Positions 1 to 64,000 of a DNA stretch of 64,000 bases are shown one piece after another. The notes under the pieces are model-generated. The model saw only the letters and a list, made by a program, of their open reading frames with translations. It searched no databases and had not been told where the DNA came from. Numbering within the stretch: the first letter of the stretch is position 1; every line of letters starts with the position of its first letter. This DNA is from Macrostomum lignano (Eukaryota). The position numbers were made by a program, and so were the translations under genes. The DNA is taken from the NCBI GenBank assembly GCA_002269645.1, contig NIVC01003085.1:1-64000 (forward strand), given 5' to 3'.

Positions 1-1141
1 TGTATTTATATGTTGATATATGAAGAGTGATTTTGGGCATTTGTTGTATATGTTTTGATATGACAACAAAGTTGAAAAAAATATATCTATAATCCTATGT
101 TATATGTATTAGTAAAAGTCATAATAGTTGGCCATATATCATAATTGTAAAATTTGATTAACTATTTAATATAAACTGAAGTTTTGTTTTTTTAAATGTA
201 ACCATTTAAAATTTTAACAAAAATCAATTTTGTTTTTTTCTCTTTATCTTTATTATTAGGCCCTACTGAAATGGCTATTACTAAAGTGGCTATTACTAAA
301 GAAGACTATTACCTTTAGTCTAGAGCTAGCAAAATATTTGTACTTACTGAATAGCAAAGTATGATTAAGTGGCACTAGTAACAATTAAAGCCTATACAGT
401 AATGAAGTTATATTAGCCTATTTAGATAAGGCCAAGGGTTTGGTTTAATTGAAAATAGGCCTAGGGATTATCTAATACTCATGTAAATAATATATATTCT
501 CTATAATTCAATATGTCTAACTTCCAAATTTAACTTGGCTAATATAACTTTGTTTTATCAAAAAGCAATTTATATTTTAGTGGTCATAGCAATAAATGAC
601 TTTTGGCAAAGGTCATAGCAATAGTTGCCCATTGCCCCTTTAGCTTTTTAAGGGTTATAATAAATTCTAATTACCATTGTTTTAGGTTGTTTAGGTAGAT
701 TGTTTTAGGCCACATATTTTTTGTTAGAATGGAAACCTGACTAGGACAAATTTATTGTCTTTGACTTGAATGTTTTTTATTGCTACAACTGGCTCTATGT
801 TTTTTATATTTCTCTTTCTTAGTCTTCAGTTTTCTTTATTTTTCTAACTTTCTAACTAATTGTTCTAACTAAAAAGATATAATTTTCTAAAGTCTATATC
901 TTTAGATTGGCATTTTCTGTCAATTATCTTGGTTAAGCCTCTTGCCTAACTCTAATTATTTTTTTCTATTTTCTTAATAAGCTATTTAGTTTAGAGTTAG
1001 CTTTTAATTTCGTCTTAAGACATCAAAGAGAAAATAAAAACTGATGATTAAATTTCAGTGAGTCCAAGTTCATCATTAATTCTTGACTAAATAAATTTTC
1101 AAGTAATTTGGCATTGTTTAATGAGCTTTTTTGCTGGCCAG

Positions 1142-3689
1142 CAAAGAATGACATCAATACACAGAGCCAGGGATCCTCCTGTGACAGCTGAGAGACGTGG
1201 CTCTGCTAGCTACATACCTCCACCCCCAAGCAAGAAAGATGTATTGCAGCAAAAGGTAGGTTTGCATAGGTGTGATAAAATACTTGTTTTCAGGTTTTGT
1301 GTCTACTGGGAATTGAAGATATTATCTAATGAAGAATTGGGATATTATCTACTGAGGAATTGGGATATTATCTACTGAGGAATTGGGATATTATCTACTG
1401 GGGAATTGAAGATATTATCTAATGAAGAATTGGGATATTATCTACTGAGGAATTGGGGATATTATCTACTGAGGAATTGGGATATTATCTACTGAGGAAT
1501 TGGGGATATTATCTACTGAGGAATTGGGGATATTATCTACTGAGGAATTGGGATATTATCTACTGAGGAATTGGGATATTATCTACTGAGGAATTGGGAT
1601 ATTATCTACTGAGGAATTGGGATATTATCTAATGAAGAATTGGGATATTATCTACTGAGGAATTGGGATATTATCTACTGAGGAATTGGGGTATTATCTA
1701 CTGAGGAATTGGGGATATTATCTACTGAGGAATTGGGGATATTATCTACTGAGGAATTGGGATATTATCTACTGAGGAATTGGGATATTATCTACTGAGG
1801 AATTGGGGTATTATCTACTGAGGAATTGGGGATATTATCTACTGAGGAATTGGGGATATTATCTACTGAGGAATTGGGATATTATCTACTGAGGAATTGG
1901 GATATTATCTACTGAGGAATTGGGGATATTATCTACTGAGGAATTGGGGGTATTATCTACTGAGGAATTGGGGATATTATCTACTGAGGAATTGGGGGTA
2001 TTATCTACTGATGAATTGGGATATTATCTACTGAGGAATTGGGATATTATCTACTGAGGAATTGGGGGTATTATCTACTGATGAATTGGGATATTATCTA
2101 CTGAGGAATTGGGATATTATCTACTGAGGAATTGGGATATTATCTACTGAGGAATTGGGATATTATCTACTGAGGAATTGGGGGTATTATCTACTGGGGA
2201 AATCAGATATTGCTTGAGAAGAAACTGTCATTCTGACTCATTTAGACTACAGATACATTAAATTTTTTTATCCTCTACTGCCTTCGTCCCGCTCAGTAGA
2301 AAAGCGCGCAAATTGTAACTATTATTTAACTCACATTTAAAAACGCCCCTCCCCTAAGGTCGCCGGCGCCGCCACGCCTGGAGACGCCAGGGCGGCCAGT
2401 CTGGACCGCTCGGCGCTACCGCCGCCGCAGCCGAAGCCAAAACCGAAGCCCAAACTGAAGCCGGGCTCCTCTAGCGCCGACGCCGACGAAGCACCTAGAG
2501 TTGTCGACGCTGCCGAGGCCGGCGGCGGAGTCCGGCGCCACTCGGACGAAGACGCCGATCCGGGGCCGGCGGCGGCGGCACTGACCAGTCTGGGCGCGGC
2601 AGCGGCGGCGGCTGGGCCCACTTCTCGGACGTCGACTCGGACACTGGCCTCATCAGCGGCTCGGCCGCTGGCCGCGAGCCTTTGGCCGGCTCGACCGCTG
2701 CCGCAGCATCCACTGGCGGCCGCGGCGCCTCTCGCCGACGTCATCGTCGGGCCGCCTCGTCGTCCTCGGCAGAAGGCGGCGTCGGGGGATCCAAAAACGA
2801 CGACGGCGACGATGTCGATGATGACGATTCGACGTCGGATTCGGACGACTCCGACAGCCAGGCTGGCGACGCGCCCGACGACCGGCACAAGTACGTTGAG
2901 GGCAACGGCGGCGGCGCTGGCGGCTTCGAGGATGAAGAGGACAGCTCGGATCCGCTGGCCATGACCCGCGAGCAGCGCGAGTACTACGCCAACCAATTCC
3001 TCACCCTGTGCCCCAGCCTCACCGGCCGCATCACCGGCCCAGTGGCCAAGCAGTTCTTTGAGAAGTCCCGCCTGCCCCCGCCCGAGCTGTCCCGCATCTG
3101 GGCCCTGTCCGATCGCGACATGGACGGCCAGCTCAACCTGGCCGAGTTCTCCACCGCGATGCACCTGGTCGTGCTGAGGCGCAACAATGTGCCGATACCC
3201 GACAGGCTGCCCCCTGTTGCTGCCGGCTACGAGCCGCTGTCCGACCAGGACGAGGCTTCGCCGCCTCCGACGATGCCGCCGCCACCGCCAATTCACCAGC
3301 AGCAGCCGCCGCCGGAGCCGTCAGTCTTTGGCGGAATTCCTCCAACCGGTGTTGGCGTGCTTCATCCGACCCCTAGGAAACCGACAGCGCATCAGCAGCA
3401 GCATCTCCTGCAACAGCACGCCGACCCGTCCGCTCCGACTGTGCCGCCACGAGCTGCCAGCTATCAGCTGGCGTCCTCCGCTGCTGCCGCCGCCGCTGCT
3501 GCCGACGCCGCCGCTGTTGCCTCCGGCCAGCCGCCCAATCGGGAACGCCTGCTAGCGGCGGTGAAGGCTCAGAAAGAGAAGAATCACACCCTGGTTAGGC
3601 TCAACAATGAACTGGCTGTCGAGCTCAAGGAGGTCACCGAGCAAAGGATTGCCTTGGAATTGGAGTTGGAACGGCTGAAACCGCTTTAA
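1142..3689 (+). CDS. REPS: REPS1/REPS2-like (RalBP1-associated EH-domain protein), 3' part. Exons 1142-1255 and 2359-3689, with an apparent 1-nt frameshift near 2562-2565
   Basis: EH domain (MTREQREYYANQF...AKQFFEKSRLPPPELSRIWALSDRDMDGQLNLAEFSTAMHLVV) and C-terminal coiled coil (KNHTLVRLNNELAVELKEVTEQRIALELELERLKPL*) match my recollection of REPS1/2. Phase-0 sites: ccag|CAA at 1142, AAG|gtagg at 1255, cctaag|GTC at 2359. N-terminal exons would lie outside the window. Confidence 0.85.
1307..2200. repeat. Intronic minisatellite, 23-25 bp unit GAGGAATTGGG(G)ATATTATCTACT
   Basis: Tandem copies read directly. Confidence 0.97.
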
Positions 3690-3865
3690 CAGTCCCCAGT
3701 CCTTAGTCTCCCGTCACTACTCACTGCCTCTGTTATTTTTTGCCTGACAACCAGAATATTAGTGCGGCATAACCTAGATCCTAGATCAATTGATTCTTAT
3801 TGTACAGTTTGTAGCTGCTCTCTGAAAATTATATTTTCTTTCTGGAATTCCTCCTAGTGTGATGG

Positions 3866-4600
3866 ACAAACTACGGTTGGAATTCTGCTCGATTTCTGCT
3901 TTGAATTCTGCTTGATTTCCGGTTGGAATTCTGCTTGATTTCCGGTTGGAATTCTGCTTGGGTTTCCGGTTGGAATTCTACTTGATTTTCGGTTGGAATT
4001 CAACTTGATTTCGGTTGGAAGTCTGCTTGGGTTTCCGGTTGGAATTCTACTTGATTTCCGGTTGAAATTATGCTTTGATTTCCGGTTGGAATTCAACTTG
4101 ATTTCCGGTTGAAATTATGCTTTGATTTCCGGTTGGAATTCAACTTGATTTCCGGTTGGAATTCAACTTGATTTCCGGTTGGAATTCAACTTGATTTCCG
4201 GTTGGAATTCAACTTGATTTCCGGTTGGAATTCAACTTACTTGATTTCCGGTTGGAAGTCTGCTTGATTTCCGGTTGGAAGTCTGCTTGATTTCCGGTTG
4301 GAATTCTGCTTTAATTTCCGGTTGGAAGTCTGCTTTGATTTCCGGTTGGAAGTCTGCTTGATTTCCGGTTGGAAGTCTGCTTTGATTTCCGGTTGGAATT
4401 CTGCTTTGATTTCCGGTTGGAATTCTGCTTTAATTTCCGGTTGGAATTCTGCTTTGATTTCCGGTTGGAATTCTGCTTTGATTTCCGGTTGGAATTCTGC
4501 TTGATTTCCGGTTGGAATTCTGCTTTGATTTCCGGTTGGAATTCTGCTTTGATTTCCGGTTGGAATTCTGCTTTGATTTCCGGTTGGAATTCTGCTTTAT
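3866..4600. repeat. Minisatellite, 22-23 bp unit TTGATTTCCGGTTGGAATTCTGC(T)
   Basis: Tandem copies read directly; explains ORFs 3854-4635. Confidence 0.97.
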
Positions 4601-5249
4601 TGATTCATTGTCTTGCTGCTAATAATAGATTTTGAAAAATATTTGCATCTGTAGCGGTAAACTCTGACTGTATCTGTCTGATTTATCTGGTCTAGTTAAT
4701 CATAAAAGTACAAGCTGTCTTTTTAGATCCGAATGAAAATCGTGCTCTTGGTATTCACCGTGTGCACGTGGCCATATGGCCATGCTTTAGTCAGATTTTA
4801 ATCCATCCCTTGTCTTCAAACTTGCAATGCCAGTCTGTAAATTATTATTTATATTATCTTGTTGAATAAATGCGTTCACCTAATCAGCTAATTAATCTCA
4901 CTTGAGTTGTTTTATTTATTGAGTTTTTTGAACTGATAAATATTTTGTCATCAATTGTACTGACTGTACCTCACACCTGATCTCACGTTGTTAATTTGAA
5001 GGCCTATTTTATTTTGATATCCGTTGATTGTTGCATTAATTACCCTGTCATCAAGTTATAAGTGTTATTGCTGCAACCAGCCACCTGTAGCTGTCTTGCA
5101 AACAATTCAGCGCATTGCCTTCAATATATAATTTGTCTTTTGTCTGCTTTTGCACCCCAGTGCGCAGTTCTCCATGACTAATTGTGGGCAGTGCGCTGGC
5201 ACGTTAATTTGTAGAATCAATTTGGGGTCTCGTGAGTTTTATGCCATTC

Positions 5250-5392
5250 TAATAGTACTGTATAGGGAATTATTAATAGTACTGTATAGGGAATTATTAA
5301 TAGTACTGTATAGGGAATTATTAATAGTACTGTATAGGGAATTATTAATAGTACTGTATAGGAATTATTAATAGTACTGTATAGGGAATTAT
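5250..5392. repeat. Short tandem array, 24 bp unit TAATAGTACTGTATAGGGAATTAT (~6 copies)
   Basis: Read directly. Confidence 0.95.
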
Positions 5393-6449
5393 TATGCCAT
5401 TCTACTCGTAATAGTACTAAAAGTACTTTAGTATGGACAATTCCCGTTCCATACTCCAGTCCAAATTTTAGATTGTTAACTGATTTCTGACGGGCGGGCT
5501 AACAAACTAACCATTGATTTTTTGTGCAGTTGAAATTTATTTTGTTTTGCAATCTACTGAATCACACGTTCTCAGTAGTCACTATTGCACTCGATTCAAC
5601 TAATAATCAAATGCCCGACACTCAAATCTCCCAGCTACAGTCACCGTACTCTCTTCCTTCTCTGTGTGTTTCATAATAATATTTCCAAGTGTAAGATTTT
5701 GGACCAGGATAAATTCAGATTCTCGATTGTACGCGGCGGTAGCGGCTTTCGCACCTTATTTATTATCCTCATCAATGCAAGCACTCTCTCGTTAAGATTT
5801 AATTGAACTTATTACATGCTTATTATATTACAGTACTATAGTACAAATATATACATATAGAGCTCAGATAGAGACTATAATTATAACCCTTGGAATGTTG
5901 CGCAGACCTGCGCGAAGTCTGTGCAAAGCTTACTTTAGGCGTTCACAAATAGCGTAACTGTTATTACTTTGACAAACTTTTATTTATTTTGATTCTTCGT
6001 AATAAGAAACACTATCTGCTCTACTTATGAGTAGCACCCATTGTATGGGATGCTTGACCTTCAAGGCTTTCTGTATCAGCGTGTTGTCGCCAATGCTGCT
6101 TCTTAGTGAGTTACAATTTAACGCAAGTGGAACTCTACATCTAGCAGAAATTGTAAAATTTCTAGCTCTTTGCAAGGATATCTTCAACTTTAAAAGATTG
6201 ACTAGCAATCTAGTGCCCCCTTCGTGGCGCGCAATATGCAAGGAGCAAAAATCATTCATGGAAAACAGTTAAAAAAGCACATTTTCTTAAGAATTCTTCA
6301 GTTTTAAAATCACCTTATTCGAGTAAAATTGTCACGGTCAAAGTCAAAGATGTTTGTTGGCTATGAAGTTTTTTTTTAAAAATTAACAAAGACGACAAAA
6401 TGAAGCTTTCACAATGATAACAGACATTCCCCTAAACAGAAAACATCCC

Positions 6450-7232
6450 AAGACAGCAAGCATCCCCCAGCTGATAGCAAGCATGCCGCAGATAACAAGT
6501 ATCTCCCAGATAGCAAGCACCGCCCTCCAAGAGTAAGCAACCGCATATCATCCCCTGATAACAAGCACCCCCCCAGATAGCAAGCATCCCCTGATAGCAA
6601 GCATTCCCAAGATAGCAAGCATTCCCAGATAGCAAGCATCCCTGATAACAAGCACCCCCCCCCCCAGATAGCAAGCATTCCCCAGATAGCAAGCATCCCC
6701 CAGATAGCAAGCATCCCCTGATAGCAAGCATCCCCTGATAGCAAGCATTCCCAAGATAGCAAGCATTCCCCAGATAGCAAGCATCCCTGATAACAAGCAC
6801 CCCCCCCCCAGATAGCAAGCATTCCCCAGATAGCAAGCATCCCGCAGATAACAAGTATCTCCCAGATAGCAAGCACCGCCCTCCAAGAGTAAGCAACCGC
6901 ATATCATCCCCTGATAACAAGCATCCCCCAGATAGCAAGCATCCCCCCAGATAGCATCCCCCAGATAGCAAGCATCCCCTGATAACAAGCATCCCCCAGA
7001 TAGCAAGCATCCCCCAGATAGCATCCCCCAGATAGCAAGCATCCCCTGATAACAAGCATCCCCAGACAGCAAGCATCCCCCAGACAGCAAGCATCCCCCG
7101 ATAGCAAGCATCCCCTGATAGCAAGCATCCCCCTGATAGCAAGCATCCCCCAGATAGCTAGCATCCCCCAGATAGCATCCCCAGATAGCAAGCATCCCCC
7201 AGATAGCAAGCATCCCCCAGATAGCAAGCATC
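6450..7232. repeat. GATAGCAAGCATCCCCCA (17-19 bp) satellite, left part
   Basis: Read directly; resumes at 13193. Confidence 0.97.
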
Positions 7233-7965
7233 ACTACGTAATGCGCAGATAGAGCAGGGTTTTCAGGCAGATTTGACGCAAAAAACGCAAATTATACTAC
7301 TATCTGAAAATGAAGTAAGTAGTATACAAAAACGCTATCCTAAGCGTGATGTGGCAATATGTAGTTGTAATAATCCATGTGCTCATATTAATACCATGTA
7401 CATTAATCCCTATCTATCTCAAATTGTACATTAATTCCATGTACATTAATCCCTATCCCAAATTGTCTATCCCCAATTCTATATGTACATGTGCATTAAT
7501 CTACAGTGTCATCCCCAGCGCGCGCGCACCAACATTACATGTACAATGCTACATGTACACAGAGGCGAGAATTACTAATCTCATCTACTACCAAATGAGT
7601 CAACTAACCGTGTAGCGTACATCATGTATAAGTATTTACAATGAAGATATATTTACATTTAATCAGTAGCATATTACAGGAAATAATTTATGTACAGCAT
7701 TACCAGCAAATAGAATATACAGAAAATTTTACATTGTTTTTCATTAATTTTCTTTTCATAAATAATTTTAAACAAGTTTGACACGCAAAATATGTACAAT
7801 AGATTTTTACATTGGCAATTTCGCTGCATACAATACAAAAATGCTTTATGTACATTTGTATAGTAGTATGTAACTCTTCATTAATTTAACATGCAAAATA
7901 TGTACAACAATAAATAGATTTTACTCAGTCAAATTTAACAAGATATTTATTAAGCAAGGGCCACA

Positions 7966-10854
7966 TTATTTATAACCATAAGGCCTGCTGCAGGCCCCGT
8001 ACACGCGCTTCGTCAGGACGCGCTGAAACGTCTTGTCCATATTGATTGTGTGTATGGTACAAGACGCCTTGTCGCGCCTAAACTGAAGCTGCGGCAGCTG
8101 CAGGGAGCCGCCGTGTAGTAGGGCACTGCGCAATTCATCGCTGCGCTCCCGAATCTCCGGAGTCAGGCGGATGCCCTTGCACTTCAGGACCTGACTCCGG
8201 GCACCGGCCGCATCCTCGACAATGTAAGTGTAGAGTTTGGGCCCCCCACTTACAAAGTCGGTCATCCGGCTGCCTGCGGGCACCTCATCGGTCCACATTC
8301 CGAGGCTCGTGCCATGGGGCGGCTCCCATTGGCCCTCGGAATGCCGGTAAACGACCCTGTGTGGGAGAGAAAACGAGATAATTGCTAACTATTTACATGT
8401 AATCAATTCTAAAATAATTTTCCCAATGCAATACTTACGAGTCAGTGTCGCAGTAAATGGCCCGTTCGCCGAGCCCCTCCAATGCCTCATACAGGCGCAG
8501 CCGGGCCTGAGTGGTCGTAAAGACCCCGATTGGCACATTGGAGTACCGGAACGGCCGCTGATTAAAATAGCGGTGCCGGTACTCTAGCAGCATAAACTCG
8601 CTGCCAATCGGTTCGCAGGCCTTGACTTTGAGGTTGGGGTCGGTCAGCCGGGCGAGCCAGTCCTCGTAGCTGGATACAATTTCTGTCGATGTCAGGTCAT
8701 CACGCTGACAAAATTTGCCCCAGAGCCTGTGTGTTGTGAAAAGAAGTGCTACTGTTAGTAGAAGAAGAAAATCATTTAAAATACAAAAATTTATGAATAC
8801 TTACGAATTCAAAAAGATTTTCGCTACAAAGCGAAGTCCTGGGTTGGGCTCGACCTTGTCCAGCGTGACGCCCTCCTTGGCGTAAAAATCGGCAATGTAG
8901 GCGGCCTTGTCTTCATCCGACATGCCGGGGGAACCGCTCGACTCAGCCTTCAGCTTGAGAAAGGTGCTGACATAGTCACTGAACAGACCGGTCCGCTTCT
9001 CTGTCCAGTAGGCCAGCGCGTGCACCGCCTGCAGCCGGTAGCCCAACTGGAAGGCCTTCCGCAGCTCCGGCGTTGCCCAGGTACCAGTCAGTGCCCGCTG
9101 CTGGTCAGAGTGGTCGCAGCACTCGCCGCACTGCTGCTCCATACAGGTGCGGCAAAGCCCAAAAAAGAGCTTCTTTTGCACCCTGTAGGGCAGCAGCGGA
9201 ATGTGCAAATCTGACGGCGGCAGCACTGTCACCTTGGCAATGCCAAAGTAGCTAGCCAGCGCGTCAGAATCGAGCACTTGCGGCGTCGGATGTTGCACCG
9301 GGTGGCCAATCGGGTATGGGTCTTTCGACTGCACCGTCGGGTACAGAGAGACCTGCCAGTTGAAATAAAGCATTATTTTTTTTCATAAACTGTATTTTTT
9401 GCAAAATATTCTACTATATTAGTAGTATCGCTACTCACCACATCCCGATATTTGAGAGTCTCAGTCTCGCTGGCCACAGCATGCGGGATAAAGCACTCTA
9501 CGCGGCCACCGTAGAGCGCATCCTCCATCTTGAGCGGAGCGCGCAGATGTGCAGTTGCGGCGATAAAGTCGGCCTGCGACGCCAATACAGTGTCGTACTC
9601 ATGCTCCCAAATGACTCGAACACTGTAATTGTGCCGCTCCAACTCGCGAGTGAACCACTCAGTCTCGTGGCGAATATGGCTCAGAGGCTGCCGTTTGAGC
9701 GGGTGGACGACATCCTGATCGGGCATACACTGCTCGCAGCCATGGTAGAAACAGCCATGAAACTGCAAAACAGTGTTGCTCGCCTCATCGAAGCCGTCCA
9801 CCTTGCGGCCGAGAATGACAGCCTCGCCGCCAGTCGAGTCGCAGGTTCGCAGCCGCCCGCCAAATTCGGTGGCATTCAAATAGGCCAGCCACTTGCGCGC
9901 CTTGAACGACTGCTGGTCGGCCTGCCGGGCAATCACGCCGACCGAGTTGGGCTCCATAAACCGGGTGGTGAAAACGGCCATTGCCAAACTGGCAATCGTA
10001 TTGGCCTGAACAAATGGTTCCAGGCCGTCGCAAATTTCACCAATTATTGCCCTGTACTTGATGCAGCCCTCGCGAAGCAGGACTGTGTCGCTCAAACAAT
10101 AATCGAGATATTCCCGATTAAAGTTGAACAACTCGCCCTGTCGCGAGGCTAGCCAAGCACAGATTGAGTCATAGTCCTTGTTCGCTTTGCCGCCATAATA
10201 TTCAATAGCCGGGTAGGGGCCAACGTAGTTCCAATTAGCCGGCTTGTTAAACTCGTGGGGAAAGGTCCCCTTGGCCAGCTTTGTGTTAGCGAGCCCCAGA
10301 GCTTTGGGGAATTGCGCAAGCGGGATTGGTATAAAATTTAATGAATCTTTAAATACCAATTTATCCACCGTCATGCTCATTAGCCGGCTGCCCTGGAACA
10401 GTACTTGTGGCCGCTTCTTGGCCAGGCCGTTGAGTAGAGCGCCAAGCAGTAGGAACGAATCGTAGCCTGATGCATTGTGCGCTACAACAATGGCGCCGCC
10501 TCGGAAAGCTGTGCTCAGCCAGGTGAAAAACGCATTCAGCGAGGCCGGGCCCACAGCCACAAAATCGGCCATTTGGCAGGCGCAGTCTGAGTGGCTGACG
10601 CAATTGGAGAATTCCTCCCCCAGATCGCGGCCAGTCAGACAATTGGCGGCGCTATGCAGGCCATTGCAGAGGCGGCAAGTCTCGCGCGGAAACGCCCGGC
10701 CGGAGCAGGTCTCGCAGCACGTGACGGCAGTCACCAGGTGCACGTGATGCTGCTTCTCCTCGTCCGTGTATGTTTCCGTATCGTAGAACACGTACGGCAT
10801 AGTCGAAGCTTTCACTTTGGGAGCCTTGACGGAGCACAAATGCGGGCATGTCAA
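7966..10854 (-). CDS. polB: Protein-primed family B DNA polymerase (5'-truncated). Exons 10854-9439, 9352-8805, 8726-8439, 8356-7966
   Basis: Exo I (FYDTET), Exo II (AHNASGYD), Exo III (YCLSDTVLL), Vsr-like insert (VDGFD...FHGCFYHGC...IWEHE), YGGRVE, motif A (YRDV|VSLYP), motif B (KIFLNS|LWGKF), motif C (YCDTDS|VVY) and GPKLY. Exon lengths 1416+548+288+391=2643 nt, in frame. Confidence 0.93.
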
Positions 10855-10892
10855 GTGCCCACTGTGTAAACAGTACGACGAGGCCGGCTCGC

Positions 10893-12459
10893 AGATGGAG
10901 GATGCGCTCTACGGTGGCCGCGTAGAGTGCTTTATCCCGCATGCTGTGGCCAGCGAGACTGAGACTCTCAAATATCGGGATGTGGTGAGTAGCGATACTA
11001 CTAATATAGTAGAATATTTTGCAAAAAATACAGTTTATGAAAAAAAAATAATGCTTTATTTCAACTGGCAGGTCTCTCTGTACCCGACGGTGCAGTCGAA
11101 AGACCCATACCCGATTGGCCACCCGGTGCAACATCCGACGCCGCAAGTGCTCGATTCTGACGCGCTGGCTAGCTACTTTGGCATTGCCAAGGTGACAGTG
11201 CTGCCGCCGTCAGATTTGCACATTCCGCTGCTGCCCTACAGGGTGCAAAAGAAGCTCTTTTTTGGGCTTTGCCGCACCTGTATGGAGCAGCAGTGCGGCG
11301 AGTGCTGCGACCACTCTGACCAGCAGCGGGCACTGACTGGTACCTGGGCAACGCCGGAGCTGCGGAAGGCCTTCCAGTTGGGCTACCGGCTGCAGGCGGT
11401 GCACGCGCTGGCCTACTGGACAGAGAAGCGGACCGGTCTGTTCAGTGACTATGTCAGCACCTTTCTCAAGCTGAAGGCTGAGTCGAGCGGTTCCCCCGGC
11501 ATGTCGGATGAAGACAAGGCCGCCTACATTGCCGATTTTTACGCCAAGGAGGGCGTCACGCTGGACAAGGTCGAGCCCAACCCAGGACTTCGCTTTGTAG
11601 CGAAAATCTTTTTGAATTCGTAAGTATTCATAAATTTTTGTATTTTAAATGATTTTCTTCTTCTACTAACAGTAGCACTTCTTTTCACAACACACAGGCT
11701 CTGGGGCAAATTTTGTCAGCGTGATGACCTGACATCGACAGAAATTGTATCCAGCTACGAGGACTGGCTCGCCCGGCTGACCGACCCCAACCTCAAAGTC
11801 AAGGCCTGCGAACCGATTGGCAGCGAGTTTATGCTGCTAGAGTACCGGCACCGCTATTTTAATCAGCGGCCGTTCCGGTACTCCAATGTGCCAATCGGGG
11901 TCTTTACGACCACTCAGGCCCGGCTGCGCCTGTATGAGGCATTGGAGGGGCTCGGCGAACGGGCCATTTACTGCGACACTGACTCGTAAGTATTGCATTG
12001 GGAAAATTATTTTAGAATTGATTACATGTAAATAGTTAGCAATTATCTCGTTTTCTCTCCCACACAGGGTCGTTTACCGGCATTCCGAGGGCCAATGGGA
12101 GCCGCCCCATGGCACGAGCCTCGGAATGTGGACCGATGAGGTGCCCGCAGGCAGCCGGATGACCGACTTTGTAAGTGGGGGGGCCCAAACTCTACACTTA
12201 CATTGTCGAGGATGCGGCCGGTGCCCGGAGTCAGGTCCTGAAGTGCAAGGGCATCCGCCTGACTCCGGAGATTCGGGAGCGCAGCGATGAATTGCGCAGT
12301 GCCCTACTACACGGCGGCTCCCTGCAGCTGCCGCAGCTTCAGTTTAGGCGCGACAAGGCGTCTTGTACCATACACACAATCAATATGGACAAGACGTTTC
12401 AGCGCGTCCTGACGAAGCGCGTGTACGGGGCCTGCAGCAGGCCTTATGGTTATAAATAA
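10893..12459 (+). pseudogene. polB: Mirror copy of the pPolB polymerase-domain exons (introns 10985-11071, 11620-11697, 11986-12067); lacks exonuclease; G7 versus G6 run at ~12177-12183 shifts the last exon
   Basis: Reverse complement of the left arm; same splice sites; AATAAA at 12474-12479. Confidence 0.88.
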
Positions 12460-13192
12460 TGTGGCCCTTGCTTAATAAATATCTTGTTAAATTTGACTGA
12501 GTAAAATCTATTTATTGTTGTACATATTTTGCATGTTAAATTAATGAAGAGTTACATACTACTATACAAATGTACATAAAGCATTTTTGTATTGTATGCA
12601 GCGAAATTGCCAATGTAAAAATCTATTGTACATATTTTGCGTGTCAAACTTGTTTAAAATTATTTATGAAAAGAAAATTAATGAAAAACAATGTAAAATT
12701 TTCTGTATATTCTATTTGCTGGTAATGCTGTACATAAATTATTTCCTGTAATATGCTACTGATTAAATGTAAATATATCTTCATTGTAAATACTTATACA
12801 TGATGTACGCTACACGGTTAGTTGACTCATTTGGTAGTAGATGAGATTAGTAATTCTCGCCTCTGTGTACATGTAGCATTGTACATGTAATGTTGGTGCG
12901 CGCGCGCTGGGGATGACACTGTAGATTAATGCACATGTACATATAGAATTGGGGATAGACAATTTGGGATAGGGATTAATGTACATGGAATTAATGTACA
13001 ATTTGAGATAGATAGGGATTAATGTACATGGTATTAATATGAGCACATGGATTATTACAACTACATATTGCCACATCACGCTTAGGATAGCGTTTTTGTA
13101 TACTACTTACTTCATTTTCAGATAGTAGTATAATTTGCGTTTTTTGCGTCAAATCTGCCTGAAAACCCTGCTCTATCTGCGCATTACGTAGT

Positions 13193-13500
13193 AGCATCCC
13201 CCCAGATAGCATCCCCCAGATAACAAGCATCCCCCAGATAGCAAGCATCCCCCCAGATAGCATCCCCCAGATAGCAAGCATCCCCTGATAACAAGCATCC
13301 CCCAGACAGCAAGCATCCCCCAGACAGCAAGCATCCCCCAGATAGCAAGCATCCCCTGATAGCAAGCATCCCCCAGACAGCAAGCATCCCCCAGACAGCA
13401 AGCATCCCCCAGATAGCAAGCATCCCCTGATAGCAAGCATCCCGGCCCCTGATAGCAAGCATCCCCCCTGATAGCAAGCATCCCCCCAGATAGCAAGCAT
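13193..13500. repeat. GATAGCAAGCATCCCCCA satellite, right part
   Basis: Read directly. Confidence 0.97.
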
Positions 13501-14329
13501 CTTTGGATAGAAAGAATCCCATACATGTAGCTAGTACCCCTCTCTCCCAAATAGCAAGTACACCCCCCCCCCTAGAGAGCCTAAGATATCAGCATCCCCA
13601 GTGAGCTTTGGCAATCAGACTCCCTTGTAAGCCATGGCTTAAACCCTAACTCTCCCTTTGACCTGCCTTTGGCTTGGTGCACCAACAACTTCCAATTGAT
13701 CCTTGGCATCTCAGCAACCGGCCTCCATGAGTCAGCCCAGGTGGCACGAAGTACTTTAGAAGTACTTAACTAAGTCTTATCGCAGCAAAATTACATTTTA
13801 TTACTGTGTAGTGAATTAAATATTTTTAAGCAAAATTAATAGAGATTTAAGTGACACGCGCACCTGAGAACAAGAAGAATACGAGCTATGAATGGACCTA
13901 CAATTTGCCAGAGGGAGTAGTTTTGGAGTGCAAGCAAGCTTCGTAAAAGTCAAGGTACGAGTGGTACATGGACCTGATCGGTGGCTGTAGAGTGTAGACT
14001 GTTTGGCTGTCAAATGCATAAAAATGGCCGTTCAACAAACTGTCCTGTCAACCTCCCGAGAATTTCGCTTTAATATGTCTCATAGTTTAATGTGAGTTCT
14101 TAGAGTAGAGGTTTGCGTTTTTTTCTTGTGAGATTTTAATTTTGACCAATTAGGCTTACCTTAAGTCCCACAATCACTGCTAATCGCAAAGAACTTTTGG
14201 AACTCTTAATTTTAGCTTTAACTTCGAATGCATTATGTTCTTGACTTTGTCCTGCGAATTATTATAAATATCTAATGATAGCAACACTTACTTTATTGGA
14301 TTCCCTTTCCATATAAACTATCAGAGGGT

Positions 14330-14627
14330 GTCCTTAAAGGGGCCGTTTTACATGTACTCTTCCTATACATGTGCAAACTATAATGCTAGCTTATTGATGA
14401 CGCTATTTGTTTGCATTAATCTAATCTAACTTATTTTGTTACACAAAGAAACAACCATCTCATACATCCCTTCCCATATAAACTATCAGAGGGTGCCCTT
14501 AAAGGGGCCGTTTTACATGTACTCTTCCTATACATGTGCAAACCATAATGCTAGCTTATTGATGACACTATTTGTTTGCATTAATCTAATCTAACTTATT
14601 TTGTTACACAAAGAAACAATCATCTCG
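14330..14627. repeat. ~146-bp tandem duplication; each copy holds a degenerate histone-type stem-loop on the minus strand
   Basis: CATATAAACTATCAGAGGGTG...AAAGAAACAA(C/T)CATCTC occurs twice; the reverse complement contains AAAACGGCCCCTTTAAGG. Confidence 0.9.
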
Positions 14628-15108
14628 GGTAAAATGAGATTAACTAGGCTCACAAATCTTTCTTTGAAATTTTAGTCTTACAACTTAAGCTCCGTCTAGT
14701 TTAGGCCTAGCCCAGTTTTACGAGAAAAAATATTTAAACAATACACAGATAATAGAGACCTAACTATATAATCATACTTCAATTCTTAATCCTGGCTCGT
14801 TTATTCGAAGGAAGAGTGCAGTTTGAGCGGGTCTTTAGCTTGCTTTCTTGCTTTTTGTTCTTTTTCTTGTCCAGACTCCACTCCAGACCAAACCTACAGC
14901 CAGAGTTGTCACGTTCATATCAATTCTGCTTTATCCTGCTTTGTCTGTTGAAATTTGTGTTGTTCGGTTAGTTCATTTCTACTTCTTTCGTTCGAGTTTG
15001 TAGCTTTCTTAGGATTAGCAGGCTGCTATAGAACAAATAAAACTTGCAGTTCTACTTAGAGTAGAAGTGCGCATAAAAAATGATAGAAATTTAACATAAT
15101 TTTATCAG

Positions 15109-15160
15109 CCAATAAGAATACGATTCATAAATTATGATAATAGAAACTGCGCTATATAAA
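15109..15160 (+). promoter_or_regulatory. Histone H3 promoter: CCAAT (15109-15113) and TATA (TATATAAA 15153-15160)
   Basis: Motifs lie ~90-140 bp upstream of the H3 ATG. Confidence 0.6.
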
Positions 15161-15244
15161 CACGCGTTTTCTCATCTCGCCGCCATTCACCATCCCCTTG
15201 TCGTCAGAGGACTATTAAATTCATTTTGCTTTGTAGTTAAATAG

Positions 15245-15661
<417 letters not shown>

Positions 15662-15769
15662 ACTTTCCAATCGTCTCGCAACGTATCCCGGTGATCCTTC
15701 GATTGGTTAGCTTCGTCTCGACATCGGCATATAACAAAAGTCCGTCCATAGCAAACTCAACGCTAAAAC

Positions 15770-15785
15770 GGCCCTTTTCAGGGCC
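15770..15785 (+). terminator. Histone 3' stem-loop GGCCCTTTTCAGGGCC (AAAAC before, ACCAC after)
   Basis: Canonical 6-bp stem and 4-nt loop of an SLBP site, ~110 nt after the stop codon. Confidence 0.95.
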
Positions 15786-16639
15786 ACCACATTAAATTGA
15801 TGTCAAAATCGCCTGCTTAGTTTAGTCAAAACCCCCTGCCTAAACTTTTATCGAACAGCTGCTGAGCTGTAATAATCCTTTTTACTCAAAACAGGCAATG
15901 TGCTACATTACTGTATGTTCGTACAGAAAAATTTACGGAATGTCTATAAAAACCCAACTGTGTAACTTTGGGTAGAGATCGTGATCTTAGCTTAATGCAC
16001 ATAAGAGTATTTATTGTAAGTTACATTACTTACATTAAAGTTTGTTTAGGATTCAATCCTGTACTTCGTGAACCTCAACGGCTAGTTGACAATTTTGCAC
16101 TTGCACGGTAATAAAACGGCCCTTTTAGGGGCCGTGAAGGAATTGCTATTTAATGGCTGAATTTAGGAATTTAGGGTGAAGGAAGTTAAAGTAAACATAT
16201 GTCATTGTTTAGCAATTTGACGATCATTATTCACAATTTTAATGCAGAACAATCCGTTACTACAAACAATGCATTGTCTGTAGGATCGGCAAACAGAAAA
16301 ACAATGCAAAGAATCAGCGGTCGCAGCACGTGACAGCGATTTGTCTATGGCTCGCGCCTACAGGCGCTCGCCAGACAATCGTCACGCACTGGGACAGCTG
16401 ATTATTTATCCATGGTGTACGCTCATTTTTCAACGCTTCGAAGTCAATTTAATATAAGGCTACTAAAATTCATTCATGAAACAATGCATGTGCTTAAGCA
16501 ATAAAGACTTAGGTAGACAATGATTAATTTTTTCACTAGTGGCGGAGCCACTCGCTTCATGTAGCACTTTTTAATATCAATTTGGTTGATTAGCCAGGTG
16601 TTAAGACGCTGGTCTTGTTCTTCGTCGAACCTTCACAAC

Positions 16640-17775
16640 GTAGAAAACTTAGCAGCCACATTCACAAGATCGAAATTTCGCAACGCAGAAAACTACACTG
16701 CATGGTTCTTGTTATATCAGGTTTTCGACGTGAAATTTCGGGGTCCACCCCAACTGCCGGCCGGAAAACTGCTAGTCGACAACTGCCAGCCGACAACTGC
16801 CAGCCGGAAAACTGCCAGCCGACAACTGCCAGTCGACAATTGCCAGTCGACAATTGCCAGACGACAATTGCCAGCCGAGAAAACTGCCAGCGAGAAAAAC
16901 GCTAGATGTACGCCAGACAAAGCGTTTGTACGCCGGAATTTTCCGGCGTACACTACACCTTCCGCAATATGGCATTCAGGATCTAGCTAGAAAGTAGACA
17001 GCTTTGTTTACTATTTATTAAATCAGTTTATTATTCAGCAAAAACAGGTTGCCATTGCATTGTTACAGAAATCAGTTAGCCTAGCTACAAGTTGTTTTGT
17101 TTTATCGCCAACAAAAGTTTGTAAGCTTGTGCGGCATGTGCGCGAATCAGAGCTGGCAACTTTCGGCTCCTGCACGAACATCTTGGTTCAAATTTCGTAT
17201 TTTAGGTAGCCTTTGCTCTTTCTTTGAAAGCTTTATTTAAGTAAAGTAATTTAATAGACTTTTCTAGGATTGCGTCATATAGCAATCGCAATCGCAAATT
17301 AAATAATAAAGTAAATGAACTTTCAATACAAATATATTTACAATAGGCATTACAGAATGCCTTCTCTTTCACATATACACTTCTAATGGAAATCTGAAAA
17401 AATTAGGGAAGGGAAGGGCGACATTTAAGGCTACCCCACAAGCCTTTTGCTAGCCAAACAGTTTCGTACTTTTTACTTAGCTAATAAGTAGGCTACAGTA
17501 GATTCAATTAGCTAGAACTTGTCGGCTGGCAGTTGTCGACTGGCAGTTTTCCAACTGGCAGTTTTCTCGGCTGGCAATTTTCGGCTGGCAGTTGTCGGCT
17601 GGCAGTTGTCGGCTGGCAGTTGTCGGCTGGCGGTTTTCCGGCTGGCAGTTGGGGTGCTCCCGAAATTTCGAGCTAATAAAGTTTCGACCCTGTGAAAGTG
17701 GCTGCTATTCAAGTTTTTAATGTGAAATTTCGACCTTGTGAAATAATTTTCTTTTAGACCTGTGAAAGCACCCCG
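16640..17775. mobile_element. MITE-like inverted pair (arms ~16640-16905 and ~17515-17775) with internal CGACAACTGCCAGC subrepeats; partial third copy ~18385-18500
   Basis: GAAATTTCGGG..CACCCCAACTGCC(G/A)GCCGGAAAAC is shared in opposite orientation. Confidence 0.6.
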
Positions 17776-18724
17776 ACTGCTTTCGGGAGGCTGAGAAGAT
17801 TTGCTTCCGTCGTGCTCAAGCAGAAGGCTGTGCAAAGGGCCATCTCAAATAGCTTACCTTCGGATGTGCTCTCAAACATACATGTACATGCGCTGAGGCG
17901 CAACCCCCTGATTTACAGAGGCAGTGCGACTTAGCTATAATATAAAAAAACCCAAGTAAAAACGCATTTTGGGTAAACGGCAGGAGTAACTATTTATTAT
18001 TACATTAAGGCTAAATGCCTCGTCATCTAATTAGTGCCACGTCTTTTTCGGTGGGAATTTTTGCGACTTACATGTACTCGTACCTTGGCTTGGGCCCCTC
18101 GCCAGCCTTAACAACAGTAGTTCCAGAGAAACAAAGAATGGAAGGTGAAGCATCTCCGAGAATAAACTTTTAAAAAGATTGAAGTTTGAAAGCTTAAAAA
18201 AGCAAGTTTGAAATAATTGACTAAGAATTTCCCACCCTCCGTTTCTACCCACTCTCATGGCATTTGCGGGATGCCATAATTGTCAATGTCTCAATTGTAA
18301 GTTTTAATTGTCATTTCATTGTTTAATTTACTGCCATTGAGTCGAAGTCTATTTCGACTACTGCACAGTTCTTGTTAAATTAAGTTTTCGACGCTTTGAA
18401 ATTTCGACCTTATGAAGTCCCTTGCTAAAGTTTTCGATATTGTGAAATAATTTACTTTTCGACGTGAAATTTCGACCCTGTGAAAGCACCCCAACTTTTT
18501 GCTGATTACTCGCGTTTTCAAATTACATTTAATCGATTTTTCTATATGTACAATTATATGCAATATATGCAATTCATAGTATGATTAGCCCAGGCAATTC
18601 ACATGTCAGATATGGCGCGTAAAAGGGCCTTCTCGACTCTGTCATACCAATGATGTCATCCACAACATCTTTACTTTCCAATTTACAAAGTATGCATAGC
18701 CTGTTGCATTTGAGACAAAAAATT

Positions 18725-20110
18725 GTCAGGATTGAGGTGAGACAAATTTAAACATTGTGTCAGGATTGAGATGGACAAATTAAACATTGTGTCAGGATGG
18801 AGGTTGAGACAAATAAAACATTGTCAGGATTGAAGTGAGACAAATTAAACATTGTGTCAGGATGGAGGTTGAGACAAATTAAACATTGTCAGGATGGAGG
18901 TGAGAGCCAAATTAAACATTGTCAGGATGGAGGTTGAGATAAATTAAACATTGTCAGGATGGAGGTGAGAGAAATTAAACATTGTCAGGATGGAGGTTGA
19001 GATAAATTAAACATTGTCAGGATGGAGGTGAGAGAAATTAAACATTGTCAGGATTGAAGTGAGACAAATTAAACATTGTCAGGATGGAGGTGAGAGACAA
19101 ATTAAACATTGTCAGGATGGAGGTAGAGATAAATTAAACATTGTCAGGATGGAGGTGAGAGAAATTAAACATTGTCAGGATTGAAGTGAGACAAATTAAA
19201 CATTGTGTCAGGATGGAGGTTGAGACAAATAAAACATTGTGTCAGGATGGAGGTTGAGACAAATTAAACATTGTCAGGATTGAAGTGAGACAAATTAAAC
19301 ATTGTCAGGATTGAAGTGAGACAAATTAAACATTGTGTCAGGATGGAGGTGAGAGACAAATTAAACATTGTCAGGATGGAGGTTGAGATAAATTAAACAT
19401 TGTCAGGATGGAGGTGAGAGACAAATTAAACATTGTCAGGATGGAGGTTGAGACAAATTAAACATTGTCAGGATGGAGGTGAGAGACAAATTAAACATTG
19501 TCAGGATGGAGGTTGAGACAAATTAAACATTGTCAGGATGGAGGTTGAGATAAATTAAACATTGTCAGGATGGAGGTTGAGATAAATTAAACATTGTCAG
19601 GATGGAGGTTGAGATAAATTAAACATTGTCAGGATTGAAGTGAGACAAATTAAACATTGTCAGGGACTCAGGATGGAGGTGAGAGACAAATAAAACAGTG
19701 TCAGGATTGAGGTGGACAAATTAAACATTGTGTCAGGATTGAAGTGAGACAAATTAAACAGTGTCAGGATGGAGGTTGAGATAAATTAAACATTGTCAGG
19801 ATGGAGGTGAGAGACAAATTAAACATTGTCAGGATGGAGGTTGAGATAAATTAAACATTGTCAGGATGGAGGTGAGAGAAATTAAACATTGTCAGGATTG
19901 AAGTGAGACAAATTAAACATTGTGTCAGGATGGAGGTGAGACAAATAAAACAGTGTCAGGATGGAGGTTGAGATAAATTAAACATTGTCAGGATGGAGGT
20001 GAGAGAAATTAAACATTGTCAGGATTGAAGTGAGACAAATTAAACATTGTGTCAGGATGGAGGTGAGACAAATAAAACAGTGTCAGGATTGAGGTGGACA
20101 AATTAAACAT
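18725..20110. repeat. Minisatellite, ~33 bp unit GTCAGGATGGAGGTTGAGACAAATTAAACATT
   Basis: Read directly. Confidence 0.97.
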
Positions 20111-20504
20111 ATTGTATCAGGATTGAGTTGAGAGACAAACATTGGATGGATTCATTATATTAGGCTCGAAAGAAACCTGTATTAAGACACCCCAAAGAGC
20201 GAATATTTTGTTTAAAGTACAGATATTTTTATGCAGCTAACATTCAGAAACAATGTAATAGATATAACTAAGTTCCTATAATCTACATTAAACCTATAAA
20301 ATGATTGATTTATGATTGTAAAATTAGACAGCTGCTCGAATTCTGAGCTGGTACCTTTGTTGCTGCAAATGATCGAACTCCGCTGGAAACTTTCCCGGCT
20401 GGCAAAGTTCGTAGACCAAATTCATATAGCGTTTTTAGTAGGGCAAATGCTTGTCATTGGTTCTGTGCTGCTTTTACCTGCCTATTTGTGGATGTACTAG
20501 CTTT

Positions 20505-21490
20505 CCACCAGTGGGTGTGATACGGGACTGATACCTGTCCATCAGTGGGTATGCTACCTGTTCATCAGTGGGTATGCTACCTGTCCATCAGTGGGTGTGA
20601 TACCTGTCCATCAGTGGGTATGCTACCTGTCCATCAGTGGGTATGCTACCTGTTCATCAGTGGGTATGCTACCTGTCCATCAGTGGGTGTGATACCTGTC
20701 CATCAGTGGGTATGCTACCTGTCCATCAGTGGGTATGCTACCTGTCCATCAGTGGGTATGCTACCTGTCCATCAGTGGGTGTGGTACCTGCCCATCAGGT
20801 GTGCTACGTACCTGCCCATCAGGTGTGCTACGTACCTGCCCACCAGTGGGTGTGATGCCTGTCCACCAGTGGGTGTGATATCTGTCTATTAGTGGGTGTG
20901 ATACCTGTCCATCAGTGGGTGTGATACCTGTCTATCAGCATGTGTGCTACCTGTCCATCAGACTGTGCTACCTGTCTATCAGCATGTGTGCTACCTGTCC
21001 ATCAGACTGTGCTACCTGTCTATCAGCATGTGTGCTACCTGTCCATCAGACTGTGCTACCTGTCTATCAGCATGTGTGCTACCTGTCTATCAGCATGTGC
21101 TACCTGTCTATCAGCATGTGCTACCTGTCTATCAGTATGTGCTACCTGTCTATCAGTATGTGCTACGTGTCTGTCAGTATGTGCTACCTGTTCTATCAGT
21201 ATGTGCTACCTGTCCAATGTCCATCAGTGGGTGTGATACCTGTCCATCAGTATGTGCTACCTGTCCATCAGTATGTGTTACCTGTCCATCAGTATGTGCT
21301 ACCTGTCCATCAGTATGTGTTACCTGTCCTTCAGTGGGTGTGATACCTGTCCATCAGTATGTGTGTTACCTGTCCATCAGTGGGTGTGATACCTGTCCAT
21401 CAGTATGTGTGTTACCTGTCCATCAGTGGGTGTGATACCTGTCTATTAGTATGTGCTACCTGTCTATCAGTATGTGCTGCTACCTGTCCA
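20505..21490. repeat. Minisatellite, 21-23 bp unit TACCTGTCCATCAGTGGGTATGC and variants
   Basis: Read directly. Confidence 0.95.
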
Positions 21491-22244
21491 GTAGCATGTG
21501 TGCCATTTCCAGTTGCACACAAAGTTGTTACTCGTAAAAGAACAGAAACAAAGAATGGAAGGCGAAGCATTTCCGAGAATAAACTTGAAAAGAAGATATA
21601 AGCAACGGTAAAAACGCATGTTACGCATGTAATTTGCAGGAGAAGTGGGAGGTGATTATTAAGACAAAAAACACACAGGGGATTGCTGTAGAAAGGACAA
21701 ATGCGACTTAGAATTGGTGCAAGTTGGCAAACGACAAACTGAATATAATAGTACGCATAAAGTATTTTCCTGTAGCAAAACAATGCCAAGTGAAATATGA
21801 ATATAAGCAAAAATGAAATAAGGCAGAGAATAGATAAACTGCGATACAGGCGATCACTGTTCGCTCAGCGGCTATTGCGAGAATATAAATGGTGATAATA
21901 AATAAATCTAATTAATGCAACGGTAAACTAAATAGCAAATTTTATAGACTGGGACATTTAAATGCTAAGATGAATAATGTTTCTATACCTCTCAGAAAGT
22001 CACTTAATATAGTATTTAATGTAAACTAAGCATTACTTCAAGCGCATTTTGCACTTTTGTTATTGTCGTAAATATTTAATATTTATCTATATTTAATAGA
22101 CGCTGGCGCAGTATGGAGTTCAGTGTATGCAAAGTTTTCTAGGGCCTGGACTCTTTCAGAGGCGCTAGGAGTTTAGTGTATTTATTAAAATTGAAAAAGC
22201 AGATGCGAACTTGAATCACAAGCCAGAGAGCATAGCTCCCAGCT

Positions 22245-22820
22245 TGGGAATGGGAAAGGGATGGGGAATAGGATAGGGACTGGGATGTATCAGGGATGGG
22301 ATTAGGAATGGGGAATGGGGTGGGATTAGGGAGTGGGGAATGGGATGCATTGGGGATGGTATTGGGAATGGGGAATGGGATGGGATTAGGGAGCAGGGAA
22401 TGGGATGCATTGGGGATGGTATTGGGAATGGGGAATGGGATGGGATTAGGGAGCAGGGAATGGGATGCATTGGGGATGGTATTGGGAATGGGGAATGGGA
22501 TGGGATTAGGGAGCAGGGAATGGGATGCATTGGGGATGGTATTGGGAATGGGGAATGGGATGGGATTAGGGAGCAGGGAATGGGATGCATTGGGGATGGT
22601 ATTGGGAATGGGGAATGGTGGGATTATGGAGTAGGGAATGCGATGAATTGGGGATGGTATTGGGAATGGGAAATGGGGTGGGATTAGGGAGTGGGGAGTG
22701 GGATGCATTAGGGATGGGAATGGGATTAGGGATGGAGAATGGAATGAGATTAGGAATGAATAATCACATTAGATTGGTAATTGGGATAGGACTGGGGATG
22801 GGAAATGGGATGGATTGAAA
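22245..22820. repeat. G-rich 60-bp tandem repeat (GGGAATGGGATGGGATTAGGGAGCAGGG...)
   Basis: Lines 22381, 22441 and 22501 are identical 60-mers. Confidence 0.95.
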
Positions 22821-23407
22821 TGGCATGGAATGGGGACGTCATTGATGAGACGGAGATAATGAATAGGATGGGATTACAGGAATAGATGTAAGTTGGATGA
22901 ACTGCTCAAATAAGATGAGTCTTGCTTGCTACAATGTGAGCTACAGGCATCTCTGAATCCACCGAGTAACGTTTACGCGACACCATTGTTTAAGCTGTAG
23001 AAAGTAAGATTTGGAATACTAAAATGAGAAGGCAGAGCCGATAAAAAGGCTGACTGGCTGGCAAGTTGTGCTTCACAAAGACGCTCATAGCGTAAGAGTA
23101 CACTTACTAGGCTACAGCAGTTTAGAATTGAAACGGGAAGCCGGCAGGATAAATTCGCCTATAAAATTTTAAAATGAATGCAACAACAATAGTAAATTGA
23201 GCTTTTGTATGCAGGTAGGCATAATATAATAGCATAGTATAACACTGATTTTCGAAAAATAGGATCGGATAATACACAAAAAATTATTCTAAAATTGGCT
23301 TAATAAAAAAACGAAACGAAACCGGTAGACGTGAAGAATGAGTTGAAAAGCAGGTATGTAAAGCGTAATTAAGAAGTGTTTCAACTGTGGCACAGAGCAA
23401 AGCTGGT

Positions 23408-24382
23408 TCAGCGACTGGGAGCCTCTTTGGCCAAGGAGGACAGAAATCCCAGCAGCTGGCGGTGGCTGTCGCCCCTGCTAGCCCGGACCAGATCTCTGTG
23501 CAGCAGCCTGTTAGTGCGGGCCAGCTCCCACAGCCGCTGGCCGTGCTGCTCTGGCGACACGGCCTGTTGAAACCGGCGATTATTGCAGTACATCTGCCAC
23601 TGCGGCCGCTGGTGCTGCCGATGCTGGTAAGAGTTGACGAACTCCTGTCTGCGAACAAATTGCTGCTGCTGGAAGCAACCACGCTGTGGCTGATGGTGGA
23701 ACTGCTGCTTCTGGCGATTGTAATAATTATAAGCACCACCGGGTGCATAGCCATAGCCGGGACACCTGGAGTTGCCGGCAAAGCTGCTGCCGAAGCAGTG
23801 CGTCAGATTTGTACGACGGTTGGCGCCGATGCCACCTCGCCCGCCGCGACAACCAGGCCCGGCGTAGCTCGGTTTGTCAGCACCAGAGTCCGAAGCCTCC
23901 ACCGCTGCCTCTGCGTTCACCTCAGCCGGCTCCGCTGGAAATTCTGTTGATGTTTCTTCTGGCCGCTCAACAAAAGTCTCATCAGCCTGCAGCTGCTCAT
24001 TGGCTGGCTCGGCCTCCGTTTCAACTGCAGCTTTGAACTCTTCTTTTACAGACTTCTGGTCCGCTTTCTCGGCTGATTTCCGGTCCAAACTTCCGGCCGC
24101 TGAACGCGACATCGAGCCGACAGTCTGCGGCGGCCGATTCTCGATGAACTCCAGCAGCCGCTCGATCTCGTCTGCCCCGCGGTGGCCGGCCACCTGGTTG
24201 GCTGGGAAGGACCGCCTGACCCCAGCCTCCTTCTTCTCTTTGCGCCGCTTTGCATAGCTAACCGTATTGTTGTTGGCGTCGAATAGTAGCGTCTTGGTTG
24301 GAATGCTAGAGATCACCAGCTTGAGAAATGAGCCGTCCTGCTGCAGATCGCAAGAAGAGCCGCTGGCCGCTTTGTTTGCCAT
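23408..24382 (-). CDS. Uncharacterised 324-aa single-exon protein (GHRGADEIERLLEFIE motif, acidic middle, Q/N-rich region)
   Basis: Long non-repetitive ORF in GC-rich coding-like sequence; ATG in context GACCATGG; possible upstream acceptor ctaccag. Confidence 0.7.
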   Translation of the reverse strand: MANKAASGSSCDLQQDGSFLKLVISSIPTKTLLFDANNNTVSYAKRRKEKKEAGVRRSFPANQVAGHRGADEIERLLEFIENRPPQTVGSMSRSAAGSLDRKSAEKADQKSVKEEFKAAVETEAEPANEQLQADETFVERPEETSTEFPAEPAEVNAEAAVEASDSGADKPSYAGPGCRGGRGGIGANRRTNLTHCFGSSFAGNSRCPGYGYAPGGAYNYYNRQKQQFHHQPQRGCFQQQQFVRRQEFVNSYQHRQHQRPQWQMYCNNRRFQQAVSPEQHGQRLWELARTNRLLHRDLVRASRGDSHRQLLGFLSSLAKEAPSR

Positions 24383-25679
24383 GGTCCAATATTATAGCTG
24401 GTAGCGAAAGTTGAAACCGAAATGCTGAAGAATTTTCATTTTGACCTTTGACATTCATTATAGGCGTAGCACAAGGAATAAGGTTTATTTCATAGAAATC
24501 ATTGTACTTTTTTACCTACAATAGCCTAGGATTCTAAGAGCATTTGTGCATTTCTCCTAGCATACCCAGAACACAGTGAAGAATTTTTATGGCTTCTAGT
24601 GATTAATAGTATTACATGGACATGTATGCAAAATACTCGTATATATGCAACCAAAGATAAATTAAACAAAAAGTATAAATAAACTTTATCTTTAAAAACT
24701 AGTAAATATTTATTACTAGTCAAAACAAAGACAAACTTGTATTTTTTATTACTTGAAATTTAATATAGGCCTAGGCTAGGCTATATATGCCTAGGCTATG
24801 ACCTTAAAAAGAAATTATATATATTCAAGATTATAATAGTCAAGATTATTCCCTGTGTATACTAGATTAAAAAATAATTATTTTCTGGTTTGTATACTAG
24901 AAATCTAAATCTAAAATCTGCTAAAAGTTTTTAATTTTTATGTACTTTGATTAACCTTTATTCATATCTAACCTAATCTATACAAGTTAATATTGTGTGT
25001 TTAACATTTTTTACTTGTAAGTTGAATCTCAAAAAAATTTCAATTATATTTAAGCATATAATTTTTGTCTCCATTTGTTTGTGCATTGACAGTCTTATGA
25101 CCCAAAAAGATGTATCTATTCAATTTATTAAATCCATATACTAAAAATGGTCTGTTTGTGTGTGCGTGTGTGTGTGATCGATTTTAGCAAAAACGGCTGA
25201 ACCGATTTTTTTCGAACTTGCACTGTTCGAGCAGAAATTTTTCCGTGACGGTACATGCATCTTGGCTAAGAAATTGCTCAATATTAAAGGGATTAAATAT
25301 TCGAAAAACATGCTTTTTTTGCAAAGGTCAAGCAGCTCTTTCGACTTGAAATGCATTGTAAGAATGCTAGCAGAAAAACTGACTGGTTGAATTCTGATTC
25401 TGAAATAGATTGCATCATCACAATAGGCTTTTTATTTATCGTCTGTGTACTGGCTGAATTTGACACTCAATTGAATTGCGTCACAGCTTTGAGTGTGAAA
25501 GCATAGCGCAGTACTGAATTTATATTACGTAACCATATTGTAAACTTTCATAGACACTGGTACTGACTTGCCTAAGAAATTGATTATGTCATAACTGCTT
25601 CGTGAGACTTTTTACTCTACCTGACTTGGTGTGAGTGTTGAATTATATAAGTGGTACAATATCACTGATAACTTCGATG

Positions 25680-25740
25680 AGAGCTAGCCTAGAGCTGAAC
25701 AGACCAGACTGCTAATGCAGCGACCTAGGTTCGAATCTAA
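25680..25740 (+). pseudogene. Degenerate tRNA/SINE-head fragment inside the Helitron
   Basis: A-box-like TAGCCTAGAGCTG, loop CTGCTAA, B-box GGTTCGAATC; acceptor stem not intact. Confidence 0.45.
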
Positions 25741-25811
25741 GTAGTTTAAAAGTAGTAGTGTAAAATTTTTTATAAAAAGGTTTTATTAAAGGACTAAATA
25801 AAAACACTTAG

Positions 25812-26690
25812 ATTACTGCACTCGATAAGCCAAGGATTATTGCTACTAATAAACCAAGGACTACTGCACTCGATAAACCAAGGACTATTGCTATTAATAA
25901 ACCAAGGATTACTGCACTCAAGAAGCCAAGGATTATTGCTATTAATAAACCAAGGATTACTGCACTTGGAAAACCAAGGATTACTGCACTTGATAAACCA
26001 AGGATTATTGCACTTGATAAGCCATGGATTACTGCGCTAGATAAACCAAGGATTATTGCACTTGATAAACCAAGGATTATTGCACTTAATAAACCAAGGA
26101 TTATTGCACTTGATAAACCAAGGATTATTGCTCTTGGCAAACCAAGGATTACTGCACTTGATAAACCAAGGATTATTGCACTTGATAAGCCATGGATTAC
26201 TGCGCTAGATAAACCAAGGATTATTGCACTTGATAAACCAAGGATTATTGCACTTAATAAACCAAGGATTATTGCACTTGATAAACCAAGGATTATTGCA
26301 CTTGGTAAGCCAAGGATTATTGCACTTGATAAGCCAAGGATTACTGCACTTGATAAGCCAAGGATTATTGCACTTGATAGGCCAAGGATTATTGCACTTG
26401 ATAAACCAAGGATTATTGCACTTGATAAGCCAAGGATTATTGCACTTGATAAGCCAAGGATTATTGCACTTGATAGGCCAAGGATTATTGCACTTGATAA
26501 ACCAAGGATTATTGCACCTGATAAGCCAAGGATTACTGCGCTAGATAAACCAAGGATTATTGCACTCGATAAACCAAGGATTATTGCACTTAATAAACCA
26601 AGGATTATTGCACTTGATAAACCAAGGATTATTGCACTTGATTAATCAAGGATTATTGCTATTAATAAACCAAGGATTATTGCACTAGCT
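25812..26690. repeat. Minisatellite, 24 bp unit AAACCAAGGATTATTGCACTTGAT (inside the Helitron)
   Basis: Read directly. Confidence 0.97.
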
Positions 26691-26899
26691 GAGAAGCTGA
26701 TTACTGCGCTGTCTAAAAAAGAGATTATTGCGCTCGCTGAGACGTGGATTGTTGCACAACCTGAGAAAGTGATTATTGCATTAGCGGAAGTAACATTTGC
26801 ACTAGCTACTTGCTGTCTCGTGGATGCTTGCTCTCGAGGGGGATACTTGCTATTTGGGAGAGGGGGTACTGGCTACATGCATGGGATTCTTTCTATCCA

Positions 26900-27170
26900 G
26901 GGATGCTTGCTATTTAGGGATTCTTGCTATCTGCAGGATGCTTGCTATCTGGGTGGATGCTTCTATAATATCTGGGGGGTGCTTGCTATCTGCAGGATGC
27001 TTCTATAATATCTGGGGGGTGCTTGCTATCTGCAGAATGCTTGCTATCTGGGTGGATGCTTGCTATCTGGGTGGATGCTTCTATAATATCTGGGGGGTGC
27101 TTGCTAATCTGCAGATGCTTGCTATCTGTGGTGATTCTTGCTATAAGCATTAGAGGATGCTTGCTATCTG
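26900..27170. repeat. GGATGCTTGCTATC satellite (reverse orientation of 6450-7232)
   Basis: Read directly. Confidence 0.9.
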
Positions 27171-28399
27171 CGATTGTTCACTTTTGGAGGGGGTTGCTTG
27201 CTGTCTTGGGAATATTTTCTATTTAGGGAAACAATATTTTGTTGACTGTTTGTTAACTTTAGAGAAAAAGTGATTTTTTAATTTTGCAAACATCTTAGTC
27301 CGTGACAATTTTACACGAATAAGGTGATTTTTAAAATGTGAAGAAGGAATTAGTGTTTAAGAAAATGTGTTTTTTTATTGTTTTCCATGAACTATTTTTG
27401 CTCCTTTCTTATTGGGCGCCCCGAAGGGGGGTCGCACTAGATTGCTAGTGTTAAGCTAAAAGTCTTTTTTGTACATATTACATGCAGCATTTTTATATAT
27501 TTGCTACATGCTTCAATGAATTAACAATTAAAATTTAACTTGTATTAGATAATAAAAGATACTCATTTTTCTATTAACAAACTGAATACATATGGCAATG
27601 CCTTAGTTTTCAACATTGGAATGAACAGCTATTTATAGCCTTTAGATATGCTATACAATAAGTGCAAATAAGCTTTTGGTTCAATATCTGCTTATAAGGT
27701 AGGTGTAATAATTTATTAGTTATAAGATACAGACATAGTTTCAAATAACTTATATTATATTGCCTTGCAGATGTATTAAGTTTTTATATATAATTTTAGA
27801 TTGGCAATTAGGGAATACAAAATCTTAAGTTCTGCCAATCTTGGGATTTTTAGGATTGGGATATCCCAGACTTTGAAAATCCTAAGATTATTGGGATCAG
27901 GATATCCCAGACTTTTCCTATCCCAGGATCTCAACAAATTGGGCTGGGATCATAGGATTGAGAAAGTGTCTAATTTTTGTTGGTGCAATTTTGGCTTATG
28001 AAGCCATCTAATCTGATTTCAAATGGCTTTTAAGCATATAAATAGAACAGAATAAAATATTTTGCAAACAAGAAACTGATAGTGAGCTCTAAATTAGTGT
28101 GATATATAGACTAGCATATAGACAAGCTTTTTTATATGCCAGTATTAGCTCAGGAAAATCACACCTGGTTGTGATATAACTTGGGGAATGATAGCTTAGA
28201 CCTATGGCATGAGATACTAATAACAAGATAGGAGATCAGACCTCACACTCCTAGGGGCACCCACCCTAGATGGAGAATTGGTAGCTTTGGTTATAGTCTA
28301 ATAGCAAGGTTTAACAAATTGGTTGAAATATATTTTGTGACAAAGTTGTATAATATCTATGTAAAAAATGTATATTCACAATAATGGCAAAAACACACT

Positions 28400-29258
28400 T
28401 AACATAGCACATTGAAAAATTCAATTTGGATGCATAGCATAGGACTTGGTTGAGATTGTGTAACTATACTGTTAACTTTAATAGAGACTGGTACTAACTA
28501 GAATACCTAAAAAATTGATTATGTCATAACTGCTTTGTGTTCTTTAAACTCTAACTGACTTAGTATAGATATTGAATTATAAATGATATAAATTTTATTT
28601 TTATCCAATAAGAGGTAGCCTAGATATAAACAGGCTGATTTGCTAATGTAGCAAATTGAAGTCAAATCTTAGTTATGTATTTTTTATAAAAAGCTTTTAA
28701 CACAGAGCATTATCATATAAAGGAAGCACCATGTAAAGCATAAAAGAAGCTAAAATATTACTACACTGGCTGAAAAAAAAGATTATTGCATTAGCTGAGA
28801 CATGGATTATTGCACTAGTAGAAAAAAGGATTTATTGCACTAGCTAAGAAAAGGATTATTGCTTTTAATAAGAAAACACTATTATACTATTTGAAGAAAT
28901 TGCTATATTCACTTTTTTCTAGGGGGATTCTTGCTATATAGGGGATAGGCTAAAGATGCTTGCAATCTAAGTGGGGATGCTTTTTATTAGGGAGGATACT
29001 TGCTATCTGGGAGAAATGCTAAGATGCTGAGGCTTATAGAGGATTGCTAAAATTTCCAGGCTTACTAGGGAATCTTTGAGATTTCAAGGATTAATAGGCC
29101 TTAAGAGAATTGCTAAGGCTTTGAGACCTATTAGAGGAATTGCTATTACTAAGTCAAGGCTTTTTAGAATGGTTTAAATATCAAAGCAAATAGGATTTTC
29201 TATATATTTTTGTCTTTTGCTTATTGGATATCTTATTATAGGGGGATAACATTGCTAG
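28400..29258 (+). mobile_element. Old, transition-decayed copy of the same Helitron family, ending ATTGCTAG; a second Helitron-like 5' end (TCTATATACTAA) starts at 29259
   Basis: Collinear similarity to 25500-27448 (AAATTGATTATGTCATAACTGCTT, GATTATTGCAC units, CTTATTGG..GGGGG..ATTGCTAG). Confidence 0.65.
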
Positions 29259-32104
29259 TCTATATACTAATTTTGTGTTGTTTGTCTATTTGTCTTTCTA
29301 TTTGTCTATCTATCTTTAATTTTTTAGAATTTTCTGGCCAATTTTTATGAAGTTTTATGATCTTTTGCAATTCTCATTGTAGGCTTGCAATTTAATTGTG
29401 GCATTGATCAATATTATCATTTACCAACTAGTCTAAGATGATCAATAAAAGAGTAGAGGTTATAAAGCTAGCTTAAAATTTATCAACCCTTAAACTGTTT
29501 CAATCTTGTTTGTATTATCTTATGACATACATAGGGCCTAGAGAAAGTAGGCCTAGTGTAGTTGCAGATAGGCCCCCCTAAAGACAAACAATTATTAATT
29601 TTTTAGAGCCATTTCAATGAAAATATAATATAGTTTAGGCCTACTACTATTGCAATGAAAGCCAGAAAAATAGACCTAGGCCTACTTTTAAAAGTTTTTT
29701 TCCTTTTTTAAGACAAAACATTTTGGCAATCTTGCAGTTTGTTTTACATAATTATTTTAAATTTATTTAAACTTCTACAAATTATTATTGGCACATTAGA
29801 TTGACTTAATTACACAAAAGAAACTGCAGGATTGCCACATTTTTCTCCTCTTTTTAGTGTGTTCTTGCCTAAAATTTTATATAATTTTATTCCAAAGTTT
29901 ATTGCAAAAATCTATTTAGGGCTAGTTTGAGTTTTCACTAAATTTGCTTTCTATATATATACTAGCAAATCATGAGACCCTTACTGAAGTCCTTACTAAT
30001 GCTAGGCCTAAATCCGTCTAGACTAGATTGGGATCTATAGGACTAATAAAAAAGAAAGTTTGATATAAAATGGCATTCAATTAAGTTTTTATTTTACTTT
30101 AAATTTGAATAACATATATAGGCCTACCTTATCCTTAGTTACTACTCCTTTGGAGGATCTCCTCTTCACTATATAATGGATGGTAGGTCTTTATTATTGA
30201 CAATACTGTTATACATACAAAAAATTAATTCAGAGTTTAGACTTAGGGCCTAGGCCTATGCCACATTGTCAATTGACATTGTTATTAGGCCCTACATCAT
30301 TAGGCCTATTTAACCTAGCTCTATAATAATGTAACGTTTTAATGACTAAAAACAATACAGTACAGTAGTATACAATAGGTGGCACTGCCGCAGGCTTCGA
30401 CCAAGGCCCTAGCTGTGTATCCGCCATAAACTACAAATAGATTGTAAGACTGTCGAATATGATGACATGACACAACAAATGAATGAATGATGTATTTTGA
30501 ATGCTTGTTAACAATGTATAACGATAGGTTTGCGCGACTTAAAGTAATGATGCAATAACACTAGGCTAGCAAAGTAAAAATTCTTTTTTGCTATTAAAAA
30601 TGGCCTGTACAAGACGACATGCTTCGATTGATCCCGCTGCGGCCCACCGGCGCTAAGACCTAAGACCGCGGCGTCGGCTACTGATCTAATTATCTTTTTT
30701 GTACAAACAATTGCCTAAAGATTTCTTTAATCAACCTACATTTATGCAATAAAACAAACCTATATACAAAAAACAATTGTTTTTACTCTTTGCTACAGAT
30801 TTAATTACCTATTTATAGTTTCATTAAAATAACCTACTTTAATTTTAAAAACCTAACATAAAACCCTTTAGTTTAAGCTATTCTAAGAAAATTGGCTGAA
30901 TGTCAGGACTCAGGAGTTAAGCAGACTTTTTACCTCATGGACCAGCTTCAGCTAGATAAAGAATCTAGCTCATGGCTGCGGGTCAGATGAGAGGGGAAAG
31001 GAGAGGGAATAGAAGAGTCAAATGAAAATGCATGCCCTGATTAGGGTTCATCTTTGGTATCCAAAAATTAAATCTTGAACTCTTGAGAATAAGATTTTAA
31101 CTTCCCGTTACGTCTGAAATGTTTATTCACAATGCAGTTTCTTGCATTGATTTTTTTGTGGTATCGATTCGTAAAAATATTTGGTAAAATATCATATATA
31201 AAAATCAGCAACCCTGCTTTTATACTTGACTCAGGTACAGGAATGAATTTCAGGTAGCTGCAGGGGGTCCGGGCATCGATGCAGCGATCGGAGGCGCGTT
31301 ACATTGCCGCCAATTTGTACGATGTTGATAACAATAAGGATAATAATTAAAAAGAATAAAAAGAATAATAAAAAAGTTAGAAACGAAGAATTGGGGTCTA
31401 TGACATTTGCTAGCAGGTAATCTGCTAGCCGAAGTTTGCTAGCCGAAATCTGCTAGCCGAGGTTTGCTAGCCGAAATCTGCTAGCTGAAGTTTGCCAGCA
31501 GGAATTTTGCTAGCGAGGATTTAGCTAGCCGAAATCTGCTATCGAGAATCCAACCAAAACCGGCAAGCAGCAATTTGGCTAGCCGAACTCAGGAAGTTGT
31601 AATTATAGCTATAGAGACAATTTTGCTTGTCCAATTTCCCAAGAATTTCACTAAATCCTCTATAGCGTCGCTCCACTTTTACCAATCCTCTTCAAATTGG
31701 ACACAATCAATTTTCAACTATTTTGACACAATCGTATAAAGTTTAGAGTCTCGAAGTTAATTCTGAACGGAACTGTGTACTTTTAAAGTTAGTCTGCTTT
31801 TCGTCAGCGAGACAGCCAGCCCAAACTCCGCCTCTCTCTCCTTCCTGGCCACTGGACAGATGTGTGTGAAAGGCCGTTTAAAATTAACTAACTTTCATGC
31901 AGCTGGCATTAAGTTTGCTCCACGTACAGCGATTGACTTCAAACTTGATACAATTCTTCATTGACTCATTTTCTAGCTAAATATACATGTAGTCTCAACT
32001 TTGTACCTCAATATCAGGACAGAAACTGTAGGCAAGTGAAGTTTGTCTGCTTTTTCTGTTGTGCCTCTCATCGGACTCATCCAGCTCATTCCATCACACA
32101 GCAG

Positions 32105-32840
32105 GTGGGTGCCCCTGTCTCTTGGTGGGCGCCCCCTGCCTCTTGGTGGGCGCCCCTGTCTATTGGTGGGCGCCCCTGTCTCTTGGTGGGCGCCCCTGTC
32201 TCTTGGTGGGCGCCCCCGTCTCTTGGTAGGCGCCACTGTCTCTTGGTAGGCGCCACTGTCTCTTGGTAGGCGCCCCTGTCTCTTGGTAGGCGCCCCTGTC
32301 TCTTGGTGGGCGCCCCTGTCTATTGGTGGGCGCCCCTGTCTCTTGGTGGGCGCTCCTGTCTCTTGGTGGGCGCCCCCGTCTCTTGGTGGGCGCTCCTGTC
32401 TCTTGGTGGGCGCTCCTGTCTCTTGGTGGGCGCCCCTGTCTCTTTGTGGGCGCCCCTGTCTCTTGGTGGGCGCCACTGTCTCTTGGTGTTCGCCCCTGCC
32501 TCTTGGTAGGCGCCCCTGTCTCTTGGTGGGCGCCCCTGTCTCTTGGTAGGCGCCCCTGTCTCTTGGTGTTCGCCCCTGCCTCTTGGTAGGCGCCCCTGCC
32601 TCTTGGTAGGCGCCCCTGTCTCTTGGTAGGCGCCACTGTCTCTTGGTAGGCGCCCCCTGTCTCTTGGTGGGCGCCCCTGTCTCTTGGTAGGCGCCCCTGT
32701 CTCTTGGTAGGCGACCCTATCTCTTGGTGGGCGCCCCTGTCTCTTGGTAGGCGCCCCTGTCTCTTGGTGGGCGCCCCTGTCTCTTGGTGGGCGCCCCTGT
32801 CTCTTGGTGGGCGCCCCTGTCTTATGGTGGGCGCCCCTGT
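32105..32840. repeat. Minisatellite, 20 bp unit TGTCTCTTGGTGGGCGCCCC
   Basis: Read directly. Confidence 0.97.
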
Positions 32841-33250
32841 GCTTGCGCCGCCGCGCTCACTAGAACACTAGAACCTGGTTGTTCTGGTTGTTCCACTCTA
32901 GATTCCAAGCTAGAACTGCTAAACGATCAGCAGAGTAGAAGAGCTGAGTCATGATTGGCTGTCCAATTCCTTTCATAGAAAACTGCCGCAGGCGTGCAGA
33001 AACAAGTGCGGGCATGTGGGCGGAATTGATGCAGCCGGCTCAATAATCAAGTAAAAATGCAGCCGCTCATTCCTCGCTCATGATCTGGCCCATGGCAACC
33101 GGTCCATCTGCATTGTCTTGTCTCGTTTTATGCCGAAGCAAATTTTAATTTGGAAATTTCTCTCTCAGCTCTTTTCGTTACCCACCTGCTGCATGCTTTT
33201 TACTATAGGAAACAATTCTTTTGTTGTTTGTTTTGTAAAAAGCTGCAATC

Positions 33251-36200
33251 ATGTCGACATCGACGCCGTCACCCACTCCGAGCACTTCGCTGACCATGCG
33301 GCAGATCCAGCAGGCCACTCAGTGAGTGCCGGTCTTTTTGCGAACACTGTGCAATGCACCTGTGCCATTTCCATTTCTTGTTGCTATGCTGTTTTTTTAC
33401 GCTCCGTAGCTGCTCAAATACCAATGTGCTGCTCACACACCAGTGTAGCTGCTCACACACCAGTGTAGCTGCTCACACACCACTGTAGCTGCTCACACAG
33501 CAGTGTAGCTGCTCACACACCAGTGTAGCTGCTCACACACCACTGTAGCTGCTCACACACCACTGTAGCTGCTCACACACCACTGTAGCTGCTCACACAC
33601 CAGTGTAGCTGCTCACACACCACTGTAGCTGCTCACACACCACTGTAGCTGCTCACACACCAGTGTAGCTGCTCACACACCACTGTAGCTGCTCACACAC
33701 CACTGTAGCTGTTCACACACCAGTGTAGCTGCTCACACAGCAGTGTAGCTGCTCACACACCAGTGTAGCTGCTCACACACCAGTGTAGCTGCTCACACAC
33801 CAGTGTAGCTGCTCACACAGCAGTGTAGCTGCTCACACAGCAGTGTAGCTGCTCACACACCACTGTAGCTGCTCACACACCACTGTAGCTGCTCACACAC
33901 CACTGTAGCTGCTCACACACTCCCCAATGTAGCTGCTCACACACCAGTGTAGCTGCTCACACACCACTGTAGCTGCTCACACACCACTGTAGCTGCTCAC
34001 ACACCAGTGTAGCTGCTCACACACCAGTGTAGCTGCTCACACACCAGTGTAGCTGCTCACACACCAGTTTAGCTACTCACACACCAGTGTAGCTGCTCAC
34101 ACACCAATGTAGCTACTCACACACCAGTGTAGCTGCTCACACACCAGTGTAGCTGCTCACACACCACTGTAGCTGCTCACACACCAGTGTAGCTGCTCAC
34201 ACACCAGTGTAGCTGCTCACACACCACTGTAGCTGCTCACACACCACTGTAGCTGCTCACACACCACTGTAGCTGCTCACACACTCCCCAATGTAGCTGC
34301 TCACACACCAGTGTAGCTGCTCACACACCAGTGTAGCTGCTCACACACCACTGTAGCTGCTCACACACCAGTGTAGCTGCTCACACACCAGTGTAGCTGC
34401 TCACACACCAGTTTAGCTACTCACACACCAGTGTAGCTGCTCACACACCAATGTAGCTACTCACACACCAGTGTAGCTGCTCACACACCAGTGTAGCTGC
34501 TCACACACCACTGTAGCTGCTCACACACCAGTGTAGCTGCTCACACACCAGTGTAGCTGCTCACACACCACTGTAGCTGCTCACACACTCCCCAATGTAG
34601 CTGCTCACACAGCAGTGTAGCTGCTCACACACCAGTGTAGCTGCTCACACACCACTGTAGCTGCTCACACACCAGTGTAGCTGCTCACACACCACTGTAG
34701 CTGCTCACACACCACTGTAGCTGCTCACACACCAGTGTAGCTGCTCACACACCAGTGTAGCTGCTCACACAGCAGTGTAGCTGCTCACACACCAGTTTAG
34801 CTACTCACACACCAGTGTAGCTGCTCACACACCAATGTAGCTACTCACACACCAGTGTAGCTGCTCACACACCAGTGTAGCTGCTCACACACCACTGTAG
34901 CTGCTCACACACCAGTGTAGCTGCTCACACACCAGTGTAGCTGCTCACACACCACTGTAGCTGCTCACACACCACTGTAGCTGCTCACACACCACTGTAG
35001 CTGCTCACACACTCCCCAATGTAGCTGCTCACACACCAGTGTAGCTGCTCACACACCACTGTAGCTGCTCACACACCACTGTAGCTGCTCACACACCAGT
35101 GTAGCTGCTCACACACCAGTGTAGCTGCTCACACACCAGTTTAGCTACTCACACACCAGTGTAGCTGCTCACACACCAATGTAGCTACTCACACACCAGT
35201 GTAGCTGCTCACACACCAGTGTAGCTGCTCACACACCACTGTAGCTGCTCACACACCAGTGTAGCTGCTCACACACCAGTGTAGCTGCTCACACACCACT
35301 GTAGCTGCTCACACACTCCCCAATGTAGCTGCTCACACAGCAGTGTAGCTGCTCACACACCACTGTAGCTGCTCACACACCACTGTAGCTGCTCACACAC
35401 CAGTGTAGCTGCTCACACACCAGTGTAGCTGCTCACACCTGTGCCATTGCAGTATTGTATATATTATAAAAGTATTTCTATATGTTGAAATTTTGAGCAA
35501 ATGTCGAAACCATTGAGAAGACTATTTTCTTTTGAGACTGATTCACAATGGGGGGCTCAGACTCATGTCAGATTGTATTATCTTTTGGCCTACAAAATGT
35601 ACATCAGACAAAGAGAATACATTTTTCCTGAGCATATGGTTCCGACAGTTGAATATGCTCTCTTTGCTTCACATTTTTTGCACACGCGAAGGCTCAGTTC
35701 CGCCGTTTGCAGCTATGAATAAACGAGGCTGAGAAGGACAATAGAAATTGAATACAGAATGCAGGACTACACAGGTAGCTGCGTATCAGGAACATTGACA
35801 TGGAGGTTGTAGAGAGACAAGGTGGAGTTCAACAGGAAGAGATTGGGAGTGAATGAGAAAATGAGAATAGAGATAAGGGAGCTGAGGTATGAAGAAGAGA
35901 GGTGGAAATGAGAATAGAGACAATTAGGGAGATCAGATATGGAGAAGAGAGATGAAGATGAGAATATGCATAAGGGGAATGAGATATGGAGATGAGAGAT
36001 AGATGGAAATGAGAATAGAGATAAGGGAGTCGTGATATGGAGAAGAGAGATGGAACTGAGAATAGATATAAGTGAGCTGAGAAATGGAGAAGAGAAATGA
36101 AGATGAGAGTAGAGATTAGAGGAATGAGATAGGAGATAAATATGTAAAGAAGAGTAGAGATAAGGGGAATGAGATAGGAGATAAATATGTAAAGAAGAGT

Positions 36201-37342
36201 AGAGATAAGGGGAATGAGATAGGCGATGAAATATGGAAAGGAGAGTAGAGATAAAGGGAATGAGATAGGAGATGAAATATGTAAGTAAATGAGAGTAGAG
36301 ATAAAGGGAATGAGATAGGGGATGAAATATGTAAAGAGAGTAGAGATAAAGGGAATGAGATAGGCGATGAAATATGTAAAGAAGAGTAGAGATAAGGGGA
36401 ATGAGATAGGCGATGAAATATGGAAAGGAGAGTAGAGATAAAGGGAATGAGATAGGCGATGAAATATGTAAAGGAGAGTAGAGATAAAGGGAATGAGATA
36501 GGCGATGAAATATGTAAAGAAGAGTAGAGATAAGGGTAATGAGATAGGCGATGAAATATGTAAAGGAGAGTAGAGATAAGGGGAATGAGATAGGAGATGA
36601 AATATGTAAAGGAGAGTAGAGATAAGGGGAATGAGATAGGAGATGAAATATGGAAAGGAGAGTAGAGATAAAGGGAATGAGATAGGCGATGAAATATGTA
36701 AAGGAGAGTAGAGATAAGGGTAATGAGATAGGCGATGAAATATGTAAAGAAGAGTAGAGATAAGGGGAATGAGATAGGAGATGAAATATGTAAAGAAGAG
36801 TAGAGATAAGGGTAATGAGATAGGCGATGAAATATGTAAAGAAGAGTAGAGATAAGGGGAATGATATAGGAGATGAAATGTGTAAAGGAGAGTAGAGATA
36901 AGGGGAATGATATAGGAGATGAAATATGTAAAGAAGAGTAGAGATAAGGGGAATGATATAGGAGATGAAATATGTAAAGAAGAGTAGAGATAAGGGGAAT
37001 GATATAGGAGATGAAATGTGTAAAGGAGAGTAGAGATAAGGGGAATGATATAGGAGATGAAATGTGTAAAGGAGAGTAGAGATAAAGGGAGCCGAGATAC
37101 AGTGCATAGAAAAGTGAGAATGTTGATTATTAAGGGATGTAATAGCCTTAATTTTCTATTAGTTTCAAACTTGAAAATGTATACTTTTTATTAGCAATTT
37201 TGAATATTCATTCTTGTCATCATGTCAGGCAGAAGCTGCGGGCACTCTGCAGAGATGAAAGACACTGCAGCTACAGACTCTTCACTTTCTCAGGCACTCT
37301 ATATAGCGGCAGCTACAGGGAGAGATGGAGGAGTGAGAAGAG
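33251..37342 (+). CDS. Possible small spliced gene of unknown function (exons 33251-33321 and 37229-~37342; 3' end unresolved, possibly ~38160-38240)
   Basis: Phase-2 donor CA|gtgagt joins acceptor tcag|G to give MSTSTPSPTPSTSLTMRQIQQATQQKLRALCRDERHCSYRLFTFSGTLYSGSYRERW...; no recognised homology. Confidence 0.4.
33425..35440. repeat. Minisatellite, 20 bp unit CAGTGTAGCTGCTCACACAC, with a 728-bp higher-order period
   Basis: Variant markers recur at 728-bp spacing. Confidence 0.97.
35790..37100. repeat. Purine-rich ~46-bp tandem repeat (GAGTAGAGATAAGGGGAATGAGATAGGAGATGAAATATGTAAAGAA)
   Basis: Read directly; produces the spurious 446-aa antisense ORF. Confidence 0.95.
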
Positions 37343-39735
37343 GTGATGAGAGTAAGGATGCTGAATGTACTCAAACTAGCTTAAACAAAGTATCGGTTTT
37401 AATCTAATTAGAAGGCCCAAACAGAAGCCATACAGATGTAGTACGTACAGAATCTTGCTTTTCTACACAATTGCCTTTTTTCTCTGCAAAGTCCCCGGAA
37501 TAAGATGAACTTTTCTGAAAAAAGTTTACTCTGAATTGAGAGAAGTAAACATTACAGACTGCAATTAAGCACGTACATTCAGTGCGTGCGTTCTTAGCCA
37601 TTGTATGCACATAGAGCTAAGCAAGATCACAATAAACGGCACGCACACTCATTGTCTCCATTTAGTCTGGTGAATTTACACACAATTGCCTCCTTTTTGG
37701 TCATGGGGATCTTTATTCATGCCCCCGCAGCCATTGCTATATATTGTTGCACAATTACATGTAATGTGGCTTCTATAGTAACGCCAAACCAAAATTTCCG
37801 GTACGTCATTTTATACCAAGGGTTTTTGACAGAGCTAGCTGGAACCATGCAGCACACGCGGTGACAGTTGCAAAAGACGGCCGCAGAGTCTGAGAAAGCT
37901 GATGACAGGCTTTTACATGTATATAAATGTATAGTAATATGGGTGAAAACTTTTGCAGTCCTCGTATGCATGTACAGGAACATAGAAAAAATTTTAGCGA
38001 TAGACTTTTTCAGAGAAATAACATAACATGTACATTTTATTATACATGTACATATGACCATTTATTTCTTTATTATCACTGCGGACAGATGATCTCGTGC
38101 ACCCTGACTTCCCCTGGATGGTTTCCCCTTTCAGATAAAGCAATGATCTCAAATTTCAACGGAGGTATAAGTGCCTCCCAACGATCCCCTCAAGCCCAGG
38201 GAGGCAGCTGTTTGATCCCAGCTCTGCCCCTGCATGACTTGCAGGCGCTTGAGCTGATCCCTCCAGGCTGCTGGTGCCTGCCCCTCCCGCCTGTTCTGCG
38301 AGCGCTTGCGCGCAAGGGGCCTCCCCTCTTCGTCTTAACTGCACTACGTGGAAACACTGGAAAAATTGTTGGTAATTCAACACTTGTTGTTTTCCTTTCA
38401 TCCAACTCCAACTTCTAAGAATAAAAGGCTTTGATTATTCCTAGAAAATCCAGCATAGGATAAAAGAGAAGTTTATCAAATTGTATTTTAATACCGAAAC
38501 CAGATGGATTTTCTAAAACAAATTTTAAATTTTAAACGAGCAATAAAAAAGAAACTCTGGGTTTTATAACCAAGTTTCAAGTTTTAAGTTTTAATTTACA
38601 AGTTATACAGATTTTAACGCGATAATAGAGATGTTTAGTTACATAATTTAGTAATTGTTTGTTTAAAACATTGCTAAGGTAAAGTTTACATTTTCTTCTT
38701 TTAAAAGCAACCGATCTGTGCGTTTTTTCTACGAAGGACATGTACGTAATTTAATATTTAATCTTAAACGTCTTAACCTTAATCTAGCCCTATTCTACTA
38801 AAGATCTGTAGATTTGCTTTGCTAAAGAGTTGTAATTCATATTTATATTGGGTCAACTTAACGGTTTATATTGAGAAGAGCAAAAAAGGCATATCTGTTC
38901 CCTGTATTTGGCTGTATATTATTTAAATTCAGTCCATTGTCGGTTGCTTATGAGCAGTAGAATAACGTGTTGTTGGGCCCTTTAGGCTGTAGTAATATGA
39001 CTTCAAATCCTAGATTTCTTTATTGTTTCGTTTAAAATGAAGTAGTATTTTTGTAACCTGCTTCAGCTTTTCTTGAATAAGATTAACGCGAAACCAATAC
39101 TGGAAACAAACGTAATGACTTATACTATCACGGCCACGGCACGAATATAGAGTAGACTATTGAATACTTAAGATTTTATATATTTAATATTAACTTAGAC
39201 AAAAGTGTTTAATGCGATAAAAATTATATTTCATACGTTTCATACAGATAGCGAAGACTAAGAGATAAATTGTATGTAAGTTTAAGTGTGTAAAGTGTAA
39301 GCCTATTTCATAGAGTATATTTCGTATTTTGCTGCACCATAAAGTCTCATTGTCACTTTGATCTTAATTGAATCATAATATGCCTAAATCACCAAAATTA
39401 CTTACATTACTTGAATCAAAAATCGTAGGTGAACAATGGCAGAAATTCCGTGAATTAATTAAAAATTAGTTTCAATTAATAATACTAAATTGTAGCGATG
39501 GAATTAGTATGCTGATTGGTTTTATTTATATAAAATAATTACTGACTTTTTGGCTAAAAAATTTTTTACTTAAAATACTATTATCCATAGGACAAAAATG
39601 GGTAGCATCTTGGCTGCCTTGGATAAATTCACAAATTTATCTACGGATGGTTATGCATTTTTGTTTGACTGAGAGTGTTGCATAAAATAATTAACAATGC
39701 TGTAAACAATTTACAGGGTCGCTAAAAAACTAAAA

Positions 39736-42700
39736 ATGGGCCGCAAAAAGAGCGACAAGTCGGCCCGAAGTGAAGAACAGGAGGACAAGGTGAACGGTGA
39801 GTTGCAGAAAGAGAGTTCTTTAATAACAGTCCTGAAGCTATAAAATCAAAAGCTGCAACTCATTCACCCATCACTCAGAGTCCTACCAGCCAACTGGAAA
39901 CTTCCAGTCAGACTTCGTTGAGCTGTGCAAAGAAATGAAAATGTACCGGCCGCCACCCGTGTTCTTGCGACCCAAGAGGCCTTCTTCGCCTATTCAGGTT
40001 AGCAGTGTTGAAGTTTTGCTGGCTGAACTGATGCCGGTCTGAGTGTACACGACTGACGATAAGGAAGTCAAGACCTCTGTACACCATGTACACCATGCGT
40101 ACAGTATTGGCGCTTGCATGTGCTCAGGAGCCAGCGGAATGGGCAAAATGGCCTCAGCGCTGGTTGTGGGGTGATGTCGCGATGCTGTACACGAAATACT
40201 CGATTTGTGTTATTGTGTTTCCCTTAACTTGGCTCTAAATAGACAAGAATGTCTCAAGAACAACTCAAGCAGAATGAAGGACGGGAATTGCCATAACAAA
40301 TTTTGTGCTGAAAAATGAGAACCTCCTATCTCCGTAATGTATTTTTTGGTAAAACCTGCAACCTATAATTTTCCAAGAAACGTAGTGTCTCGTCCTTCTA
40401 CTTGAGTGGTCCTTGGGATGTCTATGGCCAAACCAGTAGCTACTTTCTACCGTACACAGGGCGCATTACGACGTAAAAATATACGAGTATATACAAGGCG
40501 AAGCCGGAGCCAATAAGCGTGGCCTAAGCCGGTTGCGGCCATAGAAAAGTGTAAAGCAACTGAGACCCGAAAAGGGCCGTTTTATGAAAGTGAAATTTAT
40601 TCAGTTACAGTTTCGCTTGAAATGTTGTTTCAGAACGAGCAGCAAACTCAGGCGCCAACCAACCGGAAGGCCAAGGAGGACAAGAAGGCCTCCATGGCCC
40701 AGCAAATGGTTGAACCGGAAGAGGAGACGCCGGAAGAAAAGGGTGAGCAAAATACTACTTGTTATTGAGTTTGCGAGATCAAGGACACAATTTGAACCCA
40801 TAATGGGCCTCGGTTTATGAGAGACACCGGAGTCCCACCTGTTGTAGGGGGTATCCCACCTGTTTGAGTCTCACCTGTTGTAGGGGGTATCCCACCTGTT
40901 TGAGTCTCACCTGTCGGAGGGGACAGGCACATGTTGCAGAGATCCTGAAGTGACATTGCATGCAATATAAATTAAACTAATTGAGTTCTCATTGGTTCCG
41001 CCTCCCCGTGCTCAAGACCCTGACGTGCTGGAAGAATGCAGCAGCCACCAGGCTGTTGACGATGCAGGTAAACAGAGACAACTTTATTGGACATCCACGA
41101 GCAAGATGAGCTGGGAGCATTACAGGCCTGCTTCCAGTAGTTTTTTATTCATAGCCAATGCAAGCCAAAGATTTAAAGTGAAATCTCCTTTACCCACAGA
41201 TACTAAAACTAGATGGGCCACTTAGGCATAAATGCATAGTAGTAAAACAACTTTCTACTTCCAGTTCAGTAGAAAACAGGAATATATAAGCTGTTTTATA
41301 AAAAATAAAGCAAGCCACGCTTGTAGACGTAAACAAATATCTAATTAGTTCAGCCGTAATGTACATTAGCCAGCGCGCCACTGAAATGTAAATAAATGTA
41401 CATGCGACTATAAAACCGAGGAAGGCAATAAAAATTGAGTGGGGTAGAAGAGGTCTTGTTGAAGGGTTCGGCTAGGGTGAGGGGCCAATAAACGGGTCTT
41501 GTCCTAAAATACATTAAAATGCTTCTACGAGAAATAAACTTACACGCTTACACGCCAATTGCTTGTAGGATGAGTGGCTCATCTAGATATTACAGTATCT
41601 GTTGTTTTTGCCTTCACCGCGAATCAGTCACTAAAATGTATATTCACGTCACCGAAATCATTCTCACCAATAATCGAGTATGGCAGCATGTATCCAAGCG
41701 TAACACTTACTGACATGAAGTTTTCAACAGATTTTTTACAATTCACTACTGACGCATACTACTTAATAGCTCGTAGTCACCAAAGCCTGCAGACTTCGAG
41801 AGTGAATTTTGGAATGCATCGAATTTTTACTCAAACCCAAGTTTTCTCGAATTCCGTGACTAGCATTTGTAAAATAATTTTCATCATTGTAGCGACCATT
41901 AAATAAAGTTAAAACCCCAACCATTCTACTGAAGAGTAGCACATTTTGAATACGGCCTACATACCGAAATTTTCCTTGCCTAACAGCCGTTATCGAGCAG
42001 CTGGGCTTCAAGCCGAAGACGTTCACAGTGAAGTACTACTTGGACTTGATGAAGCCCTGCGTCCATATCGACTTGGAGAATCCGGACAAGCCGGACACCG
42101 TGTCCGAGGTGCACGCCAAAAACTGGAAGCTGGAGTTGCCCATGCTTAAAACTCTCAGCCGCTGTTTTGAGAAGCTGAATCGGCTGCACACCATTGTGTG
42201 AGATTTCTGTAGCTCTGGTGCCACTCTGCAGGGGTCTGACCTGTGCCACTCTGCAGGGGTCTGACCTGTGCCACTCTGGTCTGACCTGTGCCACTCTGGT
42301 CTGACCTGTGCCACTCTGGTCTGACCTGTGCCACTCTGGTCTGACCTGTGCCACTCTGGTCTGACCTGTGCCACTCTGGTCTGACCTGTGCCACTCTGGT
42401 CTGACCTGTGCCACTCTGATCTGACCTGTGCCACTCTGCAGGGGTCTGACCTGTGCCACTCTGCAGGGGTCTGACCTGTGCCACTCTGATCTGACCTGTG
42501 CCACTCTGCAGGGGTCTGACCTGTGCCACTCTGCAGGGGTCTGACCTGTGCCACTCTGGTCTGACCTGTGCCACTCTGGTCTGACCTGTGCCACTCTGGT
42601 CTGACCTGTGCCACTCTGGTCTGACCTGTGCCACTCTGGTCTGACCTGTGCCACTCTGGTCTGACCTGTGCCACTCTGCAGGGGTCTGACTTGTGCCACT

Positions 42701-45700
42701 CTGCAGGGATCTGACCTGTGCCACTCTGCAGGGGTCTGACCTGTGCCAATCTGCAGGGGTCTGACCTGTGCCACTCTGGTCTGACCTGTGCCACTCTGGT
42801 CTGACCTGTGCCACTCTGGTCTGACCTGTGCCACTCTGGTCTGACCTGTGCCACTCTGGTCTGACCTGTGCCACTCTGGTCTGACCTGTGCCACTCTGGT
42901 CTGACCTGTGCCACTCTGGTCTGACCTGTGCCACTCTGGTCTGACCTGTGCCACTCTGCAGGGGTCTGACCTGTGCCACTCTGCAGGGGTCTGACCTGTG
43001 CCACTCTGCCTCTCCACAGGGGTCTGACCTGTGCCATTCCTCAGGGGTCTGACCTGTGCCACTCCAGCAGACTCAGGGAACTTCATCTCATCAACTAATT
43101 TGATTTTGCAGATTCTGGCGAGTGGCCGCCAGCGCTGAAGTCATCGCCGAGTTGGCGGAGCTGCTCCGCCAGCTGGACTCTGTGCGCTGTCTGTCGCTCG
43201 AAGCAAATGGTCACGTGACTGACGAGAACTATGCCGACCTGATTCGGGTGGACAGCAAGTGAGTGCAGGAGCTCGGCTTTTCTGATTGCATGTTTGGGAT
43301 TTCTGATTGTAGGTTTGAGATTTCTGATTGCATGTTTGGGATTTCTGATTGCATGTTTGGGATTTCTGATTGCAGATTTGAGATTTCTGATTGCATATTT
43401 GAGATTTCTGATTGCATATTTGGGATTTCTGATTGCATATTTGGGATCTGATTGCAGATTTGGGATTTCTGATTGCATATTTAGAATTTCTGATTGCATA
43501 TTTGGGATTTCTGATTGCATATTTGGGATTTCTGATTGCATATTTGATATTTCTGATTGCATATTTGGGATCTGATTGCAGATTTGGGATCTGATTGCAT
43601 ATTTGGGATTTCTGATTGCAGATTTGGGATTTCTGATTGCATATTTCAGATTTCTGATTGCATATTTATGATCTGATTACAGATTTGGGATTTCTGATGG
43701 AAGATTTGGGATCTGATTGCAGATTTGGGATTTCTGATTGCAGATTTGGGATTTCTGATTGCAGATTTGGGATTTCTGATTGCATATTTGGGATCTGATT
43801 ACAGATTTGGGATTTCTGATGGAAGATTTGGGATCTGATTGCAGATTTGGGATTTCTGATTGCAGATTTGGGATTTCTGATTGCATATTTTGGATTTCTG
43901 ATTGCAGATTTGGGATTTCTGATTGCAGATTTGGGATTTCTGATGGAAGATTTGGGATCTGATTGCAGATTTGGGATTTCTGATGGAAGATTTGGGATTT
44001 CTGTTTGCAGATTTGCAATCATTGCAACCCTCCCTGTGATCATTGCAACCCTCCCTGTGATCATTGCAACCCTCCCTGTGATCATTGCAAACCTCCCTGT
44101 GATCATTGCAACCCTCCCTGTGATCATTGCAACCCTCCCTGTGATCATTGCAACCCTCCCTGTGATCATTGCAAACCTCCCTGTGATCATTGCAAACCTC
44201 CCTGTGATCATTGCAAACCTCCCTGTGATCATTGCAAACCTCCCTGTGATCATTGCAAACCTCCCTGTGATCATTGCAACCCTCCCTGTGATCATTGCAA
44301 ACCTCCCTGTGATCATTGCAAACCTCCCTGTGATCATTGCAAACCTCCCTGTGATCATTGCAACCCTCCCTGTGATCATTGCAAACCTCCCTGTGATCAT
44401 TGCAAACCTCCCTGTGATCATTGCAACCCTTCTGCTAACAGCTAACAGGTTTATGATTTATAGCTCCTATACTTGAACATACAATGCTGATGATCGTTTT
44501 GATATACGAGAATTTTCAATAGCAATGCATCTCCATCCTCGTCCAGCCTCACCAAGCTGCAGCTCCGCTTCAACCAGATCACGGATGCTGGTGCAGCGAG
44601 AATTAGCGAGCAGCTCAGCGGACTGCGCGACCCGCCATCGAAGCTGGTGTCGCTGGACCTGTCCTCCAACTGCGTGCAGGACGGCGGGGCCACGGCTCTG
44701 GCTCAGGTCTGTAGCTTTGCAACCCTTTTGAGATCATTTGCAACCCTCTATGAGATCATTGCAACCCTTCTGGGATCCCTGCAACCCTTCTGGGATCATT
44801 GCAACCCTCTATGAGATCATTGCAACCCTTCTGAGATCCCTGCAACTCTTCTGGGATCATTGCAACCCTCTATGAGATCATTGCAACCCTTCTGGGATCA
44901 TTGCAGCCCTCCCTGTGATCAGTACAACCCTCCCTGTGATCAGTACAACCCTCCCTGTGATCAGTACAACCCTCCCTGTGATCAGTACAACCCTCCCTGT
45001 GATCAGTACAACCCTCCCTGTGATCAGTACAACCCTCCCTGTGATCAGTACAACCCTCCCTGTGATCAGTACAACCCTCCCTGTGATCAGTACAACCCTC
45101 CCTTATGATCATTGGACTCCCATTCAGCCACTGAAATCTCATTTTACAGAGCTACGTAAAAGCATTTCCTGGCTGCCCAATGCTTGCATGCAAAGCCAAT
45201 ACAAACAATGGCATCCCTCTTGACAGGCTCTGCGCACCAACCGCACCCTGATCCACCTGTCGCTGAGCAACAATCGCGTATCGGACCGGGGCGCCACCGC
45301 CCTCGCCGAGTCCTGCTCCAGGTTCTACCTGACGCACGAGGAGACTGTCGAACGCCGCAGGCTTCTGTCAACCGCAGCGGAGAGACGCACAGGACTCAGC
45401 GTGAGTGACCTGAGCAGCGGTGACGCGAGCCAGTTCACCACTTCGCATGCCACCCTGCTCACTCAGTCAGTTTTCTCTGGAAGCACCGCCACCCGATTAG
45501 TGAGTTATTTGAGCCGTGCCAATATCGCTGCGAGTTCGATCGCTGCAAAGCAGACTTTAACGACGCAACTCTCCCCCTCACACTCGAAAATTTGTTAAAA
45601 CGCATCGTTTTAAGTCGGCCGAGGTGAGACTGTCGAACCAGAGGCGCCAGTTCAGTGTTCTATGTGTATTTTATGTCTCCTTATGTACATGTACATTGTA

Positions 45701-48700
45701 AACTGCTATTCTAAACTTGAGTTCTAACTGGCTAAACTGAACTCTTCACTTTTTTATCTTCTCCACGATTCGAACAATATCTGCATTTTCACTGTTTTCT
45801 TATTTACGGTTAACCATCCGGTTGGTTTATGGCCTTCATAAACACAACTCCAGGGTCCAATAAGCTGCCCTCGTCCAGGGACTAATAAGCTACCCTCATC
45901 CAGGGTTCAATAATTAGCTACCCTCATCCAGGGTCCAATAAGCTACTCTCATCCAGGGTCCAATAAGCTACTCTCATCCAGGGTCCAATAAGCTACTCTC
46001 ATCCAGGGTCCAATAAGCTACTCTCATCCAGGGTCCAATAAGCTGCCCTCGTCCAGGGACTAATAAGCTACTCTCATCCAGGGTTCAATAATTAGCTACC
46101 CTCATCCAGGGTCCAATAAGCTACTCTCATCCAGGGTCCAATAAGCTACTCTCATCCAGGGTCCAATAAGCTACTCTCATCCAGGGTCCAATAAGCTACT
46201 CTTATCCAGGATCTAATAAGCTACTCTCATCCAGGATCCAATAAGCTACTCTCATCCAGGATCCAATAAGCTACTCTCATCCAGGATCCAATAAGCTACT
46301 CTCATCCAGGATCCAATAAGCTACTCTTATCCAGGGTCCAATAAGCTACTCTTATCCAGGATCCAATAAGCTACTCTCATCCAGGGTCCAATAAGCTACC
46401 CTCATCCAGGGTCCAATAAGTTACCCTTATCCAGGGTCCAATAAGCTACCCTCATCCAGGGTCCAATAAGCTACCCTCATCCAGGGTCCAATAAGTTACC
46501 CTTATCCAGGGTCCAATAAGCTACTCTCATCCAGGGTCCAATAGGCTACCCTCATCCAGGGTCCAATAAGCTACCCTCATCCAGGGTCCAATAAGTTACC
46601 CTTATCCAGGGTCCAATAAGCTGCCCTCATTCAGGGTCCAATAAGCTACTCTCATCCAGGGTCCAATAAGCTGCCCTCATCCAGGGTTCAATAAGCGACC
46701 CTAATCCAGGGTCCGAAAAGCCGGCATTATCCAGGATACAATAAGCTACGAAGTACCCTCCCTCATCCAGGGTTCAATAAGCTACCCTCATCCAGGGTCC
46801 AATAATTAAGCTACCCTCTTCCAAAGACAAAAGTGCTCAGACGCTCCTGTCCTCCAGGGTTCCAATCATGGACCGCAAGAGCTAGCAGAGGTTGAGTTAA
46901 AAACATTTACACGAGTATAACCGAATTTTAACTTTGGCACACGTTCGATTTTCTATACCTGCAACAGCTAACAATTAGCAATTGTCTGTTTCAATTTCTA
47001 TTTTAATCTCTTTACAGGTACATGAAGTGATTGATTTTTCTTAATTTTCTTGCAGCCAGAAAGCTGTCAGAGTCGGCCCTCGTCATCAGCAGTGACGGTA
47101 GCTATAATTTAGTATAATATAATAACATGGCAGTGGCGCCCTGTTTTGCTGCTTAACTTGAGGAACTATAGACATAATTCATTTTTAAGTTGCAATACAG
47201 TTTCTGTTGCATTTTAATTGCTATAATTGCTAATTGCTAAATAATTATTTGTTTTTATCACACTTGCTATTTGCTAATATGCATTTGCAATGAAAATAAG
47301 CCTAATTTGTTTTGTATTTAATAGTTTGGAACTATAAAAAAGTAGAGTAAACAATTCAGTTAGCAACTATAATAGCGCAGATGGTAGACTAACTGGATGG
47401 GCCACTCAGCCATAAACTTAGTAAAACAGCTTTCTACTTTCAGTTCAGTAGCAAAGAAGAATACATAAGCATTTTATAAAAATAAAGCCAGCTGAAATGA
47501 TTTTGATAAGTTTAGAAGCCAACAAGCTTGCAGGCGTAAACAACTTGCTAATTGGTTCAGCAGCAATGTACATTAGCCAGTCCACTGAAATGTACATGGC
47601 AGCTTTGGGTTGGAATTCCGAGAAAGGCAATAAAAATTGGTGCGGAGCGGGTCGGCGGCGGGGGGTAGTGTGGAAAGGCGCGGTTGGAGTGTTTCAGCGG
47701 GAGCACGAGAATTTCCTACAGGAAGTTTTTCCGCCTGGGTTTCCGCCGCGAGATTTTCCCGCAGCGAGGAAAACCTCAGCGGGAAAACTTCTTGCGGGAA
47801 AATGTCATAGACCCGTTTAAGCTTGGGGGTAAGAGCCAATGAGCCTCGGCCTTTTGCCTTCTTAAATTAATTGCTCTTGCAGACTAAAACTTTACATCTG
47901 TTTGTGAACATAATTCTTTTAATTCGAGAGTAATGACGAGATTAATGAGAAAACAAATTACTTTAACAAAAGTTCATTGCGTCCTGGATTTGCAGAGGCG
48001 ACAAGTGAAATTCAATTTGAACTTTTCTACGGAGTTGCCCTCCGAGAATGAGGCCTTGGTAACGAGAGGAAAATTAGAAACAAAAAATCCCTTAAAATTT
48101 CACTTTTGATTTACTTATTGAAAAACAAGACTAAACAAATGCATGACGCAAGTATTCTTTGTTATTCTGCATTGTTTGACAGGGCTAAACGATATTTATT
48201 TTTGCGCAGCGATTTAAAACTATCACTAAGCTTAATTATAAGCTAACTGCATGAGCTTGCTGGCATTTAGTAGTCCATTCATTAAAAGTCCATGGCCCGT
48301 CCTTTCGCCTCTCGCGCAGCCCCCGCCCAGTCGCCGCGGCGCCACCGACCGGCCCGTCAGTGTCCGGTCCGGCCAGGAGAAGCTCGGACGGACAGGCGGC
48401 ACCGGCAAAACGCCTGGAAAAGGAAAGAAGGTACGCGTGATGTTAGGCACATGTTTAGTGAGCTCTTTTATTATTATATTACTTGCCCTTCTAGATTTTT
48501 GTAATCAGAGTTCCTGACACGTACTTTAAGTACAATGCTGAGAGTACTTGATGTACTTTCGTTTAGATGTGAACCGTGTCCCTGTCTCAGATTATCATCT
48601 AACTACCATGTTTATTATCCCTCTCCCTCCATCTCGATCTTCCTTCCACCTCAGTCTCATTTCCATCCCATCTCGATCTCACCTACATCCCTTTCTCTAG

Positions 48701-51700
48701 ATCTCATCTACTATCCATCTCGATCTCATCTCAGTCACATCTACCTTTCATCTCTGTCTCATCTCCCCTACTCTACCTTAATTGCAGGACGACAAAGCAA
48801 AGCCAGAAGAGAAGGCCAAGAACAAAGCTCAAAAAGAAGATTCTAAAGCCAAAGGAAAAGGTGAAAAGTTATTCTGAGATGTCGTCATTAATTTAATTCA
48901 TTATTTTAGCTGTAGTAACGTAGAATATTTATTCTTTATCTTCCCAATTTCTCGCACAATTTCCTTATCCTTTACTGTAAGTAGCGTAGTCAATAAAATT
49001 TAATCGCTACTAATTTTTAACTTGTGCAACTTTTAAATGTTTCTACTGCTTGTAAAGTTGAAATGGAAAAGGTTTGTTATAATTGCGCATTAAATCAGCC
49101 CCAAATTTTTTTCGATCTCATTGGCTAATTTCTTCCAATTAAAGAAGACAGACCAGCTTTCCAATTTTCATGTGCACGTATACACCGAATCCGCAGGTGC
49201 TCAAGCCTCCGAGAAGGATTCGAAAAGTTCAGCAGCCACTCTGAAGTCCGGCAAAGGAAAGGGCGGCAACAACAGCAGCAGCAGCGGTGGCGGCCGCGTG
49301 AAAGTCTCAACGCCGCTACAGCTGGACCAGGAGGTGAGCGGCTGATCTGTTTCTACTACTGAACTGTCTGTTCAGTAGCAAGTTAAGAAAATAGTTGCTA
49401 TAAATATCAGTTTTGCTATAAAAGTTTCAAGAGCCGACGTCCAAGTATGGGGCTGGATAGCTCAGCGGTTAGTAGTGCGATTTAGTACCTGAGTTCGATT
49501 CCCTGTGCAGCCACCTTGATTTGTGGCTTATGCACAAAAATTTACTTACTGGGCGCTTGTAGAGCGAGCGATTTTGGCTCCGGCCCGCGACAGTCAACAT
49601 CGGGAAGTCTGGAAGTTCAAGAGAGAAAAGACGCATTTTCGACAGATGGGTCAAAAGTACCAGAGACTTTTTTAGGATCCAGGATCTTTATTGAACGCAA
49701 TGCAGTTTAAATTTTGTTCTGTTCGCCGCAATTCCAACAGGAGTCGCAGCCGCCCGACTCTGACCATCCACTGCTCGAGCGAGTGGACACGGCCTACGCG
49801 CCTGGATACCTGCTGGTCCCTGGCAACCACGTGCTGGCACTGCTCAATCTATCGAGTGCGTCCACTTTAATCCAGATGCACTTTTGTACTGGGCGATGCT
49901 TTAAGCGTCCTCATGGACAGCTTGAAGTAGGAGGATAAGCTACACTTGATTTTCTTAGAACCGAGCTGAAGGTCGCTAATTAAGGATCGTCTATTAGACG
50001 TACATTTAAAGTCCAGTGCATTTACTATGCTCTCAGGAAATCGGATTTTTCTCTAACGAATTTGTCTATGGAAAAACTTAATTCAGCGCTATGCGATCTC
50101 TAGTATAGCTTTTTGCGGCCCATTTGGGCCTACGCGCATTTATTTTAATCCAAGATAGGTTTGCCAATGTAACGAAGCTTTTGTCTATGGTAGCAAGGCT
50201 GGCACAGCGGCATTTGATTTGGTCCAACAAGCATCAATTTGGTCCAACAAGCATCAATTTGGTCCAACAAGCATCAATTTGGTCCTACAAGCATCAATTT
50301 GGTCCATAGCGCATTTGCAACTGCTGAGAATTGTGGACCATATGCTAGGCTGTTGAACAAATGCCATTGGCTTGTGATCGAAGCACTCGACAGAAGTGAA
50401 CACCCAAAGTACATTGCAAGGTTGCTGAATGTAAAAGAAAATACGGTATGCAGCATCCATCAGTGCGTTGAAACTCTGCCGGCAGAGATAGCCTGCGAAA
50501 GGATGACTATCGCCAAGGCAAGTTGTGAGAGCCTCAGGTCCAGCTGCTACTCAATGCAGTTGAGACGAAGCCTTTGTTGATATTGCAGAACATGCAGCAG
50601 AAGATGAAGGAACAGTTGCAGTTGGTTATCAGATTTTTACTATTACCAGAGCTCTGGAAAAGCGACTGAAAATTGTTGGTATAGAGACGCTGACATTCCA
50701 GCAGTACGCAACAACCTGCAGACGGCTGCGAGAAGGCAAGAATTTCCCGAATGGCTCACGAGTGTTTGGACCAAATTGATGCTTGTTGGACCAAATTGAA
50801 TGTCAACTGGTCCGGTCAACTGGTTAATTGGCCTCGTTTCGAGTTCTCAGGCTTCATTTTAGTGAGGCTTGGCCATAGACGCTTATGTGATGGGGCTTCC
50901 GACATCTGTAGATTAAGTATACAATGATCTATACCAATAATCTTTGCCTGTTCTTTTGGTGTCTATGGCAAAAAAACTTTGGACGCGTTGATCTATGGCT
51001 TGAGAACCGCGTCCTCATCCTTTCTCTGCCATTTGCCTTCTGCCATAAAGTTTATATACTTCTTTAAACGTTCTATATTGGCTTCCAGCTCTCATTTCTA
51101 AGAAAATCGAGTGTAAGACAATAAGTATAAAACTATTAACGCTTCAAATGAAATATGGAATTACAGAAAATATGAAATTTAAATTAAACAGCTTGGAATT
51201 AACTGAGTGCTAATATATGGCATTCGGTGTCAAAATTCAGGATAAGTTGGTATCTCATCATCATGCCACGCGCTGACACAAAAAACCCTGCTCAATCTTT
51301 ATCTGGCTTGCATGCAGGAAACCAGATCACGGACAAAGGCGTGCTGCAGTGGAAGACGGCCATTAGTTACCAGCTGGCCTACATGAGCAAGCAGAAGGTG
51401 AACGGCACGGGACTGATGAAGCTTCTGCTACAGGTGAGACGGAAGCTGTAAAGTCCCCCACTATGATCTTATCCTGAAATTTTTTTGAAATTTTATTCGA
51501 ATTTGATTTTAAGTTTCAAGCCGACTTTCACCGACTCTCAGTTTTCTGTCTACTTTTAGTTCAGTAGCTATGAAGAATACATAAGCTATTTTATAAAAAT
51601 AAAGCCAGCTGAAATGACTTCGATAAGTTTAAAACCCAAGCTTGCAGGCGTAAACAAACTTGCTAATTCGCGTTCAGCCATAATGTACATTAGCCAGTTC

Positions 51701-52092
51701 ACTGAAATGTACATTGCAGCTTTAGGCTGGAGCATTGAAGAAGGCAATAAAATTGCATGGGCGGTGGGGCACCTGGGGTAGAGATTCTGTGTAAAAAGAC
51801 GCGATGTTGGTAGAGCCAATGAATAAGCCGTGTCTTTATAAAAATGCTTGAAAATGTTTCATACTACTGAGCTGGTAGTAGCTTACAGGCAAATATGCTG
51901 CTGAGGGTCTCGATCATCTAGCTGTAGTAGTACTAGTTATCCATGTTCAATCAAATGCCAGCAATTGCCTCTCCCTTGCAGGGAAATCCATTCTCGACCG
52001 AGTCTGAGAGCTACAGAATTCTCCAGCAGGCGATGAGCAGCAGAGATCCGGTTGGCAGTTCCAGCAACACTTCCGGAAATGTTGATCAGTGA
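39736..52092 (+). CDS. LRRC71: LRRC71-like leucine-rich repeat protein. Exons ~39736-39796, 40611-40742, 41017-41067, 41987-42197, 43112-43258, 44547-44706, 45227-45400(+), 48320-48430, 48788-48860, 49197-49333, 49741-49855, 51318-51433, 51982-52092; small exons near 46.9k and 47.06k are uncertain
   Basis: Spliced translation gives VSEVHAKNWKLELPML, LSLEAN, LQLRFNQITDAGA, ALRTNRTLIHLSLSNNRVSDRGATALAE..FYLTHEETVERRRLL, HPLLERV..LVPGNHVLALLNLSRNQITDKG and AMSSRDP, collinear with my recollection of human LRRC71. Phases of the core exons are compatible. Confidence 0.85.
41255..41460 (+). mobile_element. Dispersed ~200-bp repeat; further copies at ~47430-47650 and ~51548-51780
   Basis: Shared TCTACTT..AGTTCAGTAG..ATAAGC..TTTATAAAAATAAAG..CGTAAACAA..AATGTACATTAGCCAG..CACTGAAATGTA. 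Confidence 0.75.
42218..43075. repeat. Intronic minisatellite, 20/27 bp units CTGGTCTGACCTGTGCCACT
   Basis: Read directly. Confidence 0.97.
43280..44010. repeat. Intronic minisatellite, 15/21 bp units ATTTGGGATTTCTGATTGCAG
   Basis: Read directly. Confidence 0.95.
44015..45105. repeat. 21-bp GATCA(TTGC/GTAC)AACCCTCCCTGT arrays (44015-44430 and 44720-45105) on both sides of exon 44547-44706
   Basis: Read directly. Confidence 0.95.
45855..46800. repeat. Intronic minisatellite, 25 bp unit CCAGGGTCCAATAAGCTACTCTCAT
   Basis: Read directly. Confidence 0.97.
49451..49513 (+). mobile_element. tRNA-derived SINE head or tRNA pseudogene
   Basis: GGCTG...CAGCCA acceptor stem, A-box TAGCTCAGCGG, B-box GAGTTCGATTCC; anticodon arm shortened. 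Confidence 0.6.
50215..50800 (+). mobile_element. Degenerate Tc1/mariner-like (IS630-Tc1) remnant between inverted 20-bp repeat arrays
   Basis: (AACAAGCATCAATTTGGTCC)n at 50215-50310 and its reverse complement at 50766-50800. The interior encodes HTH-like LVIEALDRSEHPKYIARLLNVKENTVCSI, then frameshifts. Confidence 0.5.
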
Positions 52093-55000
52093 CTTGTTCG
52101 ATTAGCAGACATGAAGATAGGACAAATGTACTTTTAAGTTATAATTTAAGTTTCCCTGCAGAAGCACTTCTTGTCACAAAAATCCATGACTTATGTCACA
52201 GCGTCACTTTTTGCTTTTATTTTTGTTGCTTATGCACTACTAATTACATGTTTAAAGCTCTAAAAATGTATTGCAATAATTCTCACGAAAAGGCAATTTT
52301 ATACTCTATTTGTTGAATCTCTTTATTGAATATTTAACTTTCCTCAAATTAATACACGTACTTTTCACTTTATTGTTATAATTTTTAAAAAAATATATTT
52401 AATAAGGCTTCTCCGTGTACTTGCTGTTCTGGGAGATGCAGCTACAGTTGGCTTTAGCTGCATTTTTTTTCAAAAATTAATGCCAGAGAAATGGTTGTCA
52501 TGGTCTCAATTTCCACGCATCAGAGCATAACTTCAACCGTTGCCTGCTACTATATTACTTTAATTTGTTACACGTACGGTACTTGAAAATTTATTAAATA
52601 ATTGAAGCCTAGTAAATAATGCATGAGCTTTAGCTATACAAATATGCACTTGTCGTGCATGCTTGTGTAGCTTTTACGGTTTTGGATTTCCTTAGCGGTT
52701 CTTGCTGTCCATTGTTAAACTGCGAATTTTTATCATACAGCTGCCTAACTGTGTACATGCACGTTTGCATAGCAGAGATACGGATAATATGTACATGCAG
52801 TACATGTACATGCATGCATGCTCGTAGACTCAAAAGAATTAAAAAGTCGCCACCTTTGAGAGTGCGCAGTAAATTCTAGTTCAGTATTGACTTTTGAGTG
52901 ACGCAAGTTGCGCCACGCAACGCAGAGTTGGGCTGGGTGAAGGAGGGATTGGGAAGAGCGGAAGCCGAGGACGATCAGCATAATTGGATGGATTGAAGCT
53001 TCCGCCCGATTTTCATTGTTTTTTCAAGAATTCAATGTGCTTGTACATTTCAACTCCTAGTAGTGTTGATGAAATCTGCATCTGAATTAAAAGTATAACT
53101 GTACATTAAACTTCTTGCAATGCGAAGATAAAGATATGCAAAGGTTTTCTCAAAAGACTACTGCTACGAGCGTAAGTAGAAGGGGAATGAAACTACGTAC
53201 GTTTCTTGGAAATTTTGGCGAAAAATTTATTATGGAGAATGGAGGTTTTGGTTTGATCAGCACAAGAGGATCCAATGTTCATCTTTTGAGTTTTGACATG
53301 ACTTGCTTTTCAAGAATGTAAGTTAATTTAAATAAATTGATATCGCAAATATCAATTTAAATTATTTAAATATACGATATTATATACGATATGATTGTTA
53401 CTAGAAATCATATAAATGGCACAAATGGCACAACAATATGGCATTAGTTTTATTTTAATTTTTTTGTTATCATGCTTAGCTAATAAATAATCTACATATA
53501 AGTCTAGTAATACTAATTTTATAGTCTGTGCACTCTGTAGTGCCTTCATTGAAGTAAAATAAAAGACTTAAATTGTTTTGGGCTAATAGGCCATATTATT
53601 GACAAGAACCTAGTCTAGTCCATATTTTCTGACTTGTCTGATTTATTAAAAATTGTAGTTAAAATCGATTGTGTTACACAATCATTCAATCAATTTGTGT
53701 AAACATATTTTCGAGGTTACACGTCAATAGGCTACACGTGCATCAATTTTGAAATTGTCGCAAACATTTAAAATTCAACGATAACTTTGTCGCTGACTAT
53801 TGACTGGCTAGATATTAAACTGACTCACTTTGTGCCCTGCTTACCCTGCCTAGCGTCCACCCCACTCATGCGTACATCAATGCGCACATAGCGTACTTTG
53901 AAACTAACTTTTATCAATAACTCAAATTCGTTTTATACCACTTCGTATTTAAATAACTGAATCTAGCTTTTCTTCGTTGTAATATTTACTCAGCAAATAT
54001 ATCAGTTCGCTGCATTATTGTTCAAATTAAACAAGCCTTGTCTGCGTCGCGTCAAACTTAATATTTTGAACATAATGAAAAATTTAAGCAACTATTGGGA
54101 TAAATAGTCGTTTTCTACCTTGACGAATTGTATTTCTGCTTACCCAGAGTTAATTTTTTCTATTTATAACAAAACTTACCGTATAGTTGCTTACTGTTGC
54201 TTGTTAGGGAGAAATTGTAATATAAGGAAGGCAAATTTTTCATAAAAAGTTATCTTCTTTTTTTCTAGCAGTTTAAACTGTTTTGAATAGTGGGAGGCAG
54301 GAAAAGGCAGATATTTAATTTCGCTCTTCATGTGATCTTAAATGATATAGTATTCGCTATATAATATTTAACCGAATCGAATCAAATTCTTATCATCGAA
54401 CGTTTCTAGTTCCGTTCCGATCTAGCATTGAAGCTTTGAGGACGAAGTTGAGCAAAGAGTAAACTAAGAAAATAATGTTAGGCTACCAGTTGTTTCGTGT
54501 GTACGATTGCGCTTGTTCTCGTATTTAGTTTACATCTCAAACAAGTCAAATGCATCCTGCTTAAATGTAGTCGAATTTTAGTGACAAAATACTGCTATAC
54601 AATCTATAATTCTATTTATTTGAGTTTATTAAGGTCTGCATTAAAATTAGGGGCTGAATTTATTGTGTCCTTTGTCTTTAACACAATTCAAAAAAAATAT
54701 TTTTTTTTTAAATATTAAAATAAAATATGAATATATATTTATCATAGAAGTAATATGGTCATTTAATCTATTGTGTTCTTGTCTGCTGGCAGATGAAAAT
54801 GTTTGAAAAAAGTAGAATATAGTCAAGTACATATATTGTAAAACTTATTTATCATGATGATATATTGTGATTAATGTAGAAAGACAAAAGTTATAATGAA
54901 AAATTTTTGTATATATAATTTAGACTTTGGTTTATCATATTTTAAATAAATAAAATAACATATTCTATTATATTAGTAGTTTAACTTTGAACATTTTACA

Positions 55001-57020
55001 AACAGTATTTTTTTATAAATGACTTCAATAATCAATGTTGGATACCAGTCTGTTAATAAGCATTAATCTATTGATAAGCATTAATAAGCATTAAGATTTT
55101 TATTAACAAACTGCCATTAAGATTTTTTGAATTAATAGATTAACAAATTAGCATTAATAATTTTGTGAGTTAATAACAAACTCATTGTTAATGTTAATGG
55201 CAATGTCAATGACCAAAGATGCAAATAAGGAACAAAAATATAAATCTGAAGAGAAGTTACAACATTACAAATATATTTGAATTTACCTAAATGCCTAATT
55301 AATCTCTTTGTTTATAATAAAGATTATGCAAATTTAATAACTTCTTATTATGAATATAATAACTTCTATAATGAATTAAAATTGTGAACTCTACTGCTTG
55401 TATGTGAGCATCAATTGCTTTTATTCACTTCTTTCCCAATCTTTCGTAACTTTCTGCTATGTTTGCTAATGCTACTGAAACTACCTTATTCATATTTTAT
55501 TATTGACTATTTAGCTTTCAAGTTTCAAATAGATAAGTTAATTCTTTTACCATATGTTTACTTTTAGTAGTATTATATATACAAGTTTTTTAAATTAATA
55601 TTTATTACTTTTTTTAGCTTGTAAATTGCTTGGATGACCTCTGTGTTTTACTAAAAAGATGGAAAAGCAAAGGTAGTGCATTATGAAGTTTGTTTTAGAA
55701 AAAGTGCAACATTTCTATATTTTCTATGTTAACTTTAATGGATTAATGCTTATTAACTCTTAACAAAACTAAGAGTTAATAAGTTAAGATTTTTTGTTTT
55801 AATGCTAACACTTTTTCCATTAATGGAAGTTAAGATTTTCATTAATAGTGCCCAACACTCAATAATTTTTTATTTATTGATTTTTTATTTTTATATTGAA
55901 TGATTTATGAATTATGATTTATCTACTATTTATTTAATGGATAGGCCTAATTGATAGACTGATTAATAAAATATAAACAAAAAATTAATCTGTAGTTTAG
56001 AAAGATATTTAGAAGATATTTAGATGTTTTTATACTTTTAATATAGTCTATATAGATTTTCCAAAATGGTCTTTTGCCAAAATGGCTTTTACCAAAGTGG
56101 TCTTTCACTAAAATGGTTAGCACCCTTTTAATAGACAAGTTAGACAAGTATAGCAGATAAACTAGCAATAGAGAAAATGACTATCAACCATTATAAAATA
56201 CCTTTCTATATCCTATTTGATTTTTTCTTTATTAAAATTAGTGCAAAGCTATTAGCAGTCCACTAATATTCTATTTTGTCTGCACTAGCTAAAATTTGGT
56301 AAAAAATTGTTTAAAATCTTATGGCTATGTCTATTGGTAAGATAAAAGAATCAATAAGTGAGTAGTGTCTAATAACTTGTTATCTTAGTTATTCAACTAT
56401 TAAATAATCGAAAAAACAACAGTAATTGACAAAATAGAATGTGATTTGATAACTATAAGTGGAGGGTGCCAATAGTAATTTAATAAATGAACCAAATAAT
56501 CATCAATAATAGACTGTAGTGTCTAATAAATATCTTAACTGAAATAAATTATTATGCAACTGATTGTTTTGCATTTGTTTATTTTATCTTATTTATTCTA
56601 GTAAAATTTTCTTTATTCAAAACAATGCTGAGTATGATTTTTTGACTTAAAAACCTAGGAGAATCAAAAATGTCTAAGAAGCTTAAATTATACAGCTAGA
56701 CATGTTAGATATTGTTGCTTTTGCAAAAAGCTGGGTATTGAAATATGGTATTGGAATTAGTGTATTAACAATATTCAAAATTTGGGTATTCGAGTTTAAG
56801 GTATTGGGTAATTACTTTTTTATAGATTACATGTATTGAAGTATCACTTTTAACTAACTGTTAGCTAAAGAACTGTTCATATTGACAATGTGAAACTTTA
56901 GGCTTATAAAAGGGGCTAGTGGGAGTTTCCAAAACCAGCAAAATTGTGCCCACAATAATTTTGCTGCAGCCAATAGCAACAGCAACAGTCGCGGCCTCCA
57001 GTGTCGCAGCAGCAGCAGGC

Positions 57021-60000
57021 GATGCCTTTCGGGCTGCACAGTACCGCCACCACTGCCGCCGTCAGTGCCGCACTGTGCATGCAGTTCGCACAGTTGCTAT
57101 GCACAGACTCCCGGCAGGCTACGGCTTCAGCATCAGCGGCCAGCGTCCGTGCGTTGTTAGCGCAGTTGTGCCTGGCAGCGCCGCGCAGCACGCCGGCCTG
57201 AAACCTGGCGATTACCTGCTGGGCGTCAATGGCCAGCCAGTTGATGGGGCTGAGCACGAGCGAGTGGCTGCATTGATTGGCGCCAGCGGCGACTCTCTGG
57301 CGCTTCAGGTTGTGTCAGTGAGTTGGTCAACTTTTGTAGGGAACGTAGAGGTTTTGATAATTCAGAGGGTCTAGGGAATTTAGCTTTAGCTGTTGGAATT
57401 TTGATGGTGTGAGCAATTTAAAGGGTGTAGGTAATTTAAAGCGTGTGGGGAATTCAAAGCGTGTGGGTGATTTAAAGGGTGTGGGGAATTTAAAGCGTGT
57501 GGAGAATTAAAGCGTGTGGGGAGTTTAAATAGGTATAGGGATGGGGAATTTAAGGATGTGGGGGAATTTAAAGCGTGTGGGGAGTTTAAAGGGGTAAAGG
57601 GGTGGGGAATTTAAAGGATGTGGGGAATTTATTGGGTGTGGGGAATTTGTAGGGTGTGGGGAATTTATAGGGTGTAGGGAAATTAAAGGCTGTGACTTAA
57701 AAAAAAATCAATGGCGGAACGGATTTTAGGGGCTGGGGGGAAGCTTCTAAGACGTAGGAAGCTTTTGGGCATTTGGGACTTTTTGAGAAAGTTGATGGCA
57801 TTGCAATATTTCGAGCTCAGTCTGAGGTTCAAAACAAGGCTCAGTCTGAGGTTCGAAGCCCACTGTTACTTTGGACTTGGCGGCCCTCATCAATATGACA
57901 ACAGAATTCGTGAGCACTACTCAGAGCGAGAACTCATTCTTAATCTGTGATGCCGAGCAGGCCGAGCCCAGCCTCCTAGGCGCCTGCTCAGACAATGATG
58001 AAGCGGAAATGCCGCATCAAAAGCTGGCACAGCAACAGGCGCCGCCTCCGCCACCACCGCGGCATCAGCACTGCGGCGCCATCGGGCCGGAGCAGCGCTA
58101 CGAAGACGCCGCCGCTGCCACTGCCCCGGCTCTGTCGGGCGAGCTGGCGGGCCGCTGGCTGGTCATCCACGTCGCCAGCCTGCAGCTGCCGGTCCCGGCG
58201 CCCGCCGACCGGCTGCGCGTCGTTCGCTCGGCGATCGCCAGCGCCCGCGCCGCGGCCCGCCTGCAGCCGTCGTCGCCCTCGGCCTCGCCGTCCTCACTAT
58301 CGCCGTCGTCTTCGACCTCGTCGACGAAGCCGACGCCGACTCCAGCAACTTCCGCGGCGGGCCAGCCGACCCTTCTGGAGGTGACGCCGCGCTCTGTCAG
58401 CCTCGCCGACGCCCGAGGCCGCTCGCTGCTCAGCCTGCCAGCAGACAGTCTGGCCTTCGTCTGCGCCTACAACGAGGACGCCCGCTACTTTGCTCTCCTC
58501 ACCGTCGCTGGCGCGGTGCACATCTTCCGGGTCAGCGGCCGCCTAGCCGATCATCGGCGCCGCGGTCACGCTCGATGGACGGCGGCGTTCGGATTGAACT
58601 GCCAGCCGGACGAGTCCGCTGGCTGCTGCACCCAGCTGCCTCAGGTGGCGGCTCCCATCGTGCACCGGCTGGTGCGCCTGTTCGCCGACAAGGAGGCCGC
58701 GGCGCCGCCCAGTCTGAGCTATCCGACCCCGCCGCCGTCTGGCCCGCCGGCTCTCAATCGACAGCAGCGCCAGCTTCGTCGACCGTCGGTTCCGATACAC
58801 GTCGCCGACTCTTCATCGGGCACCCTGACTGGCCTGGCGGCATCGTTGAACTCAACAGTCAGGACGCTGGCCTCTGGAGAAGTTGTTCAAGGGCAGCAGC
58901 AAAAGACGGATGTCGCTCCGTCGACGCGATGGACAACTGGACTCAGTGCGCTCTCTTGTGAGGTACAGATTTACGCTCGTACCTGTTATTATATTGGTGA
59001 CTGGGATTCCCCTAACTGGATTCCTCTAGCTGGGATTCTCCTAGCTATAATTCCCCTAATTGGATTCCCCGAACTGGGATTTTCCTAGCAGGGATTTCCC
59101 TAACTGGATTCCCCTAGCTGGGATTCTCCTAGCTGATATTCTCCTAGCTGGGATTCCCCTAGCTGGATTCCTCTAGCTGGATTCCCCTAGCTGGGATTCT
59201 CCTAACTGGAATTCCCCTAACTGAATTCCTCTAGCTGGGATTCCCCTAGCTGGGATTCCCCTAGCTGGAATTCCCCTAGCTGGGATTCTCCTAACAGGAT
59301 TCTCCTAACAGGATTCTCCTATCTGGGATTCCCCTAATTGGATTCCACTGTCAGGAATTTTCCTAACTGTGATTTCACTGACTGGGATTCTATTTAACTG
59401 GAGCTCCACTGACTTGAACTCCACTGAAGAAACCAAATCTTAGCTGACAGAATGATATGAGGTAGTGTTATTATTGTAAAGCGGAGAAAACTGCCGCTTT
59501 TTTTGCGCATCAGGCAGCAAGTGTCCAATGCCGAAGAGCTAGTTTCCCTCATAGCTGACCTTTTAACTAATATGTCTCACTTAAAAAGCAATTACAAATT
59601 AACGCTAGGTAACTAATTAAGTAAAGCCAGCGGCCTCGCCTCTCCATACCGCAGAATCTGGCCAGCAGCGCCTCCTCCGATGACGCCGAATCGCCGCCAA
59701 TCGTTGCCGACAATCAGCGCCGACGCAGCGGCGGCGACTTCGGCGTCGGTACGGGAATCGGCGCCAAATTCGTCCCGGCGCCGCCGCCGCTGCTGCGCCG
59801 CCGGCCCCAATCGGCGATGGCGTTCGGCTCCGGCGTCGTTGATGCGCCCGACGCCATCGACGATACAGCCGCCACTGGCGGTCCCTCCGACTGGTCGGCC
59901 GGGCTGGACCGCCTGCTGGCCGACCCGACTGGCGTCAAGCTGTTCGCCGAATTTCTGCGCGGCGAGTTCAGCGAAGAGAATGTCGCCTTCTGGCTGGCTG

Positions 60001-62572
60001 TTGAGCGGTATAGGGCGATTGAGGACCAGGAGGCAGTGAGTTCGGGGCTGGGGATGAGTAGTGGGATCGGGACTTCGCTAGTTGGGATCGGAACTTTGGT
60101 AGTTGGAATCAGGACTTTGATAGTTGGGATCAGGACTTTAGTAGTTGGGATCAGGACTTTGATAGTTGGGATCGGGACTTTGCTAGTTGGGATCGGGACT
60201 TCGATAGCTAGGATCGGGACTTTGGTAGTTGGGATCAGGACTTTAGTAGTTGGGATCAGGACTTTGATAGTTGGGATCAGGACTTTGATAGTTGGGGTCG
60301 GGACTTCGATAGTTGGGATCGGGACTTCCGTTAGTTGGGATTTGGACTTCCGTTAGTTGGGATCGAGACGTCGATAGTTGGGATCGAGACGTCGATAGTT
60401 GGGATCGAGACGTCGATAGTTGGGATCGGGACGTCGATAGTTGGAATCGGGACGTCGATAGTTGGGATCGGGACGTCGATAGTTGGGATCGGGACGTCGA
60501 TAGTTGGGATCGGGACGTCGATAGTAGGGATCGGGACGTCGATAGTAGGGATCGGGACTTTGGTATTTGGATCAAGACTTCCGTTAGTTGGGATCGGAAC
60601 TTCCGTTAATTGGGATCGGGACTTCCATTAGTTTGGATGGGGACTTCGATAGTTGGGATTTAGACTCAAATAGTTGGGATCGGGAGTCAGAGAGTTAGGA
60701 CCGGTGACTTATGAGTTCGGATTTTATGATCAGGGCTTAATAAATTGGGATCGGGAAACTCCGGCATGGAAACCCAGCAGTCACTGGAAAATAGTGTCGG
60801 ATGCGCTGCTCCCATCCGCAGCTGTCAACCGAAGCCGCCCGCATAGTATACGACTTCATCGGCATCAACGCGCCGCAGTGCGTCAATCTGGACGGCGCCA
60901 CGGTTGAGCAGCTTCGCGCCGATATTCTGGACGCCAGTCGGCCGCCGCCAAGTCGACACGCGTTCGACAAGGCGCAGCGGCACATCTACGATCTGATGCG
61001 GATGGACAGCTACGCCAGGTTCCTCAAGTCCAGCTGCTACCGGGAGGCTGTGGCCGCGGCCGCAGCACAGCGACAACAGCGACCGTTGACTATCGGGGCC
61101 GAGACTCTCGACAACGGCGGCGGGGCCAAGCGGCGCGGCTTCTTGGCGAGCTTGGTTCGCGGTGAGCTGGCCTTGCCACGGTCCTTACTCTCAGAGTCCC
61201 GATCCCTACTCCCAGTCCTGATCCCTACTCTCAGAGTCCTGATCCCTACTCTCAGAGTCCTGATCCCTACTCTCAGTCCCGATCCCTACTCCCAGTCCTG
61301 ATCCCTACTCTCAGTCCTGATCCCTACTCTCAGTCCTGATCCCTACTCTCAGTCCCGATCCCTACTTTCAGATTCCCAATCCCTGCTCTCGGAATCTTGA
61401 TCCCTACTTCTTAGTTTTTAATCCCAAATTTGAGTCCTAATTTTATTTAAATTCCAATCGCTTCTTAGCGCTTATTTCGGAAGGCCCCTTTTACTAGGAA
61501 TTAAAAATTGTGTAAATTTTTGGCTACTAAAACTTATTAAACAATTGTTTATACAGGCCGCACGCTGAGACGCCACTCCGATCAGCAGCAGCAGCACGGA
61601 TCTCGGTCACCGTCACCTCCGTCTGCATCAGCGCTGCCCACCGCTGCGGGCTGCTGCCGCGTTCAGCTGGCTGACGGCTCCTCGGCTCTGCTGGACGTTC
61701 GCGGCGCAGCCGGCCAGCAGCAGCGCAGCCTGCGCGAGGCCCTGCTAGATCTCTGCGAACGGCGCGGCCTCAACTTTGCCGCCGCTGAAGTCCGCGTGCT
61801 CAACGACGACGAGCCCGACGGTGTCAGCGGCAGCGGCGGTCTGGACGCTCCACTGTCGGCGTTCGCTGGCCGGCAAATCCGGATGGAACGGCGAGTTCTG
61901 TTCCGGCTAGAGCTGCCAGCCCCAGCCGGCCGGTGCGTCGGTGTCCGAGCTCGGCCAGCCAAATCGCTGCGTGACGTGCTGCGCCCGGTGTGCGGTCGGT
62001 ACGGCCTCCGCCTGGACCGGCTCGTGGTCTGCCGCGAGTCCGGCTTCGTGCCGCTGGGCCTGGACGCTCCGGTTGACTGCGTTGACGGCCTCCGCCTGTG
62101 CGCCCTGCCCAAGGAGGACTTTGTCGGTGAGTTGTGCGGCGTCTGTGGAGCAGGCAGACAAGAATGTTGCTCCCTGTTTCCGGGGGCGCAGTGAGATCAT
62201 GCTCTTTCCCTTATTAGATGGGGTCGTTCCTAACCAAAGAGAAGTCTCCGATTTCGCTTTAAAATATTTCGCGTATGCAAAAAGCCGCCTATTATGATTT
62301 ATTAACCGTTATAGTTACGTAACTTTAACCGCTGTGCTAAGCTAATCAATTAACCTAATTAATTAATCGTTAATCCTGTCACTATTTCGTTAACGCTTCG
62401 ACCCAGCGGATTTATTTGGCCGTATTTGCTTGCAGATTTTCACCTCTTTGGCGACAACAGGGTGCCGCCGCGCCGACGGCAAAACCACCAGCAGAAGTCG
62501 GCCGCCAGTGCGGTCAAAAGATCTAGCATTGGCCATGCGGTGCACAGGCTGCTTAAAAGCTCCTTTGCCTAG
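57021..62572 (+). CDS. RGS12: RGS12/loco-like protein: PDZ (~57080-57317), PTB (~57905-58962), RGS (59655-60035 and 60822-61161), tandem RBDs (61557-62126), last exon 62436-62572
   Basis: GYGFSISGQRPCVV (PDZ); LAFVCAYNEDARYFALLT..FGLNC (PTB); [54 protein letters not shown] (RGS); CCRVQLADG and FRLELP..KSLRDVLRPVCGRYGL (RBD1, RBD2). The start codon and the PDZ-PTB junction are uncertain. Confidence 0.88.
57420..57680. repeat. Degenerate G-rich intronic repeat (GGGGAATTTAAAGCGTGT)
   Basis: Read directly. Confidence 0.85.
58995..59400. repeat. Intronic ~16-bp repeat CTAGCTGGGATTCCCC
   Basis: Read directly. Confidence 0.9.
60060..60680. repeat. Intronic 21-bp minisatellite GATAGTTGGGATC(A/G)GGACTT(T/C)
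   Basis: Read directly. Confidence 0.95.
61185..61400. repeat. Intronic 19-21 bp minisatellite TACTCTCAGAGTCCTGATCCC (inverted relative of 60060-60680)
   Basis: Reverse complement GGGATCAGGACTCTGAGAGTA versus GGGATCAGGACTTTGATAGTT. Confidence 0.9.
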
Positions 62573-62594
62573 GCCTGTCTCTTTCATGTGCCCA

Positions 62595-62781
62595 TAGTCG
62601 TCTCTCATTGGCTGACAACCGGTGCTTGCACCCACCTCACTTCGTAGTCATCTCTCATTGGCTGATACCCCGTGCTTGCACCCACCTCACTTCGTAGTCG
62701 TCTCTCATTGGCTGATACCTCGTGCTTGCACCCACCTCACTTCGTAGTCGTCTCTCATTGGCTGATGCCTCGTGCTTGCAC
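62595..62781. repeat. 50-bp tandem repeat (~3.7 copies)
   Basis: TAGTCGTCTCTCATTGGCTGATACCTCGTGCTTGCACCCACCTCACTTCG. Confidence 0.93.
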
Positions 62782-63124
62782 TTAGTGCTGTAATATTTAA
62801 TGTTTTCTTCTTTTTTGTTTGTCCGCGATTTAATAGCAGTATTTTTAGCAAAAAAGTGGTTACAAAAATTCAAGTCGACGCATTTTGTCTTAACTTTTCT
62901 TTTTACTAATAATGCATTTTTGTAACATCCTGTTGTTTTTACGAGCTTGCGCGGCTGATCGAATTATAATTTCCAAGCGTTTTATGAAATTTTTAGAGAG
63001 CCTATTTGCTAAGAATATAAAGCTAGAATTTTATGATTGCTTTCATGCCTCCTACACGCAGCACGTTAAACTTTTTATGCTCTATTAGAATACGTTTCTA
63101 CCTAAAAAGATCGCTGCTCCTCAG

Positions 63125-63695
63125 CTGCCCCAGTTCCTACCTGCCCCAGTACCCACCTACCCCAGTTCCCACCTGACCTAGTTCCTATCTGACCCAGTTC
63201 CCACATGAACCAGTTCCCATCTGACCTAGTTCCTACCTGCCCCAGTTCCCACCTGCCCCATTTCCCACCTGCCCCAGTTCCCACCTGACCCAGTTCCCAC
63301 CTGCCCTAGTTCCTACCTGACCCAGTTCCCACATGACCCAGTTCCCACCTGACCCAGTTCCTACCTGCCCCTTCCCACCTGCCCCAGTTCCCACCTGACC
63401 CAGTTCCCACCTGACCCATTTCCCACCTGCCCCAGTTCCCACCTGACCCAGTTCCCACCTGCCCTAGTTCCTACCTGACCCAGTTCCCACATGACCCAGT
63501 TCCCACCTGACTCAGTTCCCACCTGCCCTAGTTCCTACAAGACCCAGTTCCCACATGACCCAGTTCCCACCTGACACAGTTCCCACCTGACCTAGTTCCT
63601 ACCTGCCCCAGTTCCCACCTGACCCAGTTCCCACCTGACCCAGTTCCCATCTGACCCAGTTCCCACCTGCCCAAGATCCCACCTGACCCAGTTCC
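63125..63695. repeat. 16-bp C-rich minisatellite CCCAGTTCCCACCTGA
   Basis: Read directly. Confidence 0.95.
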
Positions 63696-64000
63696 CTATC
63701 AGACATCAATGTTAAGATTTACTATCCAGTAATGTGTTCTATTGCAATCTTACAGCAGCTTCACTATTTTATAATCCCCATTGCCTCAGCAATGATATTT
63801 TCGTGTATATTTTTAACTTACTACTAACAGTAAATACGCGAGAATGTTTTCCCAATGCGAATTCAGTGAGTTTTTTAACAGGCTTCATTTAAAGCTGCCA
63901 GCTCAAAAGTTCGTCTAAGAGTGATTTAATTCTTTTATTCGTCAGCTTCTCTAGCGGCTCTGTTTCCATGGTTGTTACAAGTAATAGATTGGGTCGTTAG

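What the first reader, a model, noticed from the sequence alone, without database searches (positions are those of the whole stretch)
7233..13192. Integrated snap-back (copy-back) defective Maverick/Polinton genome
Seen: a 5,960-bp element with ~2.3-kb near-identical inverted arms and a true 6-bp duplication (GATAGCA[AGCATC]-element-[AGCATC]CCCCAG). It contains only one viral terminus, present twice, plus polB. Established: Mavericks have TIRs, 6-bp TSDs, pPolB and an RVE integrase, and strand-displacing linear DNA viruses can generate snap-back defective genomes. Inference: both ends derive from the same (polB-side) end, giving two origins and two integrase sites. It would have been made during protein-primed replication and then integrated by a helper's integrase, making it a parasite-of-a-parasite class distinct from simple internal-deletion derivatives.
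Basis: partly seen in the sequence, partly recalled or inferred. Interest (0 to 1): 0.92.

Follow-up and report, generated by a model that had tools for sequence, protein, structure and literature searches.

The report
Fold-back Maverick remnant in flatworm satellite
A 6-kb piece of a virus-like transposon (Maverick/Polinton) in a Macrostomum-type flatworm genome carries the same viral end twice, in mirror image; its inner junctions look like a DNA-copying enzyme that turned back on itself, so it is a rare structural trace of how these elements are copied.

Summary
Window 7233-13192 is a 5,960-bp element. Its arms (7233-9530 and 10893-13192) are inverted copies with no substitutions and only two single-base homopolymer length differences. 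It interrupts an 18-bp satellite and is flanked by a direct AGCATC duplication. It encodes only a protein-primed family-B polymerase (PF03175), which has three canonical introns. The closest relatives are Macrostomum lignano gene models. A 35%-identical relative lies beside an rve/chromo integrase in a Maverick-like gene block.

The centre is not a plain snap-back. On the + strand the order is rc(C)-rc(B)-A-C. A is the 58-nt polB stretch that precedes B in all relatives, but here it is inverted relative to B. The turn-round shares 10 nt (10835-10844), and the right half lacks B (about 1.3 kb).

This fits a nascent strand, started at the polB-side terminus, that switched to the complementary strand at a short interrupted inverted repeat and then jumped again.

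The parent, any helper and any other copies could not be examined.

I rate it a new variant of a known kind, of moderate to good interest.

The parts
6447..7232 (.). Left flank: host 18-bp satellite array (unit CCCCAGATAGCAAGCATC)
7227..7232 (+). Left copy of the 6-bp direct duplication AGCATC
7233..9530 (-). Left arm (segment C plus terminus), 2,298 nt; mirror image of the right arm
7233..7965 (-). Left terminal non-coding region. It is A+T-rich, starts ACTACGTAATGCGCAG, and has two pairs of subterminal direct repeats (7387-7414/7430-7457 and 7777-7799/7885-7907)
7966..10842 (-). Left polB copy (one part). Four exons: 10842-9439, 9352-8805, 8726-8439, 8356-7966. Three GT-AG introns of 86, 78 and 82 nt. 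876 codons are open to the stop. It is 5'-truncated (lacks the roughly 480-residue N-terminal extension of relatives) and has no stops or frameshifts
9531..10834 (-). Segment B: single-copy polB stretch (exonuclease part and a Cys/His-rich insert), contiguous with the left arm
10835..10844 (.). Ten nucleotides (CACAAATGCG) shared by the end of rc(B) and the start of A: the strand-switch junction
10835..10892 (+). Segment A: 58 nt encoding HKCGHVKCPLCKQYDEAGS. In relatives this stretch lies directly N-terminal to B on the same strand; here it is on the opposite strand to B
10893..13192 (+). Right arm (segment C plus terminus), 2,300 nt
10835..12459 (+). Right polB copy (one part), broken: 5'-truncated, one large internal deletion (all of B) and one frameshift
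12460..13192 (+). Right terminal non-coding region, mirror of 7233-7965
13193..13198 (+). Right copy of the 6-bp direct duplication AGCATC
13193..13501 (.). Right flank: continuation of the same satellite in the same orientation

Best explanation
This is a non-autonomous, fold-back derivative of a Maverick/Polinton resident in a Macrostomum-type flatworm genome. Both ends are the same parental terminus, the one downstream of polB. Shown: the layout rc(C)-rc(B)-A-C, the 10-nt overlap at the rc(B)/A junction, the loss of B in the right half, the identical arms, the 6-bp duplication and the satellite target. Inferred: a DNA strand started at that terminus and was copied inward through C and B. 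Its 3' end then paired with a 10-nt inverted match about 45 nt ahead on the complementary strand and copied back outward. After 58 nt, near the point where it had left the first template, it jumped again to the start of C and ran to the end. That gave a linear molecule with two identical termini. I favour this having happened on a free, protein-primed, strand-displacing Maverick genome, with the product then inserted by an integrase supplied in trans, which made the AGCATC duplication. The element has no integrase or capsid genes. Its better polB copy lacks the N-terminal extension, so it could not act alone.
For: Arms have 0 substitutions over 2.3 kb, while other family members differ by 5-17% at protein level. 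That fits arms born from one molecule. A and B are contiguous on one strand in at least 14 M. lignano polB models and in L001, so rc(B)/A is a true inversion junction. Ten shared nucleotides sit at that junction. The orientation of A is what a nascent strand growing inward from the terminus would give. Self-priming by a resected broken end would give the opposite orientation. The two junctions lie 58 nt apart, which suggests one compound event. The inverted duplication stops exactly at the termini, and the flanks are co-oriented satellite with a 6-bp duplication, the size reported for Mavericks. polB is of Maverick type by its neighbours in L001.
Against: There is a single copy, with no parent, helper or second fold-back copy in the window or in the collections I could reach. 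No Macrostomum integrase was found among the best 120 relatives of a Maverick integrase. Read support for the assembly is unknown. Arm-to-arm gene conversion could keep the arms identical, so youth is not proven. The three wobble positions of the 10-nt overlap on the parental A side are inferred from protein only. The termini (ACTACG//CGTAGT) are not one of the three vertebrate end motifs. Repair synthesis on a resident full-length copy predicts the same final structure.
Confidence: 0.5

Rival explanations
1. In-place rearrangement. A full-length Maverick was inserted here and made the AGCATC duplication. Later a break inside it was repaired. The left TIR end invaded the inverted right TIR, copied C and B inward, and was joined by microhomology to the other broken end at A. 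The interior genes were lost. No free replication or second integration is needed.
For: It predicts the same rc(C)-rc(B)-A-C layout, the 10-nt overlap, the intact termini and the duplication. Junctions at short interrupted inverted repeats are typical of host fold-back inversions and origin-dependent inverted-repeat amplification (titles and abstracts: PMC7467729, PMC4689423, PMC10766183).
Against: It needs a prior full-length insertion, loss of more than 10 kb, 3.6 kb of repair synthesis and a further 1.3-kb loss. No remnant of any other Maverick gene remains in the element or the window. Host fold-back events normally duplicate flanking chromosome as well, which is not seen here.
Confidence: 0.27
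2. Assembly or library artefact: a chimeric palindromic long read, or a mis-join of two family copies lying in similar satellite.
For: The only differences between the arms are homopolymer lengths, typical of long-read consensus error. The locus is in satellite DNA, which is hard to assemble. No reads are available.
Against: A fold-back read would mirror the flanks too. Here both flanks carry the satellite in the same orientation and rejoin into a satellite variant that occurs elsewhere. The centre is asymmetric with two specific junctions, not a perfect palindrome. The element lies well inside the window.
Confidence: 0.08
3. Ordinary family architecture. The parent family simply has very long terminal inverted repeats that include the 3' part of polB, and this copy is a plain internal-deletion derivative.
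For: TIR lengths vary widely in Mavericks, from 46 to 1,447 bp in vertebrates. Two M. lignano models (P0020, P0025) start exactly at the first codon of the arm.
Against: The left inverted copy continues 1.3 kb past the arm through B and ends at a strand-switch junction inside a conserved coding stretch. Nineteen relatives read straight through the arm boundary. A 2.3-3.6-kb TIR exceeds the reported range.
Confidence: 0.07
4. Two independent truncated insertions, head to head or nested, at one site.
For: Repeated insertion into the same satellite is conceivable.
Against: One 6-bp duplication brackets the whole composite. There is no target DNA between the halves. The arms have no substitutions. 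The inner junction shows 10-nt overlap within polB.
Confidence: 0.03

Closest known systems
Maverick/Polinton elements and their non-autonomous derivatives
   Same: It has a protein-primed family-B polymerase with the long N-terminal extension seen in a Maverick-context relative, inverted ends, a 6-bp target duplication and an animal host.
   Different: It is 5.96 kb against 12.7-25 kb. It has no integrase, capsid, ATPase or protease genes. Its arms are 2.3 kb and made of coding sequence, against TIRs of 46-1,500 bp. Both ends come from one parental end. polB carries introns, whereas intact vertebrate elements are intronless. The end motif is different.
Snap-back or copy-back defective genomes of protein-primed linear replicons (adenovirus incomplete genomes; hairpin or palindromic derivatives of yeast killer linear plasmids). 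Recalled from my own knowledge, not checked with the tools.
   Same: One genome end is present twice in inverted orientation with an interior deletion, as expected from a strand switch during strand-displacement copying.
   Different: Those are free replicons seen in particles or cytoplasm. This one is integrated in a germline genome with a target duplication, and it has a second junction that makes the arms unequal.
Host fold-back inversions and origin-dependent inverted-repeat amplification (PMC7467729, PMC4689423, PMC10766183)
   Same: The inversion junction lies at a short interrupted inverted repeat, here 10 nt with a spacer of about 45 nt.
   Different: Those events duplicate chromosomal flanks or give triplications. 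Here the duplication ends exactly at the element's termini.
Copy-back defective viral genomes of negative-strand RNA viruses
   Same: The logic is the same: the polymerase leaves its template and copies back, giving complementary ends.
   Different: Those are RNA genomes copied by a different polymerase and are never integrated.
Foldback-type transposons with long inverted arms (from my own knowledge)
   Same: Long inverted arms make up most of the element.
   Different: Foldback arms are built of tandem subrepeats. Here the arms are unique polB coding sequence plus one viral terminus.

Membership tests
Maverick/Polinton | [quoted passage not shown] | tested here: met
   PF03175 matches at E 1e-15 and 8e-12. 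Relative P0018 lies in a block with an integrase. The N-terminal extension of the family is homologous to that of L001 polB, E 1e-14.
Maverick/Polinton | Retrovirus-like (rve) integrase encoded in the element | tested here: not met
   No rve match in the element's ORFs. The L001 integrase has no tblastn match anywhere in the window. At best it is therefore a non-autonomous derivative.
Maverick/Polinton | Capsid, packaging ATPase and protease genes | tested here: not met
   No L001 gene other than polB matches the window.
Maverick/Polinton | Terminal inverted repeats | tested here: met
   Present, but 2.3 kb against the reported 46-1,500 bp.
Maverick/Polinton | 6-bp target site duplication | tested here: met
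   AGCATC on both sides. The single-copy join is a satellite variant that occurs elsewhere; the doubled form is absent.
Maverick/Polinton | Conserved short-repeat end motif | tested here: inconclusive
   The ends are ACTACG//CGTAGT. The vertebrate types are (AGT)2//(ACT)2, (AG)3//(CT)3 and (AC)3A//T(GT)3. No flatworm reference is available.
Copy-back / snap-back defective genome | Both termini derive from the same end of the parent, in inverted orientation | tested here: met
Copy-back / snap-back defective genome | Inner junction compatible with a nascent strand switching to the complementary strand | tested here: met
   There is a 10-nt overlap, and A is inverted relative to B although the two are contiguous in relatives.
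Copy-back / snap-back defective genome | Generated on a free replicating genome and dependent on a helper | not testable with these tools
   No reads, no host genome and no parent are accessible.
Host fold-back inversion / ODIRA | Junction at a short interrupted inverted repeat | tested here: met
Host fold-back inversion / ODIRA | Inverted duplication extends into flanking chromosomal DNA | tested here: not met
   The flanks are co-oriented satellite, and the duplication ends at the termini.
Foldback transposons | Arms composed of tandem subrepeats | tested here: not met
   The arms are unique coding plus non-coding sequence.

The most novel reading that the evidence does not exclude
The element is a copy-back defective genome made while a Maverick replicated as a free linear DNA in the flatworm germline, and a helper's integrase then inserted it. 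It would be the first fossil to record both the replication mode and the trans-integration of these elements in an animal. It might also belong to a spreading family of double-terminus hyperparasites. Its 2.3-kb inverted arms could in addition yield hairpin RNA against the parent family.
Probability: 0.35. Interest if true: 0.75.

Novelty: new variant of a known kind. Interest (0 to 1): 0.55.

Why it matters
Protein-primed, strand-displacing replication of Mavericks/Polintons is inferred from their genes and has hardly been observed. A germline insertion whose anatomy is that of a copy-back product, with a resolvable strand-switch junction, would be a structural record of that replication and of integration in trans. 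It also supplies two exact junction sequences that can be counted in any Macrostomum data set. That makes the question 'do defective Maverick genomes spread?' directly answerable. If the origin was instead in place, the locus still documents how host repair dismantles a giant transposon.

Tried and rejected
- Exact-product look-ups of four window ORFs and of P0010 found nothing.
- Scans of the metagenome and prokaryote-genome collections for the terminus found nothing. No Macrostomum genome is held, so the parent and any other copies could not be sought.
- A search with a Maverick integrase (L001) showed no Macrostomum protein among the best 120 hits. The helper question stays open.
- The higher-order satellite alignment across the rejoined flanks supports continuity but cannot fix the duplication length. 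Scores were 149 with one AGCATC copy removed, 142 with both kept and 153 with 12 nt removed. The exact 20-mer test is the better evidence.
- I considered that the arm boundary coincides with a conserved ORF start in relatives. I rejected this: only P0020 and P0025 start there, and 19 relatives read through.
- I considered RNA splicing as the cause of the A/C junction. I rejected this: there is no GT donor at the end of A.
- I considered self-priming by a resected broken end. I rejected this: it predicts the opposite orientation of segment A.
- Pfam and PDB sequence searches of the Cys/His-rich polB insert gave nothing usable.
- The literature library holds no paper linking Mavericks/Polintons with copy-back or snap-back forms, and none on Macrostomum Mavericks.
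- L003 and the NCBI annotation of L004 gave no useful context for polB.
Full report
**1. Observation**

The repeat search finds three collinear inverted blocks that together pair 7233-9530 with 10893-13192. A global alignment of the left arm with the reverse complement of the right arm gives 2,298 against 2,300 nt. There are no substitutions and two single-base homopolymer length differences. The terminal 27-mer ACTACGTAATGCGCAGATAGAGCAGGG occurs only at the two ends, in opposite orientation, against 0 expected by chance.

The element interrupts an 18-bp satellite (CCCCAGATAGCAAGCATC) that runs in the same orientation on both sides, at 6447-7232 and 13193-13501. AGCATC abuts each terminus. With one copy of AGCATC the flanks join into GATAGCAAGCATCCCCCCAG. 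That 20-mer occurs three more times in these arrays, whereas AGCATCAGCATC never occurs in the window. A 236-nt stretch across the rejoined flanks aligns to uninterrupted array further left with 221 of 234 positions identical. That alignment cannot by itself fix the length of the duplication.

**2. Coding content and host**

The only family match is PF03175, the protein-primed polymerase B. On the minus strand the gene reads from 10842 to 7966 in four exons: 10842-9439, 9352-8805, 8726-8439 and 8356-7966. The three introns are 86, 78 and 82 nt and have GTGAGT or GTAAGT donors and CAG acceptors.

- **Left copy.** As it stands, it has 876 open codons and ends in a stop, with no internal stops or frameshifts. 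It lacks the roughly 480-residue N-terminal extension present in the M. lignano model P0010.
- **Right copy.** It is 5'-truncated, has one large internal deletion and has one frameshift. Of the two differences between the arms, one lies in an intron. The other lies in coding sequence and causes that frameshift.
- **Terminal region.** The last 733 nt of each arm (7233-7965 and its mirror) are A+T-rich and non-coding, with two pairs of short subterminal repeats.

Of the 20 hits to the polB query, 18 are UniRef models from Macrostomum lignano, including all of the top 17, with local identity up to 94-100%. The host is therefore that flatworm or a close relative. The rest of the window holds animal genes (EH, PDZ and RGS domains) and many minisatellites.

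**3. Is it Maverick-type?**

The nearest non-Macrostomum relative is P0018 (35% identity). It lies on a 1-Mb contig (L001) in a co-oriented block. The block holds:
- an N-terminal-extension ORF;
- polB in two ORFs;
- a 368-residue rve integrase with a weak chromodomain match;
- several unassigned ORFs;
- an ORF with a weak Pox_A32 ATPase match.

The L001 extension ORF is homologous to the N-terminal part of P0010 (E 1e-14). The integrase belongs to a very large family of about 360-residue rve/chromo proteins, and its nearest named member is in a coral. Other relatives of the polymerase part occur in fishes and a bivalve.

Published definitions give 12.7-25 kb, TIRs of 46-1,500 bp, 6-bp (5-8 bp) duplications, intronless genes in intact vertebrate elements, and short-repeat end motifs (PMC8097293 and PMC10748475). 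This element meets the polymerase, inverted-end and 6-bp criteria. It fails the integrase, capsid and size criteria. It is a derivative, not a full member.

**4. The centre**

This is the new point. On the plus strand, 10835-10891 encodes HKCGHVKCPLCKQYDEAGS, followed directly by the arm (…Q MEDALYGG…). On the minus strand the polB exon begins HLCSVKAPKVKASTMPYVFYDTET. In P0010 to P0012 the sequence reads …HKCGHVKCPLCKQYDEAGSHLCFVKAPKVKASTMPYVFYDTET…. The equivalent contiguity holds in at least 14 M. lignano models at about 50-94% identity and in L001.

I call the 58-nt stretch A, the single-copy 1.3 kb B, and the arm C. The parent reads A-B-C-terminus. The window's plus strand reads rc(C)-rc(B)-A-C. 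A is therefore inverted relative to B, to which it is normally joined.

- **First junction.** The 10 nt CACAAATGCG (10835-10844) belong both to the end of rc(B) and to the start of A. The parent therefore carried a 10-nt interrupted inverted repeat with a spacer of about 45 nt. Three wobble positions on the A side are known only from protein.
- **Second junction.** A-to-C at 10892/10893 has 1 nt of overlap and removes B from the right half. It lies 4 nt into what would have been the second arm of that small inverted repeat.

**5. Mechanism**

The orientation of A decides between two kinds of fold-back. A resected broken end that self-primes on its own hairpin would leave A in the same orientation as rc(B). 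The observed orientation needs a nascent strand that grew inward from the terminus (rc(C), rc(B)). Its 3' end then paired with the complementary strand at the start of A and copied back outward.

The second jump, after 58 nt, falls almost exactly where the strand had left its first template. I read the two junctions as one compound template-switch event; this is inference. The product has two identical termini.

Zero substitutions between the arms, in a family whose other members differ by 5-17% in protein, fits arms made from one molecule. Gene conversion between the arms could also keep them alike.

**6. Where it happened**

I see two routes to this structure.

- **(a) Free genome.** The switch occurred on a free, protein-primed, strand-displacing Maverick genome, and an integrase supplied in trans then inserted the product.
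- **(b) Resident copy.** The switch occurred in a resident full-length copy. After a break, the left TIR primed repair synthesis on the inverted right TIR, and the product was joined by microhomology at A.

Route (a) needs fewer steps. It also explains why no trace of other Maverick genes remains and why the duplication stops exactly at the termini. Route (b) cannot be excluded, because junctions at short interrupted inverted repeats are typical of host fold-back events. I put (a) at about 0.5 and (b) at about 0.27.

The remaining rivals are less likely:
- **Assembly artefact, about 0.08.** The flanks are co-oriented, not mirrored, and the centre is asymmetric.
- **Naturally very long TIRs, about 0.07.** The left copy runs 1.3 kb past the arm to a strand-switch junction, and 19 relatives read straight through the arm boundary.

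**7. Limits**

No Macrostomum genome, reads or full-length family member could be reached. The true TIR length, the presence of a helper and the existence of other fold-back copies are untested. One lead exists: two M. lignano models (P0020 and P0025) start exactly at the first codon of C. A copy with the A/C junction would produce such a model, but a gene finder that simply chose that ATG would do the same.

**8. Comparison and novelty**

In function it resembles copy-back or snap-back defective genomes of linear replicons. By descent it is a Maverick derivative. I found no report of such a form for Mavericks/Polintons in the paper library.

I rate it a new variant of a known kind, interest 0.55. 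The structure is real, precise and unusual. It rests on one locus, and the key claim of a free replicative origin followed by trans-integration is not yet separable from in-place repair.

Noticed in passing
window 8357-8438, 8727-8804, 9353-9438 (mirrored in the right arm): polB has three short canonical GT-AG introns. ORFs from other sources (P0023, P0024; 60-69% identity) coincide with exon 2, so the intron positions look conserved. Intact vertebrate Mavericks are reported to be intronless (PMC8097293).
   Followed up: partly
window 9502-9831 (-): A Cys/His-rich stretch of about 110 residues lies between the exonuclease and polymerase parts of polB. It has no Pfam match and no usable PDB sequence match, and its nature is unknown.
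   Followed up: partly
window 26918-27171: The satellite that hosts the element recurs here in the opposite orientation (unit GGATGCTTGCTATCTG).
   Followed up: no
window 1-64000: There are more than 20 different tandem arrays with units of 15-25 bp (for example 1302-2201, 18718-20110, 33406-35438). GC content swings between 23% and 68% from one kilobase to the next.
   Followed up: no
window 2682-3689 (+); 56919-57374 (+); 59817-60356 and 60801-61301 (+): Host coding pieces: an EH/EF-hand domain ORF, and PDZ plus RGS domain ORFs that look like exons of one PDZ-RGS gene.
   Followed up: no
L004 18462-19946 (-), Mercenaria mercenaria CM038772.1: About 7 kb from a related polB there is an ORF matching the herpesvirus glycoprotein B ectodomain (PF00606, E 1.4e-17). 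It may be a fusogen carried by a Maverick-like element.
   Followed up: no
L001 8532-21134: A Maverick-like block on a 1-Mb contig. polB is split into two same-frame ORFs separated by a 12-nt gap. There is an rve/chromo integrase and an ORF with a weak SLATT_1 match (13520-14110). The nearest named integrase relative is in the coral Oculina patagonica.
   Followed up: partly
proteins P0020, P0025 (M. lignano UniRef models): Both models begin exactly at the first codon of arm segment C (MEDALYGG…), which hints that other copies may carry the same inner boundary. P0027 and 18 other relatives read straight through it.
   Followed up: partly

Follow-up and report, generated by a model that had tools for sequence, protein, structure and literature searches.

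Spliceosomal introns in the three catalytic motifs of a Polinton-type DNA polymerase of Macrostomum lignano, and intron-like inserts at motif B in other Polinton lineages

The origin of new spliceosomal introns is a long-standing open question, and the locus described here raises it in a specific form: how did a viral-type DNA polymerase gene come to carry an intron inside each of its three catalytic motifs, A, B and C? The gene encodes a protein-primed family B polymerase (pPolB, PF03175) as found in Polintons/Mavericks, and lies in the first 64,000 nucleotides of Macrostomum lignano contig NIVC01003085.1 (assembly GCA_002269645.1), the stretch of DNA that was analysed and that we refer to as the window.

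The copy in the window is a fold-back derivative of an element family designated A (Table 1), and its mirror set of introns on the forward strand is explained by the complementarity of the two arms. This copy is without the promoter, the start codon and the first ~415 codons of pPolB; missing its 5' end, it likely cannot be expressed, and the spliced contigs described below would derive from full-length copies, in which the long pPolB exon measures 1.97 kb (657 codons). The possibility that the 2.3-kb palindrome is an assembly artefact was ruled out, since it stops at the element ends and has a 6-bp duplication and differing flanks, and it is further weakened by comparable fold-backs elsewhere in the genome; the fold-back structure of C4430 matches that of the window element. 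Fold-back derivatives of family A and of its sister family B are numerous, mostly with 6-bp duplications (L090 168-9729; L091 314-9673; L071+L072; L096; L097; L104; window 7233-13192), and one is a perfect 9.6-kb palindrome. They probably arose by template switching during protein-primed replication and were nonetheless integrated.

Table 1 Features of the fold-back element and its pPolB remnant (window coordinates)
Feature	Position	Strand	Remarks
Fold-back (palindromic) deletion derivative of family A element, 5,960 bp	7233..13192	.	ends ACTACG...CGTAGT
6-bp target-site duplication AGCATC, left copy, within a satellite	7227..7232	+	
6-bp target-site duplication, right copy	13193..13198	+	
Left inverted arm, 2.3 kb, native terminus and 3' part of pPolB	7233..9530	.	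99.9% to right arm
Right inverted arm, mirror of 3' pPolB exons and introns	10893..13192	.	two single-base indels relative to left arm
Final pPolB exon, stop codon included	7966..8356	-	
Intron 3, 82 nt, phase 2 in Ser codon of motif C	8357..8438	-	
Exon from motif B to motif C	8439..8726	-	
Intron 2, 78 nt, phase 2 in Ser codon of motif B	8727..8804	-	GTAAGT..CAG
Exon from motif A to motif B, under purifying selection	8805..9352	-	dN/dS 0.07-0.12
Intron 1, 86 nt, phase 0, inside motif A	9353..9438	-	GTGAGT..CAG
Long pPolB exon, remaining part: exonuclease motifs, Vsr-like domain, to motif A	9439..10847	-	PF03175, E 9e-15
Vsr-like nuclease domain (predicted fold), inserted in pPolB	9571..9930	-	
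Intron 1, mirror copy, 87 nt	10985..11071	+	
Intron 2, mirror copy	11620..11697	+	
Intron 3, mirror copy	11986..12067	+	

A first reading of the window, made from the sequence alone, had reported three spliceosomal introns, one per catalytic motif, and these were present as GT-AG, AT-rich interruptions in every copy inspected. Their G+C content is 27, 27 and 31% for introns 1, 2 and 3, against 56-60% for the exons, and their removal restores the frame and the motifs, as expected of spliceosomal (U2-type) introns. The count of three is right for the catalytic motifs but not for the complete gene, which has six introns; the other three sit upstream in the N-terminal region, outside the catalytic motifs, one after a short first exon, one early in the region and one farther into it, the last, by inspection, in the terminal-protein/vOTU region of the layout given in PMC11161782. 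All six positions are common to families A and B. For family A, introns 1-3 were found in every stretch with both flanks matched (19, 21 and 19 rows, counts that include near-duplicates) and no row was intron-less; their lengths range over 81-116, 66-78 and 74-114 nt, respectively, drifting through all three frames, with a damaged donor or acceptor at one intron in five rows in all and at two in L025. In family B, GT..AG ends were present at all three motif introns in 12/12 copies. The middle exon, from motif A to motif B, has a dN/dS of 0.07-0.10 within family A (5 of 8 copies scored, 3 being left out for length) and of 0.12 between the families. Many UniRef gene models of Macrostomum lignano already splice the motif junctions.

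Junction reads had been suggested as a check by that first reading, and intron-skipping contigs were recovered from two runs, X1 and X2, both from one study and presumed here to be RNA, no run being recorded as such. When placed on L078, a near-identical full-length copy that served as the reference for their joints, these contigs leave out precisely 82, 78 and 87 nt within the motifs, together with 78 nt at one N-terminal intron, with CT..AC ends, which correspond to GT..AG on the minus strand. Intron 1 is skipped in X1 and X2, intron 2 in X2, and intron 3 in both, its joint in X2 being bridged by 154 and 164 letters; intron 3 alone has more than 31 letters on both sides, the joints of introns 1 and 2 having fewer than 31 on the short side. 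Unspliced coverage is present alongside the skipped joints, and X15 and X18 read through the introns with no intron-skipping joint among those listed (nine joints are not shown). Intron 1 was also considered as a protein insert and rejected, its length being a multiple of 3 in 10/19 rows but not in the others and the stretch being skipped in X1/X2. As AT-rich GT-AG inserts of 66-116 nt and variable frame, the interruptions are unlike homing introns or inteins; the introns of pPolB are spliceosomal. Dependence of the polymerase on the host spliceosome follows from having introns, and by our reading of the sequence retention of intron 2 or 3 would put a stop right past the Ser codon; for the associated proposal of splicing control, nothing observed shows regulation.

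A DNA search in which 40 of 117 candidates were scored gave 43 matches, with identities of 81-100%. In its complete copies family A measures ~9.5 kb, and family B, represented by 45 full-length rows with 67-70% identity to the middle exon, has elements of 8.7-9.1 kb with arms up to 99.7% identical; the A/B elements measured span 8.7-9.6 kb. Protein identity between them is 53-74% per exon, and the closest protein matches are Macrostomum lignano UniRef entries that are 95% identical to a family A frame. The element ends are of the Polinton/Maverick kind in 11 elements, both ends being read in 5/12 family B stretches. Two rve integrases of this genome matched L158 and L210 but gave no match at E<=0.01 in 19 A/B stretches, a negative that leaves room for a very divergent or intron-split integrase. 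Queries for packaging ATPase and minor capsid, drawn from this genome's canonical Mavericks, matched nothing in the same 19 stretches, and the sole major capsid (MCP) matches lay beyond the element, at the edges of L085/L086. We therefore file A and B as Polinton-derived elements rather than as full members. They are unusual hosts for these introns: ~9 kb in length, with a polymerase under purifying selection and 6-bp duplications, and with no integrase detected.

We then asked how the six introns are placed within the polymerase. Placement proved to be non-random, with p from 3e-5 to 0.03 depending on the test, all tests being post hoc, with the pattern already seen. If six introns were placed at random, the probability of hitting each of A, B and C is 3e-5, and that of hitting 3 or more of 8 named motifs is 6e-4. 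When positions were ranked by conservation against 83 outside homologues, the motif introns fell in the top 0.2-11%, depending on the window used, and the N-terminal introns (ranks 0.89-0.99) among roughly the 10% of protein positions with the lowest conservation, giving a Fisher p of 0.007-0.03 over all six. Ordinary spliceosomal introns show no preference for conserved sites, according to PMC2814812. One way to arrive at such a pattern is gain anywhere in the gene, followed by persistence mainly where imprecise loss would kill the enzyme, and the many deletion derivatives thrown off by the family show the element to be deletion-prone. However, the three N-terminal introns, at poorly conserved positions, are equally long-lived, the three exonuclease motifs and equally conserved blocks have none, and survival bias gives no reason why motif B in particular should be affected in other lineages; we regard it as rather unlikely.

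The question of whether the positions are ancestral has a divided answer: they are ancestral to the two families in this genome, but not to the wider clade, in which their nearest relatives are uninterrupted. Canonical Mavericks of the same genome combine an rve integrase with uninterrupted pPolB frames of 1,125-1,478 codons, and C234, a degenerate relative at 30-41%, has motifs A, B and C all uninterrupted.

Outside this genome, a metagenome scan, from which the best 80 of 384 pPolB loci were kept, revealed that ten of these 80 carry one insert each in motif B, 63-90 nt long, AT-rich and, at the DNA level, intron-like. The inserts lie at Trp phase 1 (L152, as well as L158, L159, L160, L197 and L210), at Trp phase 2 (L183) or at Gly phase 1 (L156, L190 and, ambiguously, L201, which has no canonical acceptor at the in-frame position), that is, at three points within 10 nt, all distinct from the A/B point. 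L158 and L210 are integrase-bearing Polintons. Neither motif A nor motif C had an insert in the best 80 of the 384 outside loci. L198 (two, at ~297-380 and 2038-2140) and L228 (one, at ~990-1115) have their intron-like inserts elsewhere in the gene, outside motifs A, B and C, and none in motif B. Among 257 protein homologues, protein ends cluster at motif B, and two are at motif C; at the protein level only, an AG|GT split of the Ser codon in motif B is compatible with where P0058, P0116 and P0186 end, and ACA G|GT in motif C with where P0251 and P0254 end. Scans with the A/B exon alignment found no close outside relatives, and viral-contig scans with P0042 and P0116 found none either. A pattern search for motif B plus a donor gave three matches, which were judged to be chance.

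On phylogenetic trees, the insert carriers sit among uninterrupted relatives. A 149-row tree (of 176 sequences, 20 near-duplicates and 7 that were too short, including L190, L201, L228 and the C234 copy, were left out) required 4 changes for the DNA-level cases and 11 when the protein-end cases were added. A 39-row tree, composed of the flagged rows and their two nearest intron-free rows, gave 5 state changes, and a single clade of carriers was rejected (AU p 7e-77). Such change counts do not separate gain from loss, but the four different insertion points favour separate gains. Judging from the trees, the introns were probably gained on several occasions, each time following divergence from sister lineages whose frames are uninterrupted. 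With inserts at several points, in carriers that are not a single clade, motif B appears to be a place where introns recur. The finding is real and broader than first seen, extended by the motif-B inserts in further lineages, and non-random gain at conserved motifs, part of what the first reading had proposed, gains support from both the position tests and these independent inserts.

It might be argued that nuclear elements, with a host-like habit, simply scatter introns and that the motif pattern was picked out afterwards. The tests are indeed post hoc, the outside scan was biased toward motif B (its query alignment came from proteins ending at motifs B or C, with L152 as the first row, only the best 80 of 384 loci were kept, and the ranking works against upstream introns), and off-motif inserts exist. 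Against this, when L152 is set aside and the gene is considered from motif B onward, 3/4 lineage-level inserts fall within a 10-codon window, with p 3e-4, or 5e-3 if L156 and L158 represent one event. Chance or ascertainment is accordingly an explanation to which we give little credence.

The first reading had also suggested that introns 2 and 3 are related, introner-like gains, that is, copies of one mobile intron. In the window copy the two do share phase, Ser context and terminal words, but the shared 5' and 3' words do not persist across other copies or in the sister family. With z 2.4 and an uncorrected p of 0.014, as one of 120 pairs, their resemblance is not significant, and it is no closer than that of intron 2 to the insert of L156, an unrelated pair (p 0.004); in family B, introns 2 and 3 are unalike (p 0.58). 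A genome search for introns akin to introns 2 and 3 led to element copies at all but one of 28 places, and no family of similar introns at unrelated loci was found. An old kinship could have been erased, because orthologous introns of families A and B are also unalignable. With no relationship detected between introns 2 and 3, an introner origin is without support and, in our view, highly improbable.

Another explanation is that the protein-fixed words of motifs B and C resemble splice sites, such that ordinary gain by duplication or repair would succeed there with greater frequency in every lineage. Asn-Ser and Thr-Asp give CAG, and Gly-Lys-Phe gives a donor-like word; GT or GC follows the Gly phase 1 sites known from DNA, the AG|GT and ACA G|GT fits of the protein ends described above point the same way, and Gly-Lys is written GGT AAR in 10/39 intron-free loci (15 of 54 loci being left out). 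However, the MAG|R pattern is absent from the Trp sites and from those of families A and B (TC|G, GTG|G), such short words occur throughout a 3.8-kb gene, and any depletion of GGTAAG at motif B is not clear-cut, with 2 occurrences against 4.1 expected. We hold this explanation to be unlikely, yet worth keeping in view.

Motif preference is typical of homing elements. Inteins of archaeal PolB occupy the same three motifs. The introns might accordingly be relics, with homing inteins or self-splicing introns that once resided in the motifs having been replaced by, or having decayed into, spliceosomal introns. The preference itself is described in PMC2814812, and intein-primed intron gain is proposed in PMC3749507. 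None of the best 80 of 384 loci showed a long insert, an intein or a structured intron at any of the three motifs, and the motif-B inserts lie at four or more points rather than at one allelic site, which makes relics improbable as a source.

The reading that we favour, with a probability of roughly 0.37, is that the motif introns of pPolB arose from cutting by Polinton nucleases and repair into spliceable filler that blocks recutting. Sequence-specific nucleases of competing Polintons would cut the most conserved polymerase DNA; the cutter would be a Vsr-like or HNH-type domain carried by Polinton polymerases; repair of the cut would leave spliceable filler, and hence a new intron; and the intron would then block further cutting and so confer immunity. 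The occurrence of apparent introns in the same motif of unrelated elements would be explained if conserved stretches are repeatedly cut and repaired, and a cluster of neighbouring insertion points is what we infer to be expected from repair around a cut. The version that assigns the cutting to the Vsr-like (or HNH-type) domain, with the resulting introns giving immunity, is put forward still more tentatively. More speculative, and in our judgement doubtful, is the general proposal that Polintons fight with polymerase-borne nucleases aimed at motif DNA, with introns recurring at the cuts as heritable immunity.

The candidate cutter was characterized by structure prediction. The domain model (pLDDT 94.5) aligns with Vsr 1cw0 at Z 9.6 (rmsd 3.4, 107 aligned), a score tied by a mitoribosomal protein chain, 9g6k, that is not nuclease-annotated (Z 9.5), and with the homing endonuclease I-Bth0305I at Z 7.4 (rmsd 3.8, 84 aligned); searches of PDB and Pfam with its sequence yielded no name. 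The pPolB insert is thus predicted to have a Vsr fold and is a putative nuclease, its activity and target being likewise putative. The I-Bth0305I-like predicted fold in this very polymerase speaks for the cutting model. VSR and HNH inserts are described in 10.1101/2023.08.22.554363, the VSR insertion in pPolB being that of marine nematode and mollusc elements, and such polymerase insertions are read as homing-endonuclease or intein invasions in PMC11161782; intron and intein are mutually exclusive at one codon in the case reported in PMC3749507. Several observations count against the cutting model. Three motifs would need three specificities, and many relatives free of introns have the domain, a motif characteristic of it occurring in 182/294 fetched proteins, most of them without sign of introns. 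The N-terminal introns occupy poorly conserved sites, the inserts of L198 and L228 are off-motif, and none of the best 80 of 384 outside loci has an intron in motif A or C. If the general proposal of nuclease conflict is true, motif B would amount to nature's own replicated test of how introns are born de novo, extended here to motifs A, B and C of a self-replicating element without integrase or capsid. Ten codons long and acquiring unrelated introns at adjacent points in several lineages, motif B also offers a well-delimited site for testing models of break-repair, proto-splice sites and survival.

Families A and B resemble the animal Polintons/Mavericks (Polintoviricetes) of the nematode/mollusc VSR type, as presented in 10.1101/2023.08.22.554363, in their PF03175 pPolB with exonuclease and A/B/C motifs, and share with those VSR-insert Polintons the terminal inverted repeats, the 6-bp target-site duplication and, in some copies, a PC4-like gene. 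They differ from Polintons in size (~9 kb versus 13-25 kb) and in having no detected integrase, capsid or ATPase, and their ends read ACTAC..GTAGT versus AGTAGT..ACTACT in canonical elements of this genome. The six introns of their pPolB contrast with none in intact vertebrate Mavericks (PMC8097293) and with a nematode element whose core genes are called intronless and whose cargo genes have introns (10.1101/2022.07.12.499685). Like the motif-targeting homing elements of PMC2814812, the A/B introns insert in the most conserved motifs of an essential gene, but they are short, GT-AG and devoid of coding capacity. In the intein/intron polymorphism of Bathycoccus PRP8 (PMC3749507), a spliceosomal intron sits at a position linked to a homing element; that case, however, involves a host gene, one codon and an observed intein, whereas here a viral-type gene is affected in several lineages and no intein was observed. 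Dinoflagellate Maverick-Polinton-like introners (10.1101/2025.03.18.643946) are also intron-type inserts in Polinton-like elements, but are high-copy related transposons, while the A/B introns are mutually unrelated and old. No description of introns in Polinton pPolB motifs was found in the literature covered, which also took in PMC12220804, PMC5718144 and 10.64898/2026.10.13.758929, the Kapitonov/Jurka and Pritham papers, subscription papers, Repbase and supplements being beyond its scope. Since Polinton core genes are sought as intron-free open frames, intron-split lineages will be scored as degraded or missed.

Several further features of these elements were observed. L021 279-9764 and L035 623-9437 are ~9-kb elements with pPolB, no detected integrase or capsid, and the ACTAC..GTAGT ends. 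Opposite pPolB, family A variants differ (L021 6800-8900) in having either a PC4-like gene or an AT-rich repetitive stretch in which no gene was identified, and in family B an intron-like AT-rich GT-AG stretch lies directly past the PC4-like frame (L035 ~7933-8006, +). A search for a partner segment with integrase or capsid genes and the same termini gave ~20 matches to the terminal inverted repeats only, which were fold-backs, solo ends or copies with other elements inserted. A 912-aa frame in L094 was ruled out as an integrase; it belongs to an inserted LINE, whose reverse transcriptase/RNase H (4287-7022) is in frame within the first pPolB exon of a family A copy. The family B copies L085 and L086 seemingly lie within the major capsid gene of another Maverick. 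In L099 352-7935, a family A terminus adjoins genes for integrase, capsid and ATPase that belong to an AT-rich family of canonical Mavericks, an arrangement representing either nesting or a hybrid, and an A-type end is also joined to canonical Maverick genes in C4099. In the window itself, GC-rich host exon(s) at 2341-3690 (+) encode what presumably resembles an EH domain, and a histone H3 gene, recognized by reading the sequence, occupies 15253-15661 (+), followed by a stem-loop-like 3' element.

Follow-up and report, generated by a model that had tools for sequence, protein, structure and literature searches.

In adenovirus mini-chromosomes, an engineered and non-integrating system, ends are repaired through inverted repeats: a displaced single strand that carries one terminus folds at an internal repeat and so restores the other terminus. 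For Maverick/Polinton elements, a model has been put forward in which an excised single strand with its ends paired is the replication intermediate. In yeast, fold-back inverted duplications have been described at repeats of 11 bp with 2 mismatches, or of 5 bp with a 35-nt spacer; they are chromosomal, are induced by breaks, extend towards the chromosome end and have their mismatches corrected (Al-Zain et al. 2023, PMC10622511). The snapback genomes of AAV require helper functions for replication and exist in symmetric and asymmetric forms, the latter with a loop; AAV has hairpin ends and Rep, and end joining is the origin favoured by the authors (PMC8235507). Finally, palindromic transgenes in the mouse lose their central symmetry by one-sided deletion, with little or no homology at the join (reviewed in PMC8701086). 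The mechanism of fold-back junctions is textbook knowledge, and the interest of the locus described here lies in a family-level pattern. Palindromic or snap-back Mavericks, or protein-primed elements of this form, appear in none of the titles and abstract openings of the literature searched, and full texts, Repbase and supplements may describe them as non-autonomous elements.

The window, a stretch of 64,000 nucleotides from Macrostomum lignano (contig NIVC01003085.1), contains a palindrome of ~6 kb at 7233-13192. We consider it probable that positions 10830-10893 mark where a 6-kb palindromic fragment of a ~9.5-kb, pPolB-encoding Maverick-like element turns back on itself; this fragment likely arose by fold-back priming on a free copy and was likely integrated afterwards as a unit. 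Like the yeast duplications, the palindrome is large, is centred on a natural imperfect repeat (here 15 bp with a 45-nt spacer) and keeps the spacer at its centre; unlike them, it stops at the terminus of a mobile element, is flanked by a 6-bp duplication and retains its mismatch (PMC10622511). It resembles AAV snapback genomes in being a defective form in which one end of a linear DNA element is duplicated in inverse, but the terminal repeats here are of the protein-primed type and the element sits integrated in a host genome (PMC8235507). The one-sided loss of central symmetry is shared with the mouse transgenes, whereas the deletions here, of 1.3-1.6 kb, occurred in a natural mobile element (PMC8701086). 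The features of the locus are as follows.

6435 to 7232, plus strand: satellite array, left part, in the same orientation as the part on the other side of the element
7227 to 7232, plus strand: left 6-bp target-site duplication AGCATC, inside a satellite unit
7233 to 9530, minus strand: left arm, with the terminus, the ~300-bp terminal repeat and the 3' part of pPolB (arm-versus-arm alignment)
9531 to 10829, minus strand: single-copy middle, with the pPolB exonuclease region and the following domain (PF03175, E 1.3e-15); its mirror copy is deleted
10830 to 10844, plus strand: 15-bp arm of the natural imperfect inverted repeat, with the far-arm letter at 10832; the switch point is confined to 10830-10831
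10845 to 10889, plus strand: 45-nt spacer (hairpin loop), in an orientation relative to 9531-10829 opposite to that in all natural copies
10890 to 10893, plus strand: 4-nt remnant of the other repeat arm, at the deletion junction (1 shared base at 10893, 1311 nt skipped)
10893 to 13192, plus strand: right arm, with the 3' part of pPolB, the terminal repeat and the terminus (arm alignment, family ends)
10985 to 11071, plus strand: likely spliceosomal intron of 87 nt in polymerase motif A (GT..AG, in frame), with a mirror copy in the left arm
11620 to 11697, plus strand: likely intron (GT..AG, from sequence only), presumably in polymerase motif B, with a mirror copy in the left arm
11986 to 12067, plus strand: likely intron (GT..AG, on the same basis), which we take to lie in polymerase motif C, with a mirror copy in the left arm
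13193 to 13198, plus strand: right 6-bp target-site duplication AGCATC, matching the left flank
13193 to 13501, plus strand: satellite array, right part; the array is uninterrupted at the homologous site on G000:C1039

The two arms, each of 2.3 kb, differ by no substitution and by 2 homopolymer gaps. Both ends of the palindrome are the family terminus, with AGCATC next to each, and both arms match the polymerase end of the element over 2.3 kb, well beyond the terminal repeat, so that both ends derive from one parental terminus. The letters of the repeat arm suggest a polarity, in which 7233..9530 would be the copied-back arm and 10893..13192 the arm of the original strand. The AGCATC duplication is weak evidence by itself because the flank is a tandem repeat, in which a 6-bp match comes cheaply; other sites of the family do show 6-bp duplications. 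The piece in the window does not include the start of the polymerase gene and encodes nothing complete, and we predict that it is a passive passenger dependent on a helper.

The turning point was compared with 30 unrearranged copies in the genome, several of which are probably one locus assembled twice, so these are not 30 independent insertions; together with the window, C4430 and C2786 they make up the 33 candidates scored. The preliminary description, made from the sequence of the window, had read an E-H-K-C...G-S run on the plus strand from 10832 and an H-L-C-S-V-K...FYDTET run on the minus strand, and both are confirmed, with the right arm entered at 10893/10894. It had staked its model on the contiguity of this His/Cys segment with the exonuclease region in the parent, and that contiguity holds in 30/30 natural copies: window 10500-10847 is directly joined to 10830-10893 on the opposite strand in every one, so what was flipped is the adjoining stretch of the same gene. 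The His and Cys residues of the segment are invariant in an alignment of 10 pPolB proteins. Its proposal of a template switch at an inverted repeat is supported in order and mechanism, as the spacer is reversed relative to all 30 copies, and the ~1.3-kb deletion at 1-nt microhomology that it postulated is found as 1311 nt of the nearest natural copy skipped on one side, with 1 shared base.

In the natural copies, two runs of His-x-Cys codons form an imperfect 15-bp inverted repeat around the 45-nt spacer, with 1 mismatch in 5 copies, 2 in 8, 3 in 12 and 4 in 5. The parental repeat of up to ~14 bp that had been anticipated is present at the switch, but its perfect form occurs in 0/30 copies. 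The base at 10832 is G in the window and in the far arm of 30/30 copies, while the near arm has A (28 copies) or T (2 copies); this G is a scar left by the switch and does not represent the parental state. All 15 repeat bases of the window are identical to the far arm in 5/30 copies and to the near arm in none. The 45-nt spacer shows no difference from 9/30 copies, and the five copies with an identical far arm differ from the window at 2-4 spacer bases; since none matches both far arm and spacer exactly, the direct parent is not among the copies found. The mismatch kept at 10832 places the switch at the outer end of the repeat and points to the minus strand as the one that folded back, and the homology available for a switch is 13-14 of 15 pairs on the minus strand and only 2 nt on the plus strand.

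As an estimate of chance, in three natural copies the outer ends of 15-bp repeats with at most 2 mismatches and a spacer of at most 200 nt make up 0.13-0.28% of positions, and 0.01-0.05% when at most 1 mismatch is allowed. Across the 9.5 kb of the C566 copy, a 15-bp repeat axis with 1 mismatch or none occurs at the turning point alone, and the 100-mer over this axis folds at -25.3 kcal/mol, compared with -24.6 for the best of 470 tiled windows, among which the on-grid neighbour of the axis ranks second. A role of the repeat as a conserved signal was rejected, as 25/30 copies have a far-arm base that disrupts pairing at one position and 17/30 have 3-4 mismatches; the repeat is a by-product of the two His-x-Cys codon runs and no dedicated signal.

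We propose that a strand starting at the polymerase-end terminus (the minus strand, from 13192) was extended ~3.7 kb inward before it halted or broke immediately beyond the second repeat arm. Its 3' end would then have paired back on the first arm, with the mismatch three bases from the end retained, and synthesis with the folded strand itself as template would have continued as far as the terminus; the resulting hairpin would open to a ~7.3-kb palindrome whose two ends are identical. Insertion of this palindrome into the satellite would have been the work of an integrase supplied in trans, and the centre would have been trimmed on one side, the 1311-nt loss falling before or after insertion and further trimming following in a second haplotype. 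As in a fold-back, the turn lies at a short inverted repeat that pre-exists in the parent, and a single copy of the spacer remains at the centre. From the single-strand model one would expect, as a by-product, a palindrome with its turn at a natural repeat, a retained mismatch, and ends that coincide exactly with the element's termini next to a target duplication. Observations against the proposed origin are that no integrase was found in the family elements tested, that the AGCATC duplication sits in a tandem repeat, that this palindrome occurs at one site only, that its junction is present in the window and C4430 alone, that none of the short-read contigs listed bridges either junction, and that no natural copy is an exact match to both far arm and spacer. 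The retained mismatch also speaks against it, given that mismatches are corrected in the yeast fold-backs described in PMC10622511.

Four homologous loci were found, of which three carry the palindrome, one (C1039) is empty and none holds an unrearranged element. C2786 is a slightly diverged haplotype, with 2 substitutions in 3.6 kb of element and 1-8 per flank stretch; it has the polymerase end at both sides and a different, larger central deletion. The exact junction of the window is present only in the window and in C4430, whose flanks show no substitution and which may be the same haplotype assembled twice. Neither C4430 nor C2786 is a new insertion, as their flanks are common with the window. 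The window's palindrome was found at this one site only; propagation in trans by a helper is shown indirectly for its relatives, which lie at many sites, and is a presumption for this palindrome. Among the short-read contigs listed for 7 runs, from which rare variants drop out, none bridges either junction of the window, and the parental join is seen in contigs of 3/4 runs; as such contigs prove presence and not absence, nothing is concluded from the missing junction. It is unusual that a single genome holds the unrearranged relatives together with an empty site and a haplotype trimmed still further.

Elsewhere in the genome, 11 other elements combine these termini with long inverted arms and with 6-bp flanks that match, each at its own site, which indicates that such products move as units. 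At least nine copies of one palindromic lineage have a common centre sequence (10/13 loci compared), and arm-to-arm identity within an element is mostly 99.7-99.9%, compared with ~95-97% between full-length elements. In C2274, an identical recombinant junction is found on both arms. One-sided central loss recurs in C2786, C903 and C3637, and in the latter two it is a later step relative to C301. Several candidates were left out of the eleven: C1299a, C1299b, C1526 and C816, whose ends were not found; C2539, which runs off its contig and is at the same site as C2132; C247, in which the ends were found and long arms were not; and C362, whose 6-bp duplication was not confirmed. Of one set of ten candidate stretches examined, eight are not palindromes with both ends.

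Evidence on where the event took place comes from the element ends, the 6-bp duplication, the empty site and the mobile palindromic relatives. The palindrome could also have formed within the chromosome, if a full inserted element broke, one end folded at the same repeat and was copied to its own terminal repeat, and the product was rejoined by annealing to the opposite terminal repeat. Because the tips of both terminal repeats are identical within a copy, this would yield the same final structure; it would also suit a palindrome found at one site only, and in yeast, secondary events at repeats rescue the fold-backs that form near natural imperfect repeats (PMC10622511). Nevertheless, we regard this route as unlikely, as it would need ~6 kb of resection on the far side, the unrearranged element occupies 0/4 homologous loci, and relatives with a common centre are found at many sites, each with its own 6-bp duplication. 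A quite improbable variant is that a single replication event made two template jumps, switching to the displaced strand, so that the flip and the 1.3-kb loss arose together and no complete 7.3-kb palindrome ever existed. The recurrence of one-sided central deletion as a later step (C903 and C3637 versus C301) and at the same site (C2786) argues against it, as does the asymmetric deletion that long palindromes usually undergo in mouse cells (reviewed in PMC8701086); on its side are the deletion starting just 4 nt into the repeat arm, the asymmetric snapback genomes of AAV (PMC8235507) and the absence of a complete, undeleted centre from 33/33 candidates. It would alter only the order of steps, and the switch at the repeat would stay.

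Least credible of all, in our view, is an artefact of assembly or library, for example a chimeric fold-back in a long read or the wrong joining of two copies. In its favour, the arms are free of any substitution, the junction is absent from the short-read contigs listed, and C4430 may not be independent. A chimeric read, however, would not break off at an element terminus and continue into the right flank; the empty homologue is collinear with the flanks, the turn lies at the best natural repeat with the diagnostic mismatch kept, and the diverged haplotype C2786 has the polymerase end on both sides with a central deletion of its own. Fold-back on a free copy followed by integration remains our preferred reading.

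The unrearranged parents measure ~9.5-10.4 kb, longer copies carrying insertions, and have terminal inverted repeats; their ends read ACTACGTA or ACTACATA and start with ACTAC. They share with Mavericks/Polintons (Barreat and Katzourakis 2021, PMC8097293; Jeong et al., 10.1101/2023.08.22.554363) a pPolB (PF03175), terminal inverted repeats of a few hundred bp, 6-bp target duplications and many recent copies. The repeats, at ~250-930 bp in unrearranged copies, fall within the 100-1500 bp given for Mavericks/Polintons, and the target-site duplications agree with the 5-8 bp (typically 6 bp) of that group, 6-bp matches being found at C1485, C1945, C260, C1159, C566, C694, C2285, C1300, C1263 and C157, two of the ten in simple repeats. 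A protein-primed family B polymerase is recognised in the frames of the window and in natural copies, and its distant relatives are pPolB proteins at 23-36% identity. In UniRef, proteins at 95-98% identity carry the name Macrostomum lignano, a laboratory flatworm. In contrast, the parents are shorter than the 13-25 kb of Mavericks/Polintons, and their ACTAC start departs from the (AG)3 or (AGT)2 end motif of vertebrate elements. In both of the accounts cited above, the string 'palindrom' occurs 0 times.

Also unlike Mavericks/Polintons, the ACTAC-family elements tested yielded neither an integrase nor an ATPase or capsid. Queried with two natural rve proteins of the genome, 14 elements gave no integrase match in tblastn (E<0.05) while three controls matched, and no rve was found among 108 short frames from 4 elements, where an intron-split, diverged gene could escape. 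Neither packaging ATPase nor major capsid protein was detected by tblastn in the 14 elements or in the 108 short frames; both occur in separate Mavericks of the genome, two of which have AGTAG termini. The genome search with PF04665 (ATPase) was blank, a false negative given that Pfam detected ATPases in the capsid-bearing elements. For the maturation protease PF00770, the genome search gave no match with controls equally blank, and the 108 short frames held none. The genome search for integrase returned at least 116 scored matches of 1820 candidates, forming one close family at 87-100% identity, and did not reveal a helper for the ACTAC family.

We see an even chance that these elements are a reduced self-synthesising lineage (an intron-bearing pPolB, sometimes PC4 and dUTPase, no integrase or capsid of its own) that replicates via free single strands and throws off snap-back palindromes from either end, which are spread by a borrowed integrase. 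If so, the junction would be a base-resolved birth record with strand polarity, and hence genomic evidence for the extrachromosomal single-strand stage, long proposed, of Maverick replication. The palindromic relatives at many sites hint at how such elements copy their DNA. The parental pPolB also differs from the intron-free polymerase of intact vertebrate Mavericks in bearing three likely introns, and one short-read contig of run X16 skips the 87 nt (GT..AG) at 10985..11071.

The element has two long inverted arms:

7233-9530, left inverted arm (repeat search)
10893-13192, right inverted arm (repeat search)

The arms differ by 0 substitutions and two single-base gaps, both in homopolymer runs, and are separated by 1362 nt. 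Both arms and the minus strand of the middle match the polymerase pPolB (PF03175). Both outer ends of the palindrome read ACTACGTAATGCG and are adjoined by AGCATC, with satellite in one orientation on the two flanks. Satellite arrays also face inverted copies of themselves at 16734-17668, 26863-27064 and 60080-61427; the second of these repeats, in inverted orientation, the satellite holding the element. An open frame at 2499-3689 with EH and EF-hand domains is probably a host exon.

A search with 10500-11100 recovered the complete stretch only in the window and in C4430 (C-numbers denote contigs of this assembly). At 30 other loci, some of them probably one locus assembled twice, 10500-10847 is matched and followed directly by 10830-10893 on the opposite strand; a narrower search (33 of 33 candidates scored) had the same outcome and added C2786. 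Because both segments are adjacent at these 30 loci, we conclude that the flipped piece is the adjoining part of the same gene. Both reading frames claimed in the preliminary description are present in the sequence; in one natural copy the flipped piece lies within a single 869-aa open frame, and none of the piece's His and Cys residues varies in an alignment of 10 pPolB proteins, seven of which share just 27-36% identity. Relatives with both ends measure about 9.5-10.4 kb and have terminal repeats and 6-bp target duplications, longer ones containing retroelement or transposon insertions. The nearest unrearranged copy, C1485 (99.2% identity over 7272-10844), differs from the window at the terminal-repeat tip and at 4 spacer bases. 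These differences suggest a recombinant family and place the direct parent outside the copies recovered. UniRef proteins 95-98% identical carry the name Macrostomum lignano.

Natural copies hold a 15-bp inverted repeat whose arms, the equivalent of 10830-10844 and a stretch beyond a 45-nt spacer, originate from two His-x-Cys codon runs read in the sequence. The arms differ by 1 mismatch in 5 of the 30 copies, 2 in 8, 3 in 12 and 4 in 5. The earlier proposal of a template switch at a micro-inverted repeat largely holds, with the repeat itself imperfect. Base 10832 is G in the window and in the far arm of 30/30 copies; in the near arm it is A (28 copies) or T (2). The 15 bases at 10830-10844 are identical to the far arm in 5 copies and to the near arm in 0, which confines the switch to the two outer-end bases, 10830-10831. 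Base 10840 matches the near arm in 30/30 copies and the far arm in only 5, and may come from a parent of that 5-copy type or from partial correction. A plus-strand switch would have only 2 nt of homology to support the jump. In a minus-strand switch, the 3' end would be paired at 13-14 of 15 bases and prime with a mismatch three bases from the end. From these bases we infer a minus-strand fold-back, in which the right arm would be the original and the left arm its copy. In three copies, no more than 0.28% of positions are comparable outer ends; in the relative C566 this repeat is the only axis with one mismatch or fewer and the site of the strongest predicted 100-nt DNA hairpin. Therefore, the coincidence of turning point and repeat is not due to chance. 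Given the sequence, a fold-back here is close to certain. After 4 nt of the other repeat arm the window skips 1311 nt with 1 shared base, in line with the deletion of ~1.3 kb at 1-nt microhomology suggested previously.

A right-flank search identified four homologous loci. C4430 has the structure of the window and, with 0 substitutions in the tested flanks, could be this haplotype assembled a second time. C2786 differs by a few substitutions, and its one-sided deletion is larger, running from ~10828 to 12396 with 2 shared bases and taking out the entire flipped piece; C1039, 2-5% diverged, has uninterrupted satellite and no element. None of the four loci holds an unrearranged element. We therefore conclude that the insertion is recent and that the centre was trimmed at least twice; the C2786 loss may be nested with that of the window or independent of it. 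Among contigs from seven public runs the parental join was seen and the window junctions were not, as may happen with a single-site variant of a multi-copy family.

A search by termini gave 223 candidates, and several end pairs among the 40 scored were palindromes. At least eleven elements at separate sites have both termini, carry inverted arms 1.7-4.8 kb long and are flanked by matching 6-bp sequences (C301, C903, C3637, C293, C2132, C2205, C657, C600, C409, C2274 and C462). Most derive from a non-polymerase end, and a single centre sequence, with a ~48-nt spacer, recurs at nine loci (40/40 candidates scored in a search with this sequence). Elements of the C301-type lineage have the same termini and different 6-bp duplications; C301, C903 and C362 are pairwise ~95-97% alike, and in C903 and C3637 part of one arm is missing on the side of the centre. 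C2132 (148104-157572), with which C2539 is grouped, is a separate palindrome built from a dUTPase-bearing end; its spacer measures 888 nt, and one arm contains a THAP/P-element-like transposon. Both arms of C2274 (68844-76546) carry the same junction of the polymerase 3' end to the interior of a C301-type element, and in C566 (83278-92764) and C2009 a polymerase-end copy, gene end included, extends the terminal repeat to about 870-930 bp. Therefore, there are at least three independent turning points in the family, and palindromes have demonstrably spread between sites. Arm identity within elements is mostly 99.7-99.9% (lower in C293, C2274 and C462) and could reflect arm-on-arm copying at each replication or chromosomal gene conversion. 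An unrearranged parent of the C301-type palindromes was not found. C301 (37567-47128), C903, C657, C2205, C600, C409, C3637, C293, C462 and others are gene-poor, near-perfect palindromes of up to ~9.5 kb. In C362:496201-525260 two repeats of one half, arranged head to tail with a period of ~9.86 kb, come after a palindromic element. C157:54556-84500, C471:23245-37600 and C513:440000-477200 are clusters of several family copies that are nested and rearranged, in some cases lying end to end.

We consider it probable that fold-back priming occurred on a free element copy, whose product would have opened into a palindrome, been inserted by an integrase supplied in trans and been trimmed at the centre on one side. 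The clean ends, the duplication, the mobile relatives and the fact that no unrearranged allele was found point to a free copy as the place of the fold-back. The main rival, the same fold-back inside the chromosome with rescue via the other terminal repeat, would yield an identical product, and we regard it as rather unlikely. Less likely still is a single event with two jumps, for which we would give little chance, and that the palindrome is an artefact is very improbable.

Elements of the free-copy scheme have precedents: the parts of the literature available to us describe fold-back at imperfect short repeats (PMC10622511), snapback defective genomes (PMC8235507) and one-sided palindrome deletion (PMC8701086), and give, second-hand, a single-strand replication model for these elements (10.64898/2026.07.28.741278, PMC4046053). 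In the available portions, the first of these last two mentions only short palindromes, at termini, and PMC6431247 and 10.1101/2024.01.15.575659 treat general features and Polinton-linked inversions through ectopic recombination. Our literature search, whose scope lay outside the founding papers, found no whole-element palindromic Mavericks. The window's own contribution is a turning point known to within two bases, for which parental copies, the unoccupied site and a trimmed haplotype are all available.

Some copies encode PC4 and dUTPase domains beside pPolB; integrase, ATPase and capsid were detected neither in 14 elements nor in 108 short frames of four. Separate Mavericks in the genome have rve, ATPase and double-jelly-roll capsid: C211:350291-366670 and C175:252847-272745, with both ends seen, AGTAG starts and 6-bp duplications, carry rve, ATPase and capsid genes, and the integrase of these AGTAG Mavericks has at least 116 close matches in the genome. 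The ends and target duplication of the window's ACTAC family are like those of a Maverick. The family falls short in size and in having no detected integrase or capsid, and we call it Maverick-like rather than a member. Three likely introns (GT..AG, read from sequence) interrupt its pPolB:

10985-11071, likely intron, mirrored in the left arm
11620-11697, likely intron, mirrored in the left arm
11986-12067, likely intron, mirrored in the left arm

Each lies inside what we take to be a catalytic motif. A single contig of run X16 skips one of the three. PMC8097293 describes intact vertebrate Mavericks as intronless. By eye, a stretch at 9620-9900 (minus strand) resembles a VSR-type nuclease insert in the polymerase; one distant homologue carries such a name.
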